This document shows positions 1 to 64,000 of a stretch of 64,000 nt of DNA, one piece after another. This DNA comes from a virus (Duplodnaviria > Caudoviricetes). The notes under the pieces were generated by a model that was not told where the DNA came from, made no database searches, and worked only from the letters and a program-made list of their open reading frames with translations. Position 1 is the stretch's first letter; each line of letters starts with the position of its first letter. The stretch spans positions 5,047 to 69,046 of IMG/VR virus record IMGVR_UViG_2936381700_000001; one strand, given 5' to 3'. The translations under genes were made by a program, and so were the position numbers.

Positions 1-164
1 GAAACCACCAGGCGCAGACCGTTGAAGATCTGCTTGGCGATATCGGCGCGGACCTGGGCTTCCTTCGGCGTCAGCTTGCCGGCGCGCAGATCCTTCAGGT
101 CCTGCGCTAGTCCCCGGATGATCGACGGGACGTCGAAAACATCACCGATGTCGGTATTTTCCAT
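1..164 (-). CDS. Phage hypothetical protein, runs off window (MENTDIGDVFDVPSIIRGLAQDL...)
   Basis: ATG at 164 on minus strand, open to window edge, overlaps the end of the upstream gene. Confidence 0.55.
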   Translation of the reverse strand, partial: MENTDIGDVFDVPSIIRGLAQDLKDLRAGKLTPKEAQVRADIAKQIFNGLRLVV

Positions 165-453
165 TGAGGACTTCCCACGTGAGATAGTTGATCGCAGCCT
201 TCAGCTGCCGGAGCGTGTGATGGTTCTGACGGTTGAAAACCGGCCCGGATGATTTGCCGCCGTAATTGCGGGCGCAGCTGCCGCAGACGGGCTCACGCTC
301 GCGCGGCCGGCCGCGAATGTGAAACCGGTCATGATCCCATGGCTTCTTGACCGGCTGGTCGCAAAGAACGCAAACGAAGAGGATCGGCGGCGGATCGAAG
401 GCGCCGGGCTTTCGTTTCACAATGACGTCGATGTCATAGGCGTCGTCGCTCAT
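142..453 (-). CDS. Hypothetical protein with two CxxC pairs
   Basis: CVLC and CGSC; stop overlaps neighbours in the leftward operon. Confidence 0.65.
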   Translation of the reverse strand: MSDDAYDIDVIVKRKPGAFDPPPILFVCVLCDQPVKKPWDHDRFHIRGRPREREPVCGSCARNYGGKSSGPVFNRQNHHTLRQLKAAINYLTWEVLNGKYRHR

Positions 454-704
454 CAGTTTGACCTCGCCTTTCGATAGGCAGCCACCTGGTCGGCGTGCGC
501 TTTCACCTGTCTCGGCAGTTTCTCGATGACGATATCCAGCGCCTCCGCGTGGTTCGCCTCGGGGATCATGGTGGCGATAATGGCGGCGCAGGCGTCCGAG
601 CAGGCGGCCATGGCCTCGACCTGGGTCAGAACGTCCATACGGACAGCTTCGGCAAGGGCCGTGACCATCGTGTCGCGCAGGTTGATTTGTGCTTCCTTGC
701 TCAC
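453..704 (-). CDS. Phage hypothetical protein
   Basis: GTG start at 704 overlaps stop of upstream gene (GTGA coupling). Confidence 0.6.
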   Translation of the reverse strand: MSKEAQINLRDTMVTALAEAVRMDVLTQVEAMAACSDACAAIIATMIPEANHAEALDIVIEKLPRQVKAHADQVAAYRKARSN

Positions 705-919
705 AGCAGCGCTCCCTTGTCTCTCGATCGGCGGCAGGCTGGGCAGAAGTGCTGCCAGGTGCCGGCGTGGCGCTCGATCAGCCAGCGGGCGATTTTGGCG
801 ATGCGGACAGCCTTGGCGCTCGCTGCGCGCGGATCCGCGTCCATCACCGATTCCAGCGAATCCGGGCAGCTGTCGCAGCTGATCTTGGCCGTACCGGCGA
901 TGGGATCGGTTCTCAGCAT
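701..919 (-). CDS. Small Zn-finger-like hypothetical protein
   Basis: CDSC and CPAC; coupled to neighbours. Confidence 0.65.
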   Translation of the reverse strand: MLRTDPIAGTAKISCDSCPDSLESVMDADPRAASAKAVRIAKIARWLIERHAGTWQHFCPACRRSRDKGALL

Positions 920-1788
920 TGGCGCCGGTCTCCGATCTGGTCGATGTTTTGCTTTTCAACGGTGAAGGCGTAGGCAATCACCCACGGATTGGCGTTCCAC
1001 GAATCCAGGCCATTGATCATGATCCACAGCGAGCGGAAGCTTTCGCGCGGATCGGGATGATAGTTCGCCGGCGTCAGGCCGTCCGCTTCGTAGAATGCAG
1101 TCGTGTATGGCATCCAGCCTGATTTGTAGCGTTCGATGCCTTCGGCGATCGCGTCCGCCTCGCTGATGTCCTGCACTCGCTCGATCTTGACAGCCGTCAC
1201 GAGGAGCGTGAGGCGTGATGCCCATCGCGGCATGTGGATCGAAGGTCTCCAGCGGATCTCTGCTTTTCTGAGGACTTCGCCTTCGAAACCAATGCAGGGA
1301 TAAAGCTCGGAGGGGTTCGCGTCCTCGCCGTCGGCGGCGTAGCGCACGGTCGAGCACATGCCGCCGCGGGGATTCGCGTTCAAATAATCGCGGGGATCAC
1401 CGTATTCCGATTGCCATTCGTAATTGTTCTCTTCGGTCCCGGTCTCATAGTCGACACGGCACTCGGTGAAGGCATGCGTCTCCTTCACCCATATCCGATC
1501 GCCTGGCTGGATCTTCGGATAGATGCGATGAACGGTGTCCTTGTAGGGATCCGCGTCGCCGGCAAGCCAGGGAAGCTTGAGGTATGGGCCGGGGTTGCCC
1601 ATCGGCGATGGGCCGTCGTCGACCCATGCCTTATCCCAGTCCCACTCCTGCGCCTTCGCCAGCTTGGTCCACGGTCTACCGTCGAACAGCGTGTTTGCTG
1701 GCGTGGGAATGCGGCGCGTGTTCGTCTTGCGGTCATCGAGCTCGGCGCGCACCATCGGTGCCGAGAACAGCATCGGGTGATCGGTCAT
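913..1788 (-). CDS. ASCH/PUA-like phage protein
   Basis: PMLFSAPMVRAELDDRKTNTRR, GDRIWVKE, WRPSIHMPRWASRLTL, NPWVIAYAF motifs. Confidence 0.75.
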   Translation of the reverse strand: MTDHPMLFSAPMVRAELDDRKTNTRRIPTPANTLFDGRPWTKLAKAQEWDWDKAWVDDGPSPMGNPGPYLKLPWLAGDADPYKDTVHRIYPKIQPGDRIWVKETHAFTECRVDYETGTEENNYEWQSEYGDPRDYLNANPRGGMCSTVRYAADGEDANPSELYPCIGFEGEVLRKAEIRWRPSIHMPRWASRLTLLVTAVKIERVQDISEADAIAEGIERYKSGWMPYTTAFYEADGLTPANYHPDPRESFRSLWIMINGLDSWNANPWVIAYAFTVEKQNIDQIGDRRQC

Positions 1789-2399
1789 GCTGCACCGCTT
1801 TTCTTGTCATGCTCCCGGTATCGGCGCAGAAGTTCGTCGCCCGCCTCGGCGTTGATCCGGTCTAGCTGCCGCAGCGCCCAGTTAAGGCCTTCTGCGAAAC
1901 CGGCGGCGCGGCCTTTGTGATGCGAATCGATCCAGCGTTGCGTCTGCTTGCGCTCATGGTCGTCGACGACATTTGTGACAGTGACGGCGAAAGCCCCGCG
2001 CGAGTGCGGCTCGGCGTTGTGGTAGGAGACGGCGCCCGGCTCGCCGCTGACGGGGACCGTGCGCCACCATTCCTGCCGGCAATCATCGGGGCGGACATAG
2101 CGGCGATCATAATATGGATCGGCGCCGGTGTACTCGTTGCAGGCTTCGGCGAACTTATGCCGGTCATAGTGGCCGCGTGCGAAGAAGCCCATGACTGACC
2201 CGCTGTCGAGCTCTCGGGATTCCTCGATCGAGATGCCGTGATTCCGTGCTTCCTTCCATTTGAAGGATGCGTCGACGAGGAAGCGGGAAAGCTCGTCGCG
2301 GCTGATGAGGCGCATATCAGGATGTTCGGCAGCTGAGGTTCGGCCGTCATTATCGCATAGTTCCTGCCACGCTTTATCAAGTAGGATCTCGATGCTCAT
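1785..2399 (-). CDS. Phage hypothetical protein
   Basis: ATG at 2399 overlapping upstream stop (ATGA); 204 aa. Confidence 0.7.
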   Translation of the reverse strand: MSIEILLDKAWQELCDNDGRTSAAEHPDMRLISRDELSRFLVDASFKWKEARNHGISIEESRELDSGSVMGFFARGHYDRHKFAEACNEYTGADPYYDRRYVRPDDCRQEWWRTVPVSGEPGAVSYHNAEPHSRGAFAVTVTNVVDDHERKQTQRWIDSHHKGRAAGFAEGLNWALRQLDRINAEAGDELLRRYREHDKKSGAA

Positions 2400-2866
2400 C
2401 GGCCGATCCTCGCTTCGCTGCGCTGCAGGCGCGCGGCGGCGAACATGCTGATCGGCGGTAGGCTGATCGCCATGCGGACGGTGCGTGCGGCCCCGCTCTT
2501 GTCCGTCGCCGAGGCCGTGACGCCGATGATGATCTTGTCTTCGCGGATATCGAGATCCGGGATCTCCGGAATGAGATTGTGGCTGCGGCAGTAGACCCAT
2601 GCGCAACCGGCCGCTCGGCCGTAGTAGCGGTCGATATCGGAATAGCTCATGCCGCTCCGCAGCAATTCCGTGACCTCCTCGAGCGAGAACGGCTTGCGCT
2701 GGGACGGCTCCGAAGCCACGACATTGATCAGGCGGAGCTCCGTCAGCTTTTCGCGCAGCGTCGTGCGGTGCACCTGGTAGCGCTTGACGATCTCCGAGCG
2801 CGTCACGCCCTCGGCGACCAACCGGCGCAGGGTTTCGTCATCGGGAAGCTTTTTCGGTTTTGTCAT
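2396..2866 (-). CDS. Protein with two tandem HTH-like units
   Basis: LRRLVAEGVTRSEIVKRYQVHRTTL and LLRSGMSYSDIDRYYG. Confidence 0.7.
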   Translation of the reverse strand: MTKPKKLPDDETLRRLVAEGVTRSEIVKRYQVHRTTLREKLTELRLINVVASEPSQRKPFSLEEVTELLRSGMSYSDIDRYYGRAAGCAWVYCRSHNLIPEIPDLDIREDKIIIGVTASATDKSGAARTVRMAISLPPISMFAAARLQRSEARIGR

Positions 2867-4059
2867 TCTGCGGCCTCCTTGGTGAAATGAGCGGGAAGGG
2901 GCGGATATCCGTTGTGCTCAACGCCGGCGAGCAGCCGGCCGGCGCGGGATTTGGTGACGCGGAACATGCCTATCGGCTGGCGCATGCCGTCGCAGCTCGG
3001 TTTGGCCTGGCGGCCGTCGACGTCGAGCCAGATGGCGTCGTTTGTTGCCATGGCGCTGTCGGTGTGGCCGTTCTCTTCGCTGGCGATGATCCAGTTGCCC
3101 CACTGCTTGAAAAGGAAGGGGACGTCGGCGATCGCGCATTGATCGCGCAGCGCATATGCCCAATGAGGGTGCATGGGACGGGCGCCGGAACCGCTTTCGC
3201 CGCCGGCGACCATCCAGCCAATGCGGGGGATTTCGTTGCAGTCTGTAATCTGATGGCAGTTGCAGCAGATGACGTCAGCGTCGCCACTGTCGGCCATCGG
3301 GCTGACGTGCTGGAGTTCAGACGAGCCGACCCAACCGCAATGCTCGCATTTGGTCATGAAGTATTCCGGGGCGATGAAGTAATGGCCTTGAGGACTTCGT
3401 GCGCGCCGTCCGGACGGAAGCCAGCGCTTCCAGTCAATCCCGCCGAGGGAAGGCTCATTAGACACCCAAAGCACGGCGGCCGGAATTTCGTGAAGGATTG
3501 AAAGGCGCTCATCGGCGCGCTTCTGATCCTCGACGGAGACGCCGAGCCAGACGTTCGGGAGCGGCAGGCCCTTCGTATGGCCGCTATGAAAATCTCCGGC
3601 CCAGCTCGCGCCTTCTATGCCATCGATCCGGAATGCCTGGTCCATCAGATGATCGAGCAGACCCGGTGCCGTCAGATATTCCCGCATCCGCTCCGGTCGC
3701 TTGGTCAGCACCTGGAAGATGTGATGGGGCGCCAGCGCCATGACAGCGAAGATCTTGTCGATCCATTCGTCCGGCACGCCTTCGGCGAAGAGATCGCCGT
3801 GGGCGCAGACGAAGATCATGCGCGGGCGCTTCCAACTGAGTGGCTGAGTGAGCCATTCCTCATTGAAGCGGACCTCGCCGGTCCAGACCGGGCCGGCCTT
3901 GCTGTCCCTCGTCAGGCCGGCGCGGCTCGGGTGATGCTGCAGGCGCGTGCCGGCGAGCTTCATGGCGTAGCAGTTGGTGCAGCCGGGGGAGACAATCGCG
4001 CAGCCGGTGATCGGGTTCCAGGTGGCGTCGGTCCATTCGATCTTGGTACCGTCAGACAT
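2863..4059 (-). CDS. DUF5131 / phage Gp37-Gp68 family radical-SAM-like protein
   Basis: KIEWTDATWNPITGCAIVSPGCTNCYA, WLGVSVEDQ, GGESG, PFLFKQWG; start at 4059 coupled to upstream stop. Confidence 0.9.
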   Translation of the reverse strand: MSDGTKIEWTDATWNPITGCAIVSPGCTNCYAMKLAGTRLQHHPSRAGLTRDSKAGPVWTGEVRFNEEWLTQPLSWKRPRMIFVCAHGDLFAEGVPDEWIDKIFAVMALAPHHIFQVLTKRPERMREYLTAPGLLDHLMDQAFRIDGIEGASWAGDFHSGHTKGLPLPNVWLGVSVEDQKRADERLSILHEIPAAVLWVSNEPSLGGIDWKRWLPSGRRARSPQGHYFIAPEYFMTKCEHCGWVGSSELQHVSPMADSGDADVICCNCHQITDCNEIPRIGWMVAGGESGSGARPMHPHWAYALRDQCAIADVPFLFKQWGNWIIASEENGHTDSAMATNDAIWLDVDGRQAKPSCDGMRQPIGMFRVTKSRAGRLLAGVEHNGYPPLPAHFTKEAAE

Positions 4060-4570
4060 GCGCGCCCCCCTCGGTGTTGCCGGCAGGCGAGGCGATATCG
4101 CCATAGCGGTACGTGTCGATCTTGCCAGCCGTCGGCTCGCCGGTTTCGAGATCGACCGTCGGCGAACCTTCCAGGCAGGCGGCGTGGCAGATGCCGAGTT
4201 CGATATCGGTGGAGCAGATATCGTCGGCCTGGATCGGCTTGGCGCAGATGTCGCAATGACCGTGCCCGGCATCCTCCTCGAGCATAGCCTGCCAGCGGCG
4301 GAAGCCGGCGAGCTTACGATCAAAGCGCGCCTGGTCGAACTCGTCGCCGATCAGATCGCGCAGCCACTGGGTGGCGGCGAGCACATCGGCGATCTCGTCG
4401 AACAGCGCCTTGCGGTTCGGCATGCCGGAAACGGGCTCGCTGGCGTCAAGGCCTTGGATGAGGCAGCGGAAGAGGATGGTGGCGAGCTCGCCGGCTTCCT
4501 CTCCCGCCTTGCCGAGCGCCTGGTGAATGAGGATATGGGCCTCCGGTTTCCAGGGGGTGATTTCAGACAT
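4052..4570 (-). CDS. MazG-like NTP pyrophosphohydrolase domain plus C-terminal Cys-rich domain
   Basis: KAGEEAGEL...DEIADV EExxE/ExxD pattern; CDIC...CHAAC. Confidence 0.62.
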   Translation of the reverse strand: MSEITPWKPEAHILIHQALGKAGEEAGELATILFRCLIQGLDASEPVSGMPNRKALFDEIADVLAATQWLRDLIGDEFDQARFDRKLAGFRRWQAMLEEDAGHGHCDICAKPIQADDICSTDIELGICHAACLEGSPTVDLETGEPTAGKIDTYRYGDIASPAGNTEGGAHV

Positions 4571-4820
4571 GGGTATGCTCCGCGTCGGCTCTTGTGAGCT
4601 TGAGTTTCTGATATCGCTGCGCCGAGATCTCGCGATGGCGGTCGCCGTAGAGTTCGTTGTAGGCGATGTTCCGCGCCAGCCGGACCTTGTCGGGGATCGG
4701 CTCTTTGCGCTTCACCAGCGAATGGTAGATGTTCAGCGCGCGCTTGAGGCCGCAGCGCCGATCGCGCTCGTCGCAGTCCGGCAAGGCGCAGAAAAAGCAG
4801 GGATGGTGCTGGCCTATCAC
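4563..4820 (-). CDS. Phage hypothetical protein
   Basis: Coupled ORF, 85 aa, Cys-rich N-terminus. Confidence 0.6.
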   Translation of the reverse strand: MIGQHHPCFFCALPDCDERDRRCGLKRALNIYHSLVKRKEPIPDKVRLARNIAYNELYGDRHREISAQRYQKLKLTRADAEHTHV

Positions 4821-5101
4821 TTCGCGCCTTCCTTGTTTCCGTTGGCCGGAACCGAACGAAGGCTAAAGAAACCCTCCGCGGCGACGGTCGCCCCGCCCAA
4901 GCAGCGGGCGAGGGTTTCGATGTTTTCGGCCATAGGGCGTGGCGAGTATTGCGACTGCAAATGAACGGCCGCAGTCAGCAGCATCATGATGCCATCTGCC
5001 GGGTCCGTTCCCGCTGAATCGCAGATGGAGCGTGTGACGGCCTCGATGGCCAGCACGCGCTGACGAGGATCGTCTATTTTGCCCGTGATTTTGATTTCCA
5101 T
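4817..5101 (-). CDS. Phage hypothetical protein
   Basis: Coupled ORF, 94 aa. Confidence 0.65.
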   Translation of the reverse strand: MEIKITGKIDDPRQRVLAIEAVTRSICDSAGTDPADGIMMLLTAAVHLQSQYSPRPMAENIETLARCLGGATVAAEGFFSLRSVPANGNKEGAK

Positions 5102-5104
5102 CGG

Positions 5105-5347
5105 TCATCTCTCTGCCGACAGCTTGCGCTCGCCGGTCTCGATGTCGAACCGCAAGCCGCAGCCATAGCGATCGTGGCGAGGCAGGCCGAGCATCAGGAA
5201 GGTGTTGTCGAAGGTCGTATCGCGCACGGGCTCACACCACATCGTCCGACCGTCGGCCTCCAATGTCATGCGCATCATCGTTTCGCAGTTCAGGCAGTGG
5301 GGCCGGTAATCTGGCTCTGTCTTCAGTCTTTCGGATAGACCGCTCAT
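5105..5347 (-). CDS. Phage hypothetical protein
   Basis: Coupled ORF, CLNC motif. Confidence 0.55.
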   Translation of the reverse strand: MSGLSERLKTEPDYRPHCLNCETMMRMTLEADGRTMWCEPVRDTTFDNTFLMLGLPRHDRYGCGLRFDIETGERKLSAER

Positions 5348-6312
5348 GCCGCCACCTTGCTTTCTGCAAAGTGCCGATCGAGGATCATGCGGGCGCCGTG
5401 CTGGATCGCTGCGATCTGGAAGAAGGCTTGGCTCCGATATTCGTAGACGCCGGAGTAGTCGTCATAACCGACGTCGCGGTACATCATCCCGATGAGCTCG
5501 TCCTCGGCTCGTGAGCTTGCCCACATCTCGAAGCAGTGTTTCAGCCGCTCCAAGCCATCGTCGGTCAGCATGAAGTTGGGGTCACGCTCGAAGCACTCGC
5601 CGACGTCGCGGAGGTGGTTCCAGAGCCTTGCCAACCACAAAAATCCTTCGGGCACATGCCAGCCGAACTCCTCGGCCTCGCTCCAGATGGCGCGATTGAG
5701 ATAATGGGATGGCCGTGGGCACTCCCTGAAACCATAGTGGATCTTCGGGTGATCCTCATTCCAGCATTTCAGGGCTTGCTCGAACTCGCGCTTGGTCATG
5801 CCCTCGCGCTTGAGCCACTTTGGCTTTTCAGCTTCCCACTCGGCGGTCTCTTCTGCGAGCGCCTTCTGACTGTCGGCGACTTCCTGGGTGAGGCAACGCC
5901 AGATATCCTCGATGGTCTCATCGCGCTGAAAGGCACGCTGTTCTTTGGTCTTGCTGAGAAGGTAATGGTAATCAGGCGACAGCAGCCAGTTGCACGCCTC
6001 CTCAAGTGTTGGCATTGCCTGGTAATGCACCACGGTGAGCTCGCCCAGATCTCCGACAATCGTCATGTGGCCGGGCGTCCAGGTGAGCGTGAAGGCGTAG
6101 AAGGAATTGTAGGTGAACTTGGCGGCTTCGACGGGCGGCAACACCCGCAGGAACGGGTAGGCACCTTGTTCGCGCCTCGTCACCTTCTTGTCGACGTAAT
6201 GCATGTGGAACCGGAACGATTTGACCGGCTCCTCGACCATGATGTGGTTCGCGAGGCACCTGGCGGCATCCGCCATCGCCTTTTCGCGGCGATCTTTGTA
6301 GAGGTGTCCCAT
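5344..6312 (-). CDS. Phage hypothetical protein, 322 aa
   Basis: Long ORF coupled at both ends. Confidence 0.75.
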   Translation of the reverse strand: MGHLYKDRREKAMADAARCLANHIMVEEPVKSFRFHMHYVDKKVTRREQGAYPFLRVLPPVEAAKFTYNSFYAFTLTWTPGHMTIVGDLGELTVVHYQAMPTLEEACNWLLSPDYHYLLSKTKEQRAFQRDETIEDIWRCLTQEVADSQKALAEETAEWEAEKPKWLKREGMTKREFEQALKCWNEDHPKIHYGFRECPRPSHYLNRAIWSEAEEFGWHVPEGFLWLARLWNHLRDVGECFERDPNFMLTDDGLERLKHCFEMWASSRAEDELIGMMYRDVGYDDYSGVYEYRSQAFFQIAAIQHGARMILDRHFAESKVAA

Positions 6313-6461
6313 CAGCCGTTCCCCTTCACGCGTTTAACCTTGCGAATGATGCCGTCGTGCTGGTCGCTCGCAGCCTTGCTGGCTGCGGTGCTGCTGGCGG
6401 CCGTCACGTCGAGCTTGGTGCCGTCCTCGAAATGGACGCGGAAGAGTGTGTCAGCCGGCAT
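6312..6461 (-). CDS. Small phage protein (MPADTLFRVHFEDG...)
   Basis: ATG at 6461; stop overlaps next start. Confidence 0.5.
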   Translation of the reverse strand: MPADTLFRVHFEDGTKLDVTAASSTAASKAASDQHDGIIRKVKRVKGNG

Positions 6462-6732
6462 GGCGCACCTCGGGCAAGAAACCGGCGTGGACGTTGACTG
6501 CGAGCAGCACGAGCTCGGCGATCGCGACTGCCTCGGTATCGGGGCGCTCGCCGTGCATGTCGGCGACGCAGACCATCTTGCCGTCGGCGTCGATGATCGT
6601 GCCGGGGTAACTCGGATCATGGCTGAGCGGCAGGCGGATGCCGAGCGCTGCCAGGGCGGCTTCGTAGCGGCTGACGGCCGGGGTGGTTTTCAGGGAGAGC
6701 ATTTCAGCCACGGTGACCTCCATTGCGCTCAA
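6451..6732 (-). CDS. Phage hypothetical protein
   Basis: ORF track; IIDADGKMVCVAD motif; start uncertain. Confidence 0.55.
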   Translation of the reverse strand: MSAMEVTVAEMLSLKTTPAVSRYEAALAALGIRLPLSHDPSYPGTIIDADGKMVCVADMHGERPDTEAVAIAELVLLAVNVHAGFLPEVRHAG

Positions 6733-7036
6733 GCCAGTGGCGGATGGAGCGGCGCAGCGCCGCGTCCTCGGCCATGCCGCGCAGGTTCAAAAGATGCATG
6801 ATACCGGTCAGCGCCGATTGCAGCGTCTCGCCGGAACAGATGGCACTGGTCTCGTCCAGGGCATTGCCGTCATTGGTGAACTGCAGGCTGCCGCAGGTTT
6901 CGGCGAGCGCGGCGGCGAAGGCCTCGCTCGCATAGATCAGCTGGTTGCGGTTGTAAGCCGCCGTGCTCTGCGGCACGGCGCGCAGCTGCGGCTGGGCGGC
7001 CGGGCGGCGTTCGGGGAAGGCGAGGATGTCGGCCAT
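6704..7036 (-). CDS. Phage hypothetical protein
   Basis: ORF in leftward operon. Confidence 0.62.
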   Translation of the reverse strand: MADILAFPERRPAAQPQLRAVPQSTAAYNRNQLIYASEAFAAALAETCGSLQFTNDGNALDETSAICSGETLQSALTGIMHLLNLRGMAEDAALRRSIRHWLERNGGHRG

Positions 7037-7037
7037 A

Positions 7038-7166
7038 TCAGGATCTCCGCCGGCGCTTGAGGGGTACGCTGCTGCAGCCGCCGCGCGTGATGGCGACGAC
7101 GCATGCAGCGAAGCTGGTGGCGATAAAAACGCCGAAGAAGACGGTCATCAGCCAGGTCGTGCTCAT
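7038..7166 (-). CDS. 42-aa single-TM membrane protein (MSTTWLMTVFFGVFIATSFAACVVAITRGG...)
   Basis: Not in ORF track; ATGA overlap with upstream stop; hydrophobic stretch then basic tail. Confidence 0.55.
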   Translation of the reverse strand: MSTTWLMTVFFGVFIATSFAACVVAITRGGCSSVPLKRRRRS

Positions 7167-7396
7167 GCTGGCACCTGCAGGGCAAAAGTGAATGCTAGCG
7201 TGAATCCGAGGGCGAGCAGCATCGCGGCTTCGGCGCGACGCTGGATCTTCACCCGCATGCGCATTGTATGAAGCGCACGCTGTTCGAGGTCTCGGCCATT
7301 GGCGTCCGAAATCAGGACATCGGCTAGGCTGATGCGCGCCGGCACGAATGGCGTGAAGTGGTTCATTGGCCGGCCCTCAATTGAAGTCATCGTCAT
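7163..7396 (-). CDS. Small protein with C-terminal TM helix
   Basis: AMLLALGFTLAFTFAL; coupled. Confidence 0.55.
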   Translation of the reverse strand: MTMTSIEGRPMNHFTPFVPARISLADVLISDANGRDLEQRALHTMRMRVKIQRRAEAAMLLALGFTLAFTFALQVPA

Positions 7397-7688
7397 CGCC
7401 CGACGACGCCAGCGATGGCTGCGGACGATAATCGACTGGGCGGATCGGGCGCGGATCGACGCCGTAGCTCCGGTAGGCCATGTCGCGCACGACCTCCTCG
7501 GTCGCGGGGCGGATCGCGTAGATCGCGGGCGTCCCGTAGAACTCGGTGACGCTCTCGCCGTCTGAGACGGGAATATCGATACGCAGCATCTTGCCGCCGG
7601 CGATCTCGACCTCTTTGGCGTGGCCGGGGCGCTTGCGATGGCCCATCAGCTCGACGATCGCCCAGCTTTCAAAAACTTCGGATGTCAT
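7377..7688 (-). CDS. Phage hypothetical protein
   Basis: WAIVELMGHRK...MLRIDIP...TEFYG, a pattern recalled from phage early genes. Confidence 0.75.
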   Translation of the reverse strand: MTSEVFESWAIVELMGHRKRPGHAKEVEIAGGKMLRIDIPVSDGESVTEFYGTPAIYAIRPATEEVVRDMAYRSYGVDPRPIRPVDYRPQPSLASSGDDDDFN

Positions 7689-7758
7689 GAAACCCTCCGT
7701 TCATCCGTTTGGGCATCCGCTCCGTTCCTGGTCGGAGCGGGAGCCGAACTGGATCATC

Positions 7759-7968
7759 TCAGGCGGCAACCTGTTCGCTGAGGCGGATGCGCTCGGCGAC
7801 GGCGGCTGCGTTGCGGGCCTGGCTTTCACGGCTGATGCCGGCGCGCTCGAGATCGACGTCAGTCATCGGGCCGCGCTCCTGGTAGAGCTTGAACATTGCA
7901 TCCCGGTCGGCTGCATCGGGATCGACGACGGGCGTCGGTACGGGCTTCTTCTTCTCGGTCTTGATCAT
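7759..7968 (-). CDS. First gene of leftward early operon, hypothetical
   Basis: AAGGAG 6 nt upstream of ATG 7968. Confidence 0.65.
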   Translation of the reverse strand: MIKTEKKKPVPTPVVDPDAADRDAMFKLYQERGPMTDVDLERAGISRESQARNAAAVAERIRLSEQVAA

Positions 7969-8081
7969 CGCCATCTCCTTGAGCCTCCGCTCTCCAGGCG
8001 ACCCGCCGCCGGCCGCGAGAGTGCGGACCGGCGGCGTTCTGCGCGCCGTCCGGCGTGGGGAGGAGCATCGCCGGGACAAGA

Positions 8082-8136
8082 TGGAAATTAAATCTACATT
8101 CGAACGGCGTCAAGTGAGAGATAGAAATAAAATCTA
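8082..8136 (-). promoter_or_regulatory. PL-like promoter with two operator sites
   Basis: Minus strand TTGACG(8113-8108)-17-TAATTT(8090-8085); TGGAAAT-T-AAATCTA 8082-8096 and TAGAAAT-A-AAATCTA 8122-8136. Confidence 0.7.
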
Positions 8137-8200
8137 TAACGCTGATTCGACTCGACTCTAGCCGGGTTCTTGGGATTAATAAGAACCAAAGGAGAACGGC

Positions 8201-8446
8201 ATGCAACTTTTGATCAGTGAAGCCTCACGGCAATTTGAATTGCAGATCAGATGCGAGAACTGCATGCGCGAGAGCGCCAGGCTCATTTCAGTGCCGAGGA
8301 TTGATGGCGCGCCGAGCGATGTCGAGGAACTGCTGGAGAGTGGTTTTTTGAGGAGCTTGCGCTTCTCATGCGCAAAATGTGACAGCGCAATAGGCATTCT
8401 CGTAGCCGTCTCGCTATGTAGCGAGGTCCTTGCTGACGTTGCCTAG
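8201..8446 (+). CDS. Small Zn-ribbon protein
   Basis: GGAG RBS; CENC...CAKC; stop overlaps cI stop in CTAG. Confidence 0.7.
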   Translation: MQLLISEASRQFELQIRCENCMRESARLISVPRIDGAPSDVEELLESGFLRSLRFSCAKCDSAIGILVAVSLCSEVLADVA

Positions 8447-9156
8447 AATGGGAGGTCGTTTACGACCCTCCTCACAAGGCCGATGATTTCGACCATTGTG
8501 CCTGTGTCGGCCGCGTGGTCGCGTGGCACCACGATGGGCCTGTGCTTTGGGTTCGTCGAGCGCGGGTGGTATTCCGTTCTATCCTGGTAGAGCTCGATCT
8601 GTTTCACGGACCATTCGCGCGTCTGGCCGCCATCGCGGGTTCTTTCGACGACAACGACCATCCCATCCCGCAAAGGGGCCTCATGAGCGACATCTTCATA
8701 GGAAACACAGATGACGCGATCGCCGGGAAGGATCGGGCGCGGACGCAGATCATTCATCGAATCGCCGGAGACGTCGAAGGCCATCAGCCGAGCGCTTGGG
8801 AAGCGATCGTCCGCAGGCAGGGACAGAAGCTCTCTTTCCGATTGGTCCATGTCGTCAACTTCGCGGAACGTGCCCGCTTCGACCTTTCCGACAACGGCAA
8901 CCGGCAAAAGTCTGCCCTCGATGGGTGCTGCCTCGACGTCGCTGAGTTCCAGACCGTCGCGCAGCCAGAGGGCCGATTTACCGATTGCGGAGGCGAGTTT
9001 TTGCATTTCCTCGCCGCGGGGCTGCTCAATCTTGCCGTTCAGATATTTGTTTATGTTCGCATAAGGAATACCCGCGCGCCGTGCAAGTTCCGCACCGCTC
9101 CATCCAAGCTCGATCCTACGAGAGTCCAGTCGCTTCCACCAAGTCATAAAGCGCAT
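8443..9156 (-). CDS. cI: CI-like repressor (XRE HTH + S24 peptidase)
   Basis: GWSGAELARRAGIPYANINKYLNG; VSGDSM catalytic Ser; SVKQI Lys; divergent from cro-like gene. Confidence 0.92.
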   Translation of the reverse strand: MRFMTWWKRLDSRRIELGWSGAELARRAGIPYANINKYLNGKIEQPRGEEMQKLASAIGKSALWLRDGLELSDVEAAPIEGRLLPVAVVGKVEAGTFREVDDMDQSERELLSLPADDRFPSARLMAFDVSGDSMNDLRPRPILPGDRVICVSYEDVAHEAPLRDGMVVVVERTRDGGQTREWSVKQIELYQDRTEYHPRSTNPKHRPIVVPRDHAADTGTMVEIIGLVRRVVNDLPF

Positions 9157-9182
9157 AATAAATCCGGAATTTTTTTCTGGTG

Positions 9183-9226
9183 TAGATTTCCCATGGCTTG
9201 AAGGTAGATTTAAAATCTAGTACAGC
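9183..9226 (+). promoter_or_regulatory. PR-like promoter/operator
   Basis: Perfect palindrome TAGATTT-A-AAATCTA 9205-9219 just downstream of TTGAAG (9198-9203); half site TAGATTT at 9183. Confidence 0.7.
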
Positions 9227-9233
9227 TTCGTGC

Positions 9234-9485
9234 ATGGATGCGGAAATCACAGTTACGAAAATCATCAAAGAGGCGGGCGGGGTCGCCGCAATCGAGCGCG
9301 CGTGCATCGACGCCGGCGTGGCGATTACCCGCGACGCTATCTACAAGTGGCGGCACACGGGTATTCCTGATCGCCACTGGCGCGTCCTTATTCCGCTGAC
9401 AGCCTTTGGTCCTGAGGAGTTCTATCGCGCGAATTGCATTGCGCGGGACATTCCCTATCCGGAAACCTCGGAGGCCGCCGAATGA
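9234..9485 (+). CDS. Cro-like protein
   Basis: IIKEAGGVAAIERAC...AIYKWRHTGIP; divergent from cI. Confidence 0.8.
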   Translation: MDAEITVTKIIKEAGGVAAIERACIDAGVAITRDAIYKWRHTGIPDRHWRVLIPLTAFGPEEFYRANCIARDIPYPETSEAAE

Positions 9486-9679
9486 CCCTCTCCCTGAAGC
9501 GTGGCATCCCCAATCCATGCCGCGCCACCTCGCGCCGGACGGGCGGACCCCAAGCGTCCGGCGCGATTTTCTTTTGCTGGAGCGGTCCTGCTGTTCTCCG
9601 CTTCGGCATGCGCCCGGCGGCTTTGCGGCAACCGGGTGCGCCCCTGTTTGCGTTTGCTTTGTCATGCGGTCCTCCGTGA
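9482..9679 (+). CDS. Possible small hypothetical protein
   Basis: ATGA overlap with cro stop; low-complexity product. Confidence 0.35.
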   Translation: MTLSLKRGIPNPCRATSRRTGGPQASGAIFFCWSGPAVLRFGMRPAALRQPGAPLFAFALSCGPP

Positions 9680-9768
9680 TCTCTTGATGAGCTGAGTTCT
9701 CACATTTCCGCATCGTTCCCGCCACGGGAAAAACCCGCCGGAATTCCCGGCGCGGGAAGGCTTTTGTT

Positions 9769-10275
9769 TTGTCTGGAGTGACTGACATGGACGCATTTCT
9801 CTACCGCGTGAAGGCGGCGCAAAGGGACCTCATCGAACGCTGCGGCGGCATCATGCGCGTCGTCGAGAAATCGGGCTATTCCAAGAGCGAGGTCGGACGC
9901 TGGAACAACGGTTCCGAACCCGACCTGATGCCGGTCGGCGCGATCGCCGTACTGGAGCGCGATTGCGGCCAGGCGCTGGTGACGGCGGTGCTCGCCGAAA
10001 CCAACGGTCGGCGATTGACCGATCCGGACGAAGCCCGCAAGGCCGAAATCAGCGTCCTCACCAGCCATGCCGAGCTGATGCGGCATTCCGCCGAAGTGGC
10101 GAACGCAATCGCCGTGGCGATCAGTGACGGCCAGGTGACGCCTTCGGAAGCGACCACCATCGACCGGCTGGCGGGGGGACTGGAGCGCGCGGCCTCCGAC
10201 ATGCGCGCAGCACTCGCCGTCATCAAGGCGGCCGGCGGCGTCAAGGCAGGCCTCAAGGTCGTGAGCGGGGAGTGA
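9769..10275 (+). CDS. CII-like phage regulatory protein
   Basis: KAAQRDLIERCGG...SEVGRW; AISDGQVTPSE; position after cro. Confidence 0.75.
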   Translation: MSGVTDMDAFLYRVKAAQRDLIERCGGIMRVVEKSGYSKSEVGRWNNGSEPDLMPVGAIAVLERDCGQALVTAVLAETNGRRLTDPDEARKAEISVLTSHAELMRHSAEVANAIAVAISDGQVTPSEATTIDRLAGGLERAASDMRAALAVIKAAGGVKAGLKVVSGE

Positions 10276-10508
10276 CGATGGTGACCGAGCCCGGCCTCAA
10301 CCGCGACGGACGGCTGCTGCTCTACCGAGCGGCGCAATTCATCGACCGCCATGGCCGCGCCTATCCGCTTTCGCTCGAAAGCGACAAGCGCGGTGCCGAG
10401 GTGGCAGTTGCCGGCGGCTATGCCGAGCGCCTGGCCGACGATCCGCATTTCGTGACCGTGACCGAGAAGGGCCGCGGCTACATCGACGCTTTGATGAGGG
10501 CTGAGTGA
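10272..10508 (+). CDS. Phage hypothetical protein
   Basis: Coupled ORF. Confidence 0.65.
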   Translation: MTMVTEPGLNRDGRLLLYRAAQFIDRHGRAYPLSLESDKRGAEVAVAGGYAERLADDPHFVTVTEKGRGYIDALMRAE

Positions 10509-11356
10509 TGAATGCATCTGCTGCCGTTTCTGCCGCCGTCGCGCTGCGCACGATCACGCCGCTCGATTTTCCCGATCTGCCGCGCGCCGGGGTGCCGGAC
10601 TGGATGCCCGAGGTGCGCCTGGTCAAGCCCGCCGAGCTCGTCGTCGACGAAGGCTATCAGCGGGGCCTTTCCGATCGCTCCATCCGGCTGATCCGCAAGA
10701 TCGTCGCCGAATGGAGCTGGCTTGCCTTCAAGCCGCCGATCGTCGTCGAGGTCGATGCCCGGCTCCATGTGATCGACGGGCAGCACACGGCGATCGGCGC
10801 CGTCACCCATGGCGGCATTGCGCTGATACCGGTGCTGGTCGTGCGGGCGGAGGCGGTGGCTGAACGCGCCTCGGCCTTTGTGCGTCACAACCGCGACCGC
10901 ATCCAGGTGACGGCGACGCAGCTGCATGCGGCTCTCGTCGCTGCCGGCGATGAAGACGCGCTGACCATGGCGCAGGTCTGCGATCGCGCCGGCGTGACAC
11001 TGCTCAAAAATCCGCCGCCCTTCGCCAAATTCAAGCCGGGCGACAGCATGGCGGTTTCGACGATTGCCTCGGTGATCTCGCGCCGGCACGCCAGGGGCGC
11101 GCGCGAGATCCTTGAAATCTGCGTCAAGGGCAGGGCGGCGCCGGTTAGCGCCATCCTGATCCGTGCCGTCGAGCATCTTCTGTTTGCCACCGAATACAAG
11201 GGGCAGATCGAGCCCGACCGGATCTCGGCGCTGCTGCAGGCAATGCCCGCGCAGCTGGAGACCGAAGCCAAGCGGTTCGCGGCCGAGCGTAAGGTGCCGC
11301 TCTGGCGGGCGACGGCCTCGGTCATTTTCATGAACCGGAGAAAAGCGCGTGGATGA
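10505..11356 (+). CDS. ParB/Srx-like N-terminal domain protein (DUF6551-like)
   Basis: LVVDEGYQRGLS, HVIDGQHT. Confidence 0.8.
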   Translation: MMNASAAVSAAVALRTITPLDFPDLPRAGVPDWMPEVRLVKPAELVVDEGYQRGLSDRSIRLIRKIVAEWSWLAFKPPIVVEVDARLHVIDGQHTAIGAVTHGGIALIPVLVVRAEAVAERASAFVRHNRDRIQVTATQLHAALVAAGDEDALTMAQVCDRAGVTLLKNPPPFAKFKPGDSMAVSTIASVISRRHARGAREILEICVKGRAAPVSAILIRAVEHLLFATEYKGQIEPDRISALLQAMPAQLETEAKRFAAERKVPLWRATASVIFMNRRKARG

Positions 11357-11744
11357 TCTGGTCGATATCCTCCGGACAGAGAACGAGACGCTGCGCGAAC
11401 GCGTGCGGCAGCTCGAAGCTCTGCTCTTGCCGGAAGATATCGAGATCCCGATTGAGTGGCGGCTGGTCAATGCCGAGCGCCGGATCTTCGCGGCGCTGAC
11501 CCGGCGTGAGATCGTCACCAAGGACATGCTTTACGAGGCGCTCTATGGTGACCGGCTCGATCTTGACAAGGAAATCGAGATCAACTGCGTCGAAAGCCAT
11601 GTCAGCAAGCTCAAGCGCAAGGTGAAGCCGTTCGGCGTCGTCATCATCAGCCGCCGCTTCGTCGGCTACAGCCTGCTCAACCGAGAGAAATACGCCCATA
11701 CCCCCCCCGTTCCGGTAACGAAGACGGTGGCGCGGCATGGATGA
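11349..11744 (+). CDS. Coiled coil + OmpR/PhoB-type winged-helix protein (paralog 1)
   Basis: LRERVRQLEALL; VTKDMLYEALYG...VESHVSKLKRKV...VGYSL; no receiver domain. Confidence 0.85.
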   Translation: MDDLVDILRTENETLRERVRQLEALLLPEDIEIPIEWRLVNAERRIFAALTRREIVTKDMLYEALYGDRLDLDKEIEINCVESHVSKLKRKVKPFGVVIISRRFVGYSLLNREKYAHTPPVPVTKTVARHG

Positions 11745-12087
11745 TCTCGTCGACCTCCAGCGCGACCGCATCGCCTTCCTCGAAGAACGCGTCCGTCAAC
11801 TTGAGGAGGCGCTGATGCCTGCGAGCGTGATGGCGCCTATCGAATATCAGCTGACGGCGAATGAAGCGCGTGTTTTCTCGCATCTCGCCAGCCGTGACTT
11901 CGGAACGAAGCAATCGATCATGATGGCGCTCTACAGCGACCGCGCGGAAGAGCCTGAAATCAAGATCGTCGATGTGTTCGTGTGCAAGATGCGCCGCAAG
12001 CTCAAGCCGTTCGGTGTGCGGATCGAAACGATCTGGGGGCAGGGGTATCGGCTGGCGCGGCCTGGCATGGCGGAGGTGGCGGCGTGA
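11737..12087 (+). CDS. Coiled coil + CtrA-like winged-helix protein (paralog 2)
   Basis: EPEIKIVDVFVCKMRRKL...IETIWGQGY; no receiver domain. Confidence 0.88.
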   Translation: MDDLVDLQRDRIAFLEERVRQLEEALMPASVMAPIEYQLTANEARVFSHLASRDFGTKQSIMMALYSDRAEEPEIKIVDVFVCKMRRKLKPFGVRIETIWGQGYRLARPGMAEVAA

Positions 12088-13637
12088 GCGACGATACACC
12101 GATCACCATTTCTGGTCCTGGCGATCTTTCAGTCGAGACGACGCTCGGCGCCATCAAGGCTGCCGGCGACGCGGCGGCTAAAGGCATCATTCCATCGCGC
12201 ACCGACGCTTCCGATCTCGCCGCGACCATCGAGCGGGCGCGGGCGCTGCTCGACGATGGCGATTATCAGGCGGCGCTGCTGCTTTCTACAGGCGCCTACG
12301 AGCAGGCGAAGGCAGCGGCCGGCTATGCCGAGAAGGTGAAGGCAAGCCGCCAGCTGATCGACAAGGCCCGGCGCATGCAGGCGGACGCTCTGAAGATCGA
12401 AAGCGTCTGCTACGTGGCGATGGCGAATGCTGTCGACGAGGCGCAGGCGAAGGGACAGGTGGCGAAGCCGGGACAGAAGGCAAATGTCCCGGGCTCGGAC
12501 ATTTTCACGCTGGACGACGTCGGCGTCGATCGCCGGCGGCTGCTCGAGGCCCGCAAGCTGCGCGACGCTGAGGTGAAGGATCCTGGGATCGTCGAGCGGG
12601 CGATCGAGGCGCGGCTTTCGCAGGGCTTGGAGCCGAGCCGCGCCAATCTGCGCGCCGCTGTCGGCACGGCCTCCGCCAGCAAGGAAGATCGGGGCGACAA
12701 CTTCTATCAGACGCCGGCCTGCGCCACGCGCACGCTGCTCGCCTTCGAAAGCTTCTCGCCGACCATCTGGGAATCTTCCTGCGGCCTCGGCGCGATTTCG
12801 CGGGTGCTGGAAGAGGCTGGCTATGAGGTTGTTCTTACGGATCTCGTCGATCGGCAGACTGTAACGCAGCACGGCGAGCTGCAGGGCGTCGGCGATTTCC
12901 TAGCCAGCCAGCCGGAAGCACCGGGCGAGGGGCACGATATCTGCACTAATCCGCCCTATGGCGAGGTGCTGAACGATTACGTCGCGCATGCGCTGCGCGT
13001 CCACCGGCCGCGCAAGATGGCGCTGCTGCTCAACCTCAATTTCCTCTGCGGCTTCGACGACGACGCCCGCAATTTCGTCATGGACGAAAACCCGCCGGCG
13101 CGCGTCTACGTCTTCAAGCGTCGCCTGCCGATGATGCATCGCGAGGGTTATGAGGGGCCGAAGGCATCGAGCCGCATGAACACCGCCTGGTTCGTCTGGG
13201 AGCGGCAGGACGATGGCAGCTACGGCGACACGACGATCGTCAAGCGCGTCGACTGGAAGGATTACGAGGATGCGGACGCGCTGGAGCCCGGCGAGGGCGG
13301 CAATGCCAGCGGCGTGCGCTTCGAAGAGTTCAAGCGTGAGACGCCGCGCAAGACGCTCGACGAGCGCGTCGAGGAAGTCTCTTCCAGGGCTCTGCTCTGG
13401 TGCGCGGGCAAGGATGATTTTGACGCCGTTGAACTGCGCCGGGCGATCGGCGTGCGCCCGACGACTGCGGAAGGCGCCATTCACTGGATGCTGGAAAAGC
13501 GGCTTATAGACCCCGCGGGCGAAGGTCGGTTCAAGGTGGCGAGCGACGGCTGGACTGCCCTCAGGGCCACGGCGGCCGTCATCAACGATCCCAAGCTGAT
13601 CAGTCTCATCGAGCAGATCCAGGCGGTGCCCGCATGA
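12084..13637 (+). CDS. Phage amino (N6-A/N4-C) DNA methyltransferase with helical N-terminal domain and C-terminal winged helix
   Basis: FYQTP, WESSCGLG (motif I), CTNPPY (motif IV); GTG start overlapping upstream stop. Confidence 0.82.
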   Translation: MSDDTPITISGPGDLSVETTLGAIKAAGDAAAKGIIPSRTDASDLAATIERARALLDDGDYQAALLLSTGAYEQAKAAAGYAEKVKASRQLIDKARRMQADALKIESVCYVAMANAVDEAQAKGQVAKPGQKANVPGSDIFTLDDVGVDRRRLLEARKLRDAEVKDPGIVERAIEARLSQGLEPSRANLRAAVGTASASKEDRGDNFYQTPACATRTLLAFESFSPTIWESSCGLGAISRVLEEAGYEVVLTDLVDRQTVTQHGELQGVGDFLASQPEAPGEGHDICTNPPYGEVLNDYVAHALRVHRPRKMALLLNLNFLCGFDDDARNFVMDENPPARVYVFKRRLPMMHREGYEGPKASSRMNTAWFVWERQDDGSYGDTTIVKRVDWKDYEDADALEPGEGGNASGVRFEEFKRETPRKTLDERVEEVSSRALLWCAGKDDFDAVELRRAIGVRPTTAEGAIHWMLEKRLIDPAGEGRFKVASDGWTALRATAAVINDPKLISLIEQIQAVPA

Positions 13638-13984
13638 GTGATCACCAAACGCCCACACCCGATTTCTCGCCGGCCATGCTGAAGGGCTTTCTGCGCGCCC
13701 GCGTAAAGATGCAATTCTACATGGCGGCTTATCCAAATTCGCCACTGAAGGCCGCACCTGATCAGGAGCATCGCGAGGCGCGGCTGCGCGGCGAGCTGCG
13801 CAAGTTGGCGGGCGTCAGCGCCAAGGATTTCAATCGGGCATGGACGGGTCTCGGCATCGATGTCGACGCACGGCTGAAGTTGTGGCGGGCGCTCGGCGTC
13901 AGCCCGACGGCGCACGGGGTGCGTCTGATCGGGACGGACCAGCAGGAGTGGATGGCACATAGGAGGGCGGACGATGCAGCCTGA
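13634..13984 (+). CDS. Phage hypothetical protein
   Basis: Coupled ORF. Confidence 0.65.
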   Translation: MSDHQTPTPDFSPAMLKGFLRARVKMQFYMAAYPNSPLKAAPDQEHREARLRGELRKLAGVSAKDFNRAWTGLGIDVDARLKLWRALGVSPTAHGVRLIGTDQQEWMAHRRADDAA

Positions 13985-14249
13985 GATCGACCGGGCCCGC
14001 CTTGCCCGCGATGTACGCCAGTGGCTTTCCGACAACGATCTGACGACGCGCAGCGCCCAGCAGGCCTGCCCCGGCCTCAACCCCGCGATGATCTCGCGGG
14101 CGTGCAGCCAAAGCATTCTTTCGGCGGCGAGCATGCTGGCGCTCTGCGCGGCGATGAAGCGCGATCCGACCGCCTACCTGATCTTTGTCGATAAGAGAAA
14201 TCAAGCTGTTACAGCAAACGTTCATCGTGAAACACGAGGTGCGGCATGA
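13974..14249 (+). CDS. XRE-like HTH protein
   Basis: WLSDNDLTTRSAQQACPGLNPAMISRAC. Confidence 0.65.
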   Translation: MQPEIDRARLARDVRQWLSDNDLTTRSAQQACPGLNPAMISRACSQSILSAASMLALCAAMKRDPTAYLIFVDKRNQAVTANVHRETRGAA

Positions 14250-14437
14250 GCATCGAACTCGGCAGCTGGGTGCTTCCCCTCGGCGTTACCATCATCGCCT
14301 TCGGCTTTGCGCTCGCCAGCGTCAAGATAGGCGATATCGCCTACTTCAGTCGAACGATCTTCAACTTGCTGATCGTGTCGCTCGCCGCGATCGCGTCGCT
14401 GTCGACGTGGCTCGCCTGGGTTCTGGTGATCCGATGA
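14246..14437 (+). CDS. Small two-TM membrane protein
   Basis: Two hydrophobic stretches; coupled. Confidence 0.65.
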   Translation: MSIELGSWVLPLGVTIIAFGFALASVKIGDIAYFSRTIFNLLIVSLAAIASLSTWLAWVLVIR

Positions 14438-14727
14438 ACGTGCTGCCGATCATCGAAGGGCTAACAGACAGCAACGCACCGTCAGACTGGGCGCTGTGGC
14501 TGATGCGCTGCCCGCTCGGCATCATCCACCGCGAGCAGATGACGATCCGCCGGATCCTGCAACAGCGCGGCTTTGCCGCCGGCGTCGCCTATCTCGACGC
14601 GCTGCTTGCCTATTCGAACGCAACGAGACTGCCGGACGGGACATTTCCCGCGACGGTCGTGATGCCCGTGCACATGGCGGCCGGGGCAATGAGGGAAGCG
14701 GCGCGGGCCGCAGAGGGGCAAGCATGA
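14434..14727 (+). CDS. Phage hypothetical protein
   Basis: ATGA coupling at both ends. Confidence 0.65.
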   Translation: MNVLPIIEGLTDSNAPSDWALWLMRCPLGIIHREQMTIRRILQQRGFAAGVAYLDALLAYSNATRLPDGTFPATVVMPVHMAAGAMREAARAAEGQA

Positions 14728-16865
14728 ATTCGATGGCAATGCCGAAGAGTTTCGGGCTCGACAATCGCATGACCGTGGTTCTCTTCGCCGGCATGGGCGG
14801 CGGCTGCGACGGGCTAGAGGACGCAGGCTTTCACGTGCACCTCGCCGTCAATCACGATCCGCTGGCGATCGCGATGCATGAAAAGCGCCACCCGCATACG
14901 CGGCACCTGCGCTGCGACGTCTTCGAGGTCGATCCGAAGGAAGCCACGCGCGGCCGTGGCGTTCGCATCCTGCATGCCTCTCCCGACTGCACGCATTTCT
15001 CGGTCGCCAAGGGTTCCAAGCCGGTCAGCAAGCGGCGGCGCTCGCTCGCCTGGGTGATCCCGCGCTGGGCAGGGCAGGTGCGCCCCGAGGTGATCACCAT
15101 GGAGAATGTCCAGGAGATCAAGACCTGGGGTCCGCTAATCTGCAAGCGCGACAAGAAGTCGGGCAGGGCGATGCGCCGCGACGGATCGGTCGCCGCCAAG
15201 GGCGAGCGCATTCCGCTCGAAGAGCAGTGGCTGATCCCGGATCCGCGCCACAAGGGGCGCATTTGGCGCGCCTGGCTGAAGCATATGGAAGGCCTCGGCT
15301 ACAGCTTCGATCACCGCGTGCTCGTCTGCGCTGATTTTGGCATTCCGACCATCCGCAAGCGCTTCTTCGGCGTGGCGCGCGCCGACGGCGGCCAGATCTA
15401 CTGGCCGGAGCGCACGCATGCGCCGCGTGACAAGGCGAAGGCGCTCGGCCTCAAGCCGTGGGTCGGCGCGCATACGATCATCGACTGGTCGCTTCCGGTG
15501 AAATCCATCTTCGGCCGCAAGAAGCCGCTCGCCGACGCCACGCTGCGCCGGATCGCCCGCGGCGTCATGCGCTACGTCGTCAACGCCAACAAGCCGTTCA
15601 TCGTGCCGATCACCCATGCCGGCGGCGACAGGGTGCATGCGGTCGACGAGCCGCTGCGCACGCTGACGACGGCGCATCGCGGCGAGCTGATGCTCGTTGC
15701 GCCGACAATCGTCGATACAGCGCACGGCGAGGGTCAGGGGCGCGGAGTCTCTGAGTGGTCAGCCGAAGAACCGCTGCGCACGGTGGCGGCTAGCCCGGGC
15801 AAGGCGGTCATCTCGGCGCATCTGACGAAATTCCGCACCGGCTCGACCGGCTCGAATATTGAGCAACCATTGCCGACTTTCACCGCGAACAATTTCGAGA
15901 AGCGGCCGGGCGGCGCGCCTCCGCTCGGCGTCGCCGCGGTGCATCTCTCGACGATGCGGAACGCGCAGAAGCCATTCGGCGCGGCCGACGAGCCGCTGCA
16001 TACGGTCACGGCTGGCGGGGCGGGAATATCTCTCGTAGCGGCGACGATGGTGCAGACGGGTTATGGCGAGCGTGAGGGGCAAGCGCCTCGGGCGTTGGAT
16101 ATCGAGGAGCCGGTCGGAACTGTGGTGGCTGGCGGCTCAAAGGCGGCGGTCGTTGCGACGTTTCTGGCGCAGCACAACAGCGATCCGCGTGCCGACGGTT
16201 CCGTCAAGTTCCGGGCAGGGCGTGATGTGGCCGAGCCGTTGGCCACGGTCACGACTGACCATCAGCAAGCAGTCGTCGCCGCATTCATGGCGCAGCACAA
16301 TACCGGCGTTGTCGGCCACTCGGCGGAAGAGCCGCTGTCGACGATGACGACCGGCGGCGATCGCGGACAGACGCAGCAGGGCGTCGTGACGGCGGCGCTC
16401 GGTAGCCTTCGCGGAACTAATCGACATGGGCAGGACATCCGCCATCCTCTGCCGACGCAGACCTGCGGGGGCGGGCGTGGCGGGCATGAGATGCTGATCC
16501 TGCCGTTTCTGCAAACATATTACGGCTCGGGCGAAAACAGTCACGATGTCCGCGACCCGCTGCACACACTGACCGTCAACGATCGGCACGGCTTGGTCAC
16601 TGTCGTGGTCAACGGCCAGACGATGGTCATCACCGATATCTGCATGCGCATGCTCGACCCGCTCGAGGGCGCGGCGGCGCACGGCTTCGATCCGAAGAGC
16701 TTCGACCACGTGATCGAGTTCACCGACGAGAAGGGCCGGCACGTGAAGCGCAAGCCGACAAAGACCGAGCTCGGCCACCTCGTCGGCAACAGCGTGCCGA
16801 AGAAGATGATCCGCCTGCTGGCGGAGTGCAACGGACGTTACGAATTCGTCGAGGCTGCGGAATGA
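14724..16865 (+). CDS. DNA cytosine-5 methyltransferase with nine-fold repeated variable region
   Basis: LFAGMGG (I), HASPDC (IV), ENV (VI), RKRF (VIII), GNSV (X). Confidence 0.92.
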   Translation: MNSMAMPKSFGLDNRMTVVLFAGMGGGCDGLEDAGFHVHLAVNHDPLAIAMHEKRHPHTRHLRCDVFEVDPKEATRGRGVRILHASPDCTHFSVAKGSKPVSKRRRSLAWVIPRWAGQVRPEVITMENVQEIKTWGPLICKRDKKSGRAMRRDGSVAAKGERIPLEEQWLIPDPRHKGRIWRAWLKHMEGLGYSFDHRVLVCADFGIPTIRKRFFGVARADGGQIYWPERTHAPRDKAKALGLKPWVGAHTIIDWSLPVKSIFGRKKPLADATLRRIARGVMRYVVNANKPFIVPITHAGGDRVHAVDEPLRTLTTAHRGELMLVAPTIVDTAHGEGQGRGVSEWSAEEPLRTVAASPGKAVISAHLTKFRTGSTGSNIEQPLPTFTANNFEKRPGGAPPLGVAAVHLSTMRNAQKPFGAADEPLHTVTAGGAGISLVAATMVQTGYGEREGQAPRALDIEEPVGTVVAGGSKAAVVATFLAQHNSDPRADGSVKFRAGRDVAEPLATVTTDHQQAVVAAFMAQHNTGVVGHSAEEPLSTMTTGGDRGQTQQGVVTAALGSLRGTNRHGQDIRHPLPTQTCGGGRGGHEMLILPFLQTYYGSGENSHDVRDPLHTLTVNDRHGLVTVVVNGQTMVITDICMRMLDPLEGAAAHGFDPKSFDHVIEFTDEKGRHVKRKPTKTELGHLVGNSVPKKMIRLLAECNGRYEFVEAAE

Positions 16866-19483
16866 ACGATTACAGCGCCTTCCTGCGCAACAAGATGCGC
16901 ATTGCCACCGCCACCGGCTTCGACGTCCGAGAAAGCGATCTCAACCGCCAGCTTGCTCCGCATTGCCGGAAAATCGTCCAGTGGGCGCTGCGCGGCGGCC
17001 AGCGGGCAGTCTTTGCCAATTTCGGCCTGCACAAGACCTCGATCCAGATCGAACTGATGCGCAAGATCCGCCAAACCATCGGCGGCAATTGCCTGATCGT
17101 GCTTCCGCTCGGCGTGCGGCAGGAGTTCTTCGACGAGGCGGAAGAACGTTTCACGGGCGATTGCGCGGTGCGGCTCAAGTTCATCAGGTCGACGGCCGAG
17201 ATGGGCGACGAGCTCGACGGGCGCGTCGAAGGCAACCCGCTGATCTACCTGACGAACTATGAGAGTGTCCGCGAGGGCAAGATCGACGTTTCCCGCTTCA
17301 TCGCCGCCAGCCTCGACGAGGCGGCCGTCCTGCGCGGCTACGGGACAAAGACGTTCCAGACATTCCTGCCGCTGTTCGAAAGGGTGCGTTACAAGTTCGT
17401 CGCCACGGCAACGCCGAGCCCGAACCGGCTAAAGGAACTGATCCACTATGCCGGCTTCCTCGGCGTCATGGACACCGGGCAGGCCCTGACGCGTTTCTTT
17501 CAGCGCAATTCTGAGAAAGCCGGCGACCTGACGCTCTTCCCGCACAAGGAAGAGGAGTTCTGGCTGTGGGTGCATAGCTGGGCGATCTTCCTGCAGAAGC
17601 CGTCCGATCTCGGTTTCTCCGACGAGGGCTATCAGCTGCCACCCATGAAGGTGCACTGGCATGAGGTGGCGCTCGATCCGCGCTCTGCCGGATACGATCG
17701 CGATGGGCAGGGGCTGCTGATCCACAATGCGGCGCTGGGCGTGACGCAGGCAAGTCGGGCGAAGCGGGAAAGCCTCGATGCCCGCATCGCCAAGATGCGC
17801 GAACTGATCGCGCAGGATCCGGAAGCGCATCGCATCCTTTGGCACGACCTCGAGGACGAGCGCCGCGCGATCGAGGAGGCGGTTCCGGGTGTGGCCTCGA
17901 TCTACGGCTCGCAATCGATCGAACTGAACGAGGCGAATGCGCTCGGCTTCAAGCATGGCCGGATCCGCGATCTCGCCACCAAGCCGGAAATGTCCGGCGC
18001 CGGCTGCAATTTCCAGAAACACTGCCACTGGGAAATCTTCGTCGGGATCGGCTTCAAGTTTCACGACTTCATCCAGGCTATCCATCGCATCGTCCGCTTC
18101 GGCCAGGTGCATGAATGCCGGATCGACATCATCTATTCCGAGGCGGAGCGCGAGGTGCGACGCGCCATGGAGCGCAAGTGGCGCGACCATGACGAGATGA
18201 TGGAGCGGATGGCCGGGATCGTCCGCCGCTATGGGCTCGACCAGCTGCCGGTCGCCGATCTCCTGAAGCGGTCAGTCGGACTGGAGCGGCGCGTCGAGAC
18301 GGGCGATTCCTTCAAGATCGCCAATAACGACTGCGTCGAGGAGGCGCGGCTGACGGCCGAGAACTCGGTCGGTCTGCTGGTCACCTCGATCCCGTTTTCC
18401 AACCACTACGAATATACCGAGAGCTACAACGACTTCGGCCATACCGACGACAACGATCACTTCTGGTCGCAGATGGATTATCTGACGCCGGAACTCCTGC
18501 GCATCATCCAGCCCGGCCGGCTCGCCTGCATTCACGTCAAGGATCGGGTGATGTTCGGCGCCGTGACGGGCGAGGGTGTGCCGACGATTTCGCCGTTCCA
18601 CGCCGAGGCGATCTTCCACTACCTCAAGCACGGCTTTCAGTATTGCGGCATGATCACCGTCACGACCGACGTCGTTTCGGAGAACAATCAGACCTATCGG
18701 CTGACCTATTCCGAGATGATGAAGGACGCCACGAAGATGGGCGTCGGCTGCCCGGAATATGTCCTGCTCTTTCGCAAGCCGCAGACGGACCGCTCGAAGG
18801 GCTATGCCGACGAGCGGGTCGCGCATCAGCCGCCGCTCGTCATTGCCGCCGACGGCTCGCACGTGCCCTGGACGGACGGCGATCGGCGCGCGCATGTGCC
18901 TGGCAGCGGCTACACGCTGGCGCGCTGGCAGCTCGACGCGCACGCCTTCTGGCCTTCCTCTGGCAACCGCCTGCTGACGACGGACGAGATGGTGCGGATG
19001 GGGCCGAAGGTGGTCTCGGACCTGTTCAAGCAGCTGCAGGACGGCGAGGCCGTCTACGACTTTGACGAACACGTGCGGCTCGGCGAGGAGCTGGCGGCGC
19101 GCGACAATCTCTCCAAGACGTACATGACGCTCGCGCCTCGCTCCAAGGATCCGGCCGTCTGGACCGATATCGTGCGCATGCGGACGCTGAACGGCGAGCA
19201 GGCGCAGCGCAACCTCGAAAAGCACGTCTGCCCGCTGCAGATCGACATCGTCGACCGGCTGATCGAGCGGTACTCAAACCCGGGCGACAACGTCTACGAC
19301 CCCTTCGGCGGGCTGATGACGGTGCCTTATCGCGCCATCCTGAAGGGGCGGCGCGGGCAGGCCTCCGAACTCTCCGCCACCTATTTCCGCGACGGCCTGC
19401 GCTACTGCAGGGCCGCCGAAGCGAAGATCGCGGTTCCCGACATGTTCGATGTGCTCGACGCAGTGGCGGAGGCGGCTGAGTGA
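16862..19483 (+). CDS. SF2/SNF2-like helicase fused to N4/N6 DNA methyltransferase
   Basis: FGLHKT, LDEA, TATPSPN, QAIHRIVRFGQ; TSIPF, HVCPLQ, DPFGG. Confidence 0.88.
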   Translation: MNDYSAFLRNKMRIATATGFDVRESDLNRQLAPHCRKIVQWALRGGQRAVFANFGLHKTSIQIELMRKIRQTIGGNCLIVLPLGVRQEFFDEAEERFTGDCAVRLKFIRSTAEMGDELDGRVEGNPLIYLTNYESVREGKIDVSRFIAASLDEAAVLRGYGTKTFQTFLPLFERVRYKFVATATPSPNRLKELIHYAGFLGVMDTGQALTRFFQRNSEKAGDLTLFPHKEEEFWLWVHSWAIFLQKPSDLGFSDEGYQLPPMKVHWHEVALDPRSAGYDRDGQGLLIHNAALGVTQASRAKRESLDARIAKMRELIAQDPEAHRILWHDLEDERRAIEEAVPGVASIYGSQSIELNEANALGFKHGRIRDLATKPEMSGAGCNFQKHCHWEIFVGIGFKFHDFIQAIHRIVRFGQVHECRIDIIYSEAEREVRRAMERKWRDHDEMMERMAGIVRRYGLDQLPVADLLKRSVGLERRVETGDSFKIANNDCVEEARLTAENSVGLLVTSIPFSNHYEYTESYNDFGHTDDNDHFWSQMDYLTPELLRIIQPGRLACIHVKDRVMFGAVTGEGVPTISPFHAEAIFHYLKHGFQYCGMITVTTDVVSENNQTYRLTYSEMMKDATKMGVGCPEYVLLFRKPQTDRSKGYADERVAHQPPLVIAADGSHVPWTDGDRRAHVPGSGYTLARWQLDAHAFWPSSGNRLLTTDEMVRMGPKVVSDLFKQLQDGEAVYDFDEHVRLGEELAARDNLSKTYMTLAPRSKDPAVWTDIVRMRTLNGEQAQRNLEKHVCPLQIDIVDRLIERYSNPGDNVYDPFGGLMTVPYRAILKGRRGQASELSATYFRDGLRYCRAAEAKIAVPDMFDVLDAVAEAAE

Positions 19484-19728
19484 GCAATCCCCTGACCTGG
19501 CGCGACGATATTTACCGGCGGCTCGCCAAGTCCGGCGCCGTGGACGTCGGCGCGGTCTATCCGCCGAAGGCGGGCGGCAGGCTGTGGCGCTGGCGGATCT
19601 GGCTGACGGCGAGCGGGACGAAAGCAGAAGGCACAAGTGGAACCGAAGCCGAGGCGCAGCGGCGCGTCGAGGAGCGATTCCAGCAATTCCTGACGGCGGC
19701 GAGCCTGTCGCCGTCAGGTTCTGACTGA
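19480..19728 (+). CDS. Phage hypothetical protein
   Basis: Coupled ORF; WRWRIW. Confidence 0.65.
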   Translation: MSNPLTWRDDIYRRLAKSGAVDVGAVYPPKAGGRLWRWRIWLTASGTKAEGTSGTEAEAQRRVEERFQQFLTAASLSPSGSD

Positions 19729-19808
19729 CTGACATTACGAGGGGCAGACACATGAGCAATCTTGCGCGCAATGCGGCATGCGTGCGCACCGGGACAATCG
19801 TCCAACGA

Positions 19809-20234
19809 TCAAGCCGCCTCCAGCCCGATCACCAGGCGCTTGCCCATGGCGGCCAGCGCGCTGACCAGCAGCGGCATCTTCGTGCTGGTGTCGGGATCCA
19901 GCAGCCGGCGCACTTCCTTCTCGTTCTTTCCCATGCGGCGGGCGAGCTCGGTTCGCGGAATGCCGGCCTCCTGGAAGGTCTCGATGACGGCGATCTTAGC
20001 GGCGACCTCGGGGTCGGGCATGATCATCACGCCGTCGGCCGTGGGCGTGGGCAGGGGCTTGCCTATCTCCAGATAGGTGAGCAGGGCGACGCCGAGCGCA
20101 TCGGCCGCCATTTCGCGGGCCTGCGCCATATCATCCCCCTCGGTGATTGCCTCGGGGATATCGGCGAAGCTGACGGTAAAGCCGCCCTCGCGTTCCGTCG
20201 GCTCGAAGGTCGCCGCGTAAGCGTATGTCTTCAT
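19809..20234 (-). CDS. hicB: HicB family antitoxin with C-terminal HTH
   Basis: GGFTVSFADIPEAITEGDDMAQAREMAADAL; TELARRMGKNEKEVRRLLDP. Confidence 0.9.
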   Translation of the reverse strand: MKTYAYAATFEPTEREGGFTVSFADIPEAITEGDDMAQAREMAADALGVALLTYLEIGKPLPTPTADGVMIMPDPEVAAKIAVIETFQEAGIPRTELARRMGKNEKEVRRLLDPDTSTKMPLLVSALAAMGKRLVIGLEAA

Positions 20235-20305
20235 GGTCTTCTCTCCTTGGCCGCAGCTGGCCTGTGGGGACATGGGCAAGCGGTATTCACGCGAAAGTCC
20301 AGGGC

Positions 20306-20503
20306 TCAGATGAGCCCCAGACCTTTTCGTATCTTCGCCGCCGTCTTCGGGTCTATCTCGCGGCTCGGGAGGGTCGTGAAGCGGTCTCCTAACCAGACCG
20401 TCGCATGCCCGCCCTTGCCCTTCGATTTGCTGACCCGGAAGGAAAGGCCGCGTTGTTTTGCTTCTTCCCTGAGTTCAGCGATGAAGCGATCCCGCTTGTC
20501 CAT
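20306..20503 (-). CDS. hicA: HicA family toxin
   Basis: KGKGGHATVWLGDRFTTLP GxH motif; 65 aa upstream of hicB. Confidence 0.85.
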   Translation of the reverse strand: MDKRDRFIAELREEAKQRGLSFRVSKSKGKGGHATVWLGDRFTTLPSREIDPKTAAKIRKGLGLI

Positions 20504-20530
20504 GTCCATCTCCGTTTCAATGAAAACATA

Positions 20531-20581
20531 TTCGGACATTTTTGTCCGAACGTCAAGCAAATTCGGACATTTTTGTCCGAA
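20531..20581. promoter_or_regulatory. Two identical 20-bp palindromes (likely HicB operators)
   Basis: TTCGGACATTTTTGTCCGAA at 20531-20550 and 20562-20581. Confidence 0.8.
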
Positions 20582-20605
20582 TTTTGCAAGGGTTGGAGGT
20601 GGGGC

Positions 20606-21949
20606 GTGAGCCACGAAGCCACCATGTGGGCGGTCAAGGTGCGCGGCATCAGCTGCACTGAGGCGCGTGTGCTCTGGCACCTCGCCGACTGCCACAATCC
20701 TATCTTCGGCTGCTATCCGAAGCAGGACTATCTCGCCAATGCCTGCGAGATTGACGAGCGCTCTGTGCGGCGGTCGCTGACGTCGCTGCGCGATAAGGGA
20801 CTGGTCAACTGGATCGAGCAGCGCGAGGGAAAAAACCGCAAGGCGAACCGCTATAGCCTCGGTTTCGAGGCCGGTTTCCGCCGCTTCGAAGGCAGTGATT
20901 CCGCCGAAAATGAACCGGACAATTTGTCCGCTTCAAGCGAGGCGTCAACCGGACAGGAAGGTACCCTTCAACCGGACTCAAATGACGCTTTCAACCGGAC
21001 TCCTGAGTCCTCAATAGAACCTGTAAGGGAACCTGTAATAGAACCCGTAAGAGAGAGAGGGAGCGCGCGCGAGGTTTCGGAAGATGATCCGAAAGCACTG
21101 CGGAAGCGGTTCCAGGCTCTCATCGTCGGCCGCCATGACAATCCCTGGCCGGATGTGCTCTCGTCGGCACCGGAATGGGCTTTCCAGCAGTTCGTCAAGC
21201 TTTCGCCGGAAGAGCGGCTGCGGGCCGAGGACCGGCGCGACGCTTATCTCGCTGCCTGCCCGAAGCTTCAGTCCGGCGAGCACAAAGGCAAGCCGAAGGC
21301 TGCGGCGCTCGGCGTCTATCTCCGCGATAAGATGTTTGACCTCGTCGAGGCGATCGCACCTCAGGCCGTCAGCCGGCAGGCCGAGAAGCGCCGGCAGGAG
21401 GAAAGCATACCAGTCGCGCCTTTCGGGCCGATTTGGGCGGGCAAGCGGGCGCTGGCGCTGCTCGACGGCCCGGTGGCGATAGACCTGCCCGATAACCTCT
21501 TCGAGCTCGCGGTCGAGACATACAATCGCCTGCGCCGCTCAAGTGAAACCACGGCCAGGACCTGGGCCAACAATCGCGGCATCACCGTTGATGGCAACGA
21601 ATTGGTGTTTCCGGATGACTACCGTGTCCAGGAGCGCCGGCGCCGGGAGATCGACAGCGGTTATCCCGAGGCGCACGCGCTCGACAGGCTTGTGAAGGAA
21701 CGCAGCAAGGGCTCCGCCGATCCGCGCTTCGCAATGCTCTCAGAACTCTGCGAGGCCGTGCCTGTGGGCTCGGAAACGTACGAACGATGGCGCGCCTATC
21801 ACCTGCAGATGAACTGGCCATTCGTCCCGGATCCCGGTGGCATGCGAGTGGTCTACTTCCCCAAGGGGGGGCCGGAAGGGCTTGAAGAGTTTGAACGCGC
21901 GGCGAACGCGGCTTTGATGATGGAGCGGGGCGATGACCATGCAGTTTAG
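20606..21949 (+). CDS. Phage replication initiator (N-terminal winged HTH)
   Basis: EARVLWHLADCHN...CYPKQDYLANACEIDERSVRRSLTSL; internal iterons; GGAGGT RBS. Confidence 0.85.
   Translation: MSHEATMWAVKVRGISCTEARVLWHLADCHNPIFGCYPKQDYLANACEIDERSVRRSLTSLRDKGLVNWIEQREGKNRKANRYSLGFEAGFRRFEGSDSAENEPDNLSASSEASTGQEGTLQPDSNDAFNRTPESSIEPVREPVIEPVRERGSAREVSEDDPKALRKRFQALIVGRHDNPWPDVLSSAPEWAFQQFVKLSPEERLRAEDRRDAYLAACPKLQSGEHKGKPKAAALGVYLRDKMFDLVEAIAPQAVSRQAEKRRQEESIPVAPFGPIWAGKRALALLDGPVAIDLPDNLFELAVETYNRLRRSSETTARTWANNRGITVDGNELVFPDDYRVQERRRREIDSGYPEAHALDRLVKERSKGSADPRFAMLSELCEAVPVGSETYERWRAYHLQMNWPFVPDPGGMRVVYFPKGGPEGLEEFERAANAALMMERGDDHAV
20911..21000 (+). repeat. Replication origin iterons inside the initiator gene
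   Basis: TCAACCGGAC at 20945, 20968, 20991 (23-bp period) and TGAACCGGAC at 20911. Confidence 0.8.
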
Positions 21950-22610
21950 GAAGGGTGATCTTGGCACGATCGTGGTCAGCGCTGAAGCGTGGATGAAACG
22001 TGACGGAGCTGCCGCCAGTGCCAGGCTGCGGATTGATCATCTGAATATGGCCTCGAGGGGTGCGGTGATTCGTTTGGCGAAGGATGCCGAATTGCCGAAG
22101 CCGGGTTGGTTTTGCCTCAGGGTCGCCACCGGGCGTGAGAAGGCTGTGGAAAAAGTGTTGGAGGCCTCGGATGTGGAATCACTAGTTGTGATGACGAACG
22201 AGTGCAAGGTAGTGAAGCGGGGGCGTGTCTGCATCATTCCGCCGCGTCCGGTCATCCTTGGTTATGTGCTTGTCCACTGCTCTCCGATCGCTCAGGCGAT
22301 GATGGGATTGCTGCACGTGAAGGACGTCATAGACGTGGTGGGTGGGGCAATTCGGCCATACCGCGCAGACATTGATTCCATCAGCCGATTCAAGAAGATG
22401 GCGATGGAAGGGAAATACGACAGGAGCGCCAGCAAGCAGCATCAGTTCATGGTAAAAGAGCGGGTTCGCATCACCGAAGGACCGTTTGCTTCATTCCCTG
22501 GCATTGTCGTGTCCATCGACGATGAGAAGGGATATCTGTCCCTCGAAGTGGACATTTTCGGCAGGCCGACGCCTGTTCAACTGATGCTTGATCAGATCGA
22601 AAAAATATGA
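21933..22610 (+). CDS. NusG-family transcription antiterminator paralog (NGN + KOW)
   Basis: WFCLRVATGREKAV, PVILGYVLV, VRITEGPFASFPG, VDIFGRPTPV; sits between early and late genes. Confidence 0.9.
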   Translation: MTMQFRKGDLGTIVVSAEAWMKRDGAAASARLRIDHLNMASRGAVIRLAKDAELPKPGWFCLRVATGREKAVEKVLEASDVESLVVMTNECKVVKRGRVCIIPPRPVILGYVLVHCSPIAQAMMGLLHVKDVIDVVGGAIRPYRADIDSISRFKKMAMEGKYDRSASKQHQFMVKERVRITEGPFASFPGIVVSIDDEKGYLSLEVDIFGRPTPVQLMLDQIEKI

Positions 22611-22797
22611 TCAGAGTCCCGCCGTGGACGATCCTAGATCCCAGCGTGGGCTTTGAGTCGGTGGCGCGATCACCGGCAAACGGGGCAACAAACCTCGGAG
22701 CTGCTTACCGGTAGGACCCCGCTTTGACAGCCTCGCGACGAGGTGCCGAGTCAGGGCAAGTGCTACTGCATTGTTTCCCAAGTTGATTGATGTTGAG

Positions 22798-22820
22798 AGC
22801 GGTCCATCGGGCCGCTTTTT
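22798..22820 (+). terminator. Intrinsic terminator ahead of late genes
   Basis: AGCGGTCC-ATC-GGGCCGCT followed by TTTT. Confidence 0.7.
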
Positions 22821-22832
22821 GCGTTCTTGAGT

Positions 22833-23165
22833 ATGGGCAAGCTTCGGACGATCAGCACCACGCTGCGCACTGTCGAGACGCGCACCGTCATCCCTGAAAG
22901 CAAGAAGGCAGATGCCTTTTACCTATCGCCAGAGTGGCGCGCGCTGATGTCCGAAATCATCCGTCAACGCGGCAGGGTCTGCGAGGATCCTCGTTGCGAC
23001 GGGCGAACCCACAAGCGGGGCATGCGAGTGTTCGGCGATCACATCGTCGAGCTCAAGGATGGGGGCGCACCCCTCGACCCGAACAACGTGATGCTTCGAT
23101 GTGGCGCATCCCATACCCGCAAGACCGCGGCTGCCAGAGCGAAGCGCCTGGCCGAGCGGTTCTAG
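22833..23165 (+). CDS. HNH endonuclease (packaging-associated)
   Basis: DHIVELKDGG...N...C..SHTRKT; upstream of terminase. Confidence 0.85.
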   Translation: MGKLRTISTTLRTVETRTVIPESKKADAFYLSPEWRALMSEIIRQRGRVCEDPRCDGRTHKRGMRVFGDHIVELKDGGAPLDPNNVMLRCGASHTRKTAAARAKRLAERF

Positions 23166-23174
23166 GAGAGCATC

Positions 23175-23474
23175 ATGACTGAAGAGAAATTACCTCCGGT
23201 TACGATAGAGATCACACTCTCTGCTGTCGCCGCGCCGAAAGAGATAGCGCTGGCCGCGATGGTTGCCGAGCTCCTCAATCATTCGTACTTCAACGACATC
23301 TCGGTCGCCCACAAAAGGGCGGCACTCCAGTTCGTCGGTGAGACGCGAGGTGCCCAGGTCGCAGTGCGTGTCGCGGCTGAGGGTGGGGCGGTCGATGGTC
23401 GGGTCAAGACCTTGGTCGGGGAGGCGATCGACGCCAGCATCGCTCGAGGGGGTAGGGGGTTTAGAAGTCTATAG
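23175..23474 (+). CDS. Hypothetical protein
   Basis: GGAG RBS, 99 aa. Confidence 0.55.
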   Translation: MTEEKLPPVTIEITLSAVAAPKEIALAAMVAELLNHSYFNDISVAHKRAALQFVGETRGAQVAVRVAAEGGAVDGRVKTLVGEAIDASIARGGRGFRSL

Positions 23475-23524
23475 CCTCCTTAGGCCCCTAACCGCATGGG
23501 TCCCATTCGCATCTTTTTTTTCTG
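23448..23524. other. Probable cos/packaging initiation region
   Basis: G tracts, AAGTCT, CCGCATGGGTCCC and T tract between HNH and terS, the usual layout in HK97-like phages; exact cut site not determinable. Confidence 0.45.
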
Positions 23525-24040
23525 ATGGCTGACGATTTAGACCTCTTTGGTAATCCTTACCACCCTGCCGGTCGCGCGCAGGGTAGGCCGGAGCACGTCC
23601 CGACGGAAGAAAACATCATAAATGTCATGGTGTTACTGGCGTCTGGAATGACGAACGCCGAAGTGGCGAAAACGGTCGGGCTCTCCACGCCGACTTTGCG
23701 CAAACATTATTTTCACTTGCTCAAGCAGCGCGAGGTGATGCTGACCCGATTGAAGGCAAGGCTCCGGACGGCGCAGATCCAGCAGGGCCTGGCTGGGAAC
23801 GCGGCTGCTCTTTCCGGAGCGTTGAAGATGCTGGATTCGGTCACTGCCGAAAAGGTGAACCGAGACATGCAGAGCAAGGCAGCGAACAAACCTTCGGGAC
23901 CGAAGGGGTATGTGTCGAAGAAAGAGCAGCGCCTCGACAATGCTCGGGTGATCAGCGGCGGCGGCCGCTACGCGGTACCAGCCGGCCCGCGACTAATCGC
24001 CAACAATGGGCAGTCAGTCGCTGCAGATGACGAGGTTTAG
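23525..24040 (+). CDS. terS: Terminase small subunit
   Basis: HTH (GMTNAEVAKTVGLSTPTLRKHY), GRPEHVPT; position. Confidence 0.75.
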   Translation: MADDLDLFGNPYHPAGRAQGRPEHVPTEENIINVMVLLASGMTNAEVAKTVGLSTPTLRKHYFHLLKQREVMLTRLKARLRTAQIQQGLAGNAAALSGALKMLDSVTAEKVNRDMQSKAANKPSGPKGYVSKKEQRLDNARVISGGGRYAVPAGPRLIANNGQSVAADDEV

Positions 24041-24088
24041 CGTAATCCGCGCCCGGCGGTACCGGGTATCACAAGAAGGAGAAGGCGC

Positions 24089-24331
24089 ATGAGCGCACCG
24101 GTCGTAACTGCGAAATTCCGTTGCATGAACATCAACCACGCCCACACCGGACCGGCCAGTTCGGTGGCAACTGTCAGCATGTTCCCAGTGTGGGAGCAGG
24201 ACGGTGTGAACAAGAAATGGTCCCAGGCAACTCCCAACGGAAAGTTGGAGATGACGATCACGGTACCTGAGAGCGTAGCTCAGTTTGAGCTCGGCAAGGA
24301 ATACTTCCTCGACTTTAGGCCGGCGGACTGA
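24089..24331 (+). CDS. Phage hypothetical protein
   Basis: AGGAG RBS; TAKF...ATPNG...GKEYFLDF. Confidence 0.7.
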   Translation: MSAPVVTAKFRCMNINHAHTGPASSVATVSMFPVWEQDGVNKKWSQATPNGKLEMTITVPESVAQFELGKEYFLDFRPAD

Positions 24332-24337
24332 ATTTCG

Positions 24338-24589
24338 ATGCGCCGCCCGATGATCGTTTTGGCTGTCCTGATTATCGCTTCATTCTGGTCCCTGGCTCTC
24401 CTGATCACTCAGGCGCCAGCGAAGCAGGTGGCGGAGCGGCCGGTCATCAGCGAGAAGCGGGCGGCTCCCAGTTTTTCGACGTGCCGGGCTGATGTCAACG
24501 CTGCCCGGCGCATCACCTGGCTCTTGCGCGATAGGGATGGCAGCGTGAAAGCTGCTGGCTTCGTCATCGTGCGAAAGTGCAGTTGGTAA
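24338..24589 (+). CDS. Hypothetical protein with N-terminal TM/signal
   Basis: MIVLAVLIIASFWSLALL. Confidence 0.5.
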   Translation: MRRPMIVLAVLIIASFWSLALLITQAPAKQVAERPVISEKRAAPSFSTCRADVNAARRITWLLRDRDGSVKAAGFVIVRKCSW

Positions 24590-24593
24590 GGAT

Positions 24594-26390
24594 ATGCGCT
24601 ACTCGACGGCATGTCCGGACTGGGAGCGGCGGATCGTTGCAGGTGAAAGCCTGATTCCGATCGAGCCGCTTTTCCCCGACGAGGCTCAAGCCGCCCTCGA
24701 TGTGTTCAAGTCGTTGCAGATCACGGATCTGCCGCAGGTCTTTGACCGCAAGACAGGCCAGACCAGACATCCGACATTCGGCGAGTCCTGCGAACAGTTC
24801 GTGTTCGATTTCGTGGCGGCCGTCTTCGGGGCCTATGACGAGGGCTCGGCCCGGCGGTTGATCGAAGAGTTCTTCCTGCTGATCAGCAAGAAGAACGGCA
24901 AGTCCACCATCGTCGCCGGCATCATGGTTACGGCTCTGATCCGCAACTGGCGTTCGCATCAGGAGCTGCTGATCCTGGCGCCGACGCGAGAGGTCGCGGA
25001 AAACTCGTTTGGTCCGGCCGCAGCGATGATCCGCGCGGATCCTGAACTGTCGGTGCTCCTGCATGTGCAGGACAATGTGAAGTCGATCACACACACGATC
25101 ACCAAGGCAGTGCTGAAGATCGTGTCTGCGGATTCCGGGACCGCGGCAGGCAAGAAAGCGGGCTTCGTTCTGATCGACGAGCTCTGGCTGTTCGGCAAGA
25201 AGGCCGGCGCGGCCGGCATGTTGCAAGAAGCGACCGGCGGCCTGATATCGAGGCCGGAAGGCTTCGTCATCTATATTTCGACGCAGGCTGACGCGCCGCC
25301 GGCGGGTATTTTCAAGCAGAAGCTGGACTATTTCCGGGACGTTCGCGACGGCAAGATCAACGATCCGCAGAGCCTGCCGGTGCTCTACGAATTTCCGGAT
25401 GCGATGATTGCCAGCGAGGCTTATCTGGATCCGGAGAACTGGTATGTGACCAACCCGAACATGGGGCGGTCCGTTCGCCGGGAATGGCTCGAGCGGAAGA
25501 TGCTGAACGTCCGATCCGGTGAGGACGATGAAGGCGATACATATCAAGGCTTCCTTGCCAAGCATCTCAATGTCGAGATCGGAATGGGGCTCAGGGCGAA
25601 CCGCTGGCCAGGCGCCAATCATTGGGCTGCCGCCGTCGACGAGGAACTGGCGGCGCTCGCGCCATTCGATGCTCTGGAGCGAATGCTCGATCGCATCGAC
25701 GTTGCGGTGGTTGGTGCCGACGGCGGTGGCCTCGACGACTTGTTCGGTCTGACGATCGTCGGTCGGGAGCCGGAGGAGCTGGAAGTCCGGATCAAGGTCA
25801 ACGGCCGCGAGACCGTGGTCTGGATGAAGCGGTGGCTCTGCTGGTCGCACGCCTGGTGCCATCGCGAGGTGTTGATACGGCGCAAGAAGATCGCGCCGGT
25901 TCTCCTCGACTTCGAAAAGTCGGGGCATCTCACGATTATCGACAATGCGCTCGAAGACATCGCGGCGATCGTCGACGTCGTGAAAATGATCAAGGATCGC
26001 GATCTGCTTGCGTCTGTTGCGGTCGACCCGGCCGGGATTGGCGACTTTGTGGACGCGCTGGCGATGCCGGAAATTGACGTGACCCAGGATAATGGCCTGC
26101 TGGTTGGCGTGCCCCAAGGCTACGCGATGATGAACGCGATCAAGACAGCGGAGCGCCGGCTGTCTAACAAGATGCTGCTGCATACCGGCAGTCCGATGAT
26201 GTCATGGGCAGTTTCCAACCTGAAGATCGAGCCGACGGCGACGGCGATTAGAGCGACGAAGCAGACAGCTGGCGACGCGAAAATCGATCCAGTCATGGCG
26301 CTCTTCGACGCGGTCACGATCATGACCAAGAACCCCGAACCGAAGAAGATCCGGTCGGTTTACGAGAAACGTGGATTGAGGGTGGCCTGA
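24594..26390 (+). CDS. terL: Terminase large subunit
   Basis: SKKNGKST Walker A, LIDELW Walker B, GADGGGLDD nuclease, KIDPVMA. Confidence 0.95.
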   Translation: MRYSTACPDWERRIVAGESLIPIEPLFPDEAQAALDVFKSLQITDLPQVFDRKTGQTRHPTFGESCEQFVFDFVAAVFGAYDEGSARRLIEEFFLLISKKNGKSTIVAGIMVTALIRNWRSHQELLILAPTREVAENSFGPAAAMIRADPELSVLLHVQDNVKSITHTITKAVLKIVSADSGTAAGKKAGFVLIDELWLFGKKAGAAGMLQEATGGLISRPEGFVIYISTQADAPPAGIFKQKLDYFRDVRDGKINDPQSLPVLYEFPDAMIASEAYLDPENWYVTNPNMGRSVRREWLERKMLNVRSGEDDEGDTYQGFLAKHLNVEIGMGLRANRWPGANHWAAAVDEELAALAPFDALERMLDRIDVAVVGADGGGLDDLFGLTIVGREPEELEVRIKVNGRETVVWMKRWLCWSHAWCHREVLIRRKKIAPVLLDFEKSGHLTIIDNALEDIAAIVDVVKMIKDRDLLASVAVDPAGIGDFVDALAMPEIDVTQDNGLLVGVPQGYAMMNAIKTAERRLSNKMLLHTGSPMMSWAVSNLKIEPTATAIRATKQTAGDAKIDPVMALFDAVTIMTKNPEPKKIRSVYEKRGLRVA

Positions 26391-26587
26391 TGGAGAGACC
26401 GCAGAGCGAGCGCTCGGATTCGAGCCTGAGAGTCGACCGCCAGACGATCCGCGAGATCGTCGGGGCGGCGGGGGCGGCGTTGGCGGGTTACGGGGCGTGG
26501 TTGTCCTATCCGCCGGCGGGCTTCATGGTCGCGGGCGGGATCCTCGTCGGTCTCGCGGCGATCGGCACTCTCCGTGGTGGCCGGTAA
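26390..26587 (+). CDS. Small membrane protein between terL and portal
   Basis: Two hydrophobic stretches; coupled. Confidence 0.7.
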   Translation: MERPQSERSDSSLRVDRQTIREIVGAAGAALAGYGAWLSYPPAGFMVAGGILVGLAAIGTLRGGR

Positions 26588-27912
26588 TGGGGCTGTTTTC
26601 TGCCATCCTCGGCGGTTACCGGGCGACCGAGGACGAGTCCTCGGATCCGTTGTACCTCGACGATCCTGCCGATCGCTGGTTCGACGGCGACCTTTCGCGG
26701 ATGAGCAATTCCGGACGCCACGTCTCTGTCGACGGCTCTATGCGCGTCTCGGCCGCCTATGCCTGCATCGCTCTGCTGTCGAAGACGGTGGCGACGCTTC
26801 CGCTCCGCATGTATCGCAAGGAACCGGGCACGGGCAGGACATTCGAGGCTCCCGAGCACCCACTGAACGAGCTGCTCGAGCATCAGCCGAACCCCTGGCA
26901 GTCGGCATGGGATTTCAAAGCGATGCTGATGGGGCACCTGGCGCTCAGGGGCAACGGTTATGCCGAGATCATTGCCGGCCCGCGTGGATTTGCCGATCGG
27001 CTGGAGCCCATCCATCCGGATCGCGTCATCGCCGAGCGGATGCCGGACTATTCGATCCGCTATACGGTATCGGACCCGATCAAAGGCACGCGGATCCTGC
27101 TGCAGGACGAGATGTTCCACCTGCGCAGCCACATGGCGCCGGGCGGGATCGTCGGCATCAGTCCAATTGCCTATGCCAAGGAAACGATCGGGCTTGCGCT
27201 CGCAGCCGAAGAGCATGGCGCCCGGATGTTTTCGAATGGCGCTCGACCGTCAGGCGTCGTTACCGTGGCGGGTGAGATGAGCGATGCTGCCTTTGAGCGC
27301 TTCAAGACGCAATGGCAACAGACGTTTGTCGGCATCGGAAATGCCGGAAAGACGCCAATCCTGGAGCAGGGCGCGTCGTTCAACTCGATCAGCATGGATA
27401 ACGAGGAAGCCCAATTCATCCAGAGCCGGGAGTTCTCGATCGAGGAAATTGCACGCTGGTTCGACGTGCCGCTTGTGCTTCTGCATCATATGACGAAGAC
27501 CAGTTCCTGGGGAACGGGCGTCGAGGCCATTATGCTGGCCTTCGTCCGCAATAACCTCATGCCCTGGCTAGCATGTTGGACATCGGCCATTCGCCGCGAC
27601 CTGATCCTCGCCCCGAATATTTACGAGGCGCAGTTCGACGTGGAACCGCTGATCAGGGGCGATTCCAGAGCGCAGGCGGATTTCTATTCGCGCCTGGTCC
27701 TGAACGGCATCCTGACGCGCAACGAAGCTCGCGATGCGCTCGGCTACAATCCGATTGCAGGCCTGGACGAACCGCTCGTCCCGACCAACACAACCACTCC
27801 CGATAATATGCCGGTCAACAATTCGGCAAGCGCAACCGCAGGGATCGGCCACAACGGCGGCCCCGCCCTCGACGATCAAGACATATCTTCGGAGCAAGAC
27901 CATGACGACTAG
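26587..27912 (+). CDS. HK97-family portal protein
   Basis: AAYACIALLSKTVATLPL, LRGNGYAEI, EIARWFDVP, TRNEARD. Confidence 0.95.
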   Translation: MGLFSAILGGYRATEDESSDPLYLDDPADRWFDGDLSRMSNSGRHVSVDGSMRVSAAYACIALLSKTVATLPLRMYRKEPGTGRTFEAPEHPLNELLEHQPNPWQSAWDFKAMLMGHLALRGNGYAEIIAGPRGFADRLEPIHPDRVIAERMPDYSIRYTVSDPIKGTRILLQDEMFHLRSHMAPGGIVGISPIAYAKETIGLALAAEEHGARMFSNGARPSGVVTVAGEMSDAAFERFKTQWQQTFVGIGNAGKTPILEQGASFNSISMDNEEAQFIQSREFSIEEIARWFDVPLVLLHHMTKTSSWGTGVEAIMLAFVRNNLMPWLACWTSAIRRDLILAPNIYEAQFDVEPLIRGDSRAQADFYSRLVLNGILTRNEARDALGYNPIAGLDEPLVPTNTTTPDNMPVNNSASATAGIGHNGGPALDDQDISSEQDHDD

Positions 27913-29032
27913 GTTCCCGCATCTTCGTGCCGCGATCATGCAGCAGCCGTGGGCAATCATGCCGGACCGGCTTGAAGCGATCGCGGAAGTGGTCGAGCGC
28001 CGCGTCGAGGGCATTCGCCTTTCGCCGGAAGAGATAGCCAGCATCAAGGGAGAGCGGCGCCCGAACGGCGTTGCGACCTTGTTCAATGGGGATACCGGTC
28101 AGCTGATGGATGTCTCCGCCGCGGCTAGCGGAACCTCGCCCAGCGCAAGTGTCATCGCTGTCATTTCCTTCTTCGGGATCGTCGCGCAGCACGCATCGCA
28201 GGTCGACGATATCAGCGGTCCTGGCGGCACCTCGACCGAACGCGTCGGAAACAGCCTCAGGGCTGCGCTGAATGATCCCTCGGTAAAGGCGATCGTCATC
28301 AACTTCGACAGCCCGGGCGGCAACGTCAATGGCATCCAGGTCCTGGCCGACGAGATCTACAATTCGCGCGGCCAAAAGCCCATCGTCGCCCAGGTCAACA
28401 GCTTGTGCGCTTCAGCCGCCTATTGGGTGGCTTGCTCCTGTGACGAGATCGTGATGACGCCGGGCGCGATGGCGGGCTCGATCGGCGTCTATTCGCTGCA
28501 CCAGGACGTTTCGAGGGCGGTCGATGCGGCCGGACTGAAATTCACCTTCATCTCAGCCGGCAAATACAAGGTCGAGGGAAACTCTTTCGAGCCGCTATCC
28601 GAAGAGGCCGGGCAGGCCGCGCAATCGAACGTCGACGCTTTTTACAGTGATTTCGTTTCGGCCGTCGCGCGTGGCCGTGGTGTGTCAGTCGATGATGTCA
28701 TCGGCGGCTTCGGAGAAGGTCGGGTTGTTAAAGACAAGCAGGCGGTTAAGGCCAAAATGGCTGATCGTGTCGACACGCTCGATGGCACCATCCGGCGGTT
28801 ATCGTCCGCGAAGAAAAGCGCTTCCGCCAAGGCAAACGCTGTCGACCTCCTCGATGCCCAGAGCGCCGCTGAGGTACCGGAAGCTAACAACATGATCACC
28901 GACGCGCTTGAGGGTACCGGTTCAGTCGAGGCCGGTGGCGCGGCGGGCCCGCTGGAAGCTTCATCCGCGTCAGCATCCGAAAGCGACGCTTTCCGCCGGC
29001 GCAGGCATGCCCATCGTCTTCGGTCATTGTAA
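27902..29032 (+). CDS. S49 (SppA-like) prohead maturation protease
   Basis: INFDSPGG, CASAAYWVA, GSIGV, AGKYK. Confidence 0.92.
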   Translation: MTTRFPHLRAAIMQQPWAIMPDRLEAIAEVVERRVEGIRLSPEEIASIKGERRPNGVATLFNGDTGQLMDVSAAASGTSPSASVIAVISFFGIVAQHASQVDDISGPGGTSTERVGNSLRAALNDPSVKAIVINFDSPGGNVNGIQVLADEIYNSRGQKPIVAQVNSLCASAAYWVACSCDEIVMTPGAMAGSIGVYSLHQDVSRAVDAAGLKFTFISAGKYKVEGNSFEPLSEEAGQAAQSNVDAFYSDFVSAVARGRGVSVDDVIGGFGEGRVVKDKQAVKAKMADRVDTLDGTIRRLSSAKKSASAKANAVDLLDAQSAAEVPEANNMITDALEGTGSVEAGGAAGPLEASSASASESDAFRRRRHAHRLRSL

Positions 29033-29034
29033 CG

Positions 29035-29259
29035 ATGTCCTGGAGCCCCAGAACGGCAATCGGCCGGTGCTTGCATTGTAACGGGGAGCCGAAGCCGCGC
29101 CTTAAAGGCCTTTTTCGGATGGTGGCGCGCATGGAATGCGAGTGCGGTGTCAGCGGGGCCTGGCAGCCATATTCTGGCGCGGACCCTTGGCACTCGGCCG
29201 TTGGCGGCTGGCATGGAAAGCCGCTTCCCGAACGGCGTCCGCCTCCGCCCAGACGATAG
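29035..29259 (+). CDS. Small Zn-ribbon (Lar-like) protein
   Basis: CLHC...CECG; starts 2 nt after protease stop; weak RBS. Confidence 0.42.
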   Translation: MSWSPRTAIGRCLHCNGEPKPRLKGLFRMVARMECECGVSGAWQPYSGADPWHSAVGGWHGKPLPERRPPPPRR

Positions 29260-29351
29260 TTTCATCTCAGAACAGCGCCCCACGCTCCGCCGGGACCGTG
29301 GGCAGAATTCCGCGCCCATTCCCGGCATCAACGCACCATGGAGCTTAACAC

Positions 29352-30689
29352 ATGAATATCAAGGTATTCCGCCAGCGTCGCGCCGATCTCGTCCGCGAAG
29401 CCCAGGCGATTTTCGATCTTGCGGCCAAGGAAAACCGCAACCTGACAGCCGAAGAAAATACACGCGATGACGCGATTGGCGCTGAGCTCGCAGAGCTCGA
29501 CGCCAACATCGAGCGCGCCGAGCGCCAGATGGATCGCCAGCGTACGATCGGCGGCGTTCAGGATGGCAACGAGAATGCCGACCGTCGCGGCAATGGTCGC
29601 GACGACGGTCCCCGCTTCGCCTCCCTGGGCGAGCAGATGATGGCCGTCGCGCGTGCGGACCATCCGTCCTATCGGTCGATCGACCCACGCCTCATTGCTG
29701 CCCCTTCGGCTGGCCCGACCGGCATGTCTGAAGGTATTGCCGCCGATGGCGGCTTCCTCGTGCAGACCGACTTCGCCAACGACCTCCTGCAGAACACCTA
29801 TGAAGCCGGCGAAATCGCCAGCCGTGTCAATCGTATCCCGATCGGCGCGAACTTCAGCGGCATCCGCATGAATGGGGTGGACGAGACAAGCCGAGCCAAC
29901 GGCTCACGCTGGGGCGGCGTGCAGGCCTTCTGGACCGGCGAAGCACAGCTCAAGACCGCCTCCCGTCCGAAGTTCCGGCAGATCAAGATGGATCTCGATA
30001 AGCTGACGGGGCTTTGCTACGCGACCGACGAATTGCTGCAGGACAGCACGGCGCTTGCCGCCTGGCTTTACCAGGCATTCTCGGACGAATTCCTCTTCAA
30101 GATCGAAGATGCGATCGTCAACGGTTCCGGCGCCGGCATGCCGCTCGGCTTCTTGAACAGCGGCGCCGTCATCACCGTGCCGAAGGAAACTGGCCAGCTC
30201 GCCGCGACCATCGTTGCGGAAAACATCCTCAACATGTGGTCGCGCATGCCAGCCCGCTCGCGTAAGAACGCCGTCTGGGTGGTCAACCAGGATGTCGAAC
30301 CGCAACTTTACCAGTTCAACATCAAGATCAAGAACGTCGCCGGTACTGAAAACGTCGGCGGCATCCAGGCGCCGCAGATCATGTTCACCCCGGCCGGCCA
30401 GGGCGGCAACCAGTACGCAACCCTGATGGGCCGCCCGGTCATCCCGGTCGAATATGCCGCTACCCTCGGCACCGCCGGCGACATCATGCTGGTCGACCTC
30501 TCGCAGTACCTGGCGATCGACAAGGGGCCGATGGAATCCGCCTCGTCCATCCACGTCCGGTTCATCTACGACGAGACCTGCTTCCGCTTTGTCTATCGCT
30601 TCAACGGCCAGCCCATCTGGTCCGTGCCGATGACACCGTACAAGGGCACCAAGACGCAGAGCCCGTTCATCGCGCTGCAGACGCGCTGA
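29352..30689 (+). CDS. HK97-fold major capsid protein
   Basis: N-terminal coiled delta domain, DGGFLVQTD, WTGEA, TLMGRPV, GDIMLVDLSQY. Confidence 0.95.
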   Translation: MNIKVFRQRRADLVREAQAIFDLAAKENRNLTAEENTRDDAIGAELAELDANIERAERQMDRQRTIGGVQDGNENADRRGNGRDDGPRFASLGEQMMAVARADHPSYRSIDPRLIAAPSAGPTGMSEGIAADGGFLVQTDFANDLLQNTYEAGEIASRVNRIPIGANFSGIRMNGVDETSRANGSRWGGVQAFWTGEAQLKTASRPKFRQIKMDLDKLTGLCYATDELLQDSTALAAWLYQAFSDEFLFKIEDAIVNGSGAGMPLGFLNSGAVITVPKETGQLAATIVAENILNMWSRMPARSRKNAVWVVNQDVEPQLYQFNIKIKNVAGTENVGGIQAPQIMFTPAGQGGNQYATLMGRPVIPVEYAATLGTAGDIMLVDLSQYLAIDKGPMESASSIHVRFIYDETCFRFVYRFNGQPIWSVPMTPYKGTKTQSPFIALQTR

Positions 30690-30752
30690 GCCTGATCGGG
30701 GCGTTCGCCGCCCCGATCCGCCCTCCCTCTCTTCTTTGAAGGATAACGTGAC

Positions 30753-31238
30753 ATGACACGCTTAACGCTTCCCCAGCAGCTGAAGATCGTCGAGGCCATG
30801 GCGCCTGCCGCAGACGCGGCCGGCCGGAGCTCCGACATCATCAACCTGAAGAACGCCGGCAAGGCCTACATCCTGATCTCCCTGACGCAGGGCAATGCCG
30901 CCACGGTGGCCCTGACACCGATGCAGGCCCAGGACGTGGCCGGTACCGGCGCGAAGGTGCTCGCCAACGCCGTGCCGATCTGGTCGAACTTGGACACCGC
31001 GACGTCGGACACACTCGTTCGTCGTACCGACGCGGTGAACTACACGACCGATGCAGCCCTCAAGAACAAGCAGGTGGTTTTCGAGATCGACCCCGCGTTG
31101 CTCGACCTGAACAACGGCTTCGACTGCATCTATTTCACCACCGGTGCATCGAATGCGGCGAACATTACCGCGGCCGTTTTCCTGCTGACTGACCTTCGCT
31201 ACGCGCAGGAAACGCCGCCGAGCGCCATCGTCGACTGA
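30753..31238 (+). CDS. Probable head decoration/cement protein
   Basis: Beta-rich, directly after the capsid gene. Confidence 0.65.
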   Translation: MTRLTLPQQLKIVEAMAPAADAAGRSSDIINLKNAGKAYILISLTQGNAATVALTPMQAQDVAGTGAKVLANAVPIWSNLDTATSDTLVRRTDAVNYTTDAALKNKQVVFEIDPALLDLNNGFDCIYFTTGASNAANITAAVFLLTDLRYAQETPPSAIVD

Positions 31239-31312
31239 TCATTTATTGACGTGATTTCCGCCGGGTTCCGGTCCGGCGGAGATGCCCAATCGACATTTTT
31301 CAGGGGTTACCC

Positions 31313-31936
31313 ATGTTTGTCAGACAGCTGATCGGCCGCGAGGCCGGAAACATCATCAACATGCCGTATGACGCCGCTCAGTCGTGCCTGGCAATGGGAA
31401 CGGTCGAGGCGGTCACCGACGAGGAGATCGAGGCTGCCGGCCTTGAGCCTGCAGAACCCGCCGTCGCGAACCGGCCTGATGAATTGCCGCGCGGCTTCCG
31501 CGTCGAGGCGATCGCCGGCGGCGGATACGATCTCTTCGATCCTGGTGGCGTGAATGTCAGTAAAGAAGTTGATCTTCCCAACCTAGTCGCAGCACGTGAT
31601 CTCGCATGGAGCATCCTGCATCCGGCGGATCAGGCGGCTCCTGATACATCGGCTCTCGAACAACTGACCAAGCCCGAGCTGCTGATAATCGCTGAGGGTG
31701 CGGAGAAAAAGATCGAGATCGCCAGCAACGCAAAAAAAGCCGAAATCATTGAAGCGCTCGTCGCGGCCGGCATTACGGCGCCTCCCGTCGCTGAAGTCGC
31801 CAACTCCTCGGGTGAGAGCGCGGGATCTGGCGAGGATAATAGCGGCGCATCGACCGACAATTCCACGTCGGAGCAAACTGATGCCGCATCTACCGACGAT
31901 GCAGGCAACGCCGGCAATGGCGACCAGGCGGAATAA
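31313..31936 (+). CDS. Head-associated protein with HeH/Rho-N-like motif and acidic tail
   Basis: LEQLTKPELL...NAKKAEIIEAL. Confidence 0.65.
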   Translation: MFVRQLIGREAGNIINMPYDAAQSCLAMGTVEAVTDEEIEAAGLEPAEPAVANRPDELPRGFRVEAIAGGGYDLFDPGGVNVSKEVDLPNLVAARDLAWSILHPADQAAPDTSALEQLTKPELLIIAEGAEKKIEIASNAKKAEIIEALVAAGITAPPVAEVANSSGESAGSGEDNSGASTDNSTSEQTDAASTDDAGNAGNGDQAE

Positions 31937-31938
31937 AC

Positions 31939-32604
31939 ATGATCCGGAAGCCCATGCGGAGCACGCTCGCCGTCACGACAAAGGCGACGGACCTGACGCT
32001 TTTGACAGAGGCGGAGCGCCGGGAGGCCGCTGGGCTTGCTGCGGATGATGCGAGCAAGGATGCGTTGTTGCTGGCGCTCGACCAGCGCATCGCAGCCGCG
32101 ATCATGTCCGAATGCAATATCGCTATCGGAAGCGGCGCCGAGCCGACGCTGAAGCAGGAGGTGCTGACAGAAACCTTCTACAGCGTTCACCTCGACCGCT
32201 TGCTGCTCTCCCGCCGGCACAATGTCGCCATCACAAGCCTGACGGACTGTGAGAGCGTGCTGACGACAGACGATTACATCGTCGATCCGGAAGCCGGAAT
32301 CCTAACGCGGATGCGATCCGGCTGTCCGTCTTGCTGGCGAAGCTCCAAGGTTATCGTCGTGTACGAGGCTGGCTTTGAGACAGTTCCCGCCGATCTGAAG
32401 TTCGCTGCGATGGACTTTTTCCGTTCCGAATGGCTCGCGCGATCGCGCGACCCGCTGGTCAAGCGCGTGCAGACCGATGTTTTCGAAGTGGAGAGCACGA
32501 CGACGGATTACTGGGTCGGCTCTGTTCCCGGGCAATCGAGAGAGGGCGCGGTGCCGGATATCGTTTCGGGCCAGCTGAAGCGATTCAGGAACGTGCGGGT
32601 TTGA
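31939..32604 (+). CDS. Head-tail connector (gp6-like)
   Basis: LLTEAERREAAGL, VVYEAGFETVPADLK. Confidence 0.75.
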   Translation: MIRKPMRSTLAVTTKATDLTLLTEAERREAAGLAADDASKDALLLALDQRIAAAIMSECNIAIGSGAEPTLKQEVLTETFYSVHLDRLLLSRRHNVAITSLTDCESVLTTDDYIVDPEAGILTRMRSGCPSCWRSSKVIVVYEAGFETVPADLKFAAMDFFRSEWLARSRDPLVKRVQTDVFEVESTTTDYWVGSVPGQSREGAVPDIVSGQLKRFRNVRV

Positions 32605-32605
32605 C

Positions 32606-32980
32606 ATGCTTTCGCCTGAGCAGATTATCGCCGACCTCGACGCCGCCCTACTTGCCTCTGGCGAGGATGTGACCCTGCGGCGAAAGTTGAGCAGCGGGAG
32701 CGTCGACGTACCCTGTCGCGCCCGAGTTCGGGGCGTCAATGCGCAGAAGGTGGTCGGGTCGATTGCTGTGTCGGATTTGAGTGTCGTCATATCGCCGACC
32801 GAGATCCTTGCCGATGGCTGGCCGGGCGGCGATCCGCCTGCGCCCGGCGCGCCTGATCCCCGGTTGCCGCGGATCAACGACTTCATGGTCGTGAAAGGCC
32901 GCGAGCGGCAGGTGAAATTTTCCGATCCGATCTATGTCGGCGGCAAATGGGTCCGCTGCAATCTCGTGGTTGCCGGCTGA
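32606..32980 (+). CDS. Head closure protein
   Basis: Position and size. Confidence 0.65.
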   Translation: MLSPEQIIADLDAALLASGEDVTLRRKLSSGSVDVPCRARVRGVNAQKVVGSIAVSDLSVVISPTEILADGWPGGDPPAPGAPDPRLPRINDFMVVKGRERQVKFSDPIYVGGKWVRCNLVVAG

Positions 32981-33627
32981 TGGCGGTCGACTTCTTCGAG
33001 CGGGACCTGAAGCTTGCAACGGCAGATCTGGAGCCCGACGCGATCAATGCCATGCTGGCGAAGTTCGCCAAGGAAAGCGTGCGGGAAGTCATCTCCAGCG
33101 GGCGGGCGAGCGAGAACTACGAGCGCTATGTGAACGGGCGCCTCGGCGTGGCCGAGGAGGCAGTGCAGGCGCCAGGCCCGATCATTTATGAGTTCTCGCT
33201 CTGGGAGCCGATCATTACCTTCGCGCTCGACGAGCTGAGGCGTCGATCTCCGGTCAAGAGCGGGCGGTTTCGCAGCAGTTTCATCGTGCTGGCGAACCAG
33301 CGCGAGGTGAGGGACTACGATGCGATCGGGCCGGGGGACGAAGTGATCATCACCAATTTCCAGCCCTATGTGCGCAAGGCGGAAAATGGGCTGCTCGGCG
33401 CGAAGCGCTATTCGATCTTCGACGGAACGAAGCGGGCGCTCGCATCACGCTTCGGCAACGAGGGCCGCAATGCCGCGGCTTTCGTGTTCGAAACCCAATG
33501 GCTCAACGTTCAGGCGGGCGTGCATGCCGGCATGCCCTACATCCTCAAGCGTCATCAGGGGCGTCGGAAGGATAGGCAGGCGGGCATGGCGATCACCTAT
33601 CCGGCCGTCGTGATCAACCAGGTGTAA
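32980..33627 (+). CDS. Neck/tail completion protein
   Basis: SPVKSGRFRSS, NFQPYVRKAE (HK97 gp10-like); position. Confidence 0.65.
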   Translation: MAVDFFERDLKLATADLEPDAINAMLAKFAKESVREVISSGRASENYERYVNGRLGVAEEAVQAPGPIIYEFSLWEPIITFALDELRRRSPVKSGRFRSSFIVLANQREVRDYDAIGPGDEVIITNFQPYVRKAENGLLGAKRYSIFDGTKRALASRFGNEGRNAAAFVFETQWLNVQAGVHAGMPYILKRHQGRRKDRQAGMAITYPAVVINQV

Positions 33628-33631
33628 CGAG

Positions 33632-34078
33632 ATGGCATCCGTCGAAGTGTACGACGCATTCGAAGCGCGCCTGCGCAGCGCCTGGACTGCGACAGGGCTG
33701 GTCTTCGAGAACGAGATCGCGCAGGAACTGATCGAGGCGAGCCTGCCCTTCGTCTATGTCGAGATATTCGGCGACGTGCTCGACCAGGAGACTTTCGGAG
33801 CGCCTCAGGCAAATCAGTGGCTGGAACGTGGGGCGACCTATCTGCACGTGATGACGAAGTCCGGCGATGGCAGCCGTCAAGCGCGGCAATGGGCCAAGCA
33901 ACTTACGAACCTGTTTCGCGAGCAGCCGATCATCGTCGACGTTGCGACAGGCGAGGCGCTGTTCATGCCTACCATGTCCCTCGGCGCCGGCGAACCGGGG
34001 CGTGACTTCCCCGAATATTGGGCCTTCACGGCGACGATCGGCTGGTACCGCCGCGATTACACCAATCTGAGCCCCTGA
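33632..34078 (+). CDS. Tail terminator-like protein
   Basis: Position before tube gene; FENE...FVYVEI. Confidence 0.65.
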   Translation: MASVEVYDAFEARLRSAWTATGLVFENEIAQELIEASLPFVYVEIFGDVLDQETFGAPQANQWLERGATYLHVMTKSGDGSRQARQWAKQLTNLFREQPIIVDVATGEALFMPTMSLGAGEPGRDFPEYWAFTATIGWYRRDYTNLSP

Positions 34079-34167
34079 AATCCGGCGCCGCCGGTTGCCT
34101 TTCCCGTGCCTTGGGCAAGCACGCCGCCATCGTCTGACGACGTGGCAAATCCGCTATGGAGCCTTCA

Positions 34168-35100
34168 ATGACGGTAGCTGACGGCAGTCAGGTGCGCCTT
34201 GCCGACGTTTCGGAAGTGACGATTGGCACGACGCCCGCCACCCCCGCATTCCAGATCATGCGCTATGTCTCTTCTGACGTGCGCATTTCCAAACAGACCG
34301 ACATCCCGAACGAGATCCGCGCTGACCGAAACGTCGCCTCGATCGTCGACGTCGGCCGTTCGGTACAGGGGACGATCAACACGTTCCTGTCCTACGGCAC
34401 CTTTGACACATGGCTGCAACGCCTTCTGTGCTCGACTTGGGCGAGCGATGTGCTGAAGAACGGAATCCTGCAGCAGGCCGGCACGCTCGAGTACTTCTAC
34501 GAACAGGGCGCTACCGATACTTTCGTTCGTTTCCAGGCGGTGCGCTTCAACACCCTGGCGCTGACGTTGAGAGCGCGCCAATCGGTGCAGGCGAATTGGG
34601 GCATCATGGGTATTCGCTCGCCAACCCCGACAAACGCGATCCTTACCGGCGCCACTTATGCGCCGGCGACGACGACACCGGTTCTCAATGCCGGCCTCAA
34701 CGTCTCTGCGCTGAGCTTCACCGGCCTGACCAATGCGCCGAAGGTGCAGGCGATGACGCTCAATATCACCAACAACATCTACCAGAACGATGTAGTCGGC
34801 GCCTATGAGCCCTATTCGCATGGTCTCGGCCGCTTCGAGCTGACCGGCTCGCTCACCACGTACTTCGAGAACATGGACGCCTATGCGGCCATCCTCGACC
34901 ACGACGATATCGGAATCTCGACGACACTGCTCGATGAGCTCGGCAATTCCTACGTCATCGCGCTGGCCAAGACGAAGTTCCTGGACGGCGGCCCAGTCGT
35001 TGGCGGTAACGGTCAAGCGGTCATGATCGAAATCCCGTTCCAGTCCTACTTCGACGCAACCGCCGCCGGCTCGATCACCATCACCCGCGATCCCGCTTAA
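34168..35100 (+). CDS. Major tail tube protein
   Basis: GGAG before ATG 34168; EVTIGTTPATP, SNEIRADR-like motif, TGSLTTYFE. Confidence 0.85.
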   Translation: MTVADGSQVRLADVSEVTIGTTPATPAFQIMRYVSSDVRISKQTDIPNEIRADRNVASIVDVGRSVQGTINTFLSYGTFDTWLQRLLCSTWASDVLKNGILQQAGTLEYFYEQGATDTFVRFQAVRFNTLALTLRARQSVQANWGIMGIRSPTPTNAILTGATYAPATTTPVLNAGLNVSALSFTGLTNAPKVQAMTLNITNNIYQNDVVGAYEPYSHGLGRFELTGSLTTYFENMDAYAAILDHDDIGISTTLLDELGNSYVIALAKTKFLDGGPVVGGNGQAVMIEIPFQSYFDATAAGSITITRDPA

Positions 35101-35204
35101 GCAGATCGCCGGGTGATCCTTTCCACCGGCGTACCCGGGCGGCGGACGCTTTCGGGGCGCGTCCGCCGCTCACCTCCCCGAGCCCCTGATGATGGAGTCC
35201 CGAT

Positions 35205-35648
35205 ATGAGTGTTGTGAAGCTTTCGTCACTGCGCGCCGATCTCAAGCGCGAGGCGGAAGGTGACTGGATAGCATTCCCGGACTGGCCGGGTGTGGAGTTT
35301 CATGTGTCGTCGTTGCATCTGCCGGAATACCAGGCGGCCCGCGACGATCTGCTGACCCGCATCGCGCGGCAGGCCAAGGCGCCGGCGCCAAAAGCGGGCG
35401 AGGAGCCGCCGAAGAAGCTCGACATGAAGGTCGAGCTCGGCAAGCTCTATGCCAAGCATCTGCTGCATGACTGGCGCGGTCTCGATGTGCCCTATTCCCC
35501 CGAGACGGCAATGGAGATCATGTCGGATCCGGAATACCGCAATGTCGTGGCGGCCGTCGAATGGTGTGCTGGTCGCATGTCCGAGATCGACATCCAGTTT
35601 GCCGAGGGCGAGGTAAAAAACTCCGGAAAGCCTTCCGCAGCCGCGTAA
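35205..35648 (+). CDS. Tail assembly chaperone (gpG-like)
   Basis: Between tube and tape measure; slippery A AAA AAC near its end. Confidence 0.85.
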   Translation: MSVVKLSSLRADLKREAEGDWIAFPDWPGVEFHVSSLHLPEYQAARDDLLTRIARQAKAPAPKAGEEPPKKLDMKVELGKLYAKHLLHDWRGLDVPYSPETAMEIMSDPEYRNVVAAVEWCAGRMSEIDIQFAEGEVKNSGKPSAAA

Positions 35649-36019
35649 GCGGGCCGAAGGCGACACCGGAGCTGCTGGAATGGCTGGCTGAGCTTCACGA
35701 GGCCGAGCCTGACCAGGAATGGCTAAGGCCGCAGCAGACCGCGCTTCAGGAAAGTTTCGAGCCGCAGGCCTGGCACGATCTTTATTTTCGGGCATTCGAT
35801 GCCCTGCAGCATGACCGCTTCTACGGCGCCATGGGTGGCGAGGGGCCGATCTATTACACCGCTCTCAGCCAATATGCCCGCGACCACGGCATCACTGGCG
35901 ACCGGCTGAAGCGGTTTTACGTCTTCATGAATGCGATCGACGGCGAATGGCTGAAGATCCAGCGAGAACGCGCTGAGGCTGCGGAGGCCGAGCGCAAGAA
36001 GAAAGAGGCGCAGCGCTAG
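35615..36019 (+). CDS. -1 frameshift extension of tail assembly chaperone (gpGT-like)
   Basis: A AAA AAC at 35615-35621; -1 frame open to 36019 (KKLRKAF...GPIYYTALSQYA). Confidence 0.8.
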   Translation, partial: KKLRKAFRSRVSGPKATPELLEWLAELHEAEPDQEWLRPQQTALQESFEPQAWHDLYFRAFDALQHDRFYGAMGGEGPIYYTALSQYARDHGITGDRLKRFYVFMNAIDGEWLKIQRERAEAAEAERKKKEAQR

Positions 36020-36046
36020 GCTGCGCCATTCCTCAAAGAGGCTCAC

Positions 36047-39000
36047 TTGGCAAACGTCGAAATCCGCACGCTGCGCGTCTCGGCAGAGATGGATGCGAGC
36101 AAGTACACTGCCGGTGCGCAGCAGAAGGTCGCAGCCGATGACCGCATGAAGCAGTCTGGCAAAGGCCTCGGCGACAGCCTCACGGAAAACGATCAGAAGA
36201 TCAGTGCTGCGACGAATGTGCTGGCGAAGCTCTCGCGCCAGTACATCGACGGCTATGCGACGACGCAGAGGTTCAACCAGGCGGTCAACCAGCTGACGCG
36301 CGGCGTCGAGCTCGGAAAAATCGAGATGACGCAGGCCTCGGCCATTCTCGATGGCATCTACCGCAAGTATGGGATGATGGCCGATGCGGCTAGGATCGCC
36401 GAACGGGGGCAGATCGAGCTTTCGAAGGCTGTGCAGCAGGCGAATGCCCGGTTTGAAGAGCAGTCGAGGGTCGTGCCGGCTAATCGAATTGGAGCGGTTA
36501 TCGCCAATGACAATCAGGCCCAATTCAGGCGCCAAAATCTTGGAGCTCAAGTTCAAGATATCGGCGTTTCGCTCTACGGAGGTATGCCGGTAACGACCGT
36601 TCTGTTGCAGCAAGGTTCGCAGATCGTCGGTCTCTATGGTGGCAACGGTGGGGTTAACGCCCTTTTGAAAGACCTCGGCGTCATCATCTCAGCGGCGGCG
36701 CGCTATCTCGGCCCGTTCGCTGCCGCCGGCGCGCTGGCCTACGGCGTCTATAAGCTTTTCGCGGCCAACACCGCTGAAGCCGGGCTTGCAGTGAGTGACC
36801 TGACGAAGTCGTTGGCCGCGCAGGCTGCCCCGATGGGCGCCGTTCAGTCGCAGCTGAGCGAATTGCAGCGGCTTCAGGCGGATTATGCCAAGGCGCTGAA
36901 CACGACTGCGCGAACGCATGACGTCGCTTCGGCGGCGATCGTCGCGGGTACCGAAAGGGAGTATGAGGCGAAACGTGCGCTGCTCGAGCTCGAGCTCAAG
37001 CGGCAGGAAGCGGCTCGCGCTGTGGCCCAGTCGGAGCTGGAGATCACGTCTCTCCGTCTTCGGGCTGCGGTCGCCCAGCAGGTGACGACAAATATGGATC
37101 TTGAGCGGCAGGGCTTCTCAGATCCACGGATAGGCCGATTTACCCAATTGCCGGACAGCATCACGGGTCTGGAAAAGACCCGCGACGTCCTCGCAAACAA
37201 TCCGCTCTCGGACAAGGTGAAGGAACTCAACGCGAACCTCAGCCTGACCGACATCGCGCTGCAAAAGCTACGCGAAGGTCTCGGTCTGGTAGGGCCGGCG
37301 GCTTCCGGGCAGGTTGGACAGATCAATGAGCTTAGCAAGGCGCTCGAAGAGTTGCGCAGGGTCGGAACTGCTGCGATCTCGCCAATTGACGAGGCGACCA
37401 GGCGCGCTATGGCGGCTATTCCCGTCGTTAATGGTGTCCTCGACGAGGAAGCGCGCCGGCGCGTGCTCGCGGGCCAACGTGAGGCCCAGAGGCGGATTGA
37501 TAATCAGAATCCGACTGTGGTGAACGGTGACGGGGTCCGCGTCGGCGTGCCAATGCCCACGGCGCGGCCGAATATCGAAATGGAAGGTCTGCCAGGAGAG
37601 GAAAAGGCGGGTAAATCCGCTGCTGAGGCCTATCGCGACCTGATCAAGAACGCCAACGACCGGATCGAGCAGATGAAGCTCGAGGCGAAGATCGCGGGTG
37701 AGACGGGCATCGCCCAGCAGAAAATGCGCATGGAGCTGGAGTTGCTTCAGCAGGCGCAGGAGAAAGGGCGAACTGTAACGGCCGAGCAGCGGGCCGAGAT
37801 CGAGAAGCTATCCGAAGCCTATGCGAAAGCGGCAACCGAGGCCGCAAAGGTGCGGCTCAATGCCGATCTGCGGTTCGAGCGCGAGCAGCTCTTCCGGTCC
37901 TCGGACGATCAGCAGATTGCCTCTCGCCTGCGAGGCGTGGGGCTTCCGGTCGATCTGGACTCGCAGGAAGCGCGGGTCATGCGAGAGAACATTCGCATTC
38001 AGGAACTGCGCAATGGGGTGAAGGGCTTCTTCACCGATTTTCGCGACGGGCTGTTGCAGGGCGACAGCATCGGCAAAGCGCTTGGCGACGCCATCATCAA
38101 CGCGCTGAACAATGCGCTGACGAAGCTGACGGATCGCTGGATTGAGCAGCTCGTCAATTCGATCGTCGGAACGGGTGCTGGCGGCGGCCTCTTGGGCAGT
38201 CTTGGGATCGGTGGCGCTGGGGCGAATGACAACTTCAAGGCAAACACGACGCTAGGGCAATTAATCGGAGCAAACGATAACCTAGGGAGTGCGCCCGTCA
38301 TTCCGGTCACGCGCGGATCGCTGGGCAGTATCAGCGCCTATGCAGCGGCCATCCGGTCGATCGAGAGCAGTGGCAACTATTCGGCCCTTGGGCCGGTCAC
38401 CTCGTCCGGAGACCGCGCCTATGGAGCCTACCAGGTAATGGGGGCGAATGTCGCTCCCTGGACGCGGCAAGCCCTCGGCTACTCGCTGTCGCCATCGCAG
38501 TTCCTTGCCTCGTCGTCGGCGCAGGATGCGGTCTTTCAGAAAGTCTACGGCGGATATGTCAGTCGTTACGGGGCATCTGGCGCGGCGCAGGCCTGGTTTG
38601 GCGGCCCGGGCTCGGTCGGAGGCGGTGGCAATGCAGCCGATATGCTCGGCACCACGGGCACGCAATATGTCGATAAGTTCAACAATGCGCTGATGCGGCT
38701 ATCCGGCACGACGGAATCCGCAACCGGCGGGCTGCAGAATTTCAGCCCAGCTGTCGGCTCTGCGACCCAGAGCCTCGGCACCTTCGGAAATGGTCTGGGT
38801 CAGATGGGCAACACCCTTTCGACGGGTGCGGCAGGCGGCGGAAGCTCCGGCGGTGGCGGCCTTTTCGGCTGGCTGAGCAGCATCTTTGGCGGCGGCAGTG
38901 CATCGACGGGGGTTCCCGCGAGCTCCGTTTTCAATGTTCGCGGATATGCGGATGGAACCGATTTCGCGCCAGGTGGCCTGACAATGGTCGGCGAGCGCGG

Positions 39001-39286
39001 CCGCGAGCTCGTCAACCTGCCCCGGGGCTCCCAGGTCGTGCCGAACCACAAAACCGAAGCGATGCTCGGCGGCTCCAGGAGTCCTGCGAACGTGAACGTC
39101 AAATTCAACGTGATCAACAATAACGGTTCGAATGTGCGCACCGAGCGGCGGGACACGAACGACGGCCCGCAGTTCGACCTGATCATCGACGAGGCAGTGG
39201 CGGCAAAGCTCAACACGCCTGGTTCGCGCACGCGCCGCGCCGCCAAATCCCAGTTCGGGTTGACGGAAGGGCTGGCACGCCGATGA
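36047..39286 (+). CDS. Tape measure protein with embedded lysozyme/transglycosylase-like domain
   Basis: 1079 aa, helical; LLQQGSQI; IRSIESSGNY...AYGAYQVM; GYADGT...GERGRELV. Confidence 0.92.
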   Translation: MANVEIRTLRVSAEMDASKYTAGAQQKVAADDRMKQSGKGLGDSLTENDQKISAATNVLAKLSRQYIDGYATTQRFNQAVNQLTRGVELGKIEMTQASAILDGIYRKYGMMADAARIAERGQIELSKAVQQANARFEEQSRVVPANRIGAVIANDNQAQFRRQNLGAQVQDIGVSLYGGMPVTTVLLQQGSQIVGLYGGNGGVNALLKDLGVIISAAARYLGPFAAAGALAYGVYKLFAANTAEAGLAVSDLTKSLAAQAAPMGAVQSQLSELQRLQADYAKALNTTARTHDVASAAIVAGTEREYEAKRALLELELKRQEAARAVAQSELEITSLRLRAAVAQQVTTNMDLERQGFSDPRIGRFTQLPDSITGLEKTRDVLANNPLSDKVKELNANLSLTDIALQKLREGLGLVGPAASGQVGQINELSKALEELRRVGTAAISPIDEATRRAMAAIPVVNGVLDEEARRRVLAGQREAQRRIDNQNPTVVNGDGVRVGVPMPTARPNIEMEGLPGEEKAGKSAAEAYRDLIKNANDRIEQMKLEAKIAGETGIAQQKMRMELELLQQAQEKGRTVTAEQRAEIEKLSEAYAKAATEAAKVRLNADLRFEREQLFRSSDDQQIASRLRGVGLPVDLDSQEARVMRENIRIQELRNGVKGFFTDFRDGLLQGDSIGKALGDAIINALNNALTKLTDRWIEQLVNSIVGTGAGGGLLGSLGIGGAGANDNFKANTTLGQLIGANDNLGSAPVIPVTRGSLGSISAYAAAIRSIESSGNYSALGPVTSSGDRAYGAYQVMGANVAPWTRQALGYSLSPSQFLASSSAQDAVFQKVYGGYVSRYGASGAAQAWFGGPGSVGGGGNAADMLGTTGTQYVDKFNNALMRLSGTTESATGGLQNFSPAVGSATQSLGTFGNGLGQMGNTLSTGAAGGGSSGGGGLFGWLSSIFGGGSASTGVPASSVFNVRGYADGTDFAPGGLTMVGERGRELVNLPRGSQVVPNHKTEAMLGGSRSPANVNVKFNVINNNGSNVRTERRDTNDGPQFDLIIDEAVAAKLNTPGSRTRRAAKSQFGLTEGLARR

Positions 39287-39636
39287 CTGTTCCTTCCTGG
39301 CCCTCCAGCCTGCCGCAGATGTTCCTGCGCGATGGCTATTCCGAAGAGGGAGCCGACAATCTGATTGCGTCAAACGTTTCCGTCGGACCGGCAAAGGTCC
39401 GCCGACGCACCACTGCGAACGTGCGCCCGATCACAGGCAGCATGATGATGAACGAGACGCAATATCAGGCCTTCATCGACTTCGTGGCAGATGATCTCAA
39501 GGATAGGGCGATTGCCTTTTCCTTCCCGGATCCGCATGGCGGTTCGCCTCTGCTGGTACGGATGCGCCAGGCTGCATCCGTTGCCGCGGTCGGTATTGAC
39601 TGGCGGGTACAGATCGGTCTCGAGGTGCTGCCATGA
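39283..39636 (+). CDS. Distal tail / minor tail protein
   Basis: WPSSLPQ...GPAKVRRRTT. Confidence 0.75.
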   Translation: MTVPSWPSSLPQMFLRDGYSEEGADNLIASNVSVGPAKVRRRTTANVRPITGSMMMNETQYQAFIDFVADDLKDRAIAFSFPDPHGGSPLLVRMRQAASVAAVGIDWRVQIGLEVLP

Positions 39637-40136
39637 GCCGCGACGTCTCCAGCGGGTTCCTCAGCGCGATATATGGCCAGGAGACGGACGAGGTTCCAAT
39701 CTGTCTGCTGACCGTGACGCATGAAGAACTCGACGAACCGATCTACATCTCCAGTGACCCGACAACGCGCCTGTCCGACGATCCGCTGGTCTACGGGACG
39801 GAGAGCCGTGGCGAGCAGTATGTCTTCCTGCCGTTCGAATTCACTCTGCCAGACGACCGCAGCGACAGTCCGCCACGCGTCGAGCTGACGATGGACAATA
39901 TCGACCGCACGTTGGTGTCGATCCTCAGAACCTTCATGACGCCGCCAAGTATCAAGCTGGAGATCATCCTGGCCTCGGCCCCCGATGTCGTCGAAATCAC
40001 GATGCCGGTGCTTCAGATGTCCGACGCAACAATCGAGGATCATACGATCTCTGTGACGCTTGTTGCTGATGCTCTGCTCAATGAACCGCATCCAGCCGGG
40101 CAATTCACGCCTGGCTCTTTTCCGGGGCTGTTCTGA
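39633..40136 (+). CDS. Minor tail protein (DUF1833, gpL-like)
   Basis: LLTVTHEEL, YVFLPFEFTLP, FTPGSFPGLF. Confidence 0.8.
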   Translation: MSRDVSSGFLSAIYGQETDEVPICLLTVTHEELDEPIYISSDPTTRLSDDPLVYGTESRGEQYVFLPFEFTLPDDRSDSPPRVELTMDNIDRTLVSILRTFMTPPSIKLEIILASAPDVVEITMPVLQMSDATIEDHTISVTLVADALLNEPHPAGQFTPGSFPGLF

Positions 40137-40528
40137 TGGAGCGGTTCGTGGGTATCCCTTATGAACCGCGCGGCCGCACCTACGAGGCGGCGGATTGCTG
40201 GGGGCTGTTTCGCCTCTTCCAGCGCGACGTGCGCGGCATCATTCTGCCGTCCTATGTCGACGAACTGGAGGACTGCGAGTTCCACCGGCGTGTCTTCGCG
40301 CCGCTGGTGCGTGTGGAGAAGCAGCATAGCTGGATCGAGGTCGATCGTCCGGAATTCGGGGACGGCATCCTGATGCGCGTCGGGCGTGAGGAAAGCCATG
40401 TCGGCGCCTATATCGGCAATGGGCAAATGCTGCATTCGGAAGGGCCGCACCCTTCCCAGATCGAGCGAATGAGCGACATGCGCTGGCGTGACCGCATCAC
40501 CGGCTATTTCAGGTATTGCCCATGCTGA
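40136..40528 (+). CDS. NlpC/P60 tail tip protein (gpK-like)
   Basis: VGIPYEPRGR...DCWGL, HVGAYIG...MLHS. Confidence 0.85.
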   Translation: MERFVGIPYEPRGRTYEAADCWGLFRLFQRDVRGIILPSYVDELEDCEFHRRVFAPLVRVEKQHSWIEVDRPEFGDGILMRVGREESHVGAYIGNGQMLHSEGPHPSQIERMSDMRWRDRITGYFRYCPC

Positions 40529-43500
40529 CGGTCCGTGACGCCGCCCAGATTATCGCGCCCGAGGAGCGGGTCGATGTTTATGTGCGTCGATCGCCGCTCC
40601 GGCAGGAGCGCGAGCATATCGAAGTGCCGGCGGGGCTTTCGATCGAGGAGATTGTCGCATGCTGCGGGCTTGAGCCCGTCCGGCTGCATGTGTCGATCGC
40701 CGGTCACGTGATCGAGCAGCGGAACTGGGCGCGCGTGCGTGTGAAGCCTGGCGTGTCCGTGGTCATAGTCAAGGTTCCGGGCAAAGGTGCACTACGGGCG
40801 ATCGCCGGCCTTGTGGTGGCGCTATTCGCCGCCGTCGTCGCTCCCTGGATAGCTGGCACCTTGCTTGGCCTTACGGGAGCCGCCGCATCGTTCGCAACAG
40901 GCCTGATCGGAATGGGCATCTCTCTGGTCGGGACGATGATCATCAATGCACTATTTCCGGTGGCGAAGCCGGATTCGCTGCCGAAGACCACGACGCTCTA
41001 CTCAATCGGCGGGGCGCAGAACCAGGCGGCGCAATATGGTGCGATTCCGGAGATCTTCGGGACGCATCGGATTTCGCCTCCATACGCCGCAGGCGCTTAC
41101 ACCGAACTCGTCGGCGACGATCAGTATCTGCGCATGCTCTTCGTCGTCGGCTATGGGCCAATCGCTGTATCGGACCTGAAGATCGGTGAAACCGCTATCT
41201 CCAAGTTTGAGGATGTTGCTTACGAGATCCTGGAAGATCACACTGTCACGCCGCCGACGCTCTACACGAAGCCGGTTTACCAGGAAGATGTGTCGGTCGT
41301 CCTCGACGCCGAAACAGGCTGGGTGCAGCGCACGACCGCCGACGATGTCGACGAAGTTTCGGTGGATGTCAGCGCGCCAAGTGGCATCTACCGGTACAAG
41401 TCGTCGAACGGCAATCGCGTCAACTATACGGTCACGATCGAAGTCCAGTACAAGCTTTCGAGCAATAGCTCATGGCTCTCCTTCGGCACATTCGATCTGA
41501 CGGCGAACTCGCCACAGGCGATACGCCGGACGTTGAAGAAGAATGTCGCGCGCGGGAAATACGACGTCAGGCTGAGCAAATCGTCTCCCGATTACAGTGG
41601 GAAGGATACGGTCTCCGAGACGGTATATTGGACTGCCGTAAGAGGTCGGCGCAATGAGCCGGTGATCAGTTTCCCGAAGCCGCTGACGCTCATCGCCATG
41701 CGGATTAGAGCTACCGGGCAGCTGAACGGCACAGTCAACACGCTGAACTGTATCGCCAGCCCGAAAATCCGCGCTTGGAACGGCACGACATGGTCCTCTG
41801 GCCAGGTCACGCGGAACCCAGCTGATCACTTTCGGCAGATCCTCCAAGGCAATGCGAATGCTCGACCCGTCGATGGCACTTCGATCGACCTGGTCAGCCT
41901 GCAGGACTGGCATGCCTATTGCGAAACGAACGGCTTTACCTTCGACCTCGTGGCCAGCGATCAGAAGTCGGTCTATGACCGGCTGAGCGAAATCGCGGCC
42001 GCGGGCAGAGCGGCCGTCTCATTCCGCGACGGCCGCTGGGGCGTTGTCTGGGATATCGCGGATTCGCCGATCGTGCAGCATTTCTCGCCTCGCAATTCCG
42101 CGAATTTCTCTTCGGTCCGGGCTTATGCAGATCTCCCGCACGGCTTCCGGGTGAAATTTATCAACCGAGACAACAGCTATCTCAACGATGAGCGAGTGGT
42201 CTACGACGATGGCTACACGGAAGCCAATGCGACGAAGTTCGAGGGCATCGATTTTTCCGGCGTGACGGATCCCGATCTGATCTGGAAGCACGGGCGCTAC
42301 CATATCGCCCAGTTGCGGCTGCAGCGCGAGACCTATTCGCTGGACACCGATTTCGAGCACCTGGTGTGCACGAGGGGCGATCGGGTGCGCGTGAACCACG
42401 ACGTCGTGCTCTGGGGCGCTGGTGCAGCGAGAGTCCGGTCCGTGACCGCGTCTCCCGATGGCGTGGTTGTCGACGATCTTCTGACGATGCAGGCCGGCAA
42501 GACCTATTCTATGCGGTTCCGCGCGGCCGACGGCTCGTCAATCATACGAACGATCACGGGCGTGGACGGTGAGTTTACCTCGTTTCAGTTTTCCGACACG
42601 GGTGATCTGCCCGCGCCGGGGGATCTCGCCATGTTCGGTGAGAATGGCTTGGAAAGTGTCGTGCTGCGCGTCAAAAGCATCATGGCGCGGCAGGACCTTT
42701 CGGCGCGGCTGGAGCTAGTCGATGATGCGCCAGGTATTATGCAGGCGGACACGGGCGAAATCCCACCGTTCCAGACCGGAATCACGCCCATACCTGATTA
42801 TCGAGCTTCGGCTCCGACAGCACTTTCTTATGTCGAGACGATTTGGACGACCGCGCCGGCGACGTCCGCGATCGATCTCTCGTGGCAGGCGCCTGATGCG
42901 GGGGCGGCCGCATCCTACATTGTCCAGTATAGGGCCAATGGTGAAACTCAGTGGATCACCGCGTCGAGCGTCAGCTCGCCGGCAATTCGCCTAATTGATC
43001 TCGCGACTGGCGTCTACGATGTTCGCATTAGAGCGGTCTTTGCCACCGGCGAGTTGTCTGGCTTTCTGACTTCGACATTCACCTGCTCGATCTTTGCGTC
43101 CAATCCTGCGGATGTACAAGATTTCCGGATCGCGATCAGCGGCGACGTGGCGATGTTGCAATGGACGCTCGAGATTGATCAGGCTCTTTCGCACTGCGAG
43201 ATCCGGTTCTCGCCAGCGGTTGCTGGCGCTACCTGGCAGACGGCCTCTCAGCTGCGCACGAACGTGATCGGATCACAGGCGCAGGTTCAAGCAATGGTCG
43301 GCACCTACCTGATCAAGGCGGTGAATTATGCCGGCCTGATGTCCGTCAACGCGGCGCTGATCGTCAGTACGGTTAACCCGCTTACAGCCTTCAATGCAGT
43401 TGAGGCTCTGGAGGAGGACCCGAGTTTCGCGGGAACGAAGACGAATGTCTTTGTGGCTGGTGGCGCGTTGCGCCTGGATACCGGGGCCGACATCTTCGAA

Positions 43501-44154
43501 CTCGTCGATTGGTTCTCTGTTGCTGACTTTTTTCTGTCGATCGGCGGATTTGTCAGCGAAGGGATTTACGACTTTGCAGACATCGTCGATCTCGGCGCCG
43601 TCTACACATCTCGGGTGTCGGCAAACGTCAGCGCCTTCGGGGAGTTGGCAAGTCTGGACCTTTTTACGCGGACGGATTGGTACGGCGTGCCCGAGTATTT
43701 TGGAATTGCCTCCGATTCTCTATGGAACGTTCGCGTTGAGGTCTCTTCGACCGATGACAATCCATCCGGATCGCCAACCTGGAGCGACTGGGCAGAGCTA
43801 ACAACCGCCGACGTGTCGGCTCGGGCTTATCGTTTTAGAGCCAAACTCTTGTCGATGCAGGCCGACGTGACGCCTGTAGTTGAGACGCTCGCCGTCACAG
43901 TCGACATGCCAGACAGGGTAATCGCTGAAAACGACCTGTTAGTCTCGACCTCGGGGCGCACCATCAGTTTCTCGCCAGCCTATTACGTCCTGAGCGGCAT
44001 CTCGATCGCCGCCCAGGACATGCAGACCGGCGACTATTCAGAGATTACGGCGAAAACCGCTTCGGGCTTCACAATCAGATTCAAAAACGCAGCAGGGACG
44101 CCAGTTGCGCGGACCTTCGACTATGTGGCGAAAGGGTATGGATACGTTCAATGA
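40522..44154 (+). CDS. Tail tip / host-specificity protein (gpI+J-like) with FN3 domain
   Basis: Ubiquitin-like N-terminus, IPEIFGTHRISP, RGKYDVR, FN3 (IDLSWQAP...YDVRIRAV). Confidence 0.9.
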   Translation: MLTVRDAAQIIAPEERVDVYVRRSPLRQEREHIEVPAGLSIEEIVACCGLEPVRLHVSIAGHVIEQRNWARVRVKPGVSVVIVKVPGKGALRAIAGLVVALFAAVVAPWIAGTLLGLTGAAASFATGLIGMGISLVGTMIINALFPVAKPDSLPKTTTLYSIGGAQNQAAQYGAIPEIFGTHRISPPYAAGAYTELVGDDQYLRMLFVVGYGPIAVSDLKIGETAISKFEDVAYEILEDHTVTPPTLYTKPVYQEDVSVVLDAETGWVQRTTADDVDEVSVDVSAPSGIYRYKSSNGNRVNYTVTIEVQYKLSSNSSWLSFGTFDLTANSPQAIRRTLKKNVARGKYDVRLSKSSPDYSGKDTVSETVYWTAVRGRRNEPVISFPKPLTLIAMRIRATGQLNGTVNTLNCIASPKIRAWNGTTWSSGQVTRNPADHFRQILQGNANARPVDGTSIDLVSLQDWHAYCETNGFTFDLVASDQKSVYDRLSEIAAAGRAAVSFRDGRWGVVWDIADSPIVQHFSPRNSANFSSVRAYADLPHGFRVKFINRDNSYLNDERVVYDDGYTEANATKFEGIDFSGVTDPDLIWKHGRYHIAQLRLQRETYSLDTDFEHLVCTRGDRVRVNHDVVLWGAGAARVRSVTASPDGVVVDDLLTMQAGKTYSMRFRAADGSSIIRTITGVDGEFTSFQFSDTGDLPAPGDLAMFGENGLESVVLRVKSIMARQDLSARLELVDDAPGIMQADTGEIPPFQTGITPIPDYRASAPTALSYVETIWTTAPATSAIDLSWQAPDAGAAASYIVQYRANGETQWITASSVSSPAIRLIDLATGVYDVRIRAVFATGELSGFLTSTFTCSIFASNPADVQDFRIAISGDVAMLQWTLEIDQALSHCEIRFSPAVAGATWQTASQLRTNVIGSQAQVQAMVGTYLIKAVNYAGLMSVNAALIVSTVNPLTAFNAVEALEEDPSFAGTKTNVFVAGGALRLDTGADIFELVDWFSVADFFLSIGGFVSEGIYDFADIVDLGAVYTSRVSANVSAFGELASLDLFTRTDWYGVPEYFGIASDSLWNVRVEVSSTDDNPSGSPTWSDWAELTTADVSARAYRFRAKLLSMQADVTPVVETLAVTVDMPDRVIAENDLLVSTSGRTISFSPAYYVLSGISIAAQDMQTGDYSEITAKTASGFTIRFKNAAGTPVARTFDYVAKGYGYVQ

Positions 44155-45293
44155 GCCAGGCGACAACTTTTAGTGTACCGACCACCGGCCCGGCGACGCC
44201 AAGCGCCATGGCGGCACGCATGGATGATAGCTTCAAGGCGCTGCTTAGCAACAATTCCGGTGCCTCCCGGCCGGCTTATGCGGTCGGTGGAACGTTTTGG
44301 GTCTCCACCGCCACGGCTGGGCAGCTGAAACTCTATTTTTATGATGGCGCCGACGACATCCTGCTGATGGTAATAGACACGGCAACGAACGCGATCGTTT
44401 GGAGTGGGCTCGGATCTACCATCAATGGGCTCACTGCAAAGACAACGGCCGTCGGGGCCGACAAGCTGGGGATATGGGACAGCGCGGCAGGGGACTCGAA
44501 GAGCCTGACGCTGACGGCTCTAAGCACCTTCCTCGCGTCTCTGCTCGGTCCGGACTTTGTCGAGGGCGGGATCGTTCTGCCGAATGGATCGACCCCGCTG
44601 ACCCATCTTGATATCGCTGCCTTTAGGGTCAAGGCATTGAGCAAGTTTACATCCACGGCTGCCACGCTGACCAAAAACATCAACGGCACCTGGGTTGCCG
44701 GCAATGGCGGTGGGCTCGATACAGGCACGAAGGCGGCGAACGCCACTTATTTCGTCTATGCGCTACGCAAACAGTCGGATGGGACGGGCGAAGTGGTCCT
44801 GTCGACGTCGGCAACTGTCGGCGGCGTCAACCTGTCGCTGTTGAGCGGCTACGATGTGCTGGCGCCCATCGGAGTTGCACTGACCGATGGCAGCTCGAAC
44901 ATCCGGGAGTTCACCATGAACGCCCAGGATGAATACATATGGACAACGCCCGTTCTGGACCTCGGTAACGTCGCAACTGGCACCACTTCAACTTTAGCCG
45001 CGATCACTGTTCCTAACGGCGTAAAAGTTAAGGCAAACTTGCGGTTTATGTACAACTCTTCTGCCACGACCGCGTCATGCTTGGTCTACGATCCCGCAAA
45101 AGGCGTTCTCGTGGCCGGTGGCGGCAATTCTGGTGCCAACGTCGGTACCCCTCAAGTGGCGGGCGGTTACTCCATTGGTTCGGATGAAGTATGGACTAAC
45201 ACTGCCAAGCAAATCCGACATGTTGCTGGTGCGTCCGGTAACCTATCGCTCTGGAACGACGGATTCATTTTCCCCTGCAAGAGGATTGGATAG
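44151..45293 (+). CDS. Tail fibre / receptor-binding protein
   Basis: Gly/Thr-rich, 380 aa; GGGLDTGTKAANATY; after J. Confidence 0.75.
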   Translation: MSQATTFSVPTTGPATPSAMAARMDDSFKALLSNNSGASRPAYAVGGTFWVSTATAGQLKLYFYDGADDILLMVIDTATNAIVWSGLGSTINGLTAKTTAVGADKLGIWDSAAGDSKSLTLTALSTFLASLLGPDFVEGGIVLPNGSTPLTHLDIAAFRVKALSKFTSTAATLTKNINGTWVAGNGGGLDTGTKAANATYFVYALRKQSDGTGEVVLSTSATVGGVNLSLLSGYDVLAPIGVALTDGSSNIREFTMNAQDEYIWTTPVLDLGNVATGTTSTLAAITVPNGVKVKANLRFMYNSSATTASCLVYDPAKGVLVAGGGNSGANVGTPQVAGGYSIGSDEVWTNTAKQIRHVAGASGNLSLWNDGFIFPCKRIG

Positions 45294-45650
45294 ATGCCTT
45301 ATGTGATGCGAAACGCCGAGGGCGAAATCTGTGGCCTTTGCGAACAGCCGCAGGAAGGCTACGCCGATGAATTTCTAGCGAACAGCGATTCTGCGGTGGT
45401 CGCCTTCCTAAACAAGCCGGCCGGCGTGACAGCAGTATCCGCTCGACAATTCAAGTTGCAACTTTTGGCAGAAGGTCTCCTCGACGAGGTCGACGCATGG
45501 GTGGGGCAGCAGCCTCGCGAGGTTCAGATCGCTTACGAGTACAGCGGGACCTTCGTCATGGACAGTCCCATGATGAAGGAAGGGTTTGCAGCGATGGGTT
45601 TCACGAACGGGCAAGTACTCGAATTTTTCACCGCGGCAGCACAGCTGTAG
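45294..45650 (+). CDS. Tail fibre assembly-like protein
   Basis: VSARQFKLQLLAEGLLDEV...YEYS...FFTAAAQL. Confidence 0.7.
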   Translation: MPYVMRNAEGEICGLCEQPQEGYADEFLANSDSAVVAFLNKPAGVTAVSARQFKLQLLAEGLLDEVDAWVGQQPREVQIAYEYSGTFVMDSPMMKEGFAAMGFTNGQVLEFFTAAAQL

Positions 45651-45728
45651 GGCGGATATTCTTCTTGCAGTGGTAGTAGCGCCGCAATAATTGTGGCTCC
45701 AAACTCAAATCCACTCCAGGGAGATGAA

Positions 45729-46736
45729 ATGGAATATCATGTGAAACGCGGCAAGCCGATCGATAGCGGCCGCCTGAAGAAGGATCTCAATAAGGCGGGT
45801 TCTATCGCGGCGGCTCGGGCGTTCTCGGAGGGGATCGAAAAGGGGGCCAAGCTCTCCACTTGCCCTGCTTGCGGGAGCGGAGCGCATCGCAAGCTCCTGA
45901 CGATCTATGGCTTCGACTATCACGAATGCGATGGATGCGGATCCGCTTTCGTCTGCAATCCACCTCCTGAAGAGGCGCTCTCGGCGGCCTACCGGTCGGC
46001 TTACTACACTGAGGCTAACAAGGTCCTTTACGCGAACGATTCGATCATCGACTACCGTGTTGCCCAGGTTTTCACTCCCAAAGTCGAGTTTGCAATCCAG
46101 CACTCCCGGCCGTCGAAAAAGACATGGCTGGATATCGGCTGCGGCGTCGGCGAAGCGTTGTCAGTCGTAAAGGGCAGGGGATACGAGGTCCTCGGCCTAG
46201 AGCCGAACGTGATGGAGGCCGAATACGCGTCGAAGAGGTTCGGGATCGAGGTTCGTCAGGATTATATCTCGAAAGACACCGTTTCGAAATATCGCGGCCA
46301 ATACGGCACGATCTCGATGTTCAGCGTTCTCGAGCACGTGCCAGATCCCAACCAGATCCTCTCGGACGTGTCGGCCATTCAGGAGAAGGGAGATGCTCTC
46401 GTCATCGAGGTCCCGCACTTCCCGTCGATCTCGACGATGAGCCAGATGACGTTCCCGGATATGATCAACAGAATGATGCACCCTCCGTTGCATCTTTTCC
46501 TCTTTTCGCTCCGCTCTCTCGAGGGAATGCTGGAGCGACATGGCTACAAGATCAACGCCGCCTGGCTCTTCGGCCAGGACTTCTATGAGATGATGAGCAC
46601 CCTTGGCCTGTTCGCGCCGGCGCTCAATCAATCGAAGCTTCTTTCGGCCCTGTCGCCGATGATGAGCGAACTGCAAGCAGTTATCGACAACCACGATCTA
46701 AGCGACGAGGTTCTTGTCGTCGCCGAACGCATCTAA
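45729..46736 (+). CDS. Class I SAM-dependent methyltransferase with N-terminal Zn ribbon (moron)
   Basis: CPAC...CDGC; WLDIGCGVG; FSVLEHVPDP; EVP...HLFLFS; AGGGAG RBS before ATG 45729. Confidence 0.88.
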   Translation: MEYHVKRGKPIDSGRLKKDLNKAGSIAAARAFSEGIEKGAKLSTCPACGSGAHRKLLTIYGFDYHECDGCGSAFVCNPPPEEALSAAYRSAYYTEANKVLYANDSIIDYRVAQVFTPKVEFAIQHSRPSKKTWLDIGCGVGEALSVVKGRGYEVLGLEPNVMEAEYASKRFGIEVRQDYISKDTVSKYRGQYGTISMFSVLEHVPDPNQILSDVSAIQEKGDALVIEVPHFPSISTMSQMTFPDMINRMMHPPLHLFLFSLRSLEGMLERHGYKINAAWLFGQDFYEMMSTLGLFAPALNQSKLLSALSPMMSELQAVIDNHDLSDEVLVVAERI

Positions 46737-46778
46737 AGGCTTCGGCGTAGCGGGCCATCGATCGCCGGAGAGGCAATC

Positions 46779-47279
46779 ATGGTCCGCTACCTCATATATC
46801 TTCCCGCGAATCTCGTATTCGTATGGCTTTCTTACCTCCTGTCGCCCCTGCTCGCTGGACTGTCCCTTGTGACGGGTCCGCGGCTTCCCGGCAGCCTGCA
46901 ATGGTTCTCAACGCTCGACGTCGATCTGGACGGCGGAATTTCGCAAGGCGTCAAAGGCTATCGAGCTGATCTCACCGGCTGGCGGCTGTGGTGGCAGCGG
47001 ACATGCTGGATTTGCCGCAATCCCGCACATGGTTGGCAGTCCGAACTTTTAGGTATGCCGGCATTTGGGACGATCATCGCTCAGCAGTGGATCAGCGAAG
47101 ACCCGAAACAAGAATTCTACCTACTGCAGACGGCTAGGGGCGCGGGGTTCTTTTGCTTCAAGCGTGACCAGCCGCTGTTCGGCAAGGTCCACCTCAAGAT
47201 ATGGCTCGGCTGGGTAAACAAAGCTTACGACGGCCGGAATCATCACTACGCATTCCAAATCGCACCTAAGCGGTCTTAG
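46779..47279 (+). CDS. Phage hypothetical membrane protein
   Basis: Hydrophobic N-terminus; WFSTLD...DGG, WICRNPAHG. Confidence 0.7.
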   Translation: MVRYLIYLPANLVFVWLSYLLSPLLAGLSLVTGPRLPGSLQWFSTLDVDLDGGISQGVKGYRADLTGWRLWWQRTCWICRNPAHGWQSELLGMPAFGTIIAQQWISEDPKQEFYLLQTARGAGFFCFKRDQPLFGKVHLKIWLGWVNKAYDGRNHHYAFQIAPKRS

Positions 47280-47312
47280 GCAACCAACCCCCCAACTCCG
47301 GAGACTACCCCT

Positions 47313-47906
47313 ATGAACCGAGCGCATTTCTATGCGGGCGTTCGCTCGTCGCTGTTTGGCGGCTCGCTTACTCAGTCTCAAGTGGAAGGCATGGAAGCCG
47401 TGCTCGACGAGGCAGGCAAGTCGTTCATCGATCCGCGCTGCCTCGCCTATATGCTTGCCACCGCTTTTCATGAAACCGGCCAGACGATGCAGCCGATCCA
47501 TGAACGGGGCGGGGCGGATTACTTCTTCCGGATGTACGATCCTAAAGGCCAGCGTCCGGCAGTGGCGGCCAGGCTTGGCAACACCGAAAGAGGCGACGGC
47601 GTCAAGTATGCCGGCCGGGGCCTCGTCCAGTTGACCGGGCGGCGGAATTACACCTTGTTTGCCAATCTCACAGGAGCCGATCTGGTCAACAATCCTGATC
47701 TGGCGATGAAAGATGACGTTGCCGTGCGCATCATGTTTCAGGGCATGGAGCGCGGTCTCTTCACCGGCAGGAAGCTTGCCGACTATTTCACCTCGAAAAG
47801 CTCTGACTGGGTGAACGCACGCCGGATCATCAACGGTGTCGATCGAGCAGATGATGTCGCCGACTATGCCAAGCACTTCTACAACGCCCTGCAGGATGCG
47901 GCCTGA
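47313..47906 (+). CDS. GH19 endolysin
   Basis: AYMLATAFHETG, DGVKYAGRGLVQLTGRRNY, ARRIING. Confidence 0.92.
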   Translation: MNRAHFYAGVRSSLFGGSLTQSQVEGMEAVLDEAGKSFIDPRCLAYMLATAFHETGQTMQPIHERGGADYFFRMYDPKGQRPAVAARLGNTERGDGVKYAGRGLVQLTGRRNYTLFANLTGADLVNNPDLAMKDDVAVRIMFQGMERGLFTGRKLADYFTSKSSDWVNARRIINGVDRADDVADYAKHFYNALQDAA

Positions 47907-48256
47907 TGCGCCGACCTCAGGAGGCGAAGAGGAGCGGGGAGCCCGGTTGGTCCTGGCGGCGCGCGGTGATCTTCCCGCTGATCATCTTTGCCTGCTGGCG
48001 GCTGATGGTCATGGAGAATGCTCCTGACACCGTCGTCAACCAGACGATTGCCTGGGGATGGATTGTCCTGATCATCTCGCTGGCCTTCTTCTACACCGGC
48101 TTCGCCACAGCTCAGGATATCGCCGCAATCCTCGCCACCCGAACCGGCCTCCCTTACGCATCGCCGCCGATCGCCGTCGACGGCGAGCCAGTCGGACCGG
48201 AGCCCTACGAACCACCGTCACGCCCGTTCACCGCGGCCGAAACTGGAGGTCGTTAA
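47906..48256 (+). CDS. Holin candidate (2 TM)
   Basis: Two TM helices directly after endolysin. Confidence 0.6.
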   Translation: MRRPQEAKRSGEPGWSWRRAVIFPLIIFACWRLMVMENAPDTVVNQTIAWGWIVLIISLAFFYTGFATAQDIAAILATRTGLPYASPPIAVDGEPVGPEPYEPPSRPFTAAETGGR

Positions 48257-48741
48257 TGCTCGCCCTGCTCTCAGCCATCTCGCGTCTCATCGGTATCGGT
48301 GGCGTGCTGTTCATCGGCCTCTTGCTCTATGAGGAAGGCATTCCCGGCGCCAGCCGCGTACCGTTCCTCGCCAACGTTCCTGTCGTCGGGGATCTGATCA
48401 CCGGCCGGGTACACACGTTTGCGGCAGACCAGGTGCGCCTGGCGACCGCGACCGCTCGTGCGCAGTGCTATTCCCGCATTGAGAAACTGGTTTCACGCTC
48501 GGAGTTGACTGCGGCCAATGCAAAGGCCGCCCAGCTGCAGCGTCAGATCGAAGCCATGAACGAAGCCATGGCCGCTTATCAGAAGCGGGCGCTGGCCGAC
48601 CAACAATCCCTGAAGGTGGAAAATGACCGGCTCGAAAAAGCGATCGCCGAGGATGCTGGCGACAACGGCTGCACTTGGACTCCTGATGATTTCCAGTGGC
48701 TGCAAGACCACCGCGGAAGAGCAGGGGGCTCGGCTCGATAG
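48256..48741 (+). CDS. i-spanin (Rz-like)
   Basis: N-terminal TM then coiled coil. Confidence 0.7.
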   Translation: MLALLSAISRLIGIGGVLFIGLLLYEEGIPGASRVPFLANVPVVGDLITGRVHTFAADQVRLATATARAQCYSRIEKLVSRSELTAANAKAAQLQRQIEAMNEAMAAYQKRALADQQSLKVENDRLEKAIAEDAGDNGCTWTPDDFQWLQDHRGRAGGSAR

Positions 48742-48955
48742 CGCTGCTCAGCAGCTCGGCCGACTAGCAGCAAAGAAGGAGGCGCCCAAGGCGAAGCTGC
48801 CGCCTGAGTGCCGTCAGCCTATGGGCCGGGTCTACCCGGCAGCGACCGAGAAGCCGCGCAATACGCAGCTCCGATGGGAATACGTCGCCGACGTTGAAGA
48901 CGCCTTGAAGAATCGCTGCGCCGACCTCGCCGACGCGGCGATCGCAGCCAACTGA
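48653..48955 (+). CDS. o-spanin lipoprotein (Rz1-like)
   Basis: Lipobox LLMISSG-C; overlaps the Rz-like gene in another frame. Confidence 0.72.
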   Translation: MLATTAALGLLMISSGCKTTAEEQGARLDSAAQQLGRLAAKKEAPKAKLPPECRQPMGRVYPAATEKPRNTQLRWEYVADVEDALKNRCADLADAAIAAN

Positions 48956-48985
48956 AATCCAAAATCGAAACAGGAGACTGAAAAG

Positions 48986-49318
48986 ATGGCCATCTCTGGT
49001 GCTCATGTGCAATGCGGGTATGTGCAGGACATTCGCGGTGCAAAGCTCTTCTTCCCGATCTGGTCAGAAACGATCACGCTCGGGGCGAGCACGACGCAGG
49101 CGGCGCCTTCCGGCCTCTCCGCCGAGAACGCGGCGTCGCTGGTGTTTCGCGTTCGCGCGCCCGCCAGCGGCGAGATGTTTGCGGCAGTGGGAGCAAGCCC
49201 GGACGCCAGCCAGGCGGTCGGCTCGTCCCAAAACACCGCACGGTCGCACTTCGTGGCGAGTGACGAGAAGGATCTGCCGGCGCAGGCCGGCTGGAAGTGC
49301 AATGTTGTGAGCGCCTGA
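48986..49318 (+). CDS. Phage hypothetical protein
   Basis: AGGAG RBS, 110 aa, beta-rich. Confidence 0.7.
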   Translation: MAISGAHVQCGYVQDIRGAKLFFPIWSETITLGASTTQAAPSGLSAENAASLVFRVRAPASGEMFAAVGASPDASQAVGSSQNTARSHFVASDEKDLPAQAGWKCNVVSA

Positions 49319-49320
49319 TC

Positions 49321-50721
49321 ATGACAGGAATCGCGACACGGATTGCAAATATTCGCGGACTGGCGAAGACGGTCGATATCGCCGTCGACCGGCGGCCATA
49401 TTCACGGCGGAATGGTGGCGTGGATGCCTATCCGCAATTCTACAATCCGAAGATTGGCTCCATCGGCGATAGCCTTGTCGCCCACGGCGTTGAAGGCGCA
49501 AGCCCTGGTACGATCAATGCATGGGCCACCAACGCTGGCGAACTGAACCTCGCCCTCGCGATGCATCCACGCTTCCGTCATGACAATTGGCCGGCTGACA
49601 CAACGGCTTTCAGCCCGTCGAGCGACCGCTATACTACGGGCGCCAACCAGGCTATTTCGGGCTCGAATGCCGCCAGCCATCGGGCGATGTTGCAGAACTA
49701 TCTGCTGCCGATGCACCCGAATATCCTGTTCTACCGGCCATCGGTGAACAACTCCGTAGGCACCGACACCGGGCCGGCAACGTTCGCCTACTTTCAAGAA
49801 ACTGTGCAGATGGCAATGGACGCCGGCGTCTTCTGCGCTATCGGGACAATGTGCCCTTGGGTGAATGATCCGGCAAACGCCTTCAACGGTGCTGACAATA
49901 ACGCCAACCGCGCCTATATCAATGCCGCTATTCGGGCATGGGTTCCGACTCTGCCGAAATCTAAGGCCATCCTGGTCGACTACGACATTGCGCTCGATCC
50001 CACGAATACCGGTTGGACCGACCGCTCCAATATGTCGGATTACATCCACCTTGGAACGCAAGGCGCACTGAAATGCGCCCGCCTGATTAATCAGAAGCTC
50101 GATCTTCTTATTCCGGCGCGCAATTACGCTCTGGAGCTTTGGAACGGCGGGAACAACAAGTTCCCCTATCCGATCCTAGCCGGCAATGGCGGCGTCACGG
50201 CAAACGGCACTGGCTCGACTCCAACCGGGATGCGGACACAGAAGGGCGGAACAGGCAGCTCCACGCTCGTCTTGTCGACCGAAGCCAATGCGGAAACCGG
50301 CGGCCTTACGCGCGTCTTCACGATCACAGGCGTCGGAACCGGGGCAACGGCATACTACCAGCTCGGCATCGGTACGCTCGGCGATTTCACCGTCACAGGC
50401 CAAACAGGCCAGTGGGTTAGGTCAATTGCTGAAATCGAAGTGATGGGCAACGACGCCCTTCTCGTCCCCCAGCTTTGGGCAAACGGCCGGCGCGCCCTAT
50501 ATGAAGGTGGCTGGAGCGGCCTTATAGGGGATTCGCAGCAGCAGACTTATTGGTTGATCACTGATGCCGTTCAAGTCGGCTCAGACACTGCCAACCTTTC
50601 AATCCGGCTCTACCCGAACGCCGATAGGGCCTTGGCTGTGGGTGGAAATCCGACGATGGTCGCCAAGGTCAAAAGGCTTGGTTATTACTTCATCAGCAAT
50701 CCGCGCACGGACTGGGCTTAA
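49321..50721 (+). CDS. SGNH/GDSL hydrolase with C-terminal beta domain
   Basis: IGSIGDSL (block I), SVNN (III), DYIHL (V). Confidence 0.8.
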   Translation: MTGIATRIANIRGLAKTVDIAVDRRPYSRRNGGVDAYPQFYNPKIGSIGDSLVAHGVEGASPGTINAWATNAGELNLALAMHPRFRHDNWPADTTAFSPSSDRYTTGANQAISGSNAASHRAMLQNYLLPMHPNILFYRPSVNNSVGTDTGPATFAYFQETVQMAMDAGVFCAIGTMCPWVNDPANAFNGADNNANRAYINAAIRAWVPTLPKSKAILVDYDIALDPTNTGWTDRSNMSDYIHLGTQGALKCARLINQKLDLLIPARNYALELWNGGNNKFPYPILAGNGGVTANGTGSTPTGMRTQKGGTGSSTLVLSTEANAETGGLTRVFTITGVGTGATAYYQLGIGTLGDFTVTGQTGQWVRSIAEIEVMGNDALLVPQLWANGRRALYEGGWSGLIGDSQQQTYWLITDAVQVGSDTANLSIRLYPNADRALAVGGNPTMVAKVKRLGYYFISNPRTDWA

Positions 50722-50741
50722 CGGCACCGAAGGAAAAGCTT

Positions 50742-51041
50742 ATGCGCTTACTTATAACGGGTCGAGACACCGGATCAACTCTTGAGCAGCATCGCGCCTC
50801 GCTGGCGCCGAAGCCGACTATTCCAGAAGTCATTGCCAGGTTCAAAGCCTATCACGCCGTCAACCCTGGTTGGGGATCGCTGCATTGCGTATTGGGCAAT
50901 GGCAACACACAGGATGGCTTCGTTGACGTTGATACGGAAAGCGCTGCGCGTGAACAAGGAGACGCTGAAGGTGCGGATCTTATCGCCATCCTTCGGCGAA
51001 TGAGCCGCACGCAACGCGCCAAGCTTCGAAAACTCGTCTAA
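50742..51041 (+). CDS. Phage hypothetical protein
   Basis: GWGSLHCVLGNGN. Confidence 0.6.
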   Translation: MRLLITGRDTGSTLEQHRASLAPKPTIPEVIARFKAYHAVNPGWGSLHCVLGNGNTQDGFVDVDTESAAREQGDAEGADLIAILRRMSRTQRAKLRKLV

Positions 51042-51047
51042 TCGCTG

Positions 51048-51323
51048 GTGACGAAAATGGACAATGCAAGAAATTCGCCAATGGTCGGCATAACCATCGA
51101 GGTCAAGGCAATCGGCCTATACGCCGATGACGTTCCGAAGCACGCGTATTTCTTCGAGGGCTCGATAACGGACGCGGTCAATCACATTCGCGCATGGAAA
51201 GAGGCGCAATATGAAGCGGTCGACATAGAGCTGTCGCGCCCGGTCGCGCTCCCTTCGGATATCAAAGATGTCGCCGAGGTTTTTGATATCAGGGATCTGG
51301 CGAAAGAGTTCCCCATTCGGTAA
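51048..51323 (+). CDS. Phage hypothetical protein
   Basis: ORF following previous gene; start uncertain. Confidence 0.55.
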   Translation: MTKMDNARNSPMVGITIEVKAIGLYADDVPKHAYFFEGSITDAVNHIRAWKEAQYEAVDIELSRPVALPSDIKDVAEVFDIRDLAKEFPIR

Positions 51324-51600
51324 TTCCGGCTCGCTGACCGAAGTTTGGTAAGGAAAAGTGGGTTTGAATCCCACCGACGTGACGGCCGTGGCTGTCACTG
51401 GACTGGATGATTCCACAGCCGGGAAAGACCGGCGATCTCTTAAATTCAGGAAAGCGATCGCCATCGGCAAGGCAATGGTTCGATGGGCAACGGTCCCGTC
51501 GCTCTGTTGGCTGTAGGTCCTATGCCTATGATCATTCATCAAGTCCGCATTCTGGGCCAAGCGGCCAAGGCACCCGCGCGGGATCACACGGGCAGACAAT
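51324..51600 (+). ncRNA. Candidate structured RNA or decayed tRNA cluster
   Basis: Dense hairpins including T-arm-like GTGGG-TTTGAAT-CCCAC (51358-51374) and D-arm-like GCCAAGCGGCCAAGGC (51556-51571). Confidence 0.4.
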
Positions 51601-51602
51601 AA

Positions 51603-51878
51603 ATGGTAGGTATCCAAGCAGAGCTCGCCAAGTGGATGCTGCAGAACGGCGGCGTGTTTGCCGCCACGACGCTCATCTTCCTCGGCCTCTATCTCTACGA
51701 ACGTTATGGCAGAGCGAAAGACAGGGCCGCCTATGACGAGGCCCTGGCCAAGGCGCAGCAGGAACATGTCGCTACCCTCAAACTCGTAACCCCGCTTGCG
51801 CAGAAATTCACCGACACGATGGATGTCATCCTGCCTCTCGCCATGGCGCAGATCAACGGCAGGAGGAAGGGCGAATGA
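51603..51878 (+). CDS. Single-TM holin-like membrane protein
   Basis: GGVFAATTLIFLGLYLY then amphipathic helix. Confidence 0.65.
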   Translation: MVGIQAELAKWMLQNGGVFAATTLIFLGLYLYERYGRAKDRAAYDEALAKAQQEHVATLKLVTPLAQKFTDTMDVILPLAMAQINGRRKGE

Positions 51879-52069
51879 TGCTGCTCAAATGGTTCCGCCG
51901 GCCGCGCACGAGATGGTCCCTTGGGGGTGATCCTGATGTCGAGGAGGAGAAACGCGTGCTGCAGGCCAAGCTTGCGCAGACGGTGGTGACGTTTGAGCGG
52001 CGGCGCCATGGCGTCCACGAATTGGCGACGGTGACATTGAAGACGATGAAAAAAGGAAAGAAGCGATGA
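51875..52069 (+). CDS. Small hypothetical protein
   Basis: ATGA-coupled at both ends. Confidence 0.6.
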   Translation: MMLLKWFRRPRTRWSLGGDPDVEEEKRVLQAKLAQTVVTFERRRHGVHELATVTLKTMKKGKKR

Positions 52070-52542
52070 AGCGGCTGAAAACGAGCATTGCGGCCTGGTC
52101 TGCCCTGTCGGCCGTGGTTTCCTTTTGGCTGCTCAACATTTTCGTTCCTTACGAGCGGATGGTCGAGATCTCCTCGAGCCTGGTGCTCGGCGTGACTTTT
52201 GCCGTCCTTGTGCGATGGGCGAGCGATGCGGCGCGGGCGCTGCGATCGGGTCGGGACGGGCCGGATTTCCTGATCGTCGCTGTCTTCTCGATCGTGCTGA
52301 TCATCTTCTTCCAGCGTGTTTGGGTGCTTATCCTCAGGTACTACGATCGCGCCGATCACCTGGTCAATTCGCCGATCAGCGCCTTCATCGCCTGGATGCT
52401 GGCGTGGGCATGCATGCTGGTGCTAATCGCGCCTGACGCGGAGAACGGCACGATCCCCGGCCGCAGCCGCGTGTTCATCGGCGTAGCGCTATTCATCGCC
52501 GGGATGGTTTCGGGTCTGGGGCTGGCGCTGGCAATCGTCTAG
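52066..52542 (+). CDS. Multi-pass membrane protein
   Basis: About five hydrophobic segments. Confidence 0.75.
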   Translation: MKRLKTSIAAWSALSAVVSFWLLNIFVPYERMVEISSSLVLGVTFAVLVRWASDAARALRSGRDGPDFLIVAVFSIVLIIFFQRVWVLILRYYDRADHLVNSPISAFIAWMLAWACMLVLIAPDAENGTIPGRSRVFIGVALFIAGMVSGLGLALAIV

Positions 52543-52714
52543 TCTTCCAGGCGAATATCGCCCGCCAGGTCTGGTGCTCTCGCTGACTGACGTCGCTGCG
52601 GAAGAATGGCGGCGTCTCGACGGTGACTGTCTCCCCACACTTCCGGCAGGAGATGACGGAGACGGCATCGTAGTGGGCTTGCGGCCGGCCGCCGCAGCAT
52701 TGATCAAGCGACAT
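52493..52714 (-). CDS. Small Zn-ribbon (Lar-like) protein
   Basis: QCCGG...SCRKCG; GAGGT RBS. Confidence 0.5.
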   Translation of the reverse strand: MSLDQCCGGRPQAHYDAVSVISCRKCGETVTVETPPFFRSDVSQREHQTWRAIFAWKTRRLPAPAPDPKPSRR

Positions 52715-52946
52715 AGTTTCCAAACCTCAATCGTCCCGCCTTTGCTCCGCATGAGGAGCATTTCAAGTGTGGCTCGATCTCGCTGATCAAAGCGAATTGC
52801 GGGCCGCTCGGCAAACTCTCCCTTGCGAATTCCCGCGCCACGCCGCAGGCGGTGCATTCGGCCATGATGGCGACATGCTCCGGCGTGACGTTGATATATC
52901 CGGGCGACCAGGCCTTGATCTCCTGAAACCGTCGAGCACTTACCAT
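52704..52946 (-). CDS. Small Zn-ribbon protein
   Basis: CTAC...CSSC. Confidence 0.7.
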   Translation of the reverse strand: MVSARRFQEIKAWSPGYINVTPEHVAIMAECTACGVAREFARESLPSGPQFALISEIEPHLKCSSCGAKAGRLRFGNYVA

Positions 52947-53218
52947 TTCGGCCCCCTTTCCATCGTCATCGCCCGCGGCGCGCTCTTCGGCAGGTAGGCG
53001 ATCGCCACGCGTCGACTACCGCAGACTGGGCAGCGCATGCGCTGCGAGAGCATGGCGAGCGGAAAATCCCGCCCTCTCGTCGCCACCAGGGTGACAAGAT
53101 CCAGCCTGTGCTTCCACTGGCAGTCGCGCACGCTCTTCAGCCCCTCACGTTTCCCCCATGCGCATCGGGCGCTGACATCCCATCCCGCATCCATTGCCTC
53201 GCCGATCGTTTCGGCCAT
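52940..53218 (-). CDS. Small Zn-ribbon protein
   Basis: RC...DC...LDLVTLVATRGRDFPL...RCPVCGSRRV. Confidence 0.75.
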   Translation of the reverse strand: MAETIGEAMDAGWDVSARCAWGKREGLKSVRDCQWKHRLDLVTLVATRGRDFPLAMLSQRMRCPVCGSRRVAIAYLPKSAPRAMTMERGPKW

Positions 53219-53284
53219 GCGTCATCATTCCCCTTTCGAGGCCCTTTCTGCCGCACTGTTGTTAAATGCTCCCGCCCGAGCGAT

Positions 53285-53299
53285 GTTGCTAATATGTTC
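53285..53299. promoter_or_regulatory. Near-consensus alphaproteobacterial LexA box
   Basis: GTTG-CTAATAT-GTTC versus consensus GTTC-N7-GTTC (one mismatch). Confidence 0.45.
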
Positions 53300-53371
53300 T
53301 CATGCGGGCTCGAGTCAATATAATGATTATGGGTCAATTGCTTTTTAAGGCCCTGCTGATGAAGTGGCGGG

Positions 53372-54421
53372 ATGACAAAGCCGCCTCGCAGGCCTCCCCA
53401 GCCACTGTTGGGTCACACTGATGCGCCGCTCCGCAGTAAGCCGCGGCGCCGGCGTGATCCGAGCCAGCCTCAGCTCACCCTCGATCCCATGCCGGCTCGC
53501 GTTGATCTCTGTCTCGCGCTCCTCAAGTCGCGCCCTCCGAAAGGCGCGCAATGGGCCTTCGAGGTCAAGTGGGACGGCTATCGCTTGGTCGTTCACAAAG
53601 AGCCTTCGGGCGTCCGGATCCTGACGCGCGGCGGCCATGACTGGACCCACCTCTTCCCTGCGATCGCGGCTGAGGCGAGGCGCCTCCCTGTTTCAACCGC
53701 GATACTGGATGGCGAGGCCGTCGTTCTTGACGAGCAGGGCCGGCCAGATTTCGGCAAGCTGCAGAAGTCGCTCGGCGGCCGCGGCGGCAACAGGGCGTCG
53801 CGCGACGCGATCATGATGGCGTTTGACCTCATCTATTTCGACGGCCATGACATCCGGTCAACCGAACTCAGCTCACGGCGCCATCTCCTCGAGGAACTCG
53901 TGCCGGCCGGCGGGGAGGAGGCCATCCGCCTATCTGAGGAAATCGAAGCGGATGGCGACACCCTCTTGCGGATCGCCTGCGAGCTCGGGCTCGAAGGCAT
54001 TGTCGCGAAAGACAGGAACAGTCCCTATCGTAGCGGCCGCAGCGGTGAGTGGCAGAAGATCAAATGTGTGCAGAGCGACGGTTTTGCGATCATTGGCTAC
54101 GAGAAGTCAACAGCGTCGTTCGGCGGCATAGGCCGGCTTCTGCTCGCCGCGCGCAAGGGAGGTGAGTTCGTCTATGTCGGGGAAGTGGGGACAGGCTTCA
54201 ACGAACGTTCCGCCGCCGAGCTCCGAGAGTTGATGGACAAACTGATCGTCCGGAAGCCGGCCGCCGATACGGGCAGGAAACGAAACGCAGTCTTCGTCCG
54301 TCCGGAGCTTGTTGCCGAGATCCAGTACGGAGGTTGGACGCATGACGGCAAGCTGCGGCATCAGTCGTACAAGGGGTTGCGGGATCCGGCAGACAATGAG
54401 GGCGTCTACGAGCTGGAATGA
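53372..54421 (+). CDS. ATP-dependent DNA ligase (LigD-type ligase domain only)
   Basis: FEVKWDGYR (KxDG), LDGEAV, AFDLI, EGIVAK, LRHQSYKGLR. Confidence 0.92.
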   Translation: MTKPPRRPPQPLLGHTDAPLRSKPRRRRDPSQPQLTLDPMPARVDLCLALLKSRPPKGAQWAFEVKWDGYRLVVHKEPSGVRILTRGGHDWTHLFPAIAAEARRLPVSTAILDGEAVVLDEQGRPDFGKLQKSLGGRGGNRASRDAIMMAFDLIYFDGHDIRSTELSSRRHLLEELVPAGGEEAIRLSEEIEADGDTLLRIACELGLEGIVAKDRNSPYRSGRSGEWQKIKCVQSDGFAIIGYEKSTASFGGIGRLLLAARKGGEFVYVGEVGTGFNERSAAELRELMDKLIVRKPAADTGRKRNAVFVRPELVAEIQYGGWTHDGKLRHQSYKGLRDPADNEGVYELE

Positions 54422-54427
54422 ATTTTA

Positions 54428-54449
54428 GCGGACCGATTGCGGACCGATT
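54428..54449 (+). repeat. Tandem 11-bp repeat, likely integrase arm-type sites
   Basis: GCGGACCGATT x2, about 80 bp inside the att core. Confidence 0.6.
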
Positions 54450-54528
54450 GGCTGGACAAAATCAGAACAGGCGGGAACAAAAAGAAACCGCCTGTCCCGG
54501 AAATGCTGGGTTTTCGCGAAGCCTTCTC

Positions 54529-54575
54529 CGTTCGGGACGTGGGGGTCGAGTGTTCGAATCACTCCACTCCGACCA
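54529..54575 (+). other. attR: duplicated 3' part of tRNA-Pro(CGG)
   Basis: CG-TTCGGGA-CGTGG-GGGTC-GAGTG-TTCGAAT-CACTC-CACTCCG-A-CCA; 5' half of the tRNA absent. Confidence 0.88.
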
Positions 54576-54648
54576 GCTGTAACCCTCCGAAAATCAGGGT
54601 TGCTCATCTTTCCCGAATTTCTCAGCTGACGAAAATTGACGGCAACGA

Positions 54649-55098
54649 TTATTCCGGCCGGAACGCGGCGGGAAGATCGACCGCGACGTCAAGCGGCTGG
54701 AAATGCCGCAGGTTTTCCGTAATGACGGTGAGGTCGTAGGCCCGCGCCGTCGCCGCGATGATGAGGTCGCCGAGACCGGGATGACGACCTCGGCTCTCGG
54801 CTTCATCTTCCAGAGCGCCAGCGATGCGCGCGACAACGGTATCCATCGGCAATATCCGATCGCCGAAACTGTCGGTGATGAAGTCCAGCCATGTCGAAAG
54901 GCGCTTTGCCCGCTCGATCCCGCCGCGACGGTGAAGGTTCCGCATTCCCTTCTCGATTTCTGCGACCGATAGAGCCGACAGAAACAGGCTATCGGCTTTG
55001 CCCTGCTCATGAAACCATGCCCGCACCGGATCGGACGGCGCCACCTTGCCCGGCGCGAACTTCGAAATGATGTTCGTGTCAAGAAGGTAGGCGGTCAC
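54649..55098 (-). CDS. vapC: VapC PIN-domain toxin
   Basis: YLLDTNIIS, SVAEIEKG, DLIIAATA, TENLRHF. Confidence 0.92.
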   Translation of the reverse strand: MTAYLLDTNIISKFAPGKVAPSDPVRAWFHEQGKADSLFLSALSVAEIEKGMRNLHRRGGIERAKRLSTWLDFITDSFGDRILPMDTVVARIAGALEDEAESRGRHPGLGDLIIAATARAYDLTVITENLRHFQPLDVAVDLPAAFRPE

Positions 55099-55349
55099 AG
55101 ATCGATATCCCGCATTTTCGAGGGGTTGCGTTCCAGTTCGACTCCGCCGGGGAAGGTCAACAGGAAATCCCCGAAATTCGGCCGTGGCTTCTTCAAAGCC
55201 CTTTTCGCCGCCTCGGCCGCTTCGACGGAGACAAGCACGGCAGCGGGCTTTCCGTGCCGCGTGATCGTCACGAATTCCCCGTTCGCGGCTTCATCCACCA
55301 GACCGGCGAAACCGGCCTTTGCCTCTGCCACGCTGATTGTCGACATCAC
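55095..55349 (-). CDS. Phd/YefM-family antitoxin
   Basis: ISVAEAKAGFAGLV...VTITRHGKPAAVLV; upstream TGAC-N8-GTCA palindrome at 55366-55381. Confidence 0.9.
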   Translation of the reverse strand: MMSTISVAEAKAGFAGLVDEAANGEFVTITRHGKPAAVLVSVEAAEAAKRALKKPRPNFGDFLLTFPGGVELERNPSKMRDIDL

Positions 55350-55488
55350 TACCTCCGATCATAAATGACCATATATAGTCACACTAGGTGGTGGCGCCGG
55401 CGAAATCAAGGGCGCAAAACGGCTCCTTCAACCGGAGCGAGTCCCAAAGTGATTCGTTGAGTCGCGCTTCGTGTGAGATACTGGAACC

Positions 55489-55728
55489 ATGAGCAAGCGA
55501 CGACGCTTCAAGCCAGTGAAGATCACCATCAATGGCAAGGTGAGGACGGTCTATAATGTCGTCCAGGCCGGCAATGCCTTGCTGAACGATTGGCCCGAGC
55601 AGACGCCGGCGGCCAAGGTTGCCGAACGGCTGGTGCTCGATGTCTTCAACGATGCCGCCGAGCCCGAGCAGGTGCGCCGCGCCTTCATCACCGCGGCCAA
55701 GGCCAGCGACATCAAGTTCAGCTCCTGA
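55489..55728 (+). CDS. DUF982 family protein
   Basis: KPVKI...A...LLNDWP...VRRAFITAAKAS. Confidence 0.75.
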   Translation: MSKRRRFKPVKITINGKVRTVYNVVQAGNALLNDWPEQTPAAKVAERLVLDVFNDAAEPEQVRRAFITAAKASDIKFSS

Positions 55729-55754
55729 GCGGCCGTATTGGCAAAATCCGTGGC

Positions 55755-55979
55755 TTATTTCCATGAGACCTGTTCCTGACGGCTGAGATCCTGATCCTCG
55801 AACCGCGTCTCCATCCAGGCGGCCGTACCGATCGCGGCGAGGAAGCCGAAGGCGAGGCAGGCGATCGCCTGGGTCCGCCAGGAGACGAAGGTGACCGGCG
55901 CCGGGGTGGTGGGCTTTTCGGCGCATGCTCCGGGCGGGCAGGCGCAGCCGGAAAAGGCTTTGATCAGGCAATCGCTCAT
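55755..55979 (-). CDS. Small TM protein
   Basis: ATGA coupling; hydrophobic IACLAFGFLAAIGTAAWM. Confidence 0.55.
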   Translation of the reverse strand: MSDCLIKAFSGCACPPGACAEKPTTPAPVTFVSWRTQAIACLAFGFLAAIGTAAWMETRFEDQDLSRQEQVSWK

Positions 55980-56215
55980 GATGGACAGCCTTTCACCGTG
56001 TCGATGGCGGCGAGGATCTTCTGGTGAAGCGGGCAGCCGCGATCGTCGCTGCCGTCGAAAAAACGTTCGGCCTCCACCAGCGCCGTCAGGAGATCGGGCG
56101 CCCCGGCGGTGAAGCGGATCTTGGCACGGGTCTTTTCGGTTGCTCGGGCCTGTCGGCCGGCGGGACGGGAAGGGCTCTCGGTCGAGGGCTCGGATGTGGG
56201 ATAGGCGGCAGGCAT
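55976..56215 (-). CDS. Phage-type hypothetical protein
   Basis: GAPDLLTALVEAE motif; GAGGAG RBS. Confidence 0.55.
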   Translation of the reverse strand: MPAAYPTSEPSTESPSRPAGRQARATEKTRAKIRFTAGAPDLLTALVEAERFFDGSDDRGCPLHQKILAAIDTVKGCPS

Positions 56216-56226
56216 CGCAGCTCTCC

Positions 56227-56490
56227 TCAGGCGTAAAGCTGATCGGTATCGGTGATGCCCATAATCTCGCGGGCATAGCGGTAGTGCGCCTCGACGCTGG
56301 CGCGCGCACCGCGCAGCCAGGAGGGGCCGCGGATCGCATGTTCGGGACGGCGCAGGAAGGCGAAGCCGAGGGCGCCCATGCGCTGGGCCTCGATCGCCAT
56401 ATAGGCGCTGCATTCACCCAATCCGCGCACGCCATTCCAGCGGGCGTCGCGCTTGCTCTCCTCGGTCTCGATATTGCGGATGTGCTGCAT
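56227..56490 (-). CDS. Hypothetical protein, first gene of leftward operon
   Basis: GAGGA RBS; just downstream of PL-like promoter. Confidence 0.65.
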   Translation of the reverse strand: MQHIRNIETEESKRDARWNGVRGLGECSAYMAIEAQRMGALGFAFLRRPEHAIRGPSWLRGARASVEAHYRYAREIMGITDTDQLYA

Positions 56491-56528
56491 CGCCCTGTCC
56501 TCTGCCTGCCGGATCGGCTTCAGAGAGT

Positions 56529-56581
56529 AGGGTATATATCATACCCAATCGCGTCAATTGGAAAAGGTATAAAAAATACCT
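56529..56581 (-). promoter_or_regulatory. PL-like promoter with two operators
   Basis: GGGTAT-ATATC-ATACCC 56530-56546; AGGTAT-AAAAA-ATACCT 56565-56581; minus-strand TTGACG-17-TACCCT. Confidence 0.75.
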
Positions 56582-57152
56582 CAGTGGTTGACGGGGTACG
56601 AATCGTAGGCGTATGTCTGGATCCAGTGATTGGGCGACCGGGTGCAACTCCCGAGCTGACGAAGCCCAGCGGCGCGGGAAGCGAAAGTCCTTAAGTGCGC
56701 TGTCAGAAAATCAGGACGAGGGCGAAGCGAATGGCCCCTCTGGCACGTGTCCCATCCCGGCTCCGGCCTTCAGGACCCTGGCCAATGCTCTCCCGGCTTC
56801 ATGGGCTTTGCTCATGGGGTAGGGGGAAGCTTTGGCCGGAACCCTCCCTCACCAGCCTTCAGGAGCGAAGATAGAGAGATAGAAATCTAAGCTATATCAG
56901 ACTCTGATCCGCGGGAGAAAACAGGCCGGCCATGTGCACCGAAATCGCCGACGAAGATCGAAGCGGGCCTGGATGCGATCACCGAATTCTGCGATCCGTA
57001 AGGGCTGCCGAAGGGCCGTTGCTCGCAACCGGCTGCCATGCGGATGACGGTGGCGAAGATGCGAGGCGGGATCCGCAGCTGCCGCAATTTGTGGTTTCAG
57101 AGGAGGGGTGTCCCGAGGCGCTCATGATCCTGGTCGCCGGATCGGGGCGATC

Positions 57153-57257
57153 CTACAGGCCGTACATTTCGCGCGCGGCGCTGTAGGTCAGCAGCAGCAC
57201 CGCTATCGTGACGATATAGAACCAGAGTCTGCCGGCGCGGGATGAAGGGCGGATCAT
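57153..57257 (-). CDS. 34-aa single-TM protein (MIRPSSRAGRLWFYIVTIAVLLLTYSAAREMYGL)
   Basis: Not in ORF track; AAGGAA RBS; downstream of repressor. Confidence 0.55.
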   Translation of the reverse strand: MIRPSSRAGRLWFYIVTIAVLLLTYSAAREMYGL

Positions 57258-57314
57258 TATGGTTTCCTTGATGAAATCTGGTTGATTCGCGGCATTGATT
57301 CCGAGCCGCGGCTC

Positions 57315-57962
57315 TCACATCTCGATGATCGACCGGCGGACGCGGCCGACGATGGTGACGGCGCCCTGGAATTGCGGCGGCGGCACGTCCTCGTAGGAGG
57401 CGGGCTGGAAGGGCGGGTCGTCGTTCGGGCGGTAGCGCTTGTAGGTGGCGGCGCCGGTTTCGTCGGCGACGACATAGAGCGCGTTCGGCGCCAGGCGCTT
57501 GTCGCGCAGATTGACGAAGATGATCGAGCCCGGCGGCGAGATCTTGTTCATCGAATTGCCTTCGACTTCGAGTGCGATCCATTCGCCATCGGGAAGATCG
57601 AGCGCGGCCACCGTCGGGAATTCCGAGAAGTCGGTGATCGGCGCCTGCTCGCTGAGCTGGCCGGCGCTGACCCAGGAGATCTTCGGCACGTCGGCGACGG
57701 CGACGGGCAGTTCATCCGGGTCGAGCGCGTTGCCGGTTCCGAACTGCAGCCAGTTGGGATTGACCTTGAAGGCGCGGGCATACTTCTTCGCATCGGCAAT
57801 GCCGAAGCCGTTGCGGCCGGATTCGTGCGCCTTGTAGACGTTGACGTTCCAGCCGAGCCGATCGACGATCGCCTTCGGCCCGGCAAAGCCGGCGTTCTTC
57901 CTGGCCATGACCAGCCGCTTTGCGCGTTCTTCGCGCTCAAATTGTTCCTGATCTTTCAACAT
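57315..57962 (-). CDS. CI/LexA-like repressor (HTH + S24 peptidase)
   Basis: RLVMARKNAGF...YKAHESG; VSAG cleavage-site-like motif; VEGNSMN; TYKRY. Confidence 0.9.
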   Translation of the reverse strand: MLKDQEQFEREERAKRLVMARKNAGFAGPKAIVDRLGWNVNVYKAHESGRNGFGIADAKKYARAFKVNPNWLQFGTGNALDPDELPVAVADVPKISWVSAGQLSEQAPITDFSEFPTVAALDLPDGEWIALEVEGNSMNKISPPGSIIFVNLRDKRLAPNALYVVADETGAATYKRYRPNDDPPFQPASYEDVPPPQFQGAVTIVGRVRRSIIEM

Positions 57963-58038
57963 GATATAAATTATACCCTAAAAAAAGGTATATGTAATGC
58001 CCTATTGCGCTTGACAGATCGGGTATTAATTATACCCT
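57962..58038 (+). promoter_or_regulatory. PR-like promoter with three operators
   Basis: TGATAT-N5-ATACCC 57962, AGGTAT-N5-ATGCCC 57986, GGGTAT-N5-ATACCC 58021; TTGACA at 58011. Confidence 0.78.
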
Positions 58039-58039
58039 A

Positions 58040-58273
58040 ATGCCCATGACACACAGCGAAACCATCCATAACGGGTCGGGCCTTTCCCGCGCGATCCGGC
58101 GCTGCGGCGCCCGCTACAGCGGTTGCCCGATCTGCGCCAAGGCGCTGTCGATCGCCGAGGTGATCGAGCGCCACTGCGAGGCCTGCGGCCGGCCGACGCG
58201 CCCGAAAGAGATGCGGGAGATCTTGCCCGTCGCCTCTCCCATCACCGATCCCGACGGCGTCACCCCTCCCTGA
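58040..58273 (+). CDS. Zn-ribbon protein in the cro position
   Basis: CPIC...CEAC; first gene after PR. Confidence 0.6.
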   Translation: MPMTHSETIHNGSGLSRAIRRCGARYSGCPICAKALSIAEVIERHCEACGRPTRPKEMREILPVASPITDPDGVTPP

Positions 58274-58364
58274 CGGCGATCGGCGGCCGGCGTCGTCGCC
58301 TCCCTCGGCGACGCCGGCATCTCAATCCCGAGCCGCGCTCGAAATCGAAAACAAGGATGAAACG

Positions 58365-58649
58365 ATGAGCATCCCCGCCAAGGCCGCCCCAGCGCAGCGC
58401 GAAGACTCTCGCATGAGCGCCCTCGAGGTCTTCCGCACCGGCCGGGACTATATCGAAATCGCAGCCCTCCTCGGCATGTCGGTGCCGTCGGTGGAAAGCG
58501 AGATCCACCGGCTGCGCAGCGCCGAGAAGGGCGATGCCGCGGGGCACGATCATGCCGGCGCGGAAACCCGCCGCTTTGCCCGCCGCCCGCTCAAGCCGGG
58601 CACGCCGGTCAATTTTGCCGGCGACCGGGTTTGGAGACGGCGGGTTTGA
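58365..58649 (+). CDS. Sigma-70 region-4-like HTH protein
   Basis: RDYIEIAALLGMSVPSVESEIHRLR. Confidence 0.65.
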   Translation: MSIPAKAAPAQREDSRMSALEVFRTGRDYIEIAALLGMSVPSVESEIHRLRSAEKGDAAGHDHAGAETRRFARRPLKPGTPVNFAGDRVWRRRV

Positions 58650-58693
58650 GGCCGGCGATGCCGGCCGGGATAGGAAAACACGTGAGGGAAACA

Positions 58694-59059
58694 ATGGCGA
58701 AGGCGACAATCGACAAGGACATCATGGAGATCCTCGGCCCGGTGCTGGGGGAGGAGCTGGCGGCGGCCGTCATCGAGCATCGCAAGCGCACCCTGAAGCG
58801 GCCGCTGACGGCCTATGCCGCCCGGATCCAGGCCAGGGAATATCTGCTGACCGGCGATCCGGCCGGGGCTGCCGAGATGCAGATCTTCCGTGGCTGGCAG
58901 GCGATCAAATGCGACTGGTACCTCAAGGAGAAGGCGAGGGAGGCCCAGTCGATCAACAGCAGCACGAGAAGGACGACAGTCGATGCCGCAAGAGATTTCC
59001 TCTCCGGTGAAGATCATAGCGGGGATGCTTTCGGGTTTCCCGGCATCCTCAGGCACTGA
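58694..59059 (+). CDS. Phage replication-protein C-terminal-like domain
   Basis: AVIEHRKRTLKRPLTAYAA...RGWQAIKCDWY. Confidence 0.6.
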   Translation: MAKATIDKDIMEILGPVLGEELAAAVIEHRKRTLKRPLTAYAARIQAREYLLTGDPAGAAEMQIFRGWQAIKCDWYLKEKAREAQSINSSTRRTTVDAARDFLSGEDHSGDAFGFPGILRH

Positions 59060-59420
59060 TCCCGACATGCAGATCCGCGCCTATCTGCTCGCCATCGACG
59101 GCATCCCGCTGGAGGCGGTCTGGCAGGCCGCCAAGCTCTTCATCGCCGGAAAGGTCAAGAACCATAACCGCGCCTTTGCCCCGAGCTCAGCCAGTTTTGC
59201 CGAGCAGTGCCGCCGTCAGCAGGCGGTAATCGAGGCGCAGAGCCGCCCGCGCCTGAAGCCGCAGCCGGAGACGCCGCAGCCGAAAGTCGCGGCCTACAAG
59301 ATGCAGCTGCTGCGCGATGCGGCGAACGGCAGCCGCAACGCCCGGCGGGAACTGGCGGAGATGTTTCCCGACAACCCGGTCATTGCAAAAGCCGCACGGC
59401 ATGAGGAGGCATTGAGGTGA
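58983..59420 (+). CDS. Phage replication partner / helicase-loader-like protein
   Basis: AYLLAIDGIPLEAV...FAPSSASF; follows the rep-like gene. Confidence 0.6.
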   Translation: MPQEISSPVKIIAGMLSGFPASSGTDPDMQIRAYLLAIDGIPLEAVWQAAKLFIAGKVKNHNRAFAPSSASFAEQCRRQQAVIEAQSRPRLKPQPETPQPKVAAYKMQLLRDAANGSRNARRELAEMFPDNPVIAKAARHEEALR

Positions 59421-59716
59421 GAGGCCTATTCTGGACGGAAGACAAGATCGTCAAGGCTGAGAAGCTCTGGCAGGAGGGGCTCTCGGCAAGAGAGATCGCC
59501 AACCTGTTCGGCTCGAAGAAGAACACCGTCATCAACATGGCGCACCGCAACCGCGACAGGTTCCCCGCACGGCAGGACAGCAGGCATCCGCTGCCCGAGA
59601 CGCGCGAGGCGAAAGCGCCGATCCGCCATCCCGACCGCGTCACCCGGGTGACGCTGTCGGGCGCCCATGTGACGATGCCGCGCGTGCCGACTATCGATGG
59701 GTATCCAGAGCCATGA
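59417..59716 (+). CDS. GcrA-like N-terminal HTH protein
   Basis: WTEDKIVKAEKLWQEGLSAREIANLFGSKKNTVINMAHR. Confidence 0.75.
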   Translation: MRGLFWTEDKIVKAEKLWQEGLSAREIANLFGSKKNTVINMAHRNRDRFPARQDSRHPLPETREAKAPIRHPDRVTRVTLSGAHVTMPRVPTIDGYPEP

Positions 59717-59925
59717 GCCCGGCCATCACGAGCAACGTCACCCCGCGCGAAACCGAAATCATCGGCTGGATGGCGGCGGGCAAGACCGCGGCCGAGATCG
59801 GCACCATTCTCGGCATCTCCCCCATCACGGTGAACACGCACATATCAAACGCCAAGGCGAGACTCGGCGTCTTCAAGGATACCGCACTTGTCGCCGCCGC
59901 ACTTCGCAACGGCATCATTCGATAG
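59713..59925 (+). CDS. Stand-alone LuxR-type HTH protein
   Basis: TPRETEIIGWMAAGKTAAEIGTILGISPITVNTHISNAKARLG. Confidence 0.88.
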   Translation: MSPAITSNVTPRETEIIGWMAAGKTAAEIGTILGISPITVNTHISNAKARLGVFKDTALVAAALRNGIIR

Positions 59926-59938
59926 AAGGACAATCAGC

Positions 59939-60532
59939 ATGGGTGGCAAAGCAGCCAAGGTTAAGACACAACGGGCAAACAAGGGCGCCGGCCGGCCGCG
60001 CAAGGCCAATGTCGAGCGTTTTCCCTGCGGCAAGATCAAGCCCTTCGAAACCGAGAAGGACAATATCAGCGTCGCAATATCAGCCCGCCGCCGCATCCAC
60101 GGCTTCGGCCGGACGGTTGATGACGAGACGGTCAAAAGCCCGTTTGCCGGTTACACGCTCGGCCGCATGTTCCTCGACGGCCTGATATCAGCCGAGCAGC
60201 GCCAGGCCGGCGACGATTATGCCGAGGTCATGGCCCGCTACCACAAGACCACCGGCATCCCGGCCCCGAGCCCGCGGGCGCAATCGCTGTTCGCCGTCAA
60301 AGGCCACGAAGGCGAGGTGACCGAGACCCTCGCCGACCGCGCCCGCAAGGCCAGCAACCGCATGATGGCGCTGCAGGCCATCCTCTTGCGCTGCCAGGAC
60401 GGCCCGCAGGTCAGAAGCACGGTCTATAACGTCACGGTGATGGACTACGAACATCTGCGCCAGATGCCGCCGCAGCAGCTGCTATGGCTGCGCCGCGGGC
60501 TGACGGCGCTGCGGGGGGCGAAGGGTGGGTGA
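59939..60532 (+). CDS. Phage hypothetical protein (late-regulator position)
   Basis: GAGRPRK, YTLGRMFLDGLISAEQRQAG. Confidence 0.7.
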   Translation: MGGKAAKVKTQRANKGAGRPRKANVERFPCGKIKPFETEKDNISVAISARRRIHGFGRTVDDETVKSPFAGYTLGRMFLDGLISAEQRQAGDDYAEVMARYHKTTGIPAPSPRAQSLFAVKGHEGEVTETLADRARKASNRMMALQAILLRCQDGPQVRSTVYNVTVMDYEHLRQMPPQQLLWLRRGLTALRGAKGG

Positions 60533-60667
60533 CGGGTGGGGCAGGGCTGCCAAGGCGCTTGGCGGCAAGGCTTCCGATGACGTCTTCGACTTCGATTGAT
60601 CGCATTTTATGACGGGAGCGAAATCCGCCCTTGCTCCGTCCGCCTCGCCATTTGTCTCCCAAGCTCA

Positions 60668-60950
60668 CCCCACCCTCCGTCCTCCTGGGGCTCGACCCGA
60701 GGATCCACTTTCGCCTCCATCAGGAGCGGGCATGGGTCCCAGGCTCAAGGCCTGGGATGACGGAGGGTGGGGCGCGTGTTTTCGCCAAACGCCCTGCCGT
60801 CGACGCCGATCATGCCCGAATGCGTTGCTGTCCTTGCTCCAGCGTCACCCCACGCTCCGTCCTCCTCGGGCTTGACCCGAGGATCCACTTTCGCCTCCGT
60901 CAGCCGCGGGCATGGATTCCAGGCTCAAGGCCTGGAATGACGGAGGGCGG
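60668..60950. repeat. Two REP/RIME-like palindromic elements (~100 bp, 180-bp period)
   Basis: CTCCGTCCTCCT.GGGCT.GACCCGAGGATCCAC...CCAGGCTCAAGGCCTGG.ATGACGGAG in both copies. Confidence 0.8.
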
Positions 60951-61164
60951 GCGGCTCCGTTGCCAAGGTCATCCGGCGCGGCACGCAGTCGTCGCTGTCG
61001 TCATCGAAGGCGCGGTGGTTGTCGGTTTCGATCGCGGGAAGGGAGGCGTCCGCTGCGTGCCGCACGAGAGCTGGTAGCGCGGCATTCTTACGCGTCCTTT
61101 GCCGGCACTATAACAATTCGTAAGAATGGCACGTGCTCATGAATATGCGAGTCCCCGGCCGAGG

Positions 61165-61635
61165 CTAAGTCTTGCCCAGATGCTTCGGCCAGAATTCCCG
61201 ATGCACTTCGGCGGCTTCGTCTTCGAGGGTGGGGCCGAGCACGGTGACGGTGCGGGCGCCGGTTTGCAGCACTGCCCGGCTCGGCACGTTCAGGCCGATC
61301 CCGGCGATCTCGCCGAGCCGTGCTTCCGAGCACGCAAACACCATGCGACCGATGCCCGACCAGTAGATCGCCCCGGAACACATCGCGCAGGGCTCGGTGC
61401 TGGTGTAGAGCGTACAACCGGCGAGAAAGGCGGTGTCGTAGTGCTGTGCCGCCAGTTTGATCAGGTTCAGCTCGGCGTGGTTGGTCATGTCGTGGCCGGT
61501 AAAGACGCTGTTTTCGGCGCGCAGGATGACGTCGCCGTCTTTCACCAGCACCGAGCCAAACGGTTCGTCGCCGCGTTCCATCGCGGATTTCGAGAGGGCA
61601 ATCGCCTCGCGCAAAAACGGCTCGTGGTTTTCCAT
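61165..61635 (-). CDS. Nucleoside/guanine deaminase (CDA fold)
   Basis: EPFGSVLV, NHAELN, TEPCAMC. Confidence 0.9.
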   Translation of the reverse strand: MENHEPFLREAIALSKSAMERGDEPFGSVLVKDGDVILRAENSVFTGHDMTNHAELNLIKLAAQHYDTAFLAGCTLYTSTEPCAMCSGAIYWSGIGRMVFACSEARLGEIAGIGLNVPSRAVLQTGARTVTVLGPTLEDEAAEVHREFWPKHLGKT

Positions 61636-61765
61636 CAGCGTCTCCCCAAAAGCTAGAGCGCCACGATTTTGTCTTGAATCGGAGAGATTTCCAAGAGGCC
61701 GCAAATCCGTTTCAGCCTCACGCAATCAAGGCGGAATAGATGGGATTATTCATAAGGAAAGACCG

Positions 61766-62236
61766 ATGCCGAGAGCGTTTCTGAACTCGCAGATGCGACT
61801 ATGTGTCAAAGCATTCCTTGCTCTATTGATTATTGGTCTAAGGCCAGCCGCCGCGACGCCTCCATGCCCTCCCCAGAATGAACTGCTGGCGAAGGCGAAG
61901 ACGGTGGTTGAGGCGCGCGTAAAATCGCTGTCGATCGGCGAATCCGGTTTGCTGGTGATGGAGGGGGCTCCCACGCGCATGATACGGGTGGATTTGGAGA
62001 TCAAGAGAGTCATCAAAGGCAAATACCCGGGAAAGGAGGCAATCGTCTACGGCACCGTGTATCCTCCAGGGCCCTTAAAGGAATTGACCACGATGGCGTT
62101 GATTGGCGGGCTCGGTGGCGACGACACCTTCGAATGGGAGCTCGCACGCCGAGAAATAGGTGATGGAGCGGCGTTCTTTTCGATGAGCAGCTGCAGCTAT
62201 TATAAATTCCCAGTTTATAACGTTGGTCCAGACTGA
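61766..62236 (+). CDS. Exported hypothetical protein
   Basis: Signal-like FLALLIIGLRPAAA; lower GC. Confidence 0.55.
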   Translation: MPRAFLNSQMRLCVKAFLALLIIGLRPAAATPPCPPQNELLAKAKTVVEARVKSLSIGESGLLVMEGAPTRMIRVDLEIKRVIKGKYPGKEAIVYGTVYPPGPLKELTTMALIGGLGGDDTFEWELARREIGDGAAFFSMSSCSYYKFPVYNVGPD

Positions 62237-62386
62237 TTGAACCGTGCGCCCATCACAGAGTGGTGCGGGGTGACCGGTAACTTTGCGCCAGAAGCGGTCG
62301 TTAATAAATTGTTGAGCAAATCAATTGGAACAACTGTTTACACCGTGATGCGATGTTGGACTACCATACGCTGAGGATATCTGACC

Positions 62387-62878
62387 TTGCCAAGGGAACG
62401 GGTGCAAAACAGAGGAAACGGCCGCCTTCCCGCATTGCTCCCGGCGGCCTTGCTGTCATGTCTACTAACATCGTCGTGCTCTGATGACCTGGGCCGCGAG
62501 AATATAAAGCGACTTGAGGCAACGGACCTTTATGTCTACGGCGAAAATTGCAGGGGACCTTATTGGCGGTTCGAAGGCGGTGGGCTGTTTTTCCACGAGA
62601 ATGGAACGGTCCGAAACGTATTCGACAATCTCGCTCTCATTCCACGAGGCAATGACGTTTTGGTGGTGCGATCCCTATCATCATCCTCGTTGACTATGGT
62701 GCTCACCTTCAGCCCAGACGGTTCAGCCAAATTCACAGATGTCTACATGGAACCTAGGCCGACCGATGCACAATTGGCCATACTGGATAGTGAGCACGGT
62801 TATACGCAGACCGTTTCATCCATTATGAAACTCCCTTCAATCGAACTCTGCACGCGCATGAGATCAGCCGCATCGTAA
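62387..62878 (+). CDS. Putative lipoprotein
   Basis: LLSCLLTSS-C; start uncertain. Confidence 0.55.
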   Translation: MPRERVQNRGNGRLPALLPAALLSCLLTSSCSDDLGRENIKRLEATDLYVYGENCRGPYWRFEGGGLFFHENGTVRNVFDNLALIPRGNDVLVVRSLSSSSLTMVLTFSPDGSAKFTDVYMEPRPTDAQLAILDSEHGYTQTVSSIMKLPSIELCTRMRSAAS

Positions 62879-63178
62879 GCAGCGTTGCAGCGGTCTCGCG
62901 AAGTTTGCGGGTCGCCAATAGAAATGACCTCAAAGGGCCGCTGGGCGACGAAGCTTTTCCGGATAGGGCCAATAGGCATAAGGTCATTGGCTGCTTTGCG
63001 CCGACTATGGCCAGTCTGCCGACCCAATGGTCTCCAATATGGGAGACAGGTCCAACCCAGAGCGACCATCCCTGGCCGTTCCCCCCGCACCTTACGAAAA
63101 TGTATAATCCGGGCGAGGTCCCCGTGAGATTTGCGGCGCAGGCTTGGCGCAGTCATTGCCAAGTCGAGGCCAGTTTTC

Positions 63179-64000
63179 ATGAATATGCGTGCCACACCTG
63201 CCGCCCTTATGCCGGCGATCCATCCGGTCAGCCTGCGGCTCGATACCTATCTGATCAATCTCGACCGGGCGCCGTTGCGCCGGTTTCGCATGGAGCGGCT
63301 GCTGACGGATTTCGGCCTTGCCTTCGAGCGGGTGGCGGCGGTCGATGGCGCGGGGCTGAGCCTGCCGCATCCGGGCTTCGACGAGGCGGCCTATCTCAGC
63401 CGGCACGGCCGCCGGCCGAACCCTTTCGAGATCGGCTGTTATCTGAGCCACGTCGAATGCGCCAGACGCTTCCTGGCCGGCAATGCCGAATTCGCGCTCA
63501 TTCTGGAAGACGATCTCGACTTCGATAACGATCTGGCCGAGCTGCTCGACGCCGCCCTCGATCACCATGAGCGCTGGGACATCCTGCGGCTCTCCACCGT
63601 CAATTCCGGGAAAAAGCACAGGGTGGAGACGCTGACGGCGTCGCGCTCGCTGGCCATCGCGCTGACTCGCGAGAAGGGGTCCGGCGCCTATCTCATCAAC
63701 CGCAAGGCGGCAGGATGGATCACCGGCGCGCTTCTGCCCATGCGTTTGCCCTATGATCTCGCCTTCGATCTGGAGTTCGATGCGGGGCTGAACGCCTGTT
63801 TCGTCGATCCGCTGCCGGTCAGCCAGAGGGCGGATTGTCATTCTCAGATCCAGTCAGGCCTGTCGGCCTACCGGCTTGGCCGCCGCCGGCCCTGGAGCGT
63901 GCTGCCCTATCGCACGGCGGCCGAGATGCGCCGGTTTACCCGCCGCTTCCGCCGTCTCGCCGCGTGGCGGATGAGCGGTGGGGACCGCTCCTCGGAATGA
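63179..64000 (+). CDS. Glycosyltransferase family 25 (LPS biosynthesis type)
   Basis: YLINLDRAPLRR, VAAVDG, EIGCYLSH, LILEDD, GSGAYLINR; start uncertain. Confidence 0.9.
   Translation: MNMRATPAALMPAIHPVSLRLDTYLINLDRAPLRRFRMERLLTDFGLAFERVAAVDGAGLSLPHPGFDEAAYLSRHGRRPNPFEIGCYLSHVECARRFLAGNAEFALILEDDLDFDNDLAELLDAALDHHERWDILRLSTVNSGKKHRVETLTASRSLAIALTREKGSGAYLINRKAAGWITGALLPMRLPYDLAFDLEFDAGLNACFVDPLPVSQRADCHSQIQSGLSAYRLGRRRPWSVLPYRTAAEMRRFTRRFRRLAAWRMSGGDRSSE

Follow-up and report, generated by a model that had tools for sequence, protein, structure and literature searches.

Receiver-less winged-helix proteins of the CtrA lineage, translationally coupled to a ParB-like gene, in temperate phages of Alphaproteobacteria

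The window, by which we mean the whole 64 kb stretch of viral DNA analysed here, comes from a record classed as an integrated provirus. Two adjacent genes encode small paralogous DNA-binding proteins (copy 1 and copy 2, or wH1 and wH2) and lie between a gene for a ParB/Noc/KorB-like protein of the DUF6551 family and a gene for an N6-adenine DNA methyltransferase (Table 1). The stop of the ParB-like gene and the start of copy 1 share an 8-nt overlap (GTGGATGA). The module sits in the early rightward (early lytic) operon of the prophage, 3' of cI/cro, of a PR-like promoter and of a terminator-like hairpin. A promoter scan returned the PR-like site at the cI/cro operator as the sole promoter-like site upstream of the module, and none belonging to the ParB-like/winged-helix (wHTH) module itself. 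Three methylase genes follow the wHTH pair in the operon. The module is missing from PPF1, phi2LM21 and phi3LM21, phages that are otherwise syntenic with the prophage of the window, and PADLOC gave no defence-system matches for the four genes.

Table 1. Genes and sequence features in and around the module (positions refer to the window).
Feature	Position	Strand	Support or remark
cI repressor	8443-9156	-	phrog_4
cI/cro operator region: palindrome TAGATTTAAAATCTA and half-site, with PR-like promoter	9183..9220	.	sequence and promoter scan
ParB/Noc/KorB-like DUF6551 gene, 283 aa	10505..11356	+	Pfam DUF6551, 31.2 bits; phrog_1033 'ParB-like partition protein'; invariant DGQH
Copy 1 (wH1), 131 aa, GTG start	11349..11744	+	Trans_reg_C, 27.5 bits
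Copy 1, zipper-like helix, about residues 2-27	11352-11429	+	
Copy 1, diverged OmpR-type winged helix, residues 39-109	11463-11675	+	
Copy 2 (wH2), 116 aa, ATG start	11737..12087	+	Trans_reg_C, 38.4 bits
Copy 2, zipper-like helix, residues 2-26	11740-11814	+	
Copy 2, CtrA-type winged helix, residues 38-107	11848-12057	+	
Copy 2, recognition helix, residues 76-92, KIVDVFVCKMRRKLKPF	11962..12012	+	helix in AlphaFold2 model
Copy 2, C-terminal Ala-Ala, within disordered tail residues 110-116	12079..12084	+	
NPPY N6-adenine DNA methyltransferase	12084..13637	+	phrog_799, E 1e-117; start overlaps copy 2 stop (GTGA)

The two copies are 46% identical over 109 residues and have near-identical N-termini (MDDLVD...ERVRQLE). 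Both exceed the Pfam gathering score of 26.2 bits for Trans_reg_C (PF00486), which is the sole domain that Pfam detects in either protein; a receiver domain is found in neither. The initial annotation had described two adjacent paralogues with nearly the same N-terminus, made of a heptad coiled coil joined to an OmpR-type winged helix that lacks a receiver. The open reading frames and their domain content bear this out, and the coiled coil is supported as a heptad pattern. Both copies are under purifying selection, with dN/dS of 0.25-0.31 for copy 1 and 0.11-0.21 for copy 2.

The AlphaFold2 model of copy 2 (pLDDT 81) begins with a long helix at residues 2-26 (pLDDT 88), which a linker joins to a winged helix of three helices and a beta hairpin; the tail is disordered (pLDDT <50 for residues 110-116). 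Its best PDB matches according to Foldseek are the OmpR-family DNA-binding domains of ArlR, SaeR, AdeR and PhoB, at ~2 Angstrom rmsd over ~74 columns. The N-terminal four-stranded beta-sheet of the OmpR/PhoB domain is missing: no strands precede helix 41-51 in the model, the Pfam match begins at position 4-6 of the Trans_reg_C profile, and the alignment with CtrA begins at helix 1. As single-sequence queries, neither copy 2 nor the ParB-like protein had sequence matches in the PDB.

In Alphaproteobacteria such as rhizobia, Brucella, Caulobacter and roseobacters, CtrA acts as the central switch of the cell cycle. Phosphorylation and ClpXP proteolysis normally gate its activity, and pilus and flagellar genes are under its control. 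Copy 2 aligns to the DNA-binding domain of Rhizobium CtrA with 42% identity over 77 residues (E 6e-15), 13 of 18 positions being identical in the recognition helix and seven of nine in the wing. These counts agree with those of the initial annotation, and the CtrA strings quoted there match real CtrA genes of Rhizobium, Mesorhizobium, Bosea and Brevundimonas genomes, which read EPELKIIDVFICKLRKKL ... IETVWGRGY. Within its recognition helix, copy 2 has the F, C and K typical of CtrA; in the other OmpR-family regulators from these genomes, the same positions are occupied by H/Y, S/R/G and R. Among NCBIfam models, CtrA scores highest with copy 2, at 44.7 bits (next model 22.3 bits), a score far below the equivalog cut-off of 350 bits set for NF045991. 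We also placed the phage proteins in a tree with CtrA and 21 other OmpR-family regulators, obtained by a quick method from 87 columns and with strong support on few branches. The 21 other regulators fell on one side (SH-aLRT 86/93) and CtrA together with the phage proteins on the opposite side, where the phage family formed a 78-row group (96) beside the true CtrA group. The phage clade emerged as sister to CtrA and not nested within it, which implies a long independent history. On these sequence comparisons copy 2 belongs to the CtrA lineage, and in the clustering check set beforehand, both the NCBIfam search and the tree group it with CtrA, apart from generic OmpR outputs.

This status is limited to copy 2. 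Copy 1 matches CtrA weakly (27% over 44 residues) and has no match to the NCBIfam CtrA model. Its recognition helix is diverged (EINCVESHVSKLKRKV), as had been remarked initially, and reads ESHVSKLKRK; it has RRFVGY where the wing of copy 2 has IWGQGY, and it ends in ...ARHG without an Ala-Ala tail. The proposal that both proteins are CtrA-like is therefore upheld for copy 2 and dropped for copy 1. In the tree, wH1-type copies form a clade of seven rows (SH-aLRT 99) nested inside the family. Copy 1 is a diverged duplicate, and the tandem pair, initially taken as the unit, a lineage-specific duplication. Copy 1 would thus be a retained, faster-evolving duplicate whose changed recognition helix probably gives it a different DNA specificity.

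Two points bear on how far the likeness of copy 2 to CtrA can be read as shared specificity. Only the receiver domain of CtrA has a solved structure and none in the PDB covers its DNA-binding domain, so that the identification of the same DNA-reading residues rests on the alignment and on homologues such as PhoB. Moreover, given the missing N-terminal beta-sheet and helices 1-2 that are unlike those of CtrA, the specificity of copy 2 could differ from that of CtrA.

Copies 1 and 2 are tandem paralogues within a family of small DNA-binding proteins that is widespread among temperate phages of Alphaproteobacteria. Relatives occur on about 199 IMG/VR viral contigs and in prophages of at least four host orders, and many of them bear the label 'CtrA' from the IMG pipeline. 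As read from the alignments, the family combines a ~25-residue amphipathic helix with leucine-zipper heptads and a receiver-less OmpR/PhoB winged helix of the CtrA lineage, which is also devoid of the N-terminal beta-sheet of the DNA-binding domain. A disordered Ala-Ala tail usually follows, and the gene lies right after, and is translationally coupled to, a gene for a DUF6551 ParB/Noc/KorB-like protein. We counted features over 99 dereplicated (non-redundant) members and per-column conservation over 84 diverse ones. The motif KIVDVF[VI]CK is present in 67 of the 99, and each of the CtrA-typical residues K76, F81, C83, K84 and W100 is retained by 66-78 of the 84, while helices 1 and 2 are variable. 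Such constancy of the predicted DNA-reading surface, in phages from four host orders, is compatible with a target that is itself conserved among the hosts.

At the N-terminus, the hydrophobic a/d positions 8, 12, 15, 19, 22 and 26 are conserved (L8, N/I12, L15, V/I19, L22, L26), with Asn at 'a' position 12 in 45 of 83 members; as a sequence pattern, the helix matches a dimeric leucine zipper. In the window, the two copies differ at one and the same core 'a' position, with Asn in copy 1 and Ile in copy 2, which argues weakly for homodimers over heterodimers. At the other end, 52 of the 99 members, copy 2 included, terminate in Ala-Ala (about 1% expected from composition), and 68 have a terminal Ala. 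CtrA itself ends in ...VAA in Brevundimonas (Caulobacterales) and in ...TA, ...SA or ...PA in Rhizobiales. The Ala-Ala end of copy 2 and of about half of the family, which the initial annotation had not noted, resembles a ClpXP-type degradation tail. Related phage proteins carry the same wHTH joined to GafA-like (DUF6456) and other N-terminal domains, which suggests a general phage DNA-binding module. In one protein, P0121, the zipper-wHTH is fused in frame to the N-terminal ~103 residues of the ParB-like protein; P0121 has the appearance of a deletion product, and we set it aside as evidence of an interaction between the two.

A DUF6551 homologue lies directly upstream in 82 of the 99 dereplicated members. 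The conserved unit is accordingly a single zipper-wHTH gene in translational coupling with the DUF6551 gene that precedes it, a partner that the initial annotation had left unlinked. The AlphaFold2 model of the ParB-like protein (pLDDT 89) has its best PDB matches in ParB-CDP, Noc and KorB, and the RK2 KorB-KorA co-complex (8qa9) is among the fold matches. The protein has an invariant D91-G92-Q93-H94, with DGQH in place of the canonical GxxR box, and binding of CTP or ATP is on record for some DUF6551 proteins of phages (bioRxiv 10.1101/2025.10.10.680097). The module is always found in the early/replication region, adjoined by primase, DnaA, helicase, GemA or methylase genes. Across ten loci, the downstream gene encodes GemA, a primase-like protein, AAA_25, DnaA, SNF2 or, in two cases, MT-A70, and has no assignment in three. 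The methylase of the window is 59% identical to Phi2LM21_p21 and 54% to Phi3LM21_p21, both of which experimentally methylate GANTC like the host CcrM (PMC5537653). In this phage lineage it adjoins the module without being a conserved member of it.

We searched for sites that copy 2 might read within the phage. Perfect CtrA boxes (TTAA-N7-TTAA) had not been spotted by eye, and the systematic count likewise gave zero in the 64 kb window, from which TTAACCAT is also absent. Boxes with one mismatch number five against 2.3 expected, which is not an enrichment; the early control region has a single one, at 9199, which forms part of the cI/cro operator palindrome. TTAA occurs 27 times in the whole window, twice in intergenic gaps of the prophage. 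Near 74 related loci, one perfect box was found against 1.6 expected, again without enrichment. CtrA boxes were accordingly rejected as phage-internal targets, which leaves host sites as the likeliest candidates. No repeats that could serve as binding sites were found near the module; the only clean repeat, at 20524-20581, lies inside the replication-initiator gene.

The conserved recognition helix and wing make it probable that the phage addresses CtrA-type DNA sites independently of the host signal. Upon induction or infection it would make copy 2, which the zipper would keep dimeric so that phosphorylation is not needed. Having retained the DNA-reading residues of CtrA, copy 2 should occupy CtrA-type (TTAA-containing) sites, the likeliest being host CtrA-controlled promoters and the replication origin, which would thereby be uncoupled from the cell-cycle phosphorelay. 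The consequences suggested initially, a block of host replication or division or a rewiring of pilus and flagellum genes, may follow but are speculative. The Ala-Ala tail would expose copy 2 to rapid turnover by ClpXP. The ParB-like partner belongs to a family with CTP- or ATP-binding phage members and probably acts together with copy 2 on DNA. Taken as a whole, this combination of the family anatomy with phosphorylation-independent reading of CtrA sites at host targets is our best explanation, held tentatively and with slightly less than even confidence. An extended version is improbable, in which the whole early operon takes over all host cell-cycle marks: the wHTH dimer would sit on host CtrA boxes at the origin and cell-cycle promoters, independently of the phosphorelay, and load or anchor the NTP-dependent ParB-fold protein, while the adjoining GANTC methylase would mimic CcrM.

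The alternative that deserves most weight is a regulator internal to the phage, comparable to KorA/KorB, for which the likeness to CtrA is ancestry only. The zipper-wHTH dimer would bind phage sites other than CtrA boxes, recruit or trap the ParB-like NTP-dependent protein, and control early/late transcription or replication. Near-obligate adjacency and translational coupling to a gene of the ParB/Noc/KorB fold, the KorB-KorA fold match and the constant location in the early/replication region all speak for it. So do the fusions of the same wHTH to GafA-like and other phage domains, and the charged residues R16, E17, R18 and E23 of the N-terminal helix, which are conserved as well as its core and fit a partner-binding surface. 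Two further considerations weigh against mimicry of the host: OmpR-family regulators take a head-to-tail arrangement on direct repeats, which a symmetric zipper dimer may not reproduce, and a self-contained phage module for DNA transactions would account for the ParB-like link at least equally well. However, the recognition helices of phage regulators directed at phage operators usually diverge from one phage to the next, whereas KIVDVF[VI]CK and the wing are almost constant across hosts of four orders. Repeated candidate sites were not found beside the module either, and the overlapping genes leave no intergenic room for an operator within it. We therefore consider an internal regulator possible but rather unlikely.

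The variable downstream genes led us to reject the idea that the two proteins are controllers like the C proteins of restriction-modification systems, setting the expression of the downstream orphan methyltransferases. The overlap of the copy 2 stop with the start of the GANTC-type methylase, the three methylase genes that follow and the MT-A70 methylases in two other loci would suit such a role, but the conserved partner is the ParB-like gene, and PPF1, phi2LM21 and phi3LM21 have the same methylase without the wHTH genes; this explanation is very unlikely. We give just as little credence to a partition system of an extrachromosomal prophage with the wHTH as centromere binder, which the ParB fold and the label of phrog_1033 might evoke. 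No ParA homologue occurs among the genes scanned beside the module here or downstream in the ten other loci, the record is an integrated provirus, and there is no repeat array near the module. The absence of the family from PLSDB, where 72,556 plasmids gave no real match and two weak ones only (response regulators on megaplasmids), led us to reject it. Pili and flagella are receptors of many alphaproteobacterial phages, and proteins of a resident prophage that damp CtrA-dependent pili and flagella could serve lysogenic conversion or superinfection exclusion. CtrA control of pilus and flagellar genes and the known link of host CtrA to phage biology (PMC9437464) agree with this, but the genes belong to a repressed early operon, behind the PR-like promoter and terminator-like hairpin and with no promoter-like site of their own, and a ClpXP-type tail suits a transient factor better than a standing one, so that we regard such a role as highly improbable.

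Among known systems, CtrA (NF045991; K13584) is the nearest tree neighbour of copy 2, with which it shares the winged helix with its typical recognition helix and wing; the Ala-Ala end recalls the CtrA of Caulobacterales. In contrast to CtrA, which has a receiver with its phospho-Asp and ~233 aa, copy 2 has neither and only 116 aa, the alignment starting at CtrA residue 149. It also differs in forming a separate clade, in being phage-borne, in its coupling to a ParB-like gene and in lacking the N-terminal beta-sheet of the DNA-binding domain, and copy 1 does not have even the CtrA signature.

Receiver-less CtrA homologues in roseophages, absent from the initial annotation, were already remarked by Fogg 2019 (PMC6363796), the only mention of phage-encoded CtrA mimics that we found in the literature; Huang 2011 is silent on the gene. 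Gp37 of roseophage RDJL Phi 1 (151 aa; PHROG 31800) is, like copy 2, a phage winged helix of the CtrA lineage without a receiver, and the wHTH proteins of Paracoccus phage vB_PmaS-R3, Roseobacter phage RDJL3 and Rhodobacter phage RcPutin (gp59) are of the same type. Copy 2 matches phrog_31800 with E 2.5e-14 and RDJL phages in tblastn with 47% identity, and RcPutin gp59 and a PmaS-R3-like protein also terminate in AA. Their architectures are different: gp37 has the wHTH at its N-terminus followed by a C-terminal extension, whereas the PmaS-R3 type has an N-terminal domain of ~110 aa, which in the PmaS-R3-like homologue P0125 is GafA-like DUF6456. None of the roseophage-type proteins has a zipper helix or a ParB-like partner. 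A ParB link was rejected for the roseophage context, as gp37 lies between GafA-like (DUF6456) and DUF6477 genes in RDJL Phi 1.

The KorA-KorB pair of plasmid RK2, in which KorB is a ParB-family CTP-dependent clamp, likewise combines a small, dimeric, site-specific DNA binder with a ParB-fold protein encoded next to it, and its likeness to the module is an analogy only: KorA is a classical HTH protein with a C-terminal dimer domain and has no sequence relationship to the wHTH copies. The CcrM-specificity (GANTC) methyltransferases Phi2LM21_p21 and Phi3LM21_p21 share the theme of a host cell-cycle function copied in an early/replication module, but they are other proteins with another activity, and the link of methylase and wHTH is specific to the phage lineage of the window.

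The tandem pair provides a natural experiment, the CtrA-type helix and the tail being kept in copy 2 and both lost in copy 1. For DUF6551, an orphan ParB family, the near-obligate coupling offers a concrete candidate partner and an assay. As the family keeps the putative DNA-reading surface of CtrA and a degradation-type tail, with a zipper in place of the phospho-switch, it would be a natural constitutive CtrA DNA-binding module, and a ready tool for asking what occupancy of CtrA sites does without phosphorylation. More generally, it may exemplify phage takeover of host cell-cycle control.

Two adjacent open reading frames of the window, which derives from a 69-kb IMG/VR provirus record, each encode a winged-helix protein (copy 1 and copy 2). 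Both score above the Pfam gathering threshold of 26.2 bits for Trans_reg_C, the OmpR/PhoB output domain (27.5 bits for copy 1, 38.4 bits for copy 2), and no receiver domain was detected in either by Pfam. Sequence identity between the two is 46% over 109 residues, and the N-terminus MDDLVD...ERVRQLE is common to both; coordinates, receiver-less winged helix and shared N-terminus all agree with the initial annotation. Start codons overlap the preceding stops in alike 8-nt junctions at copy 1 and copy 2 (GTGGATGA and ATGGATGA), and the GTG start of the following gene overlaps the stop of copy 2, so that four genes from 10505 to 13637 form a single translationally coupled string. Purifying selection acts on both copies (dN/dS against orthologues in related prophages: copy 1, 0.25-0.31; copy 2, 0.11-0.21).

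Features of the window and predicted elements of copy 2
Feature	Position	Strand	Remarks
cI repressor	8443-9156	-	
cI/cro operator	9183-9220		palindrome TAGATTTAAAATCTA and GTAGATTT half-site; overlapped by PR-like promoter
cro			after operator/PR-like promoter
GC-rich hairpin, terminator-like, then TTTTGTT	9744-9765 (hairpin 9744-9758)		just ahead of first post-cro gene; followed by two small genes, ParB-like gene, copy 1, copy 2
ParB-like gene	10505-11356		
Copy 1	11349-11744	+	GTG start, 131 aa
Copy 2	11737-12087	+	ATG start, 116 aa; followed by NPPY adenine methylase, C5 methylase, helicase-methylase, replication initiator
Copy 2, long single helix	residues 2-26		AlphaFold2; weaker linker to winged-helix part
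Copy 2, three further helices	residues 41-51, 58-66, 76-92		AlphaFold2
Copy 2, beta hairpin	residues 96-106		AlphaFold2
Copy 2, disordered tail	residues 110-116		AlphaFold2
Three DNA methyltransferase genes	12084-19483		single early operon
Five ~30-nt repeats	15639-16574		within C5 methylase gene
Replication initiator	20405-21949		O-like, phrog_270; followed by terminase, portal, capsid and tail genes
Two tandem 27-nt repeats	20524-20581		each with inverted repeat TTCGGACA-TTTT-TGTCCGAA

Searched with Foldseek against the PDB, the AlphaFold2 model of copy 2 (mean pLDDT 81, from an alignment of 38 sequences) best matches the DNA-binding domains of ArlR, SaeR, AdeR and PhoB (~2 Å rmsd over ~74 columns), and is without the four-stranded beta-sheet usual ahead of helix 1. 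Its N-terminal helix belongs to a zipper-like type with a conserved a/d pattern (L8, N/I12, L15, V/I19, L22, L26). Asparagine at an 'a' position is a hallmark of parallel dimeric zippers, and 'a' position 12 is Asn in 45 of 83 members of the zipper-wHTH family, the phage relatives of the two copies. In the window this residue is Asn in copy 1 and Ile in copy 2, a split that would mildly favour two homodimers over a heterodimer and that is not kept in every tandem pair.

The winged helix was compared with CtrA, the alphaproteobacterial cell-cycle response regulator, using genuine CtrA genes, all above the NCBIfam cut-off, taken from five genomes in which zipper-wHTH relatives also occur. The DNA-binding region of these CtrAs is EPELKIIDVFICKLRKKL...IETVWGRGY, identical to the string given in the initial annotation, and the 13/18 and 7/9 matching positions counted there for copy 2 are therefore correct. 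The best NCBIfam model for copy 2 is CtrA (44.7 bits; next PhoP, 22.3 bits), and by BLASTP it is 42% identical to the Rhizobium CtrA DNA-binding domain over 77 residues (E = 6e-15), against just 27% over 44 residues for copy 1. For 122 winged-helix domains, a maximum-likelihood tree (87 columns, quick method) contains a branch (SH-aLRT 86/93) setting CtrA and the phage proteins apart from 21/21 other OmpR-family regulators taken from the same genomes, so the phage proteins fall with CtrA and do not group with generic OmpR outputs. On the CtrA side, the zipper family groups with three proteins of isolated phages (78 rows, SH-aLRT 96), apart from the group of genuine CtrAs (SH-aLRT 85). The family is a sister lineage to CtrA, and no recent copy of any host gene. 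The CtrA-typical residues K76, F81, C83, K84 and W100 are each retained in 66-78 of 84 diverse members, among which helices 1 and 2 are variable.

From GTDB genomes and from IMG/VR we gathered 80 loci each, and the IMG/VR scan gave 199 candidate stretches with confirmed relatives; the counts for partner and tail below refer to 99 members dereplicated at 90%. The family occurs mainly in prophages of Hyphomicrobiales, Rhodobacterales, Caulobacterales and Sphingomonadales. Isolated phages are nearly devoid of the family, with matches at the wHTH level only. Tandem duplication is restricted to a subset of lineages, and copies of the copy 1 type form one clade nested in the family (SH-aLRT 99). Longer relatives occur on other contigs, several likewise ending in AA: in one, the ParB-like protein's first ~103 residues are fused in frame to the zipper-wHTH (P0121), and in another an N-terminal region without domain assignment precedes the zipper-wHTH (P0122); PF23872/PF17338 domains lie ahead of the wHTH in P0124 and P0126, and in P0125 and the phage PmaS-R3 type the additional domain is a GafA-like DUF6456.

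In 82 of the 99 members a homologue of the ParB-like gene immediately precedes the zipper-wHTH gene in the same orientation, as shown by tblastn with the genes flanking the pair in the window; several of the exceptions are true CtrA genes misclassified by a start-codon rule. The gene is assigned to Pfam DUF6551 and to phrog_1033 ('ParB-like'), and its DGQH motif is invariant. The protein model (pLDDT 89) matches ParB-CDP, Noc and KorB across the N-terminal nucleotide-binding fold and the next helical domain, with low TM-scores because domain orientations differ. A 2025 preprint (bioRxiv 10.1101/2025.10.10.680097) reports binding of CTP or ATP by phage DUF6551 proteins. Family members end in Ala-Ala in 52/99 cases and in Ala in 68/99 (~1% expected from composition); copy 2 ends in ...EVAA and copies of the copy 1 type mostly in ...HG. 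A C-terminal Ala-Ala, present in the ssrA tag and in Caulobacter CtrA, is a classical signal of the ClpXP type and may act as such a degradation signal in the family. Partner and tail had escaped the initial annotation, whose observation is confirmed and whose interpretation is supported in part.

The prophage of the window is temperate and lambdoid. The one sigma-70-like promoter match found lies over the cI/cro operator, and the hairpin at 9744-9758 resembles a tR1-type terminator. Its closest phages, Rhizobium phage PPF1 (82% nucleotide identity) and Sinorhizobium phages phi2LM21 and phi3LM21, have the same backbone but neither the ParB-like gene nor the two wHTH genes, and this trio is therefore an exchangeable cassette; its early-operon slot is a cassette-exchange site. 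In PPF1 this position is occupied by PPF1_80 (3030-3503), an unrelated hypothetical gene encoding 157 aa. In an Ancylobacter prophage, a full DnaA homologue (8989-10701; DnaA_N, ATPase domain, C-terminal HTH) lies a few hundred bases downstream of the ParB-like/zipper-wHTH pair. The window's first methylase, adjoining copy 2, is a putative CcrM mimic, 59% and 54% identical to enzymes shown experimentally to methylate GANTC like host CcrM (PMC5537653); the second has 789 aa, the third is a helicase-methylase fusion, and none of the genes examined stood out as a restriction nuclease. The repeats in the 5' part of the replication-initiator gene are candidate origin iterons.

As the initial annotation had noted by eye for the prophage, the 64-kb window contains no perfect CtrA box (TTAA-N7-TTAA), nor any TTAACCAT. 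One-mismatch matches occur at chance level, the lone one in the early control region being part of the cI/cro operator palindrome, and the prophage's intergenic gaps hold only two TTAA tetramers. Around 74 related loci, perfect boxes are likewise at chance level (1 vs 1.6 expected). If copy 2 keeps CtrA specificity, its sites should therefore lie in the host. Across phages of four host orders the DNA-reading residues hardly vary, which, as an evolutionary argument, would fit a host-conserved target better than phage-specific operators; the PDB holds no structure of a CtrA DNA-binding domain for checking contacts.

Our confidence is high for the anatomy of the module and stops a little short of an even chance for the mechanism that we tentatively propose, in which copy 2, made in the early lytic phase, would be a constitutive, short-lived dimer with CtrA-like DNA specificity, acting on host CtrA sites jointly with its ParB-like, NTP-binding partner, and copy 1 would be a neofunctionalised duplicate. 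The main rival, a self-contained KorA/KorB-like phage regulatory pair reading sites other than CtrA boxes, is less probable; it draws on the tight coupling to the ParB-like gene, the charged residues conserved on the zipper helix, and the fact that in other phages this wHTH is fused to various domains, GafA-like ones included. Control of the methylase by the wHTH proteins is unlikely, and what follows the module differs among ten other loci (GemA, two MT-A70 methylases, a primase-like gene, an AAA_25 helicase, DnaA, a SNF2 helicase and three unassigned). A partition system formed by the ParB-like gene and the wHTH is also unlikely, and no real match to the family was found among 72,556 plasmids. 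Nor is lysogenic receptor control by the wHTH proteins likely; the promoter scan gave no promoter-like site inside the cassette, which should therefore be expressed only after derepression.

The roseophage protein RDJL Phi 1 gp37 is annotated 'CtrA' in GenBank, and according to Fogg 2019 (PMC6363796) this phage CtrA retains its DNA-binding domain and is without a receiver; IMG auto-labels many zipper-wHTH members 'CtrA', and phage genomes are bound by host CtrA (PMC9437464). Our literature search found no description of the zipper-CtrA-wHTH architecture, the Ala-Ala tail or the coupling to DUF6551. The module thus belongs among the phage receiver-less CtrA-lineage regulators, a kind already known, from which its new architecture, conserved ParB-fold partner, degron-like tail and, in the window, diverged tandem duplicate set it apart.
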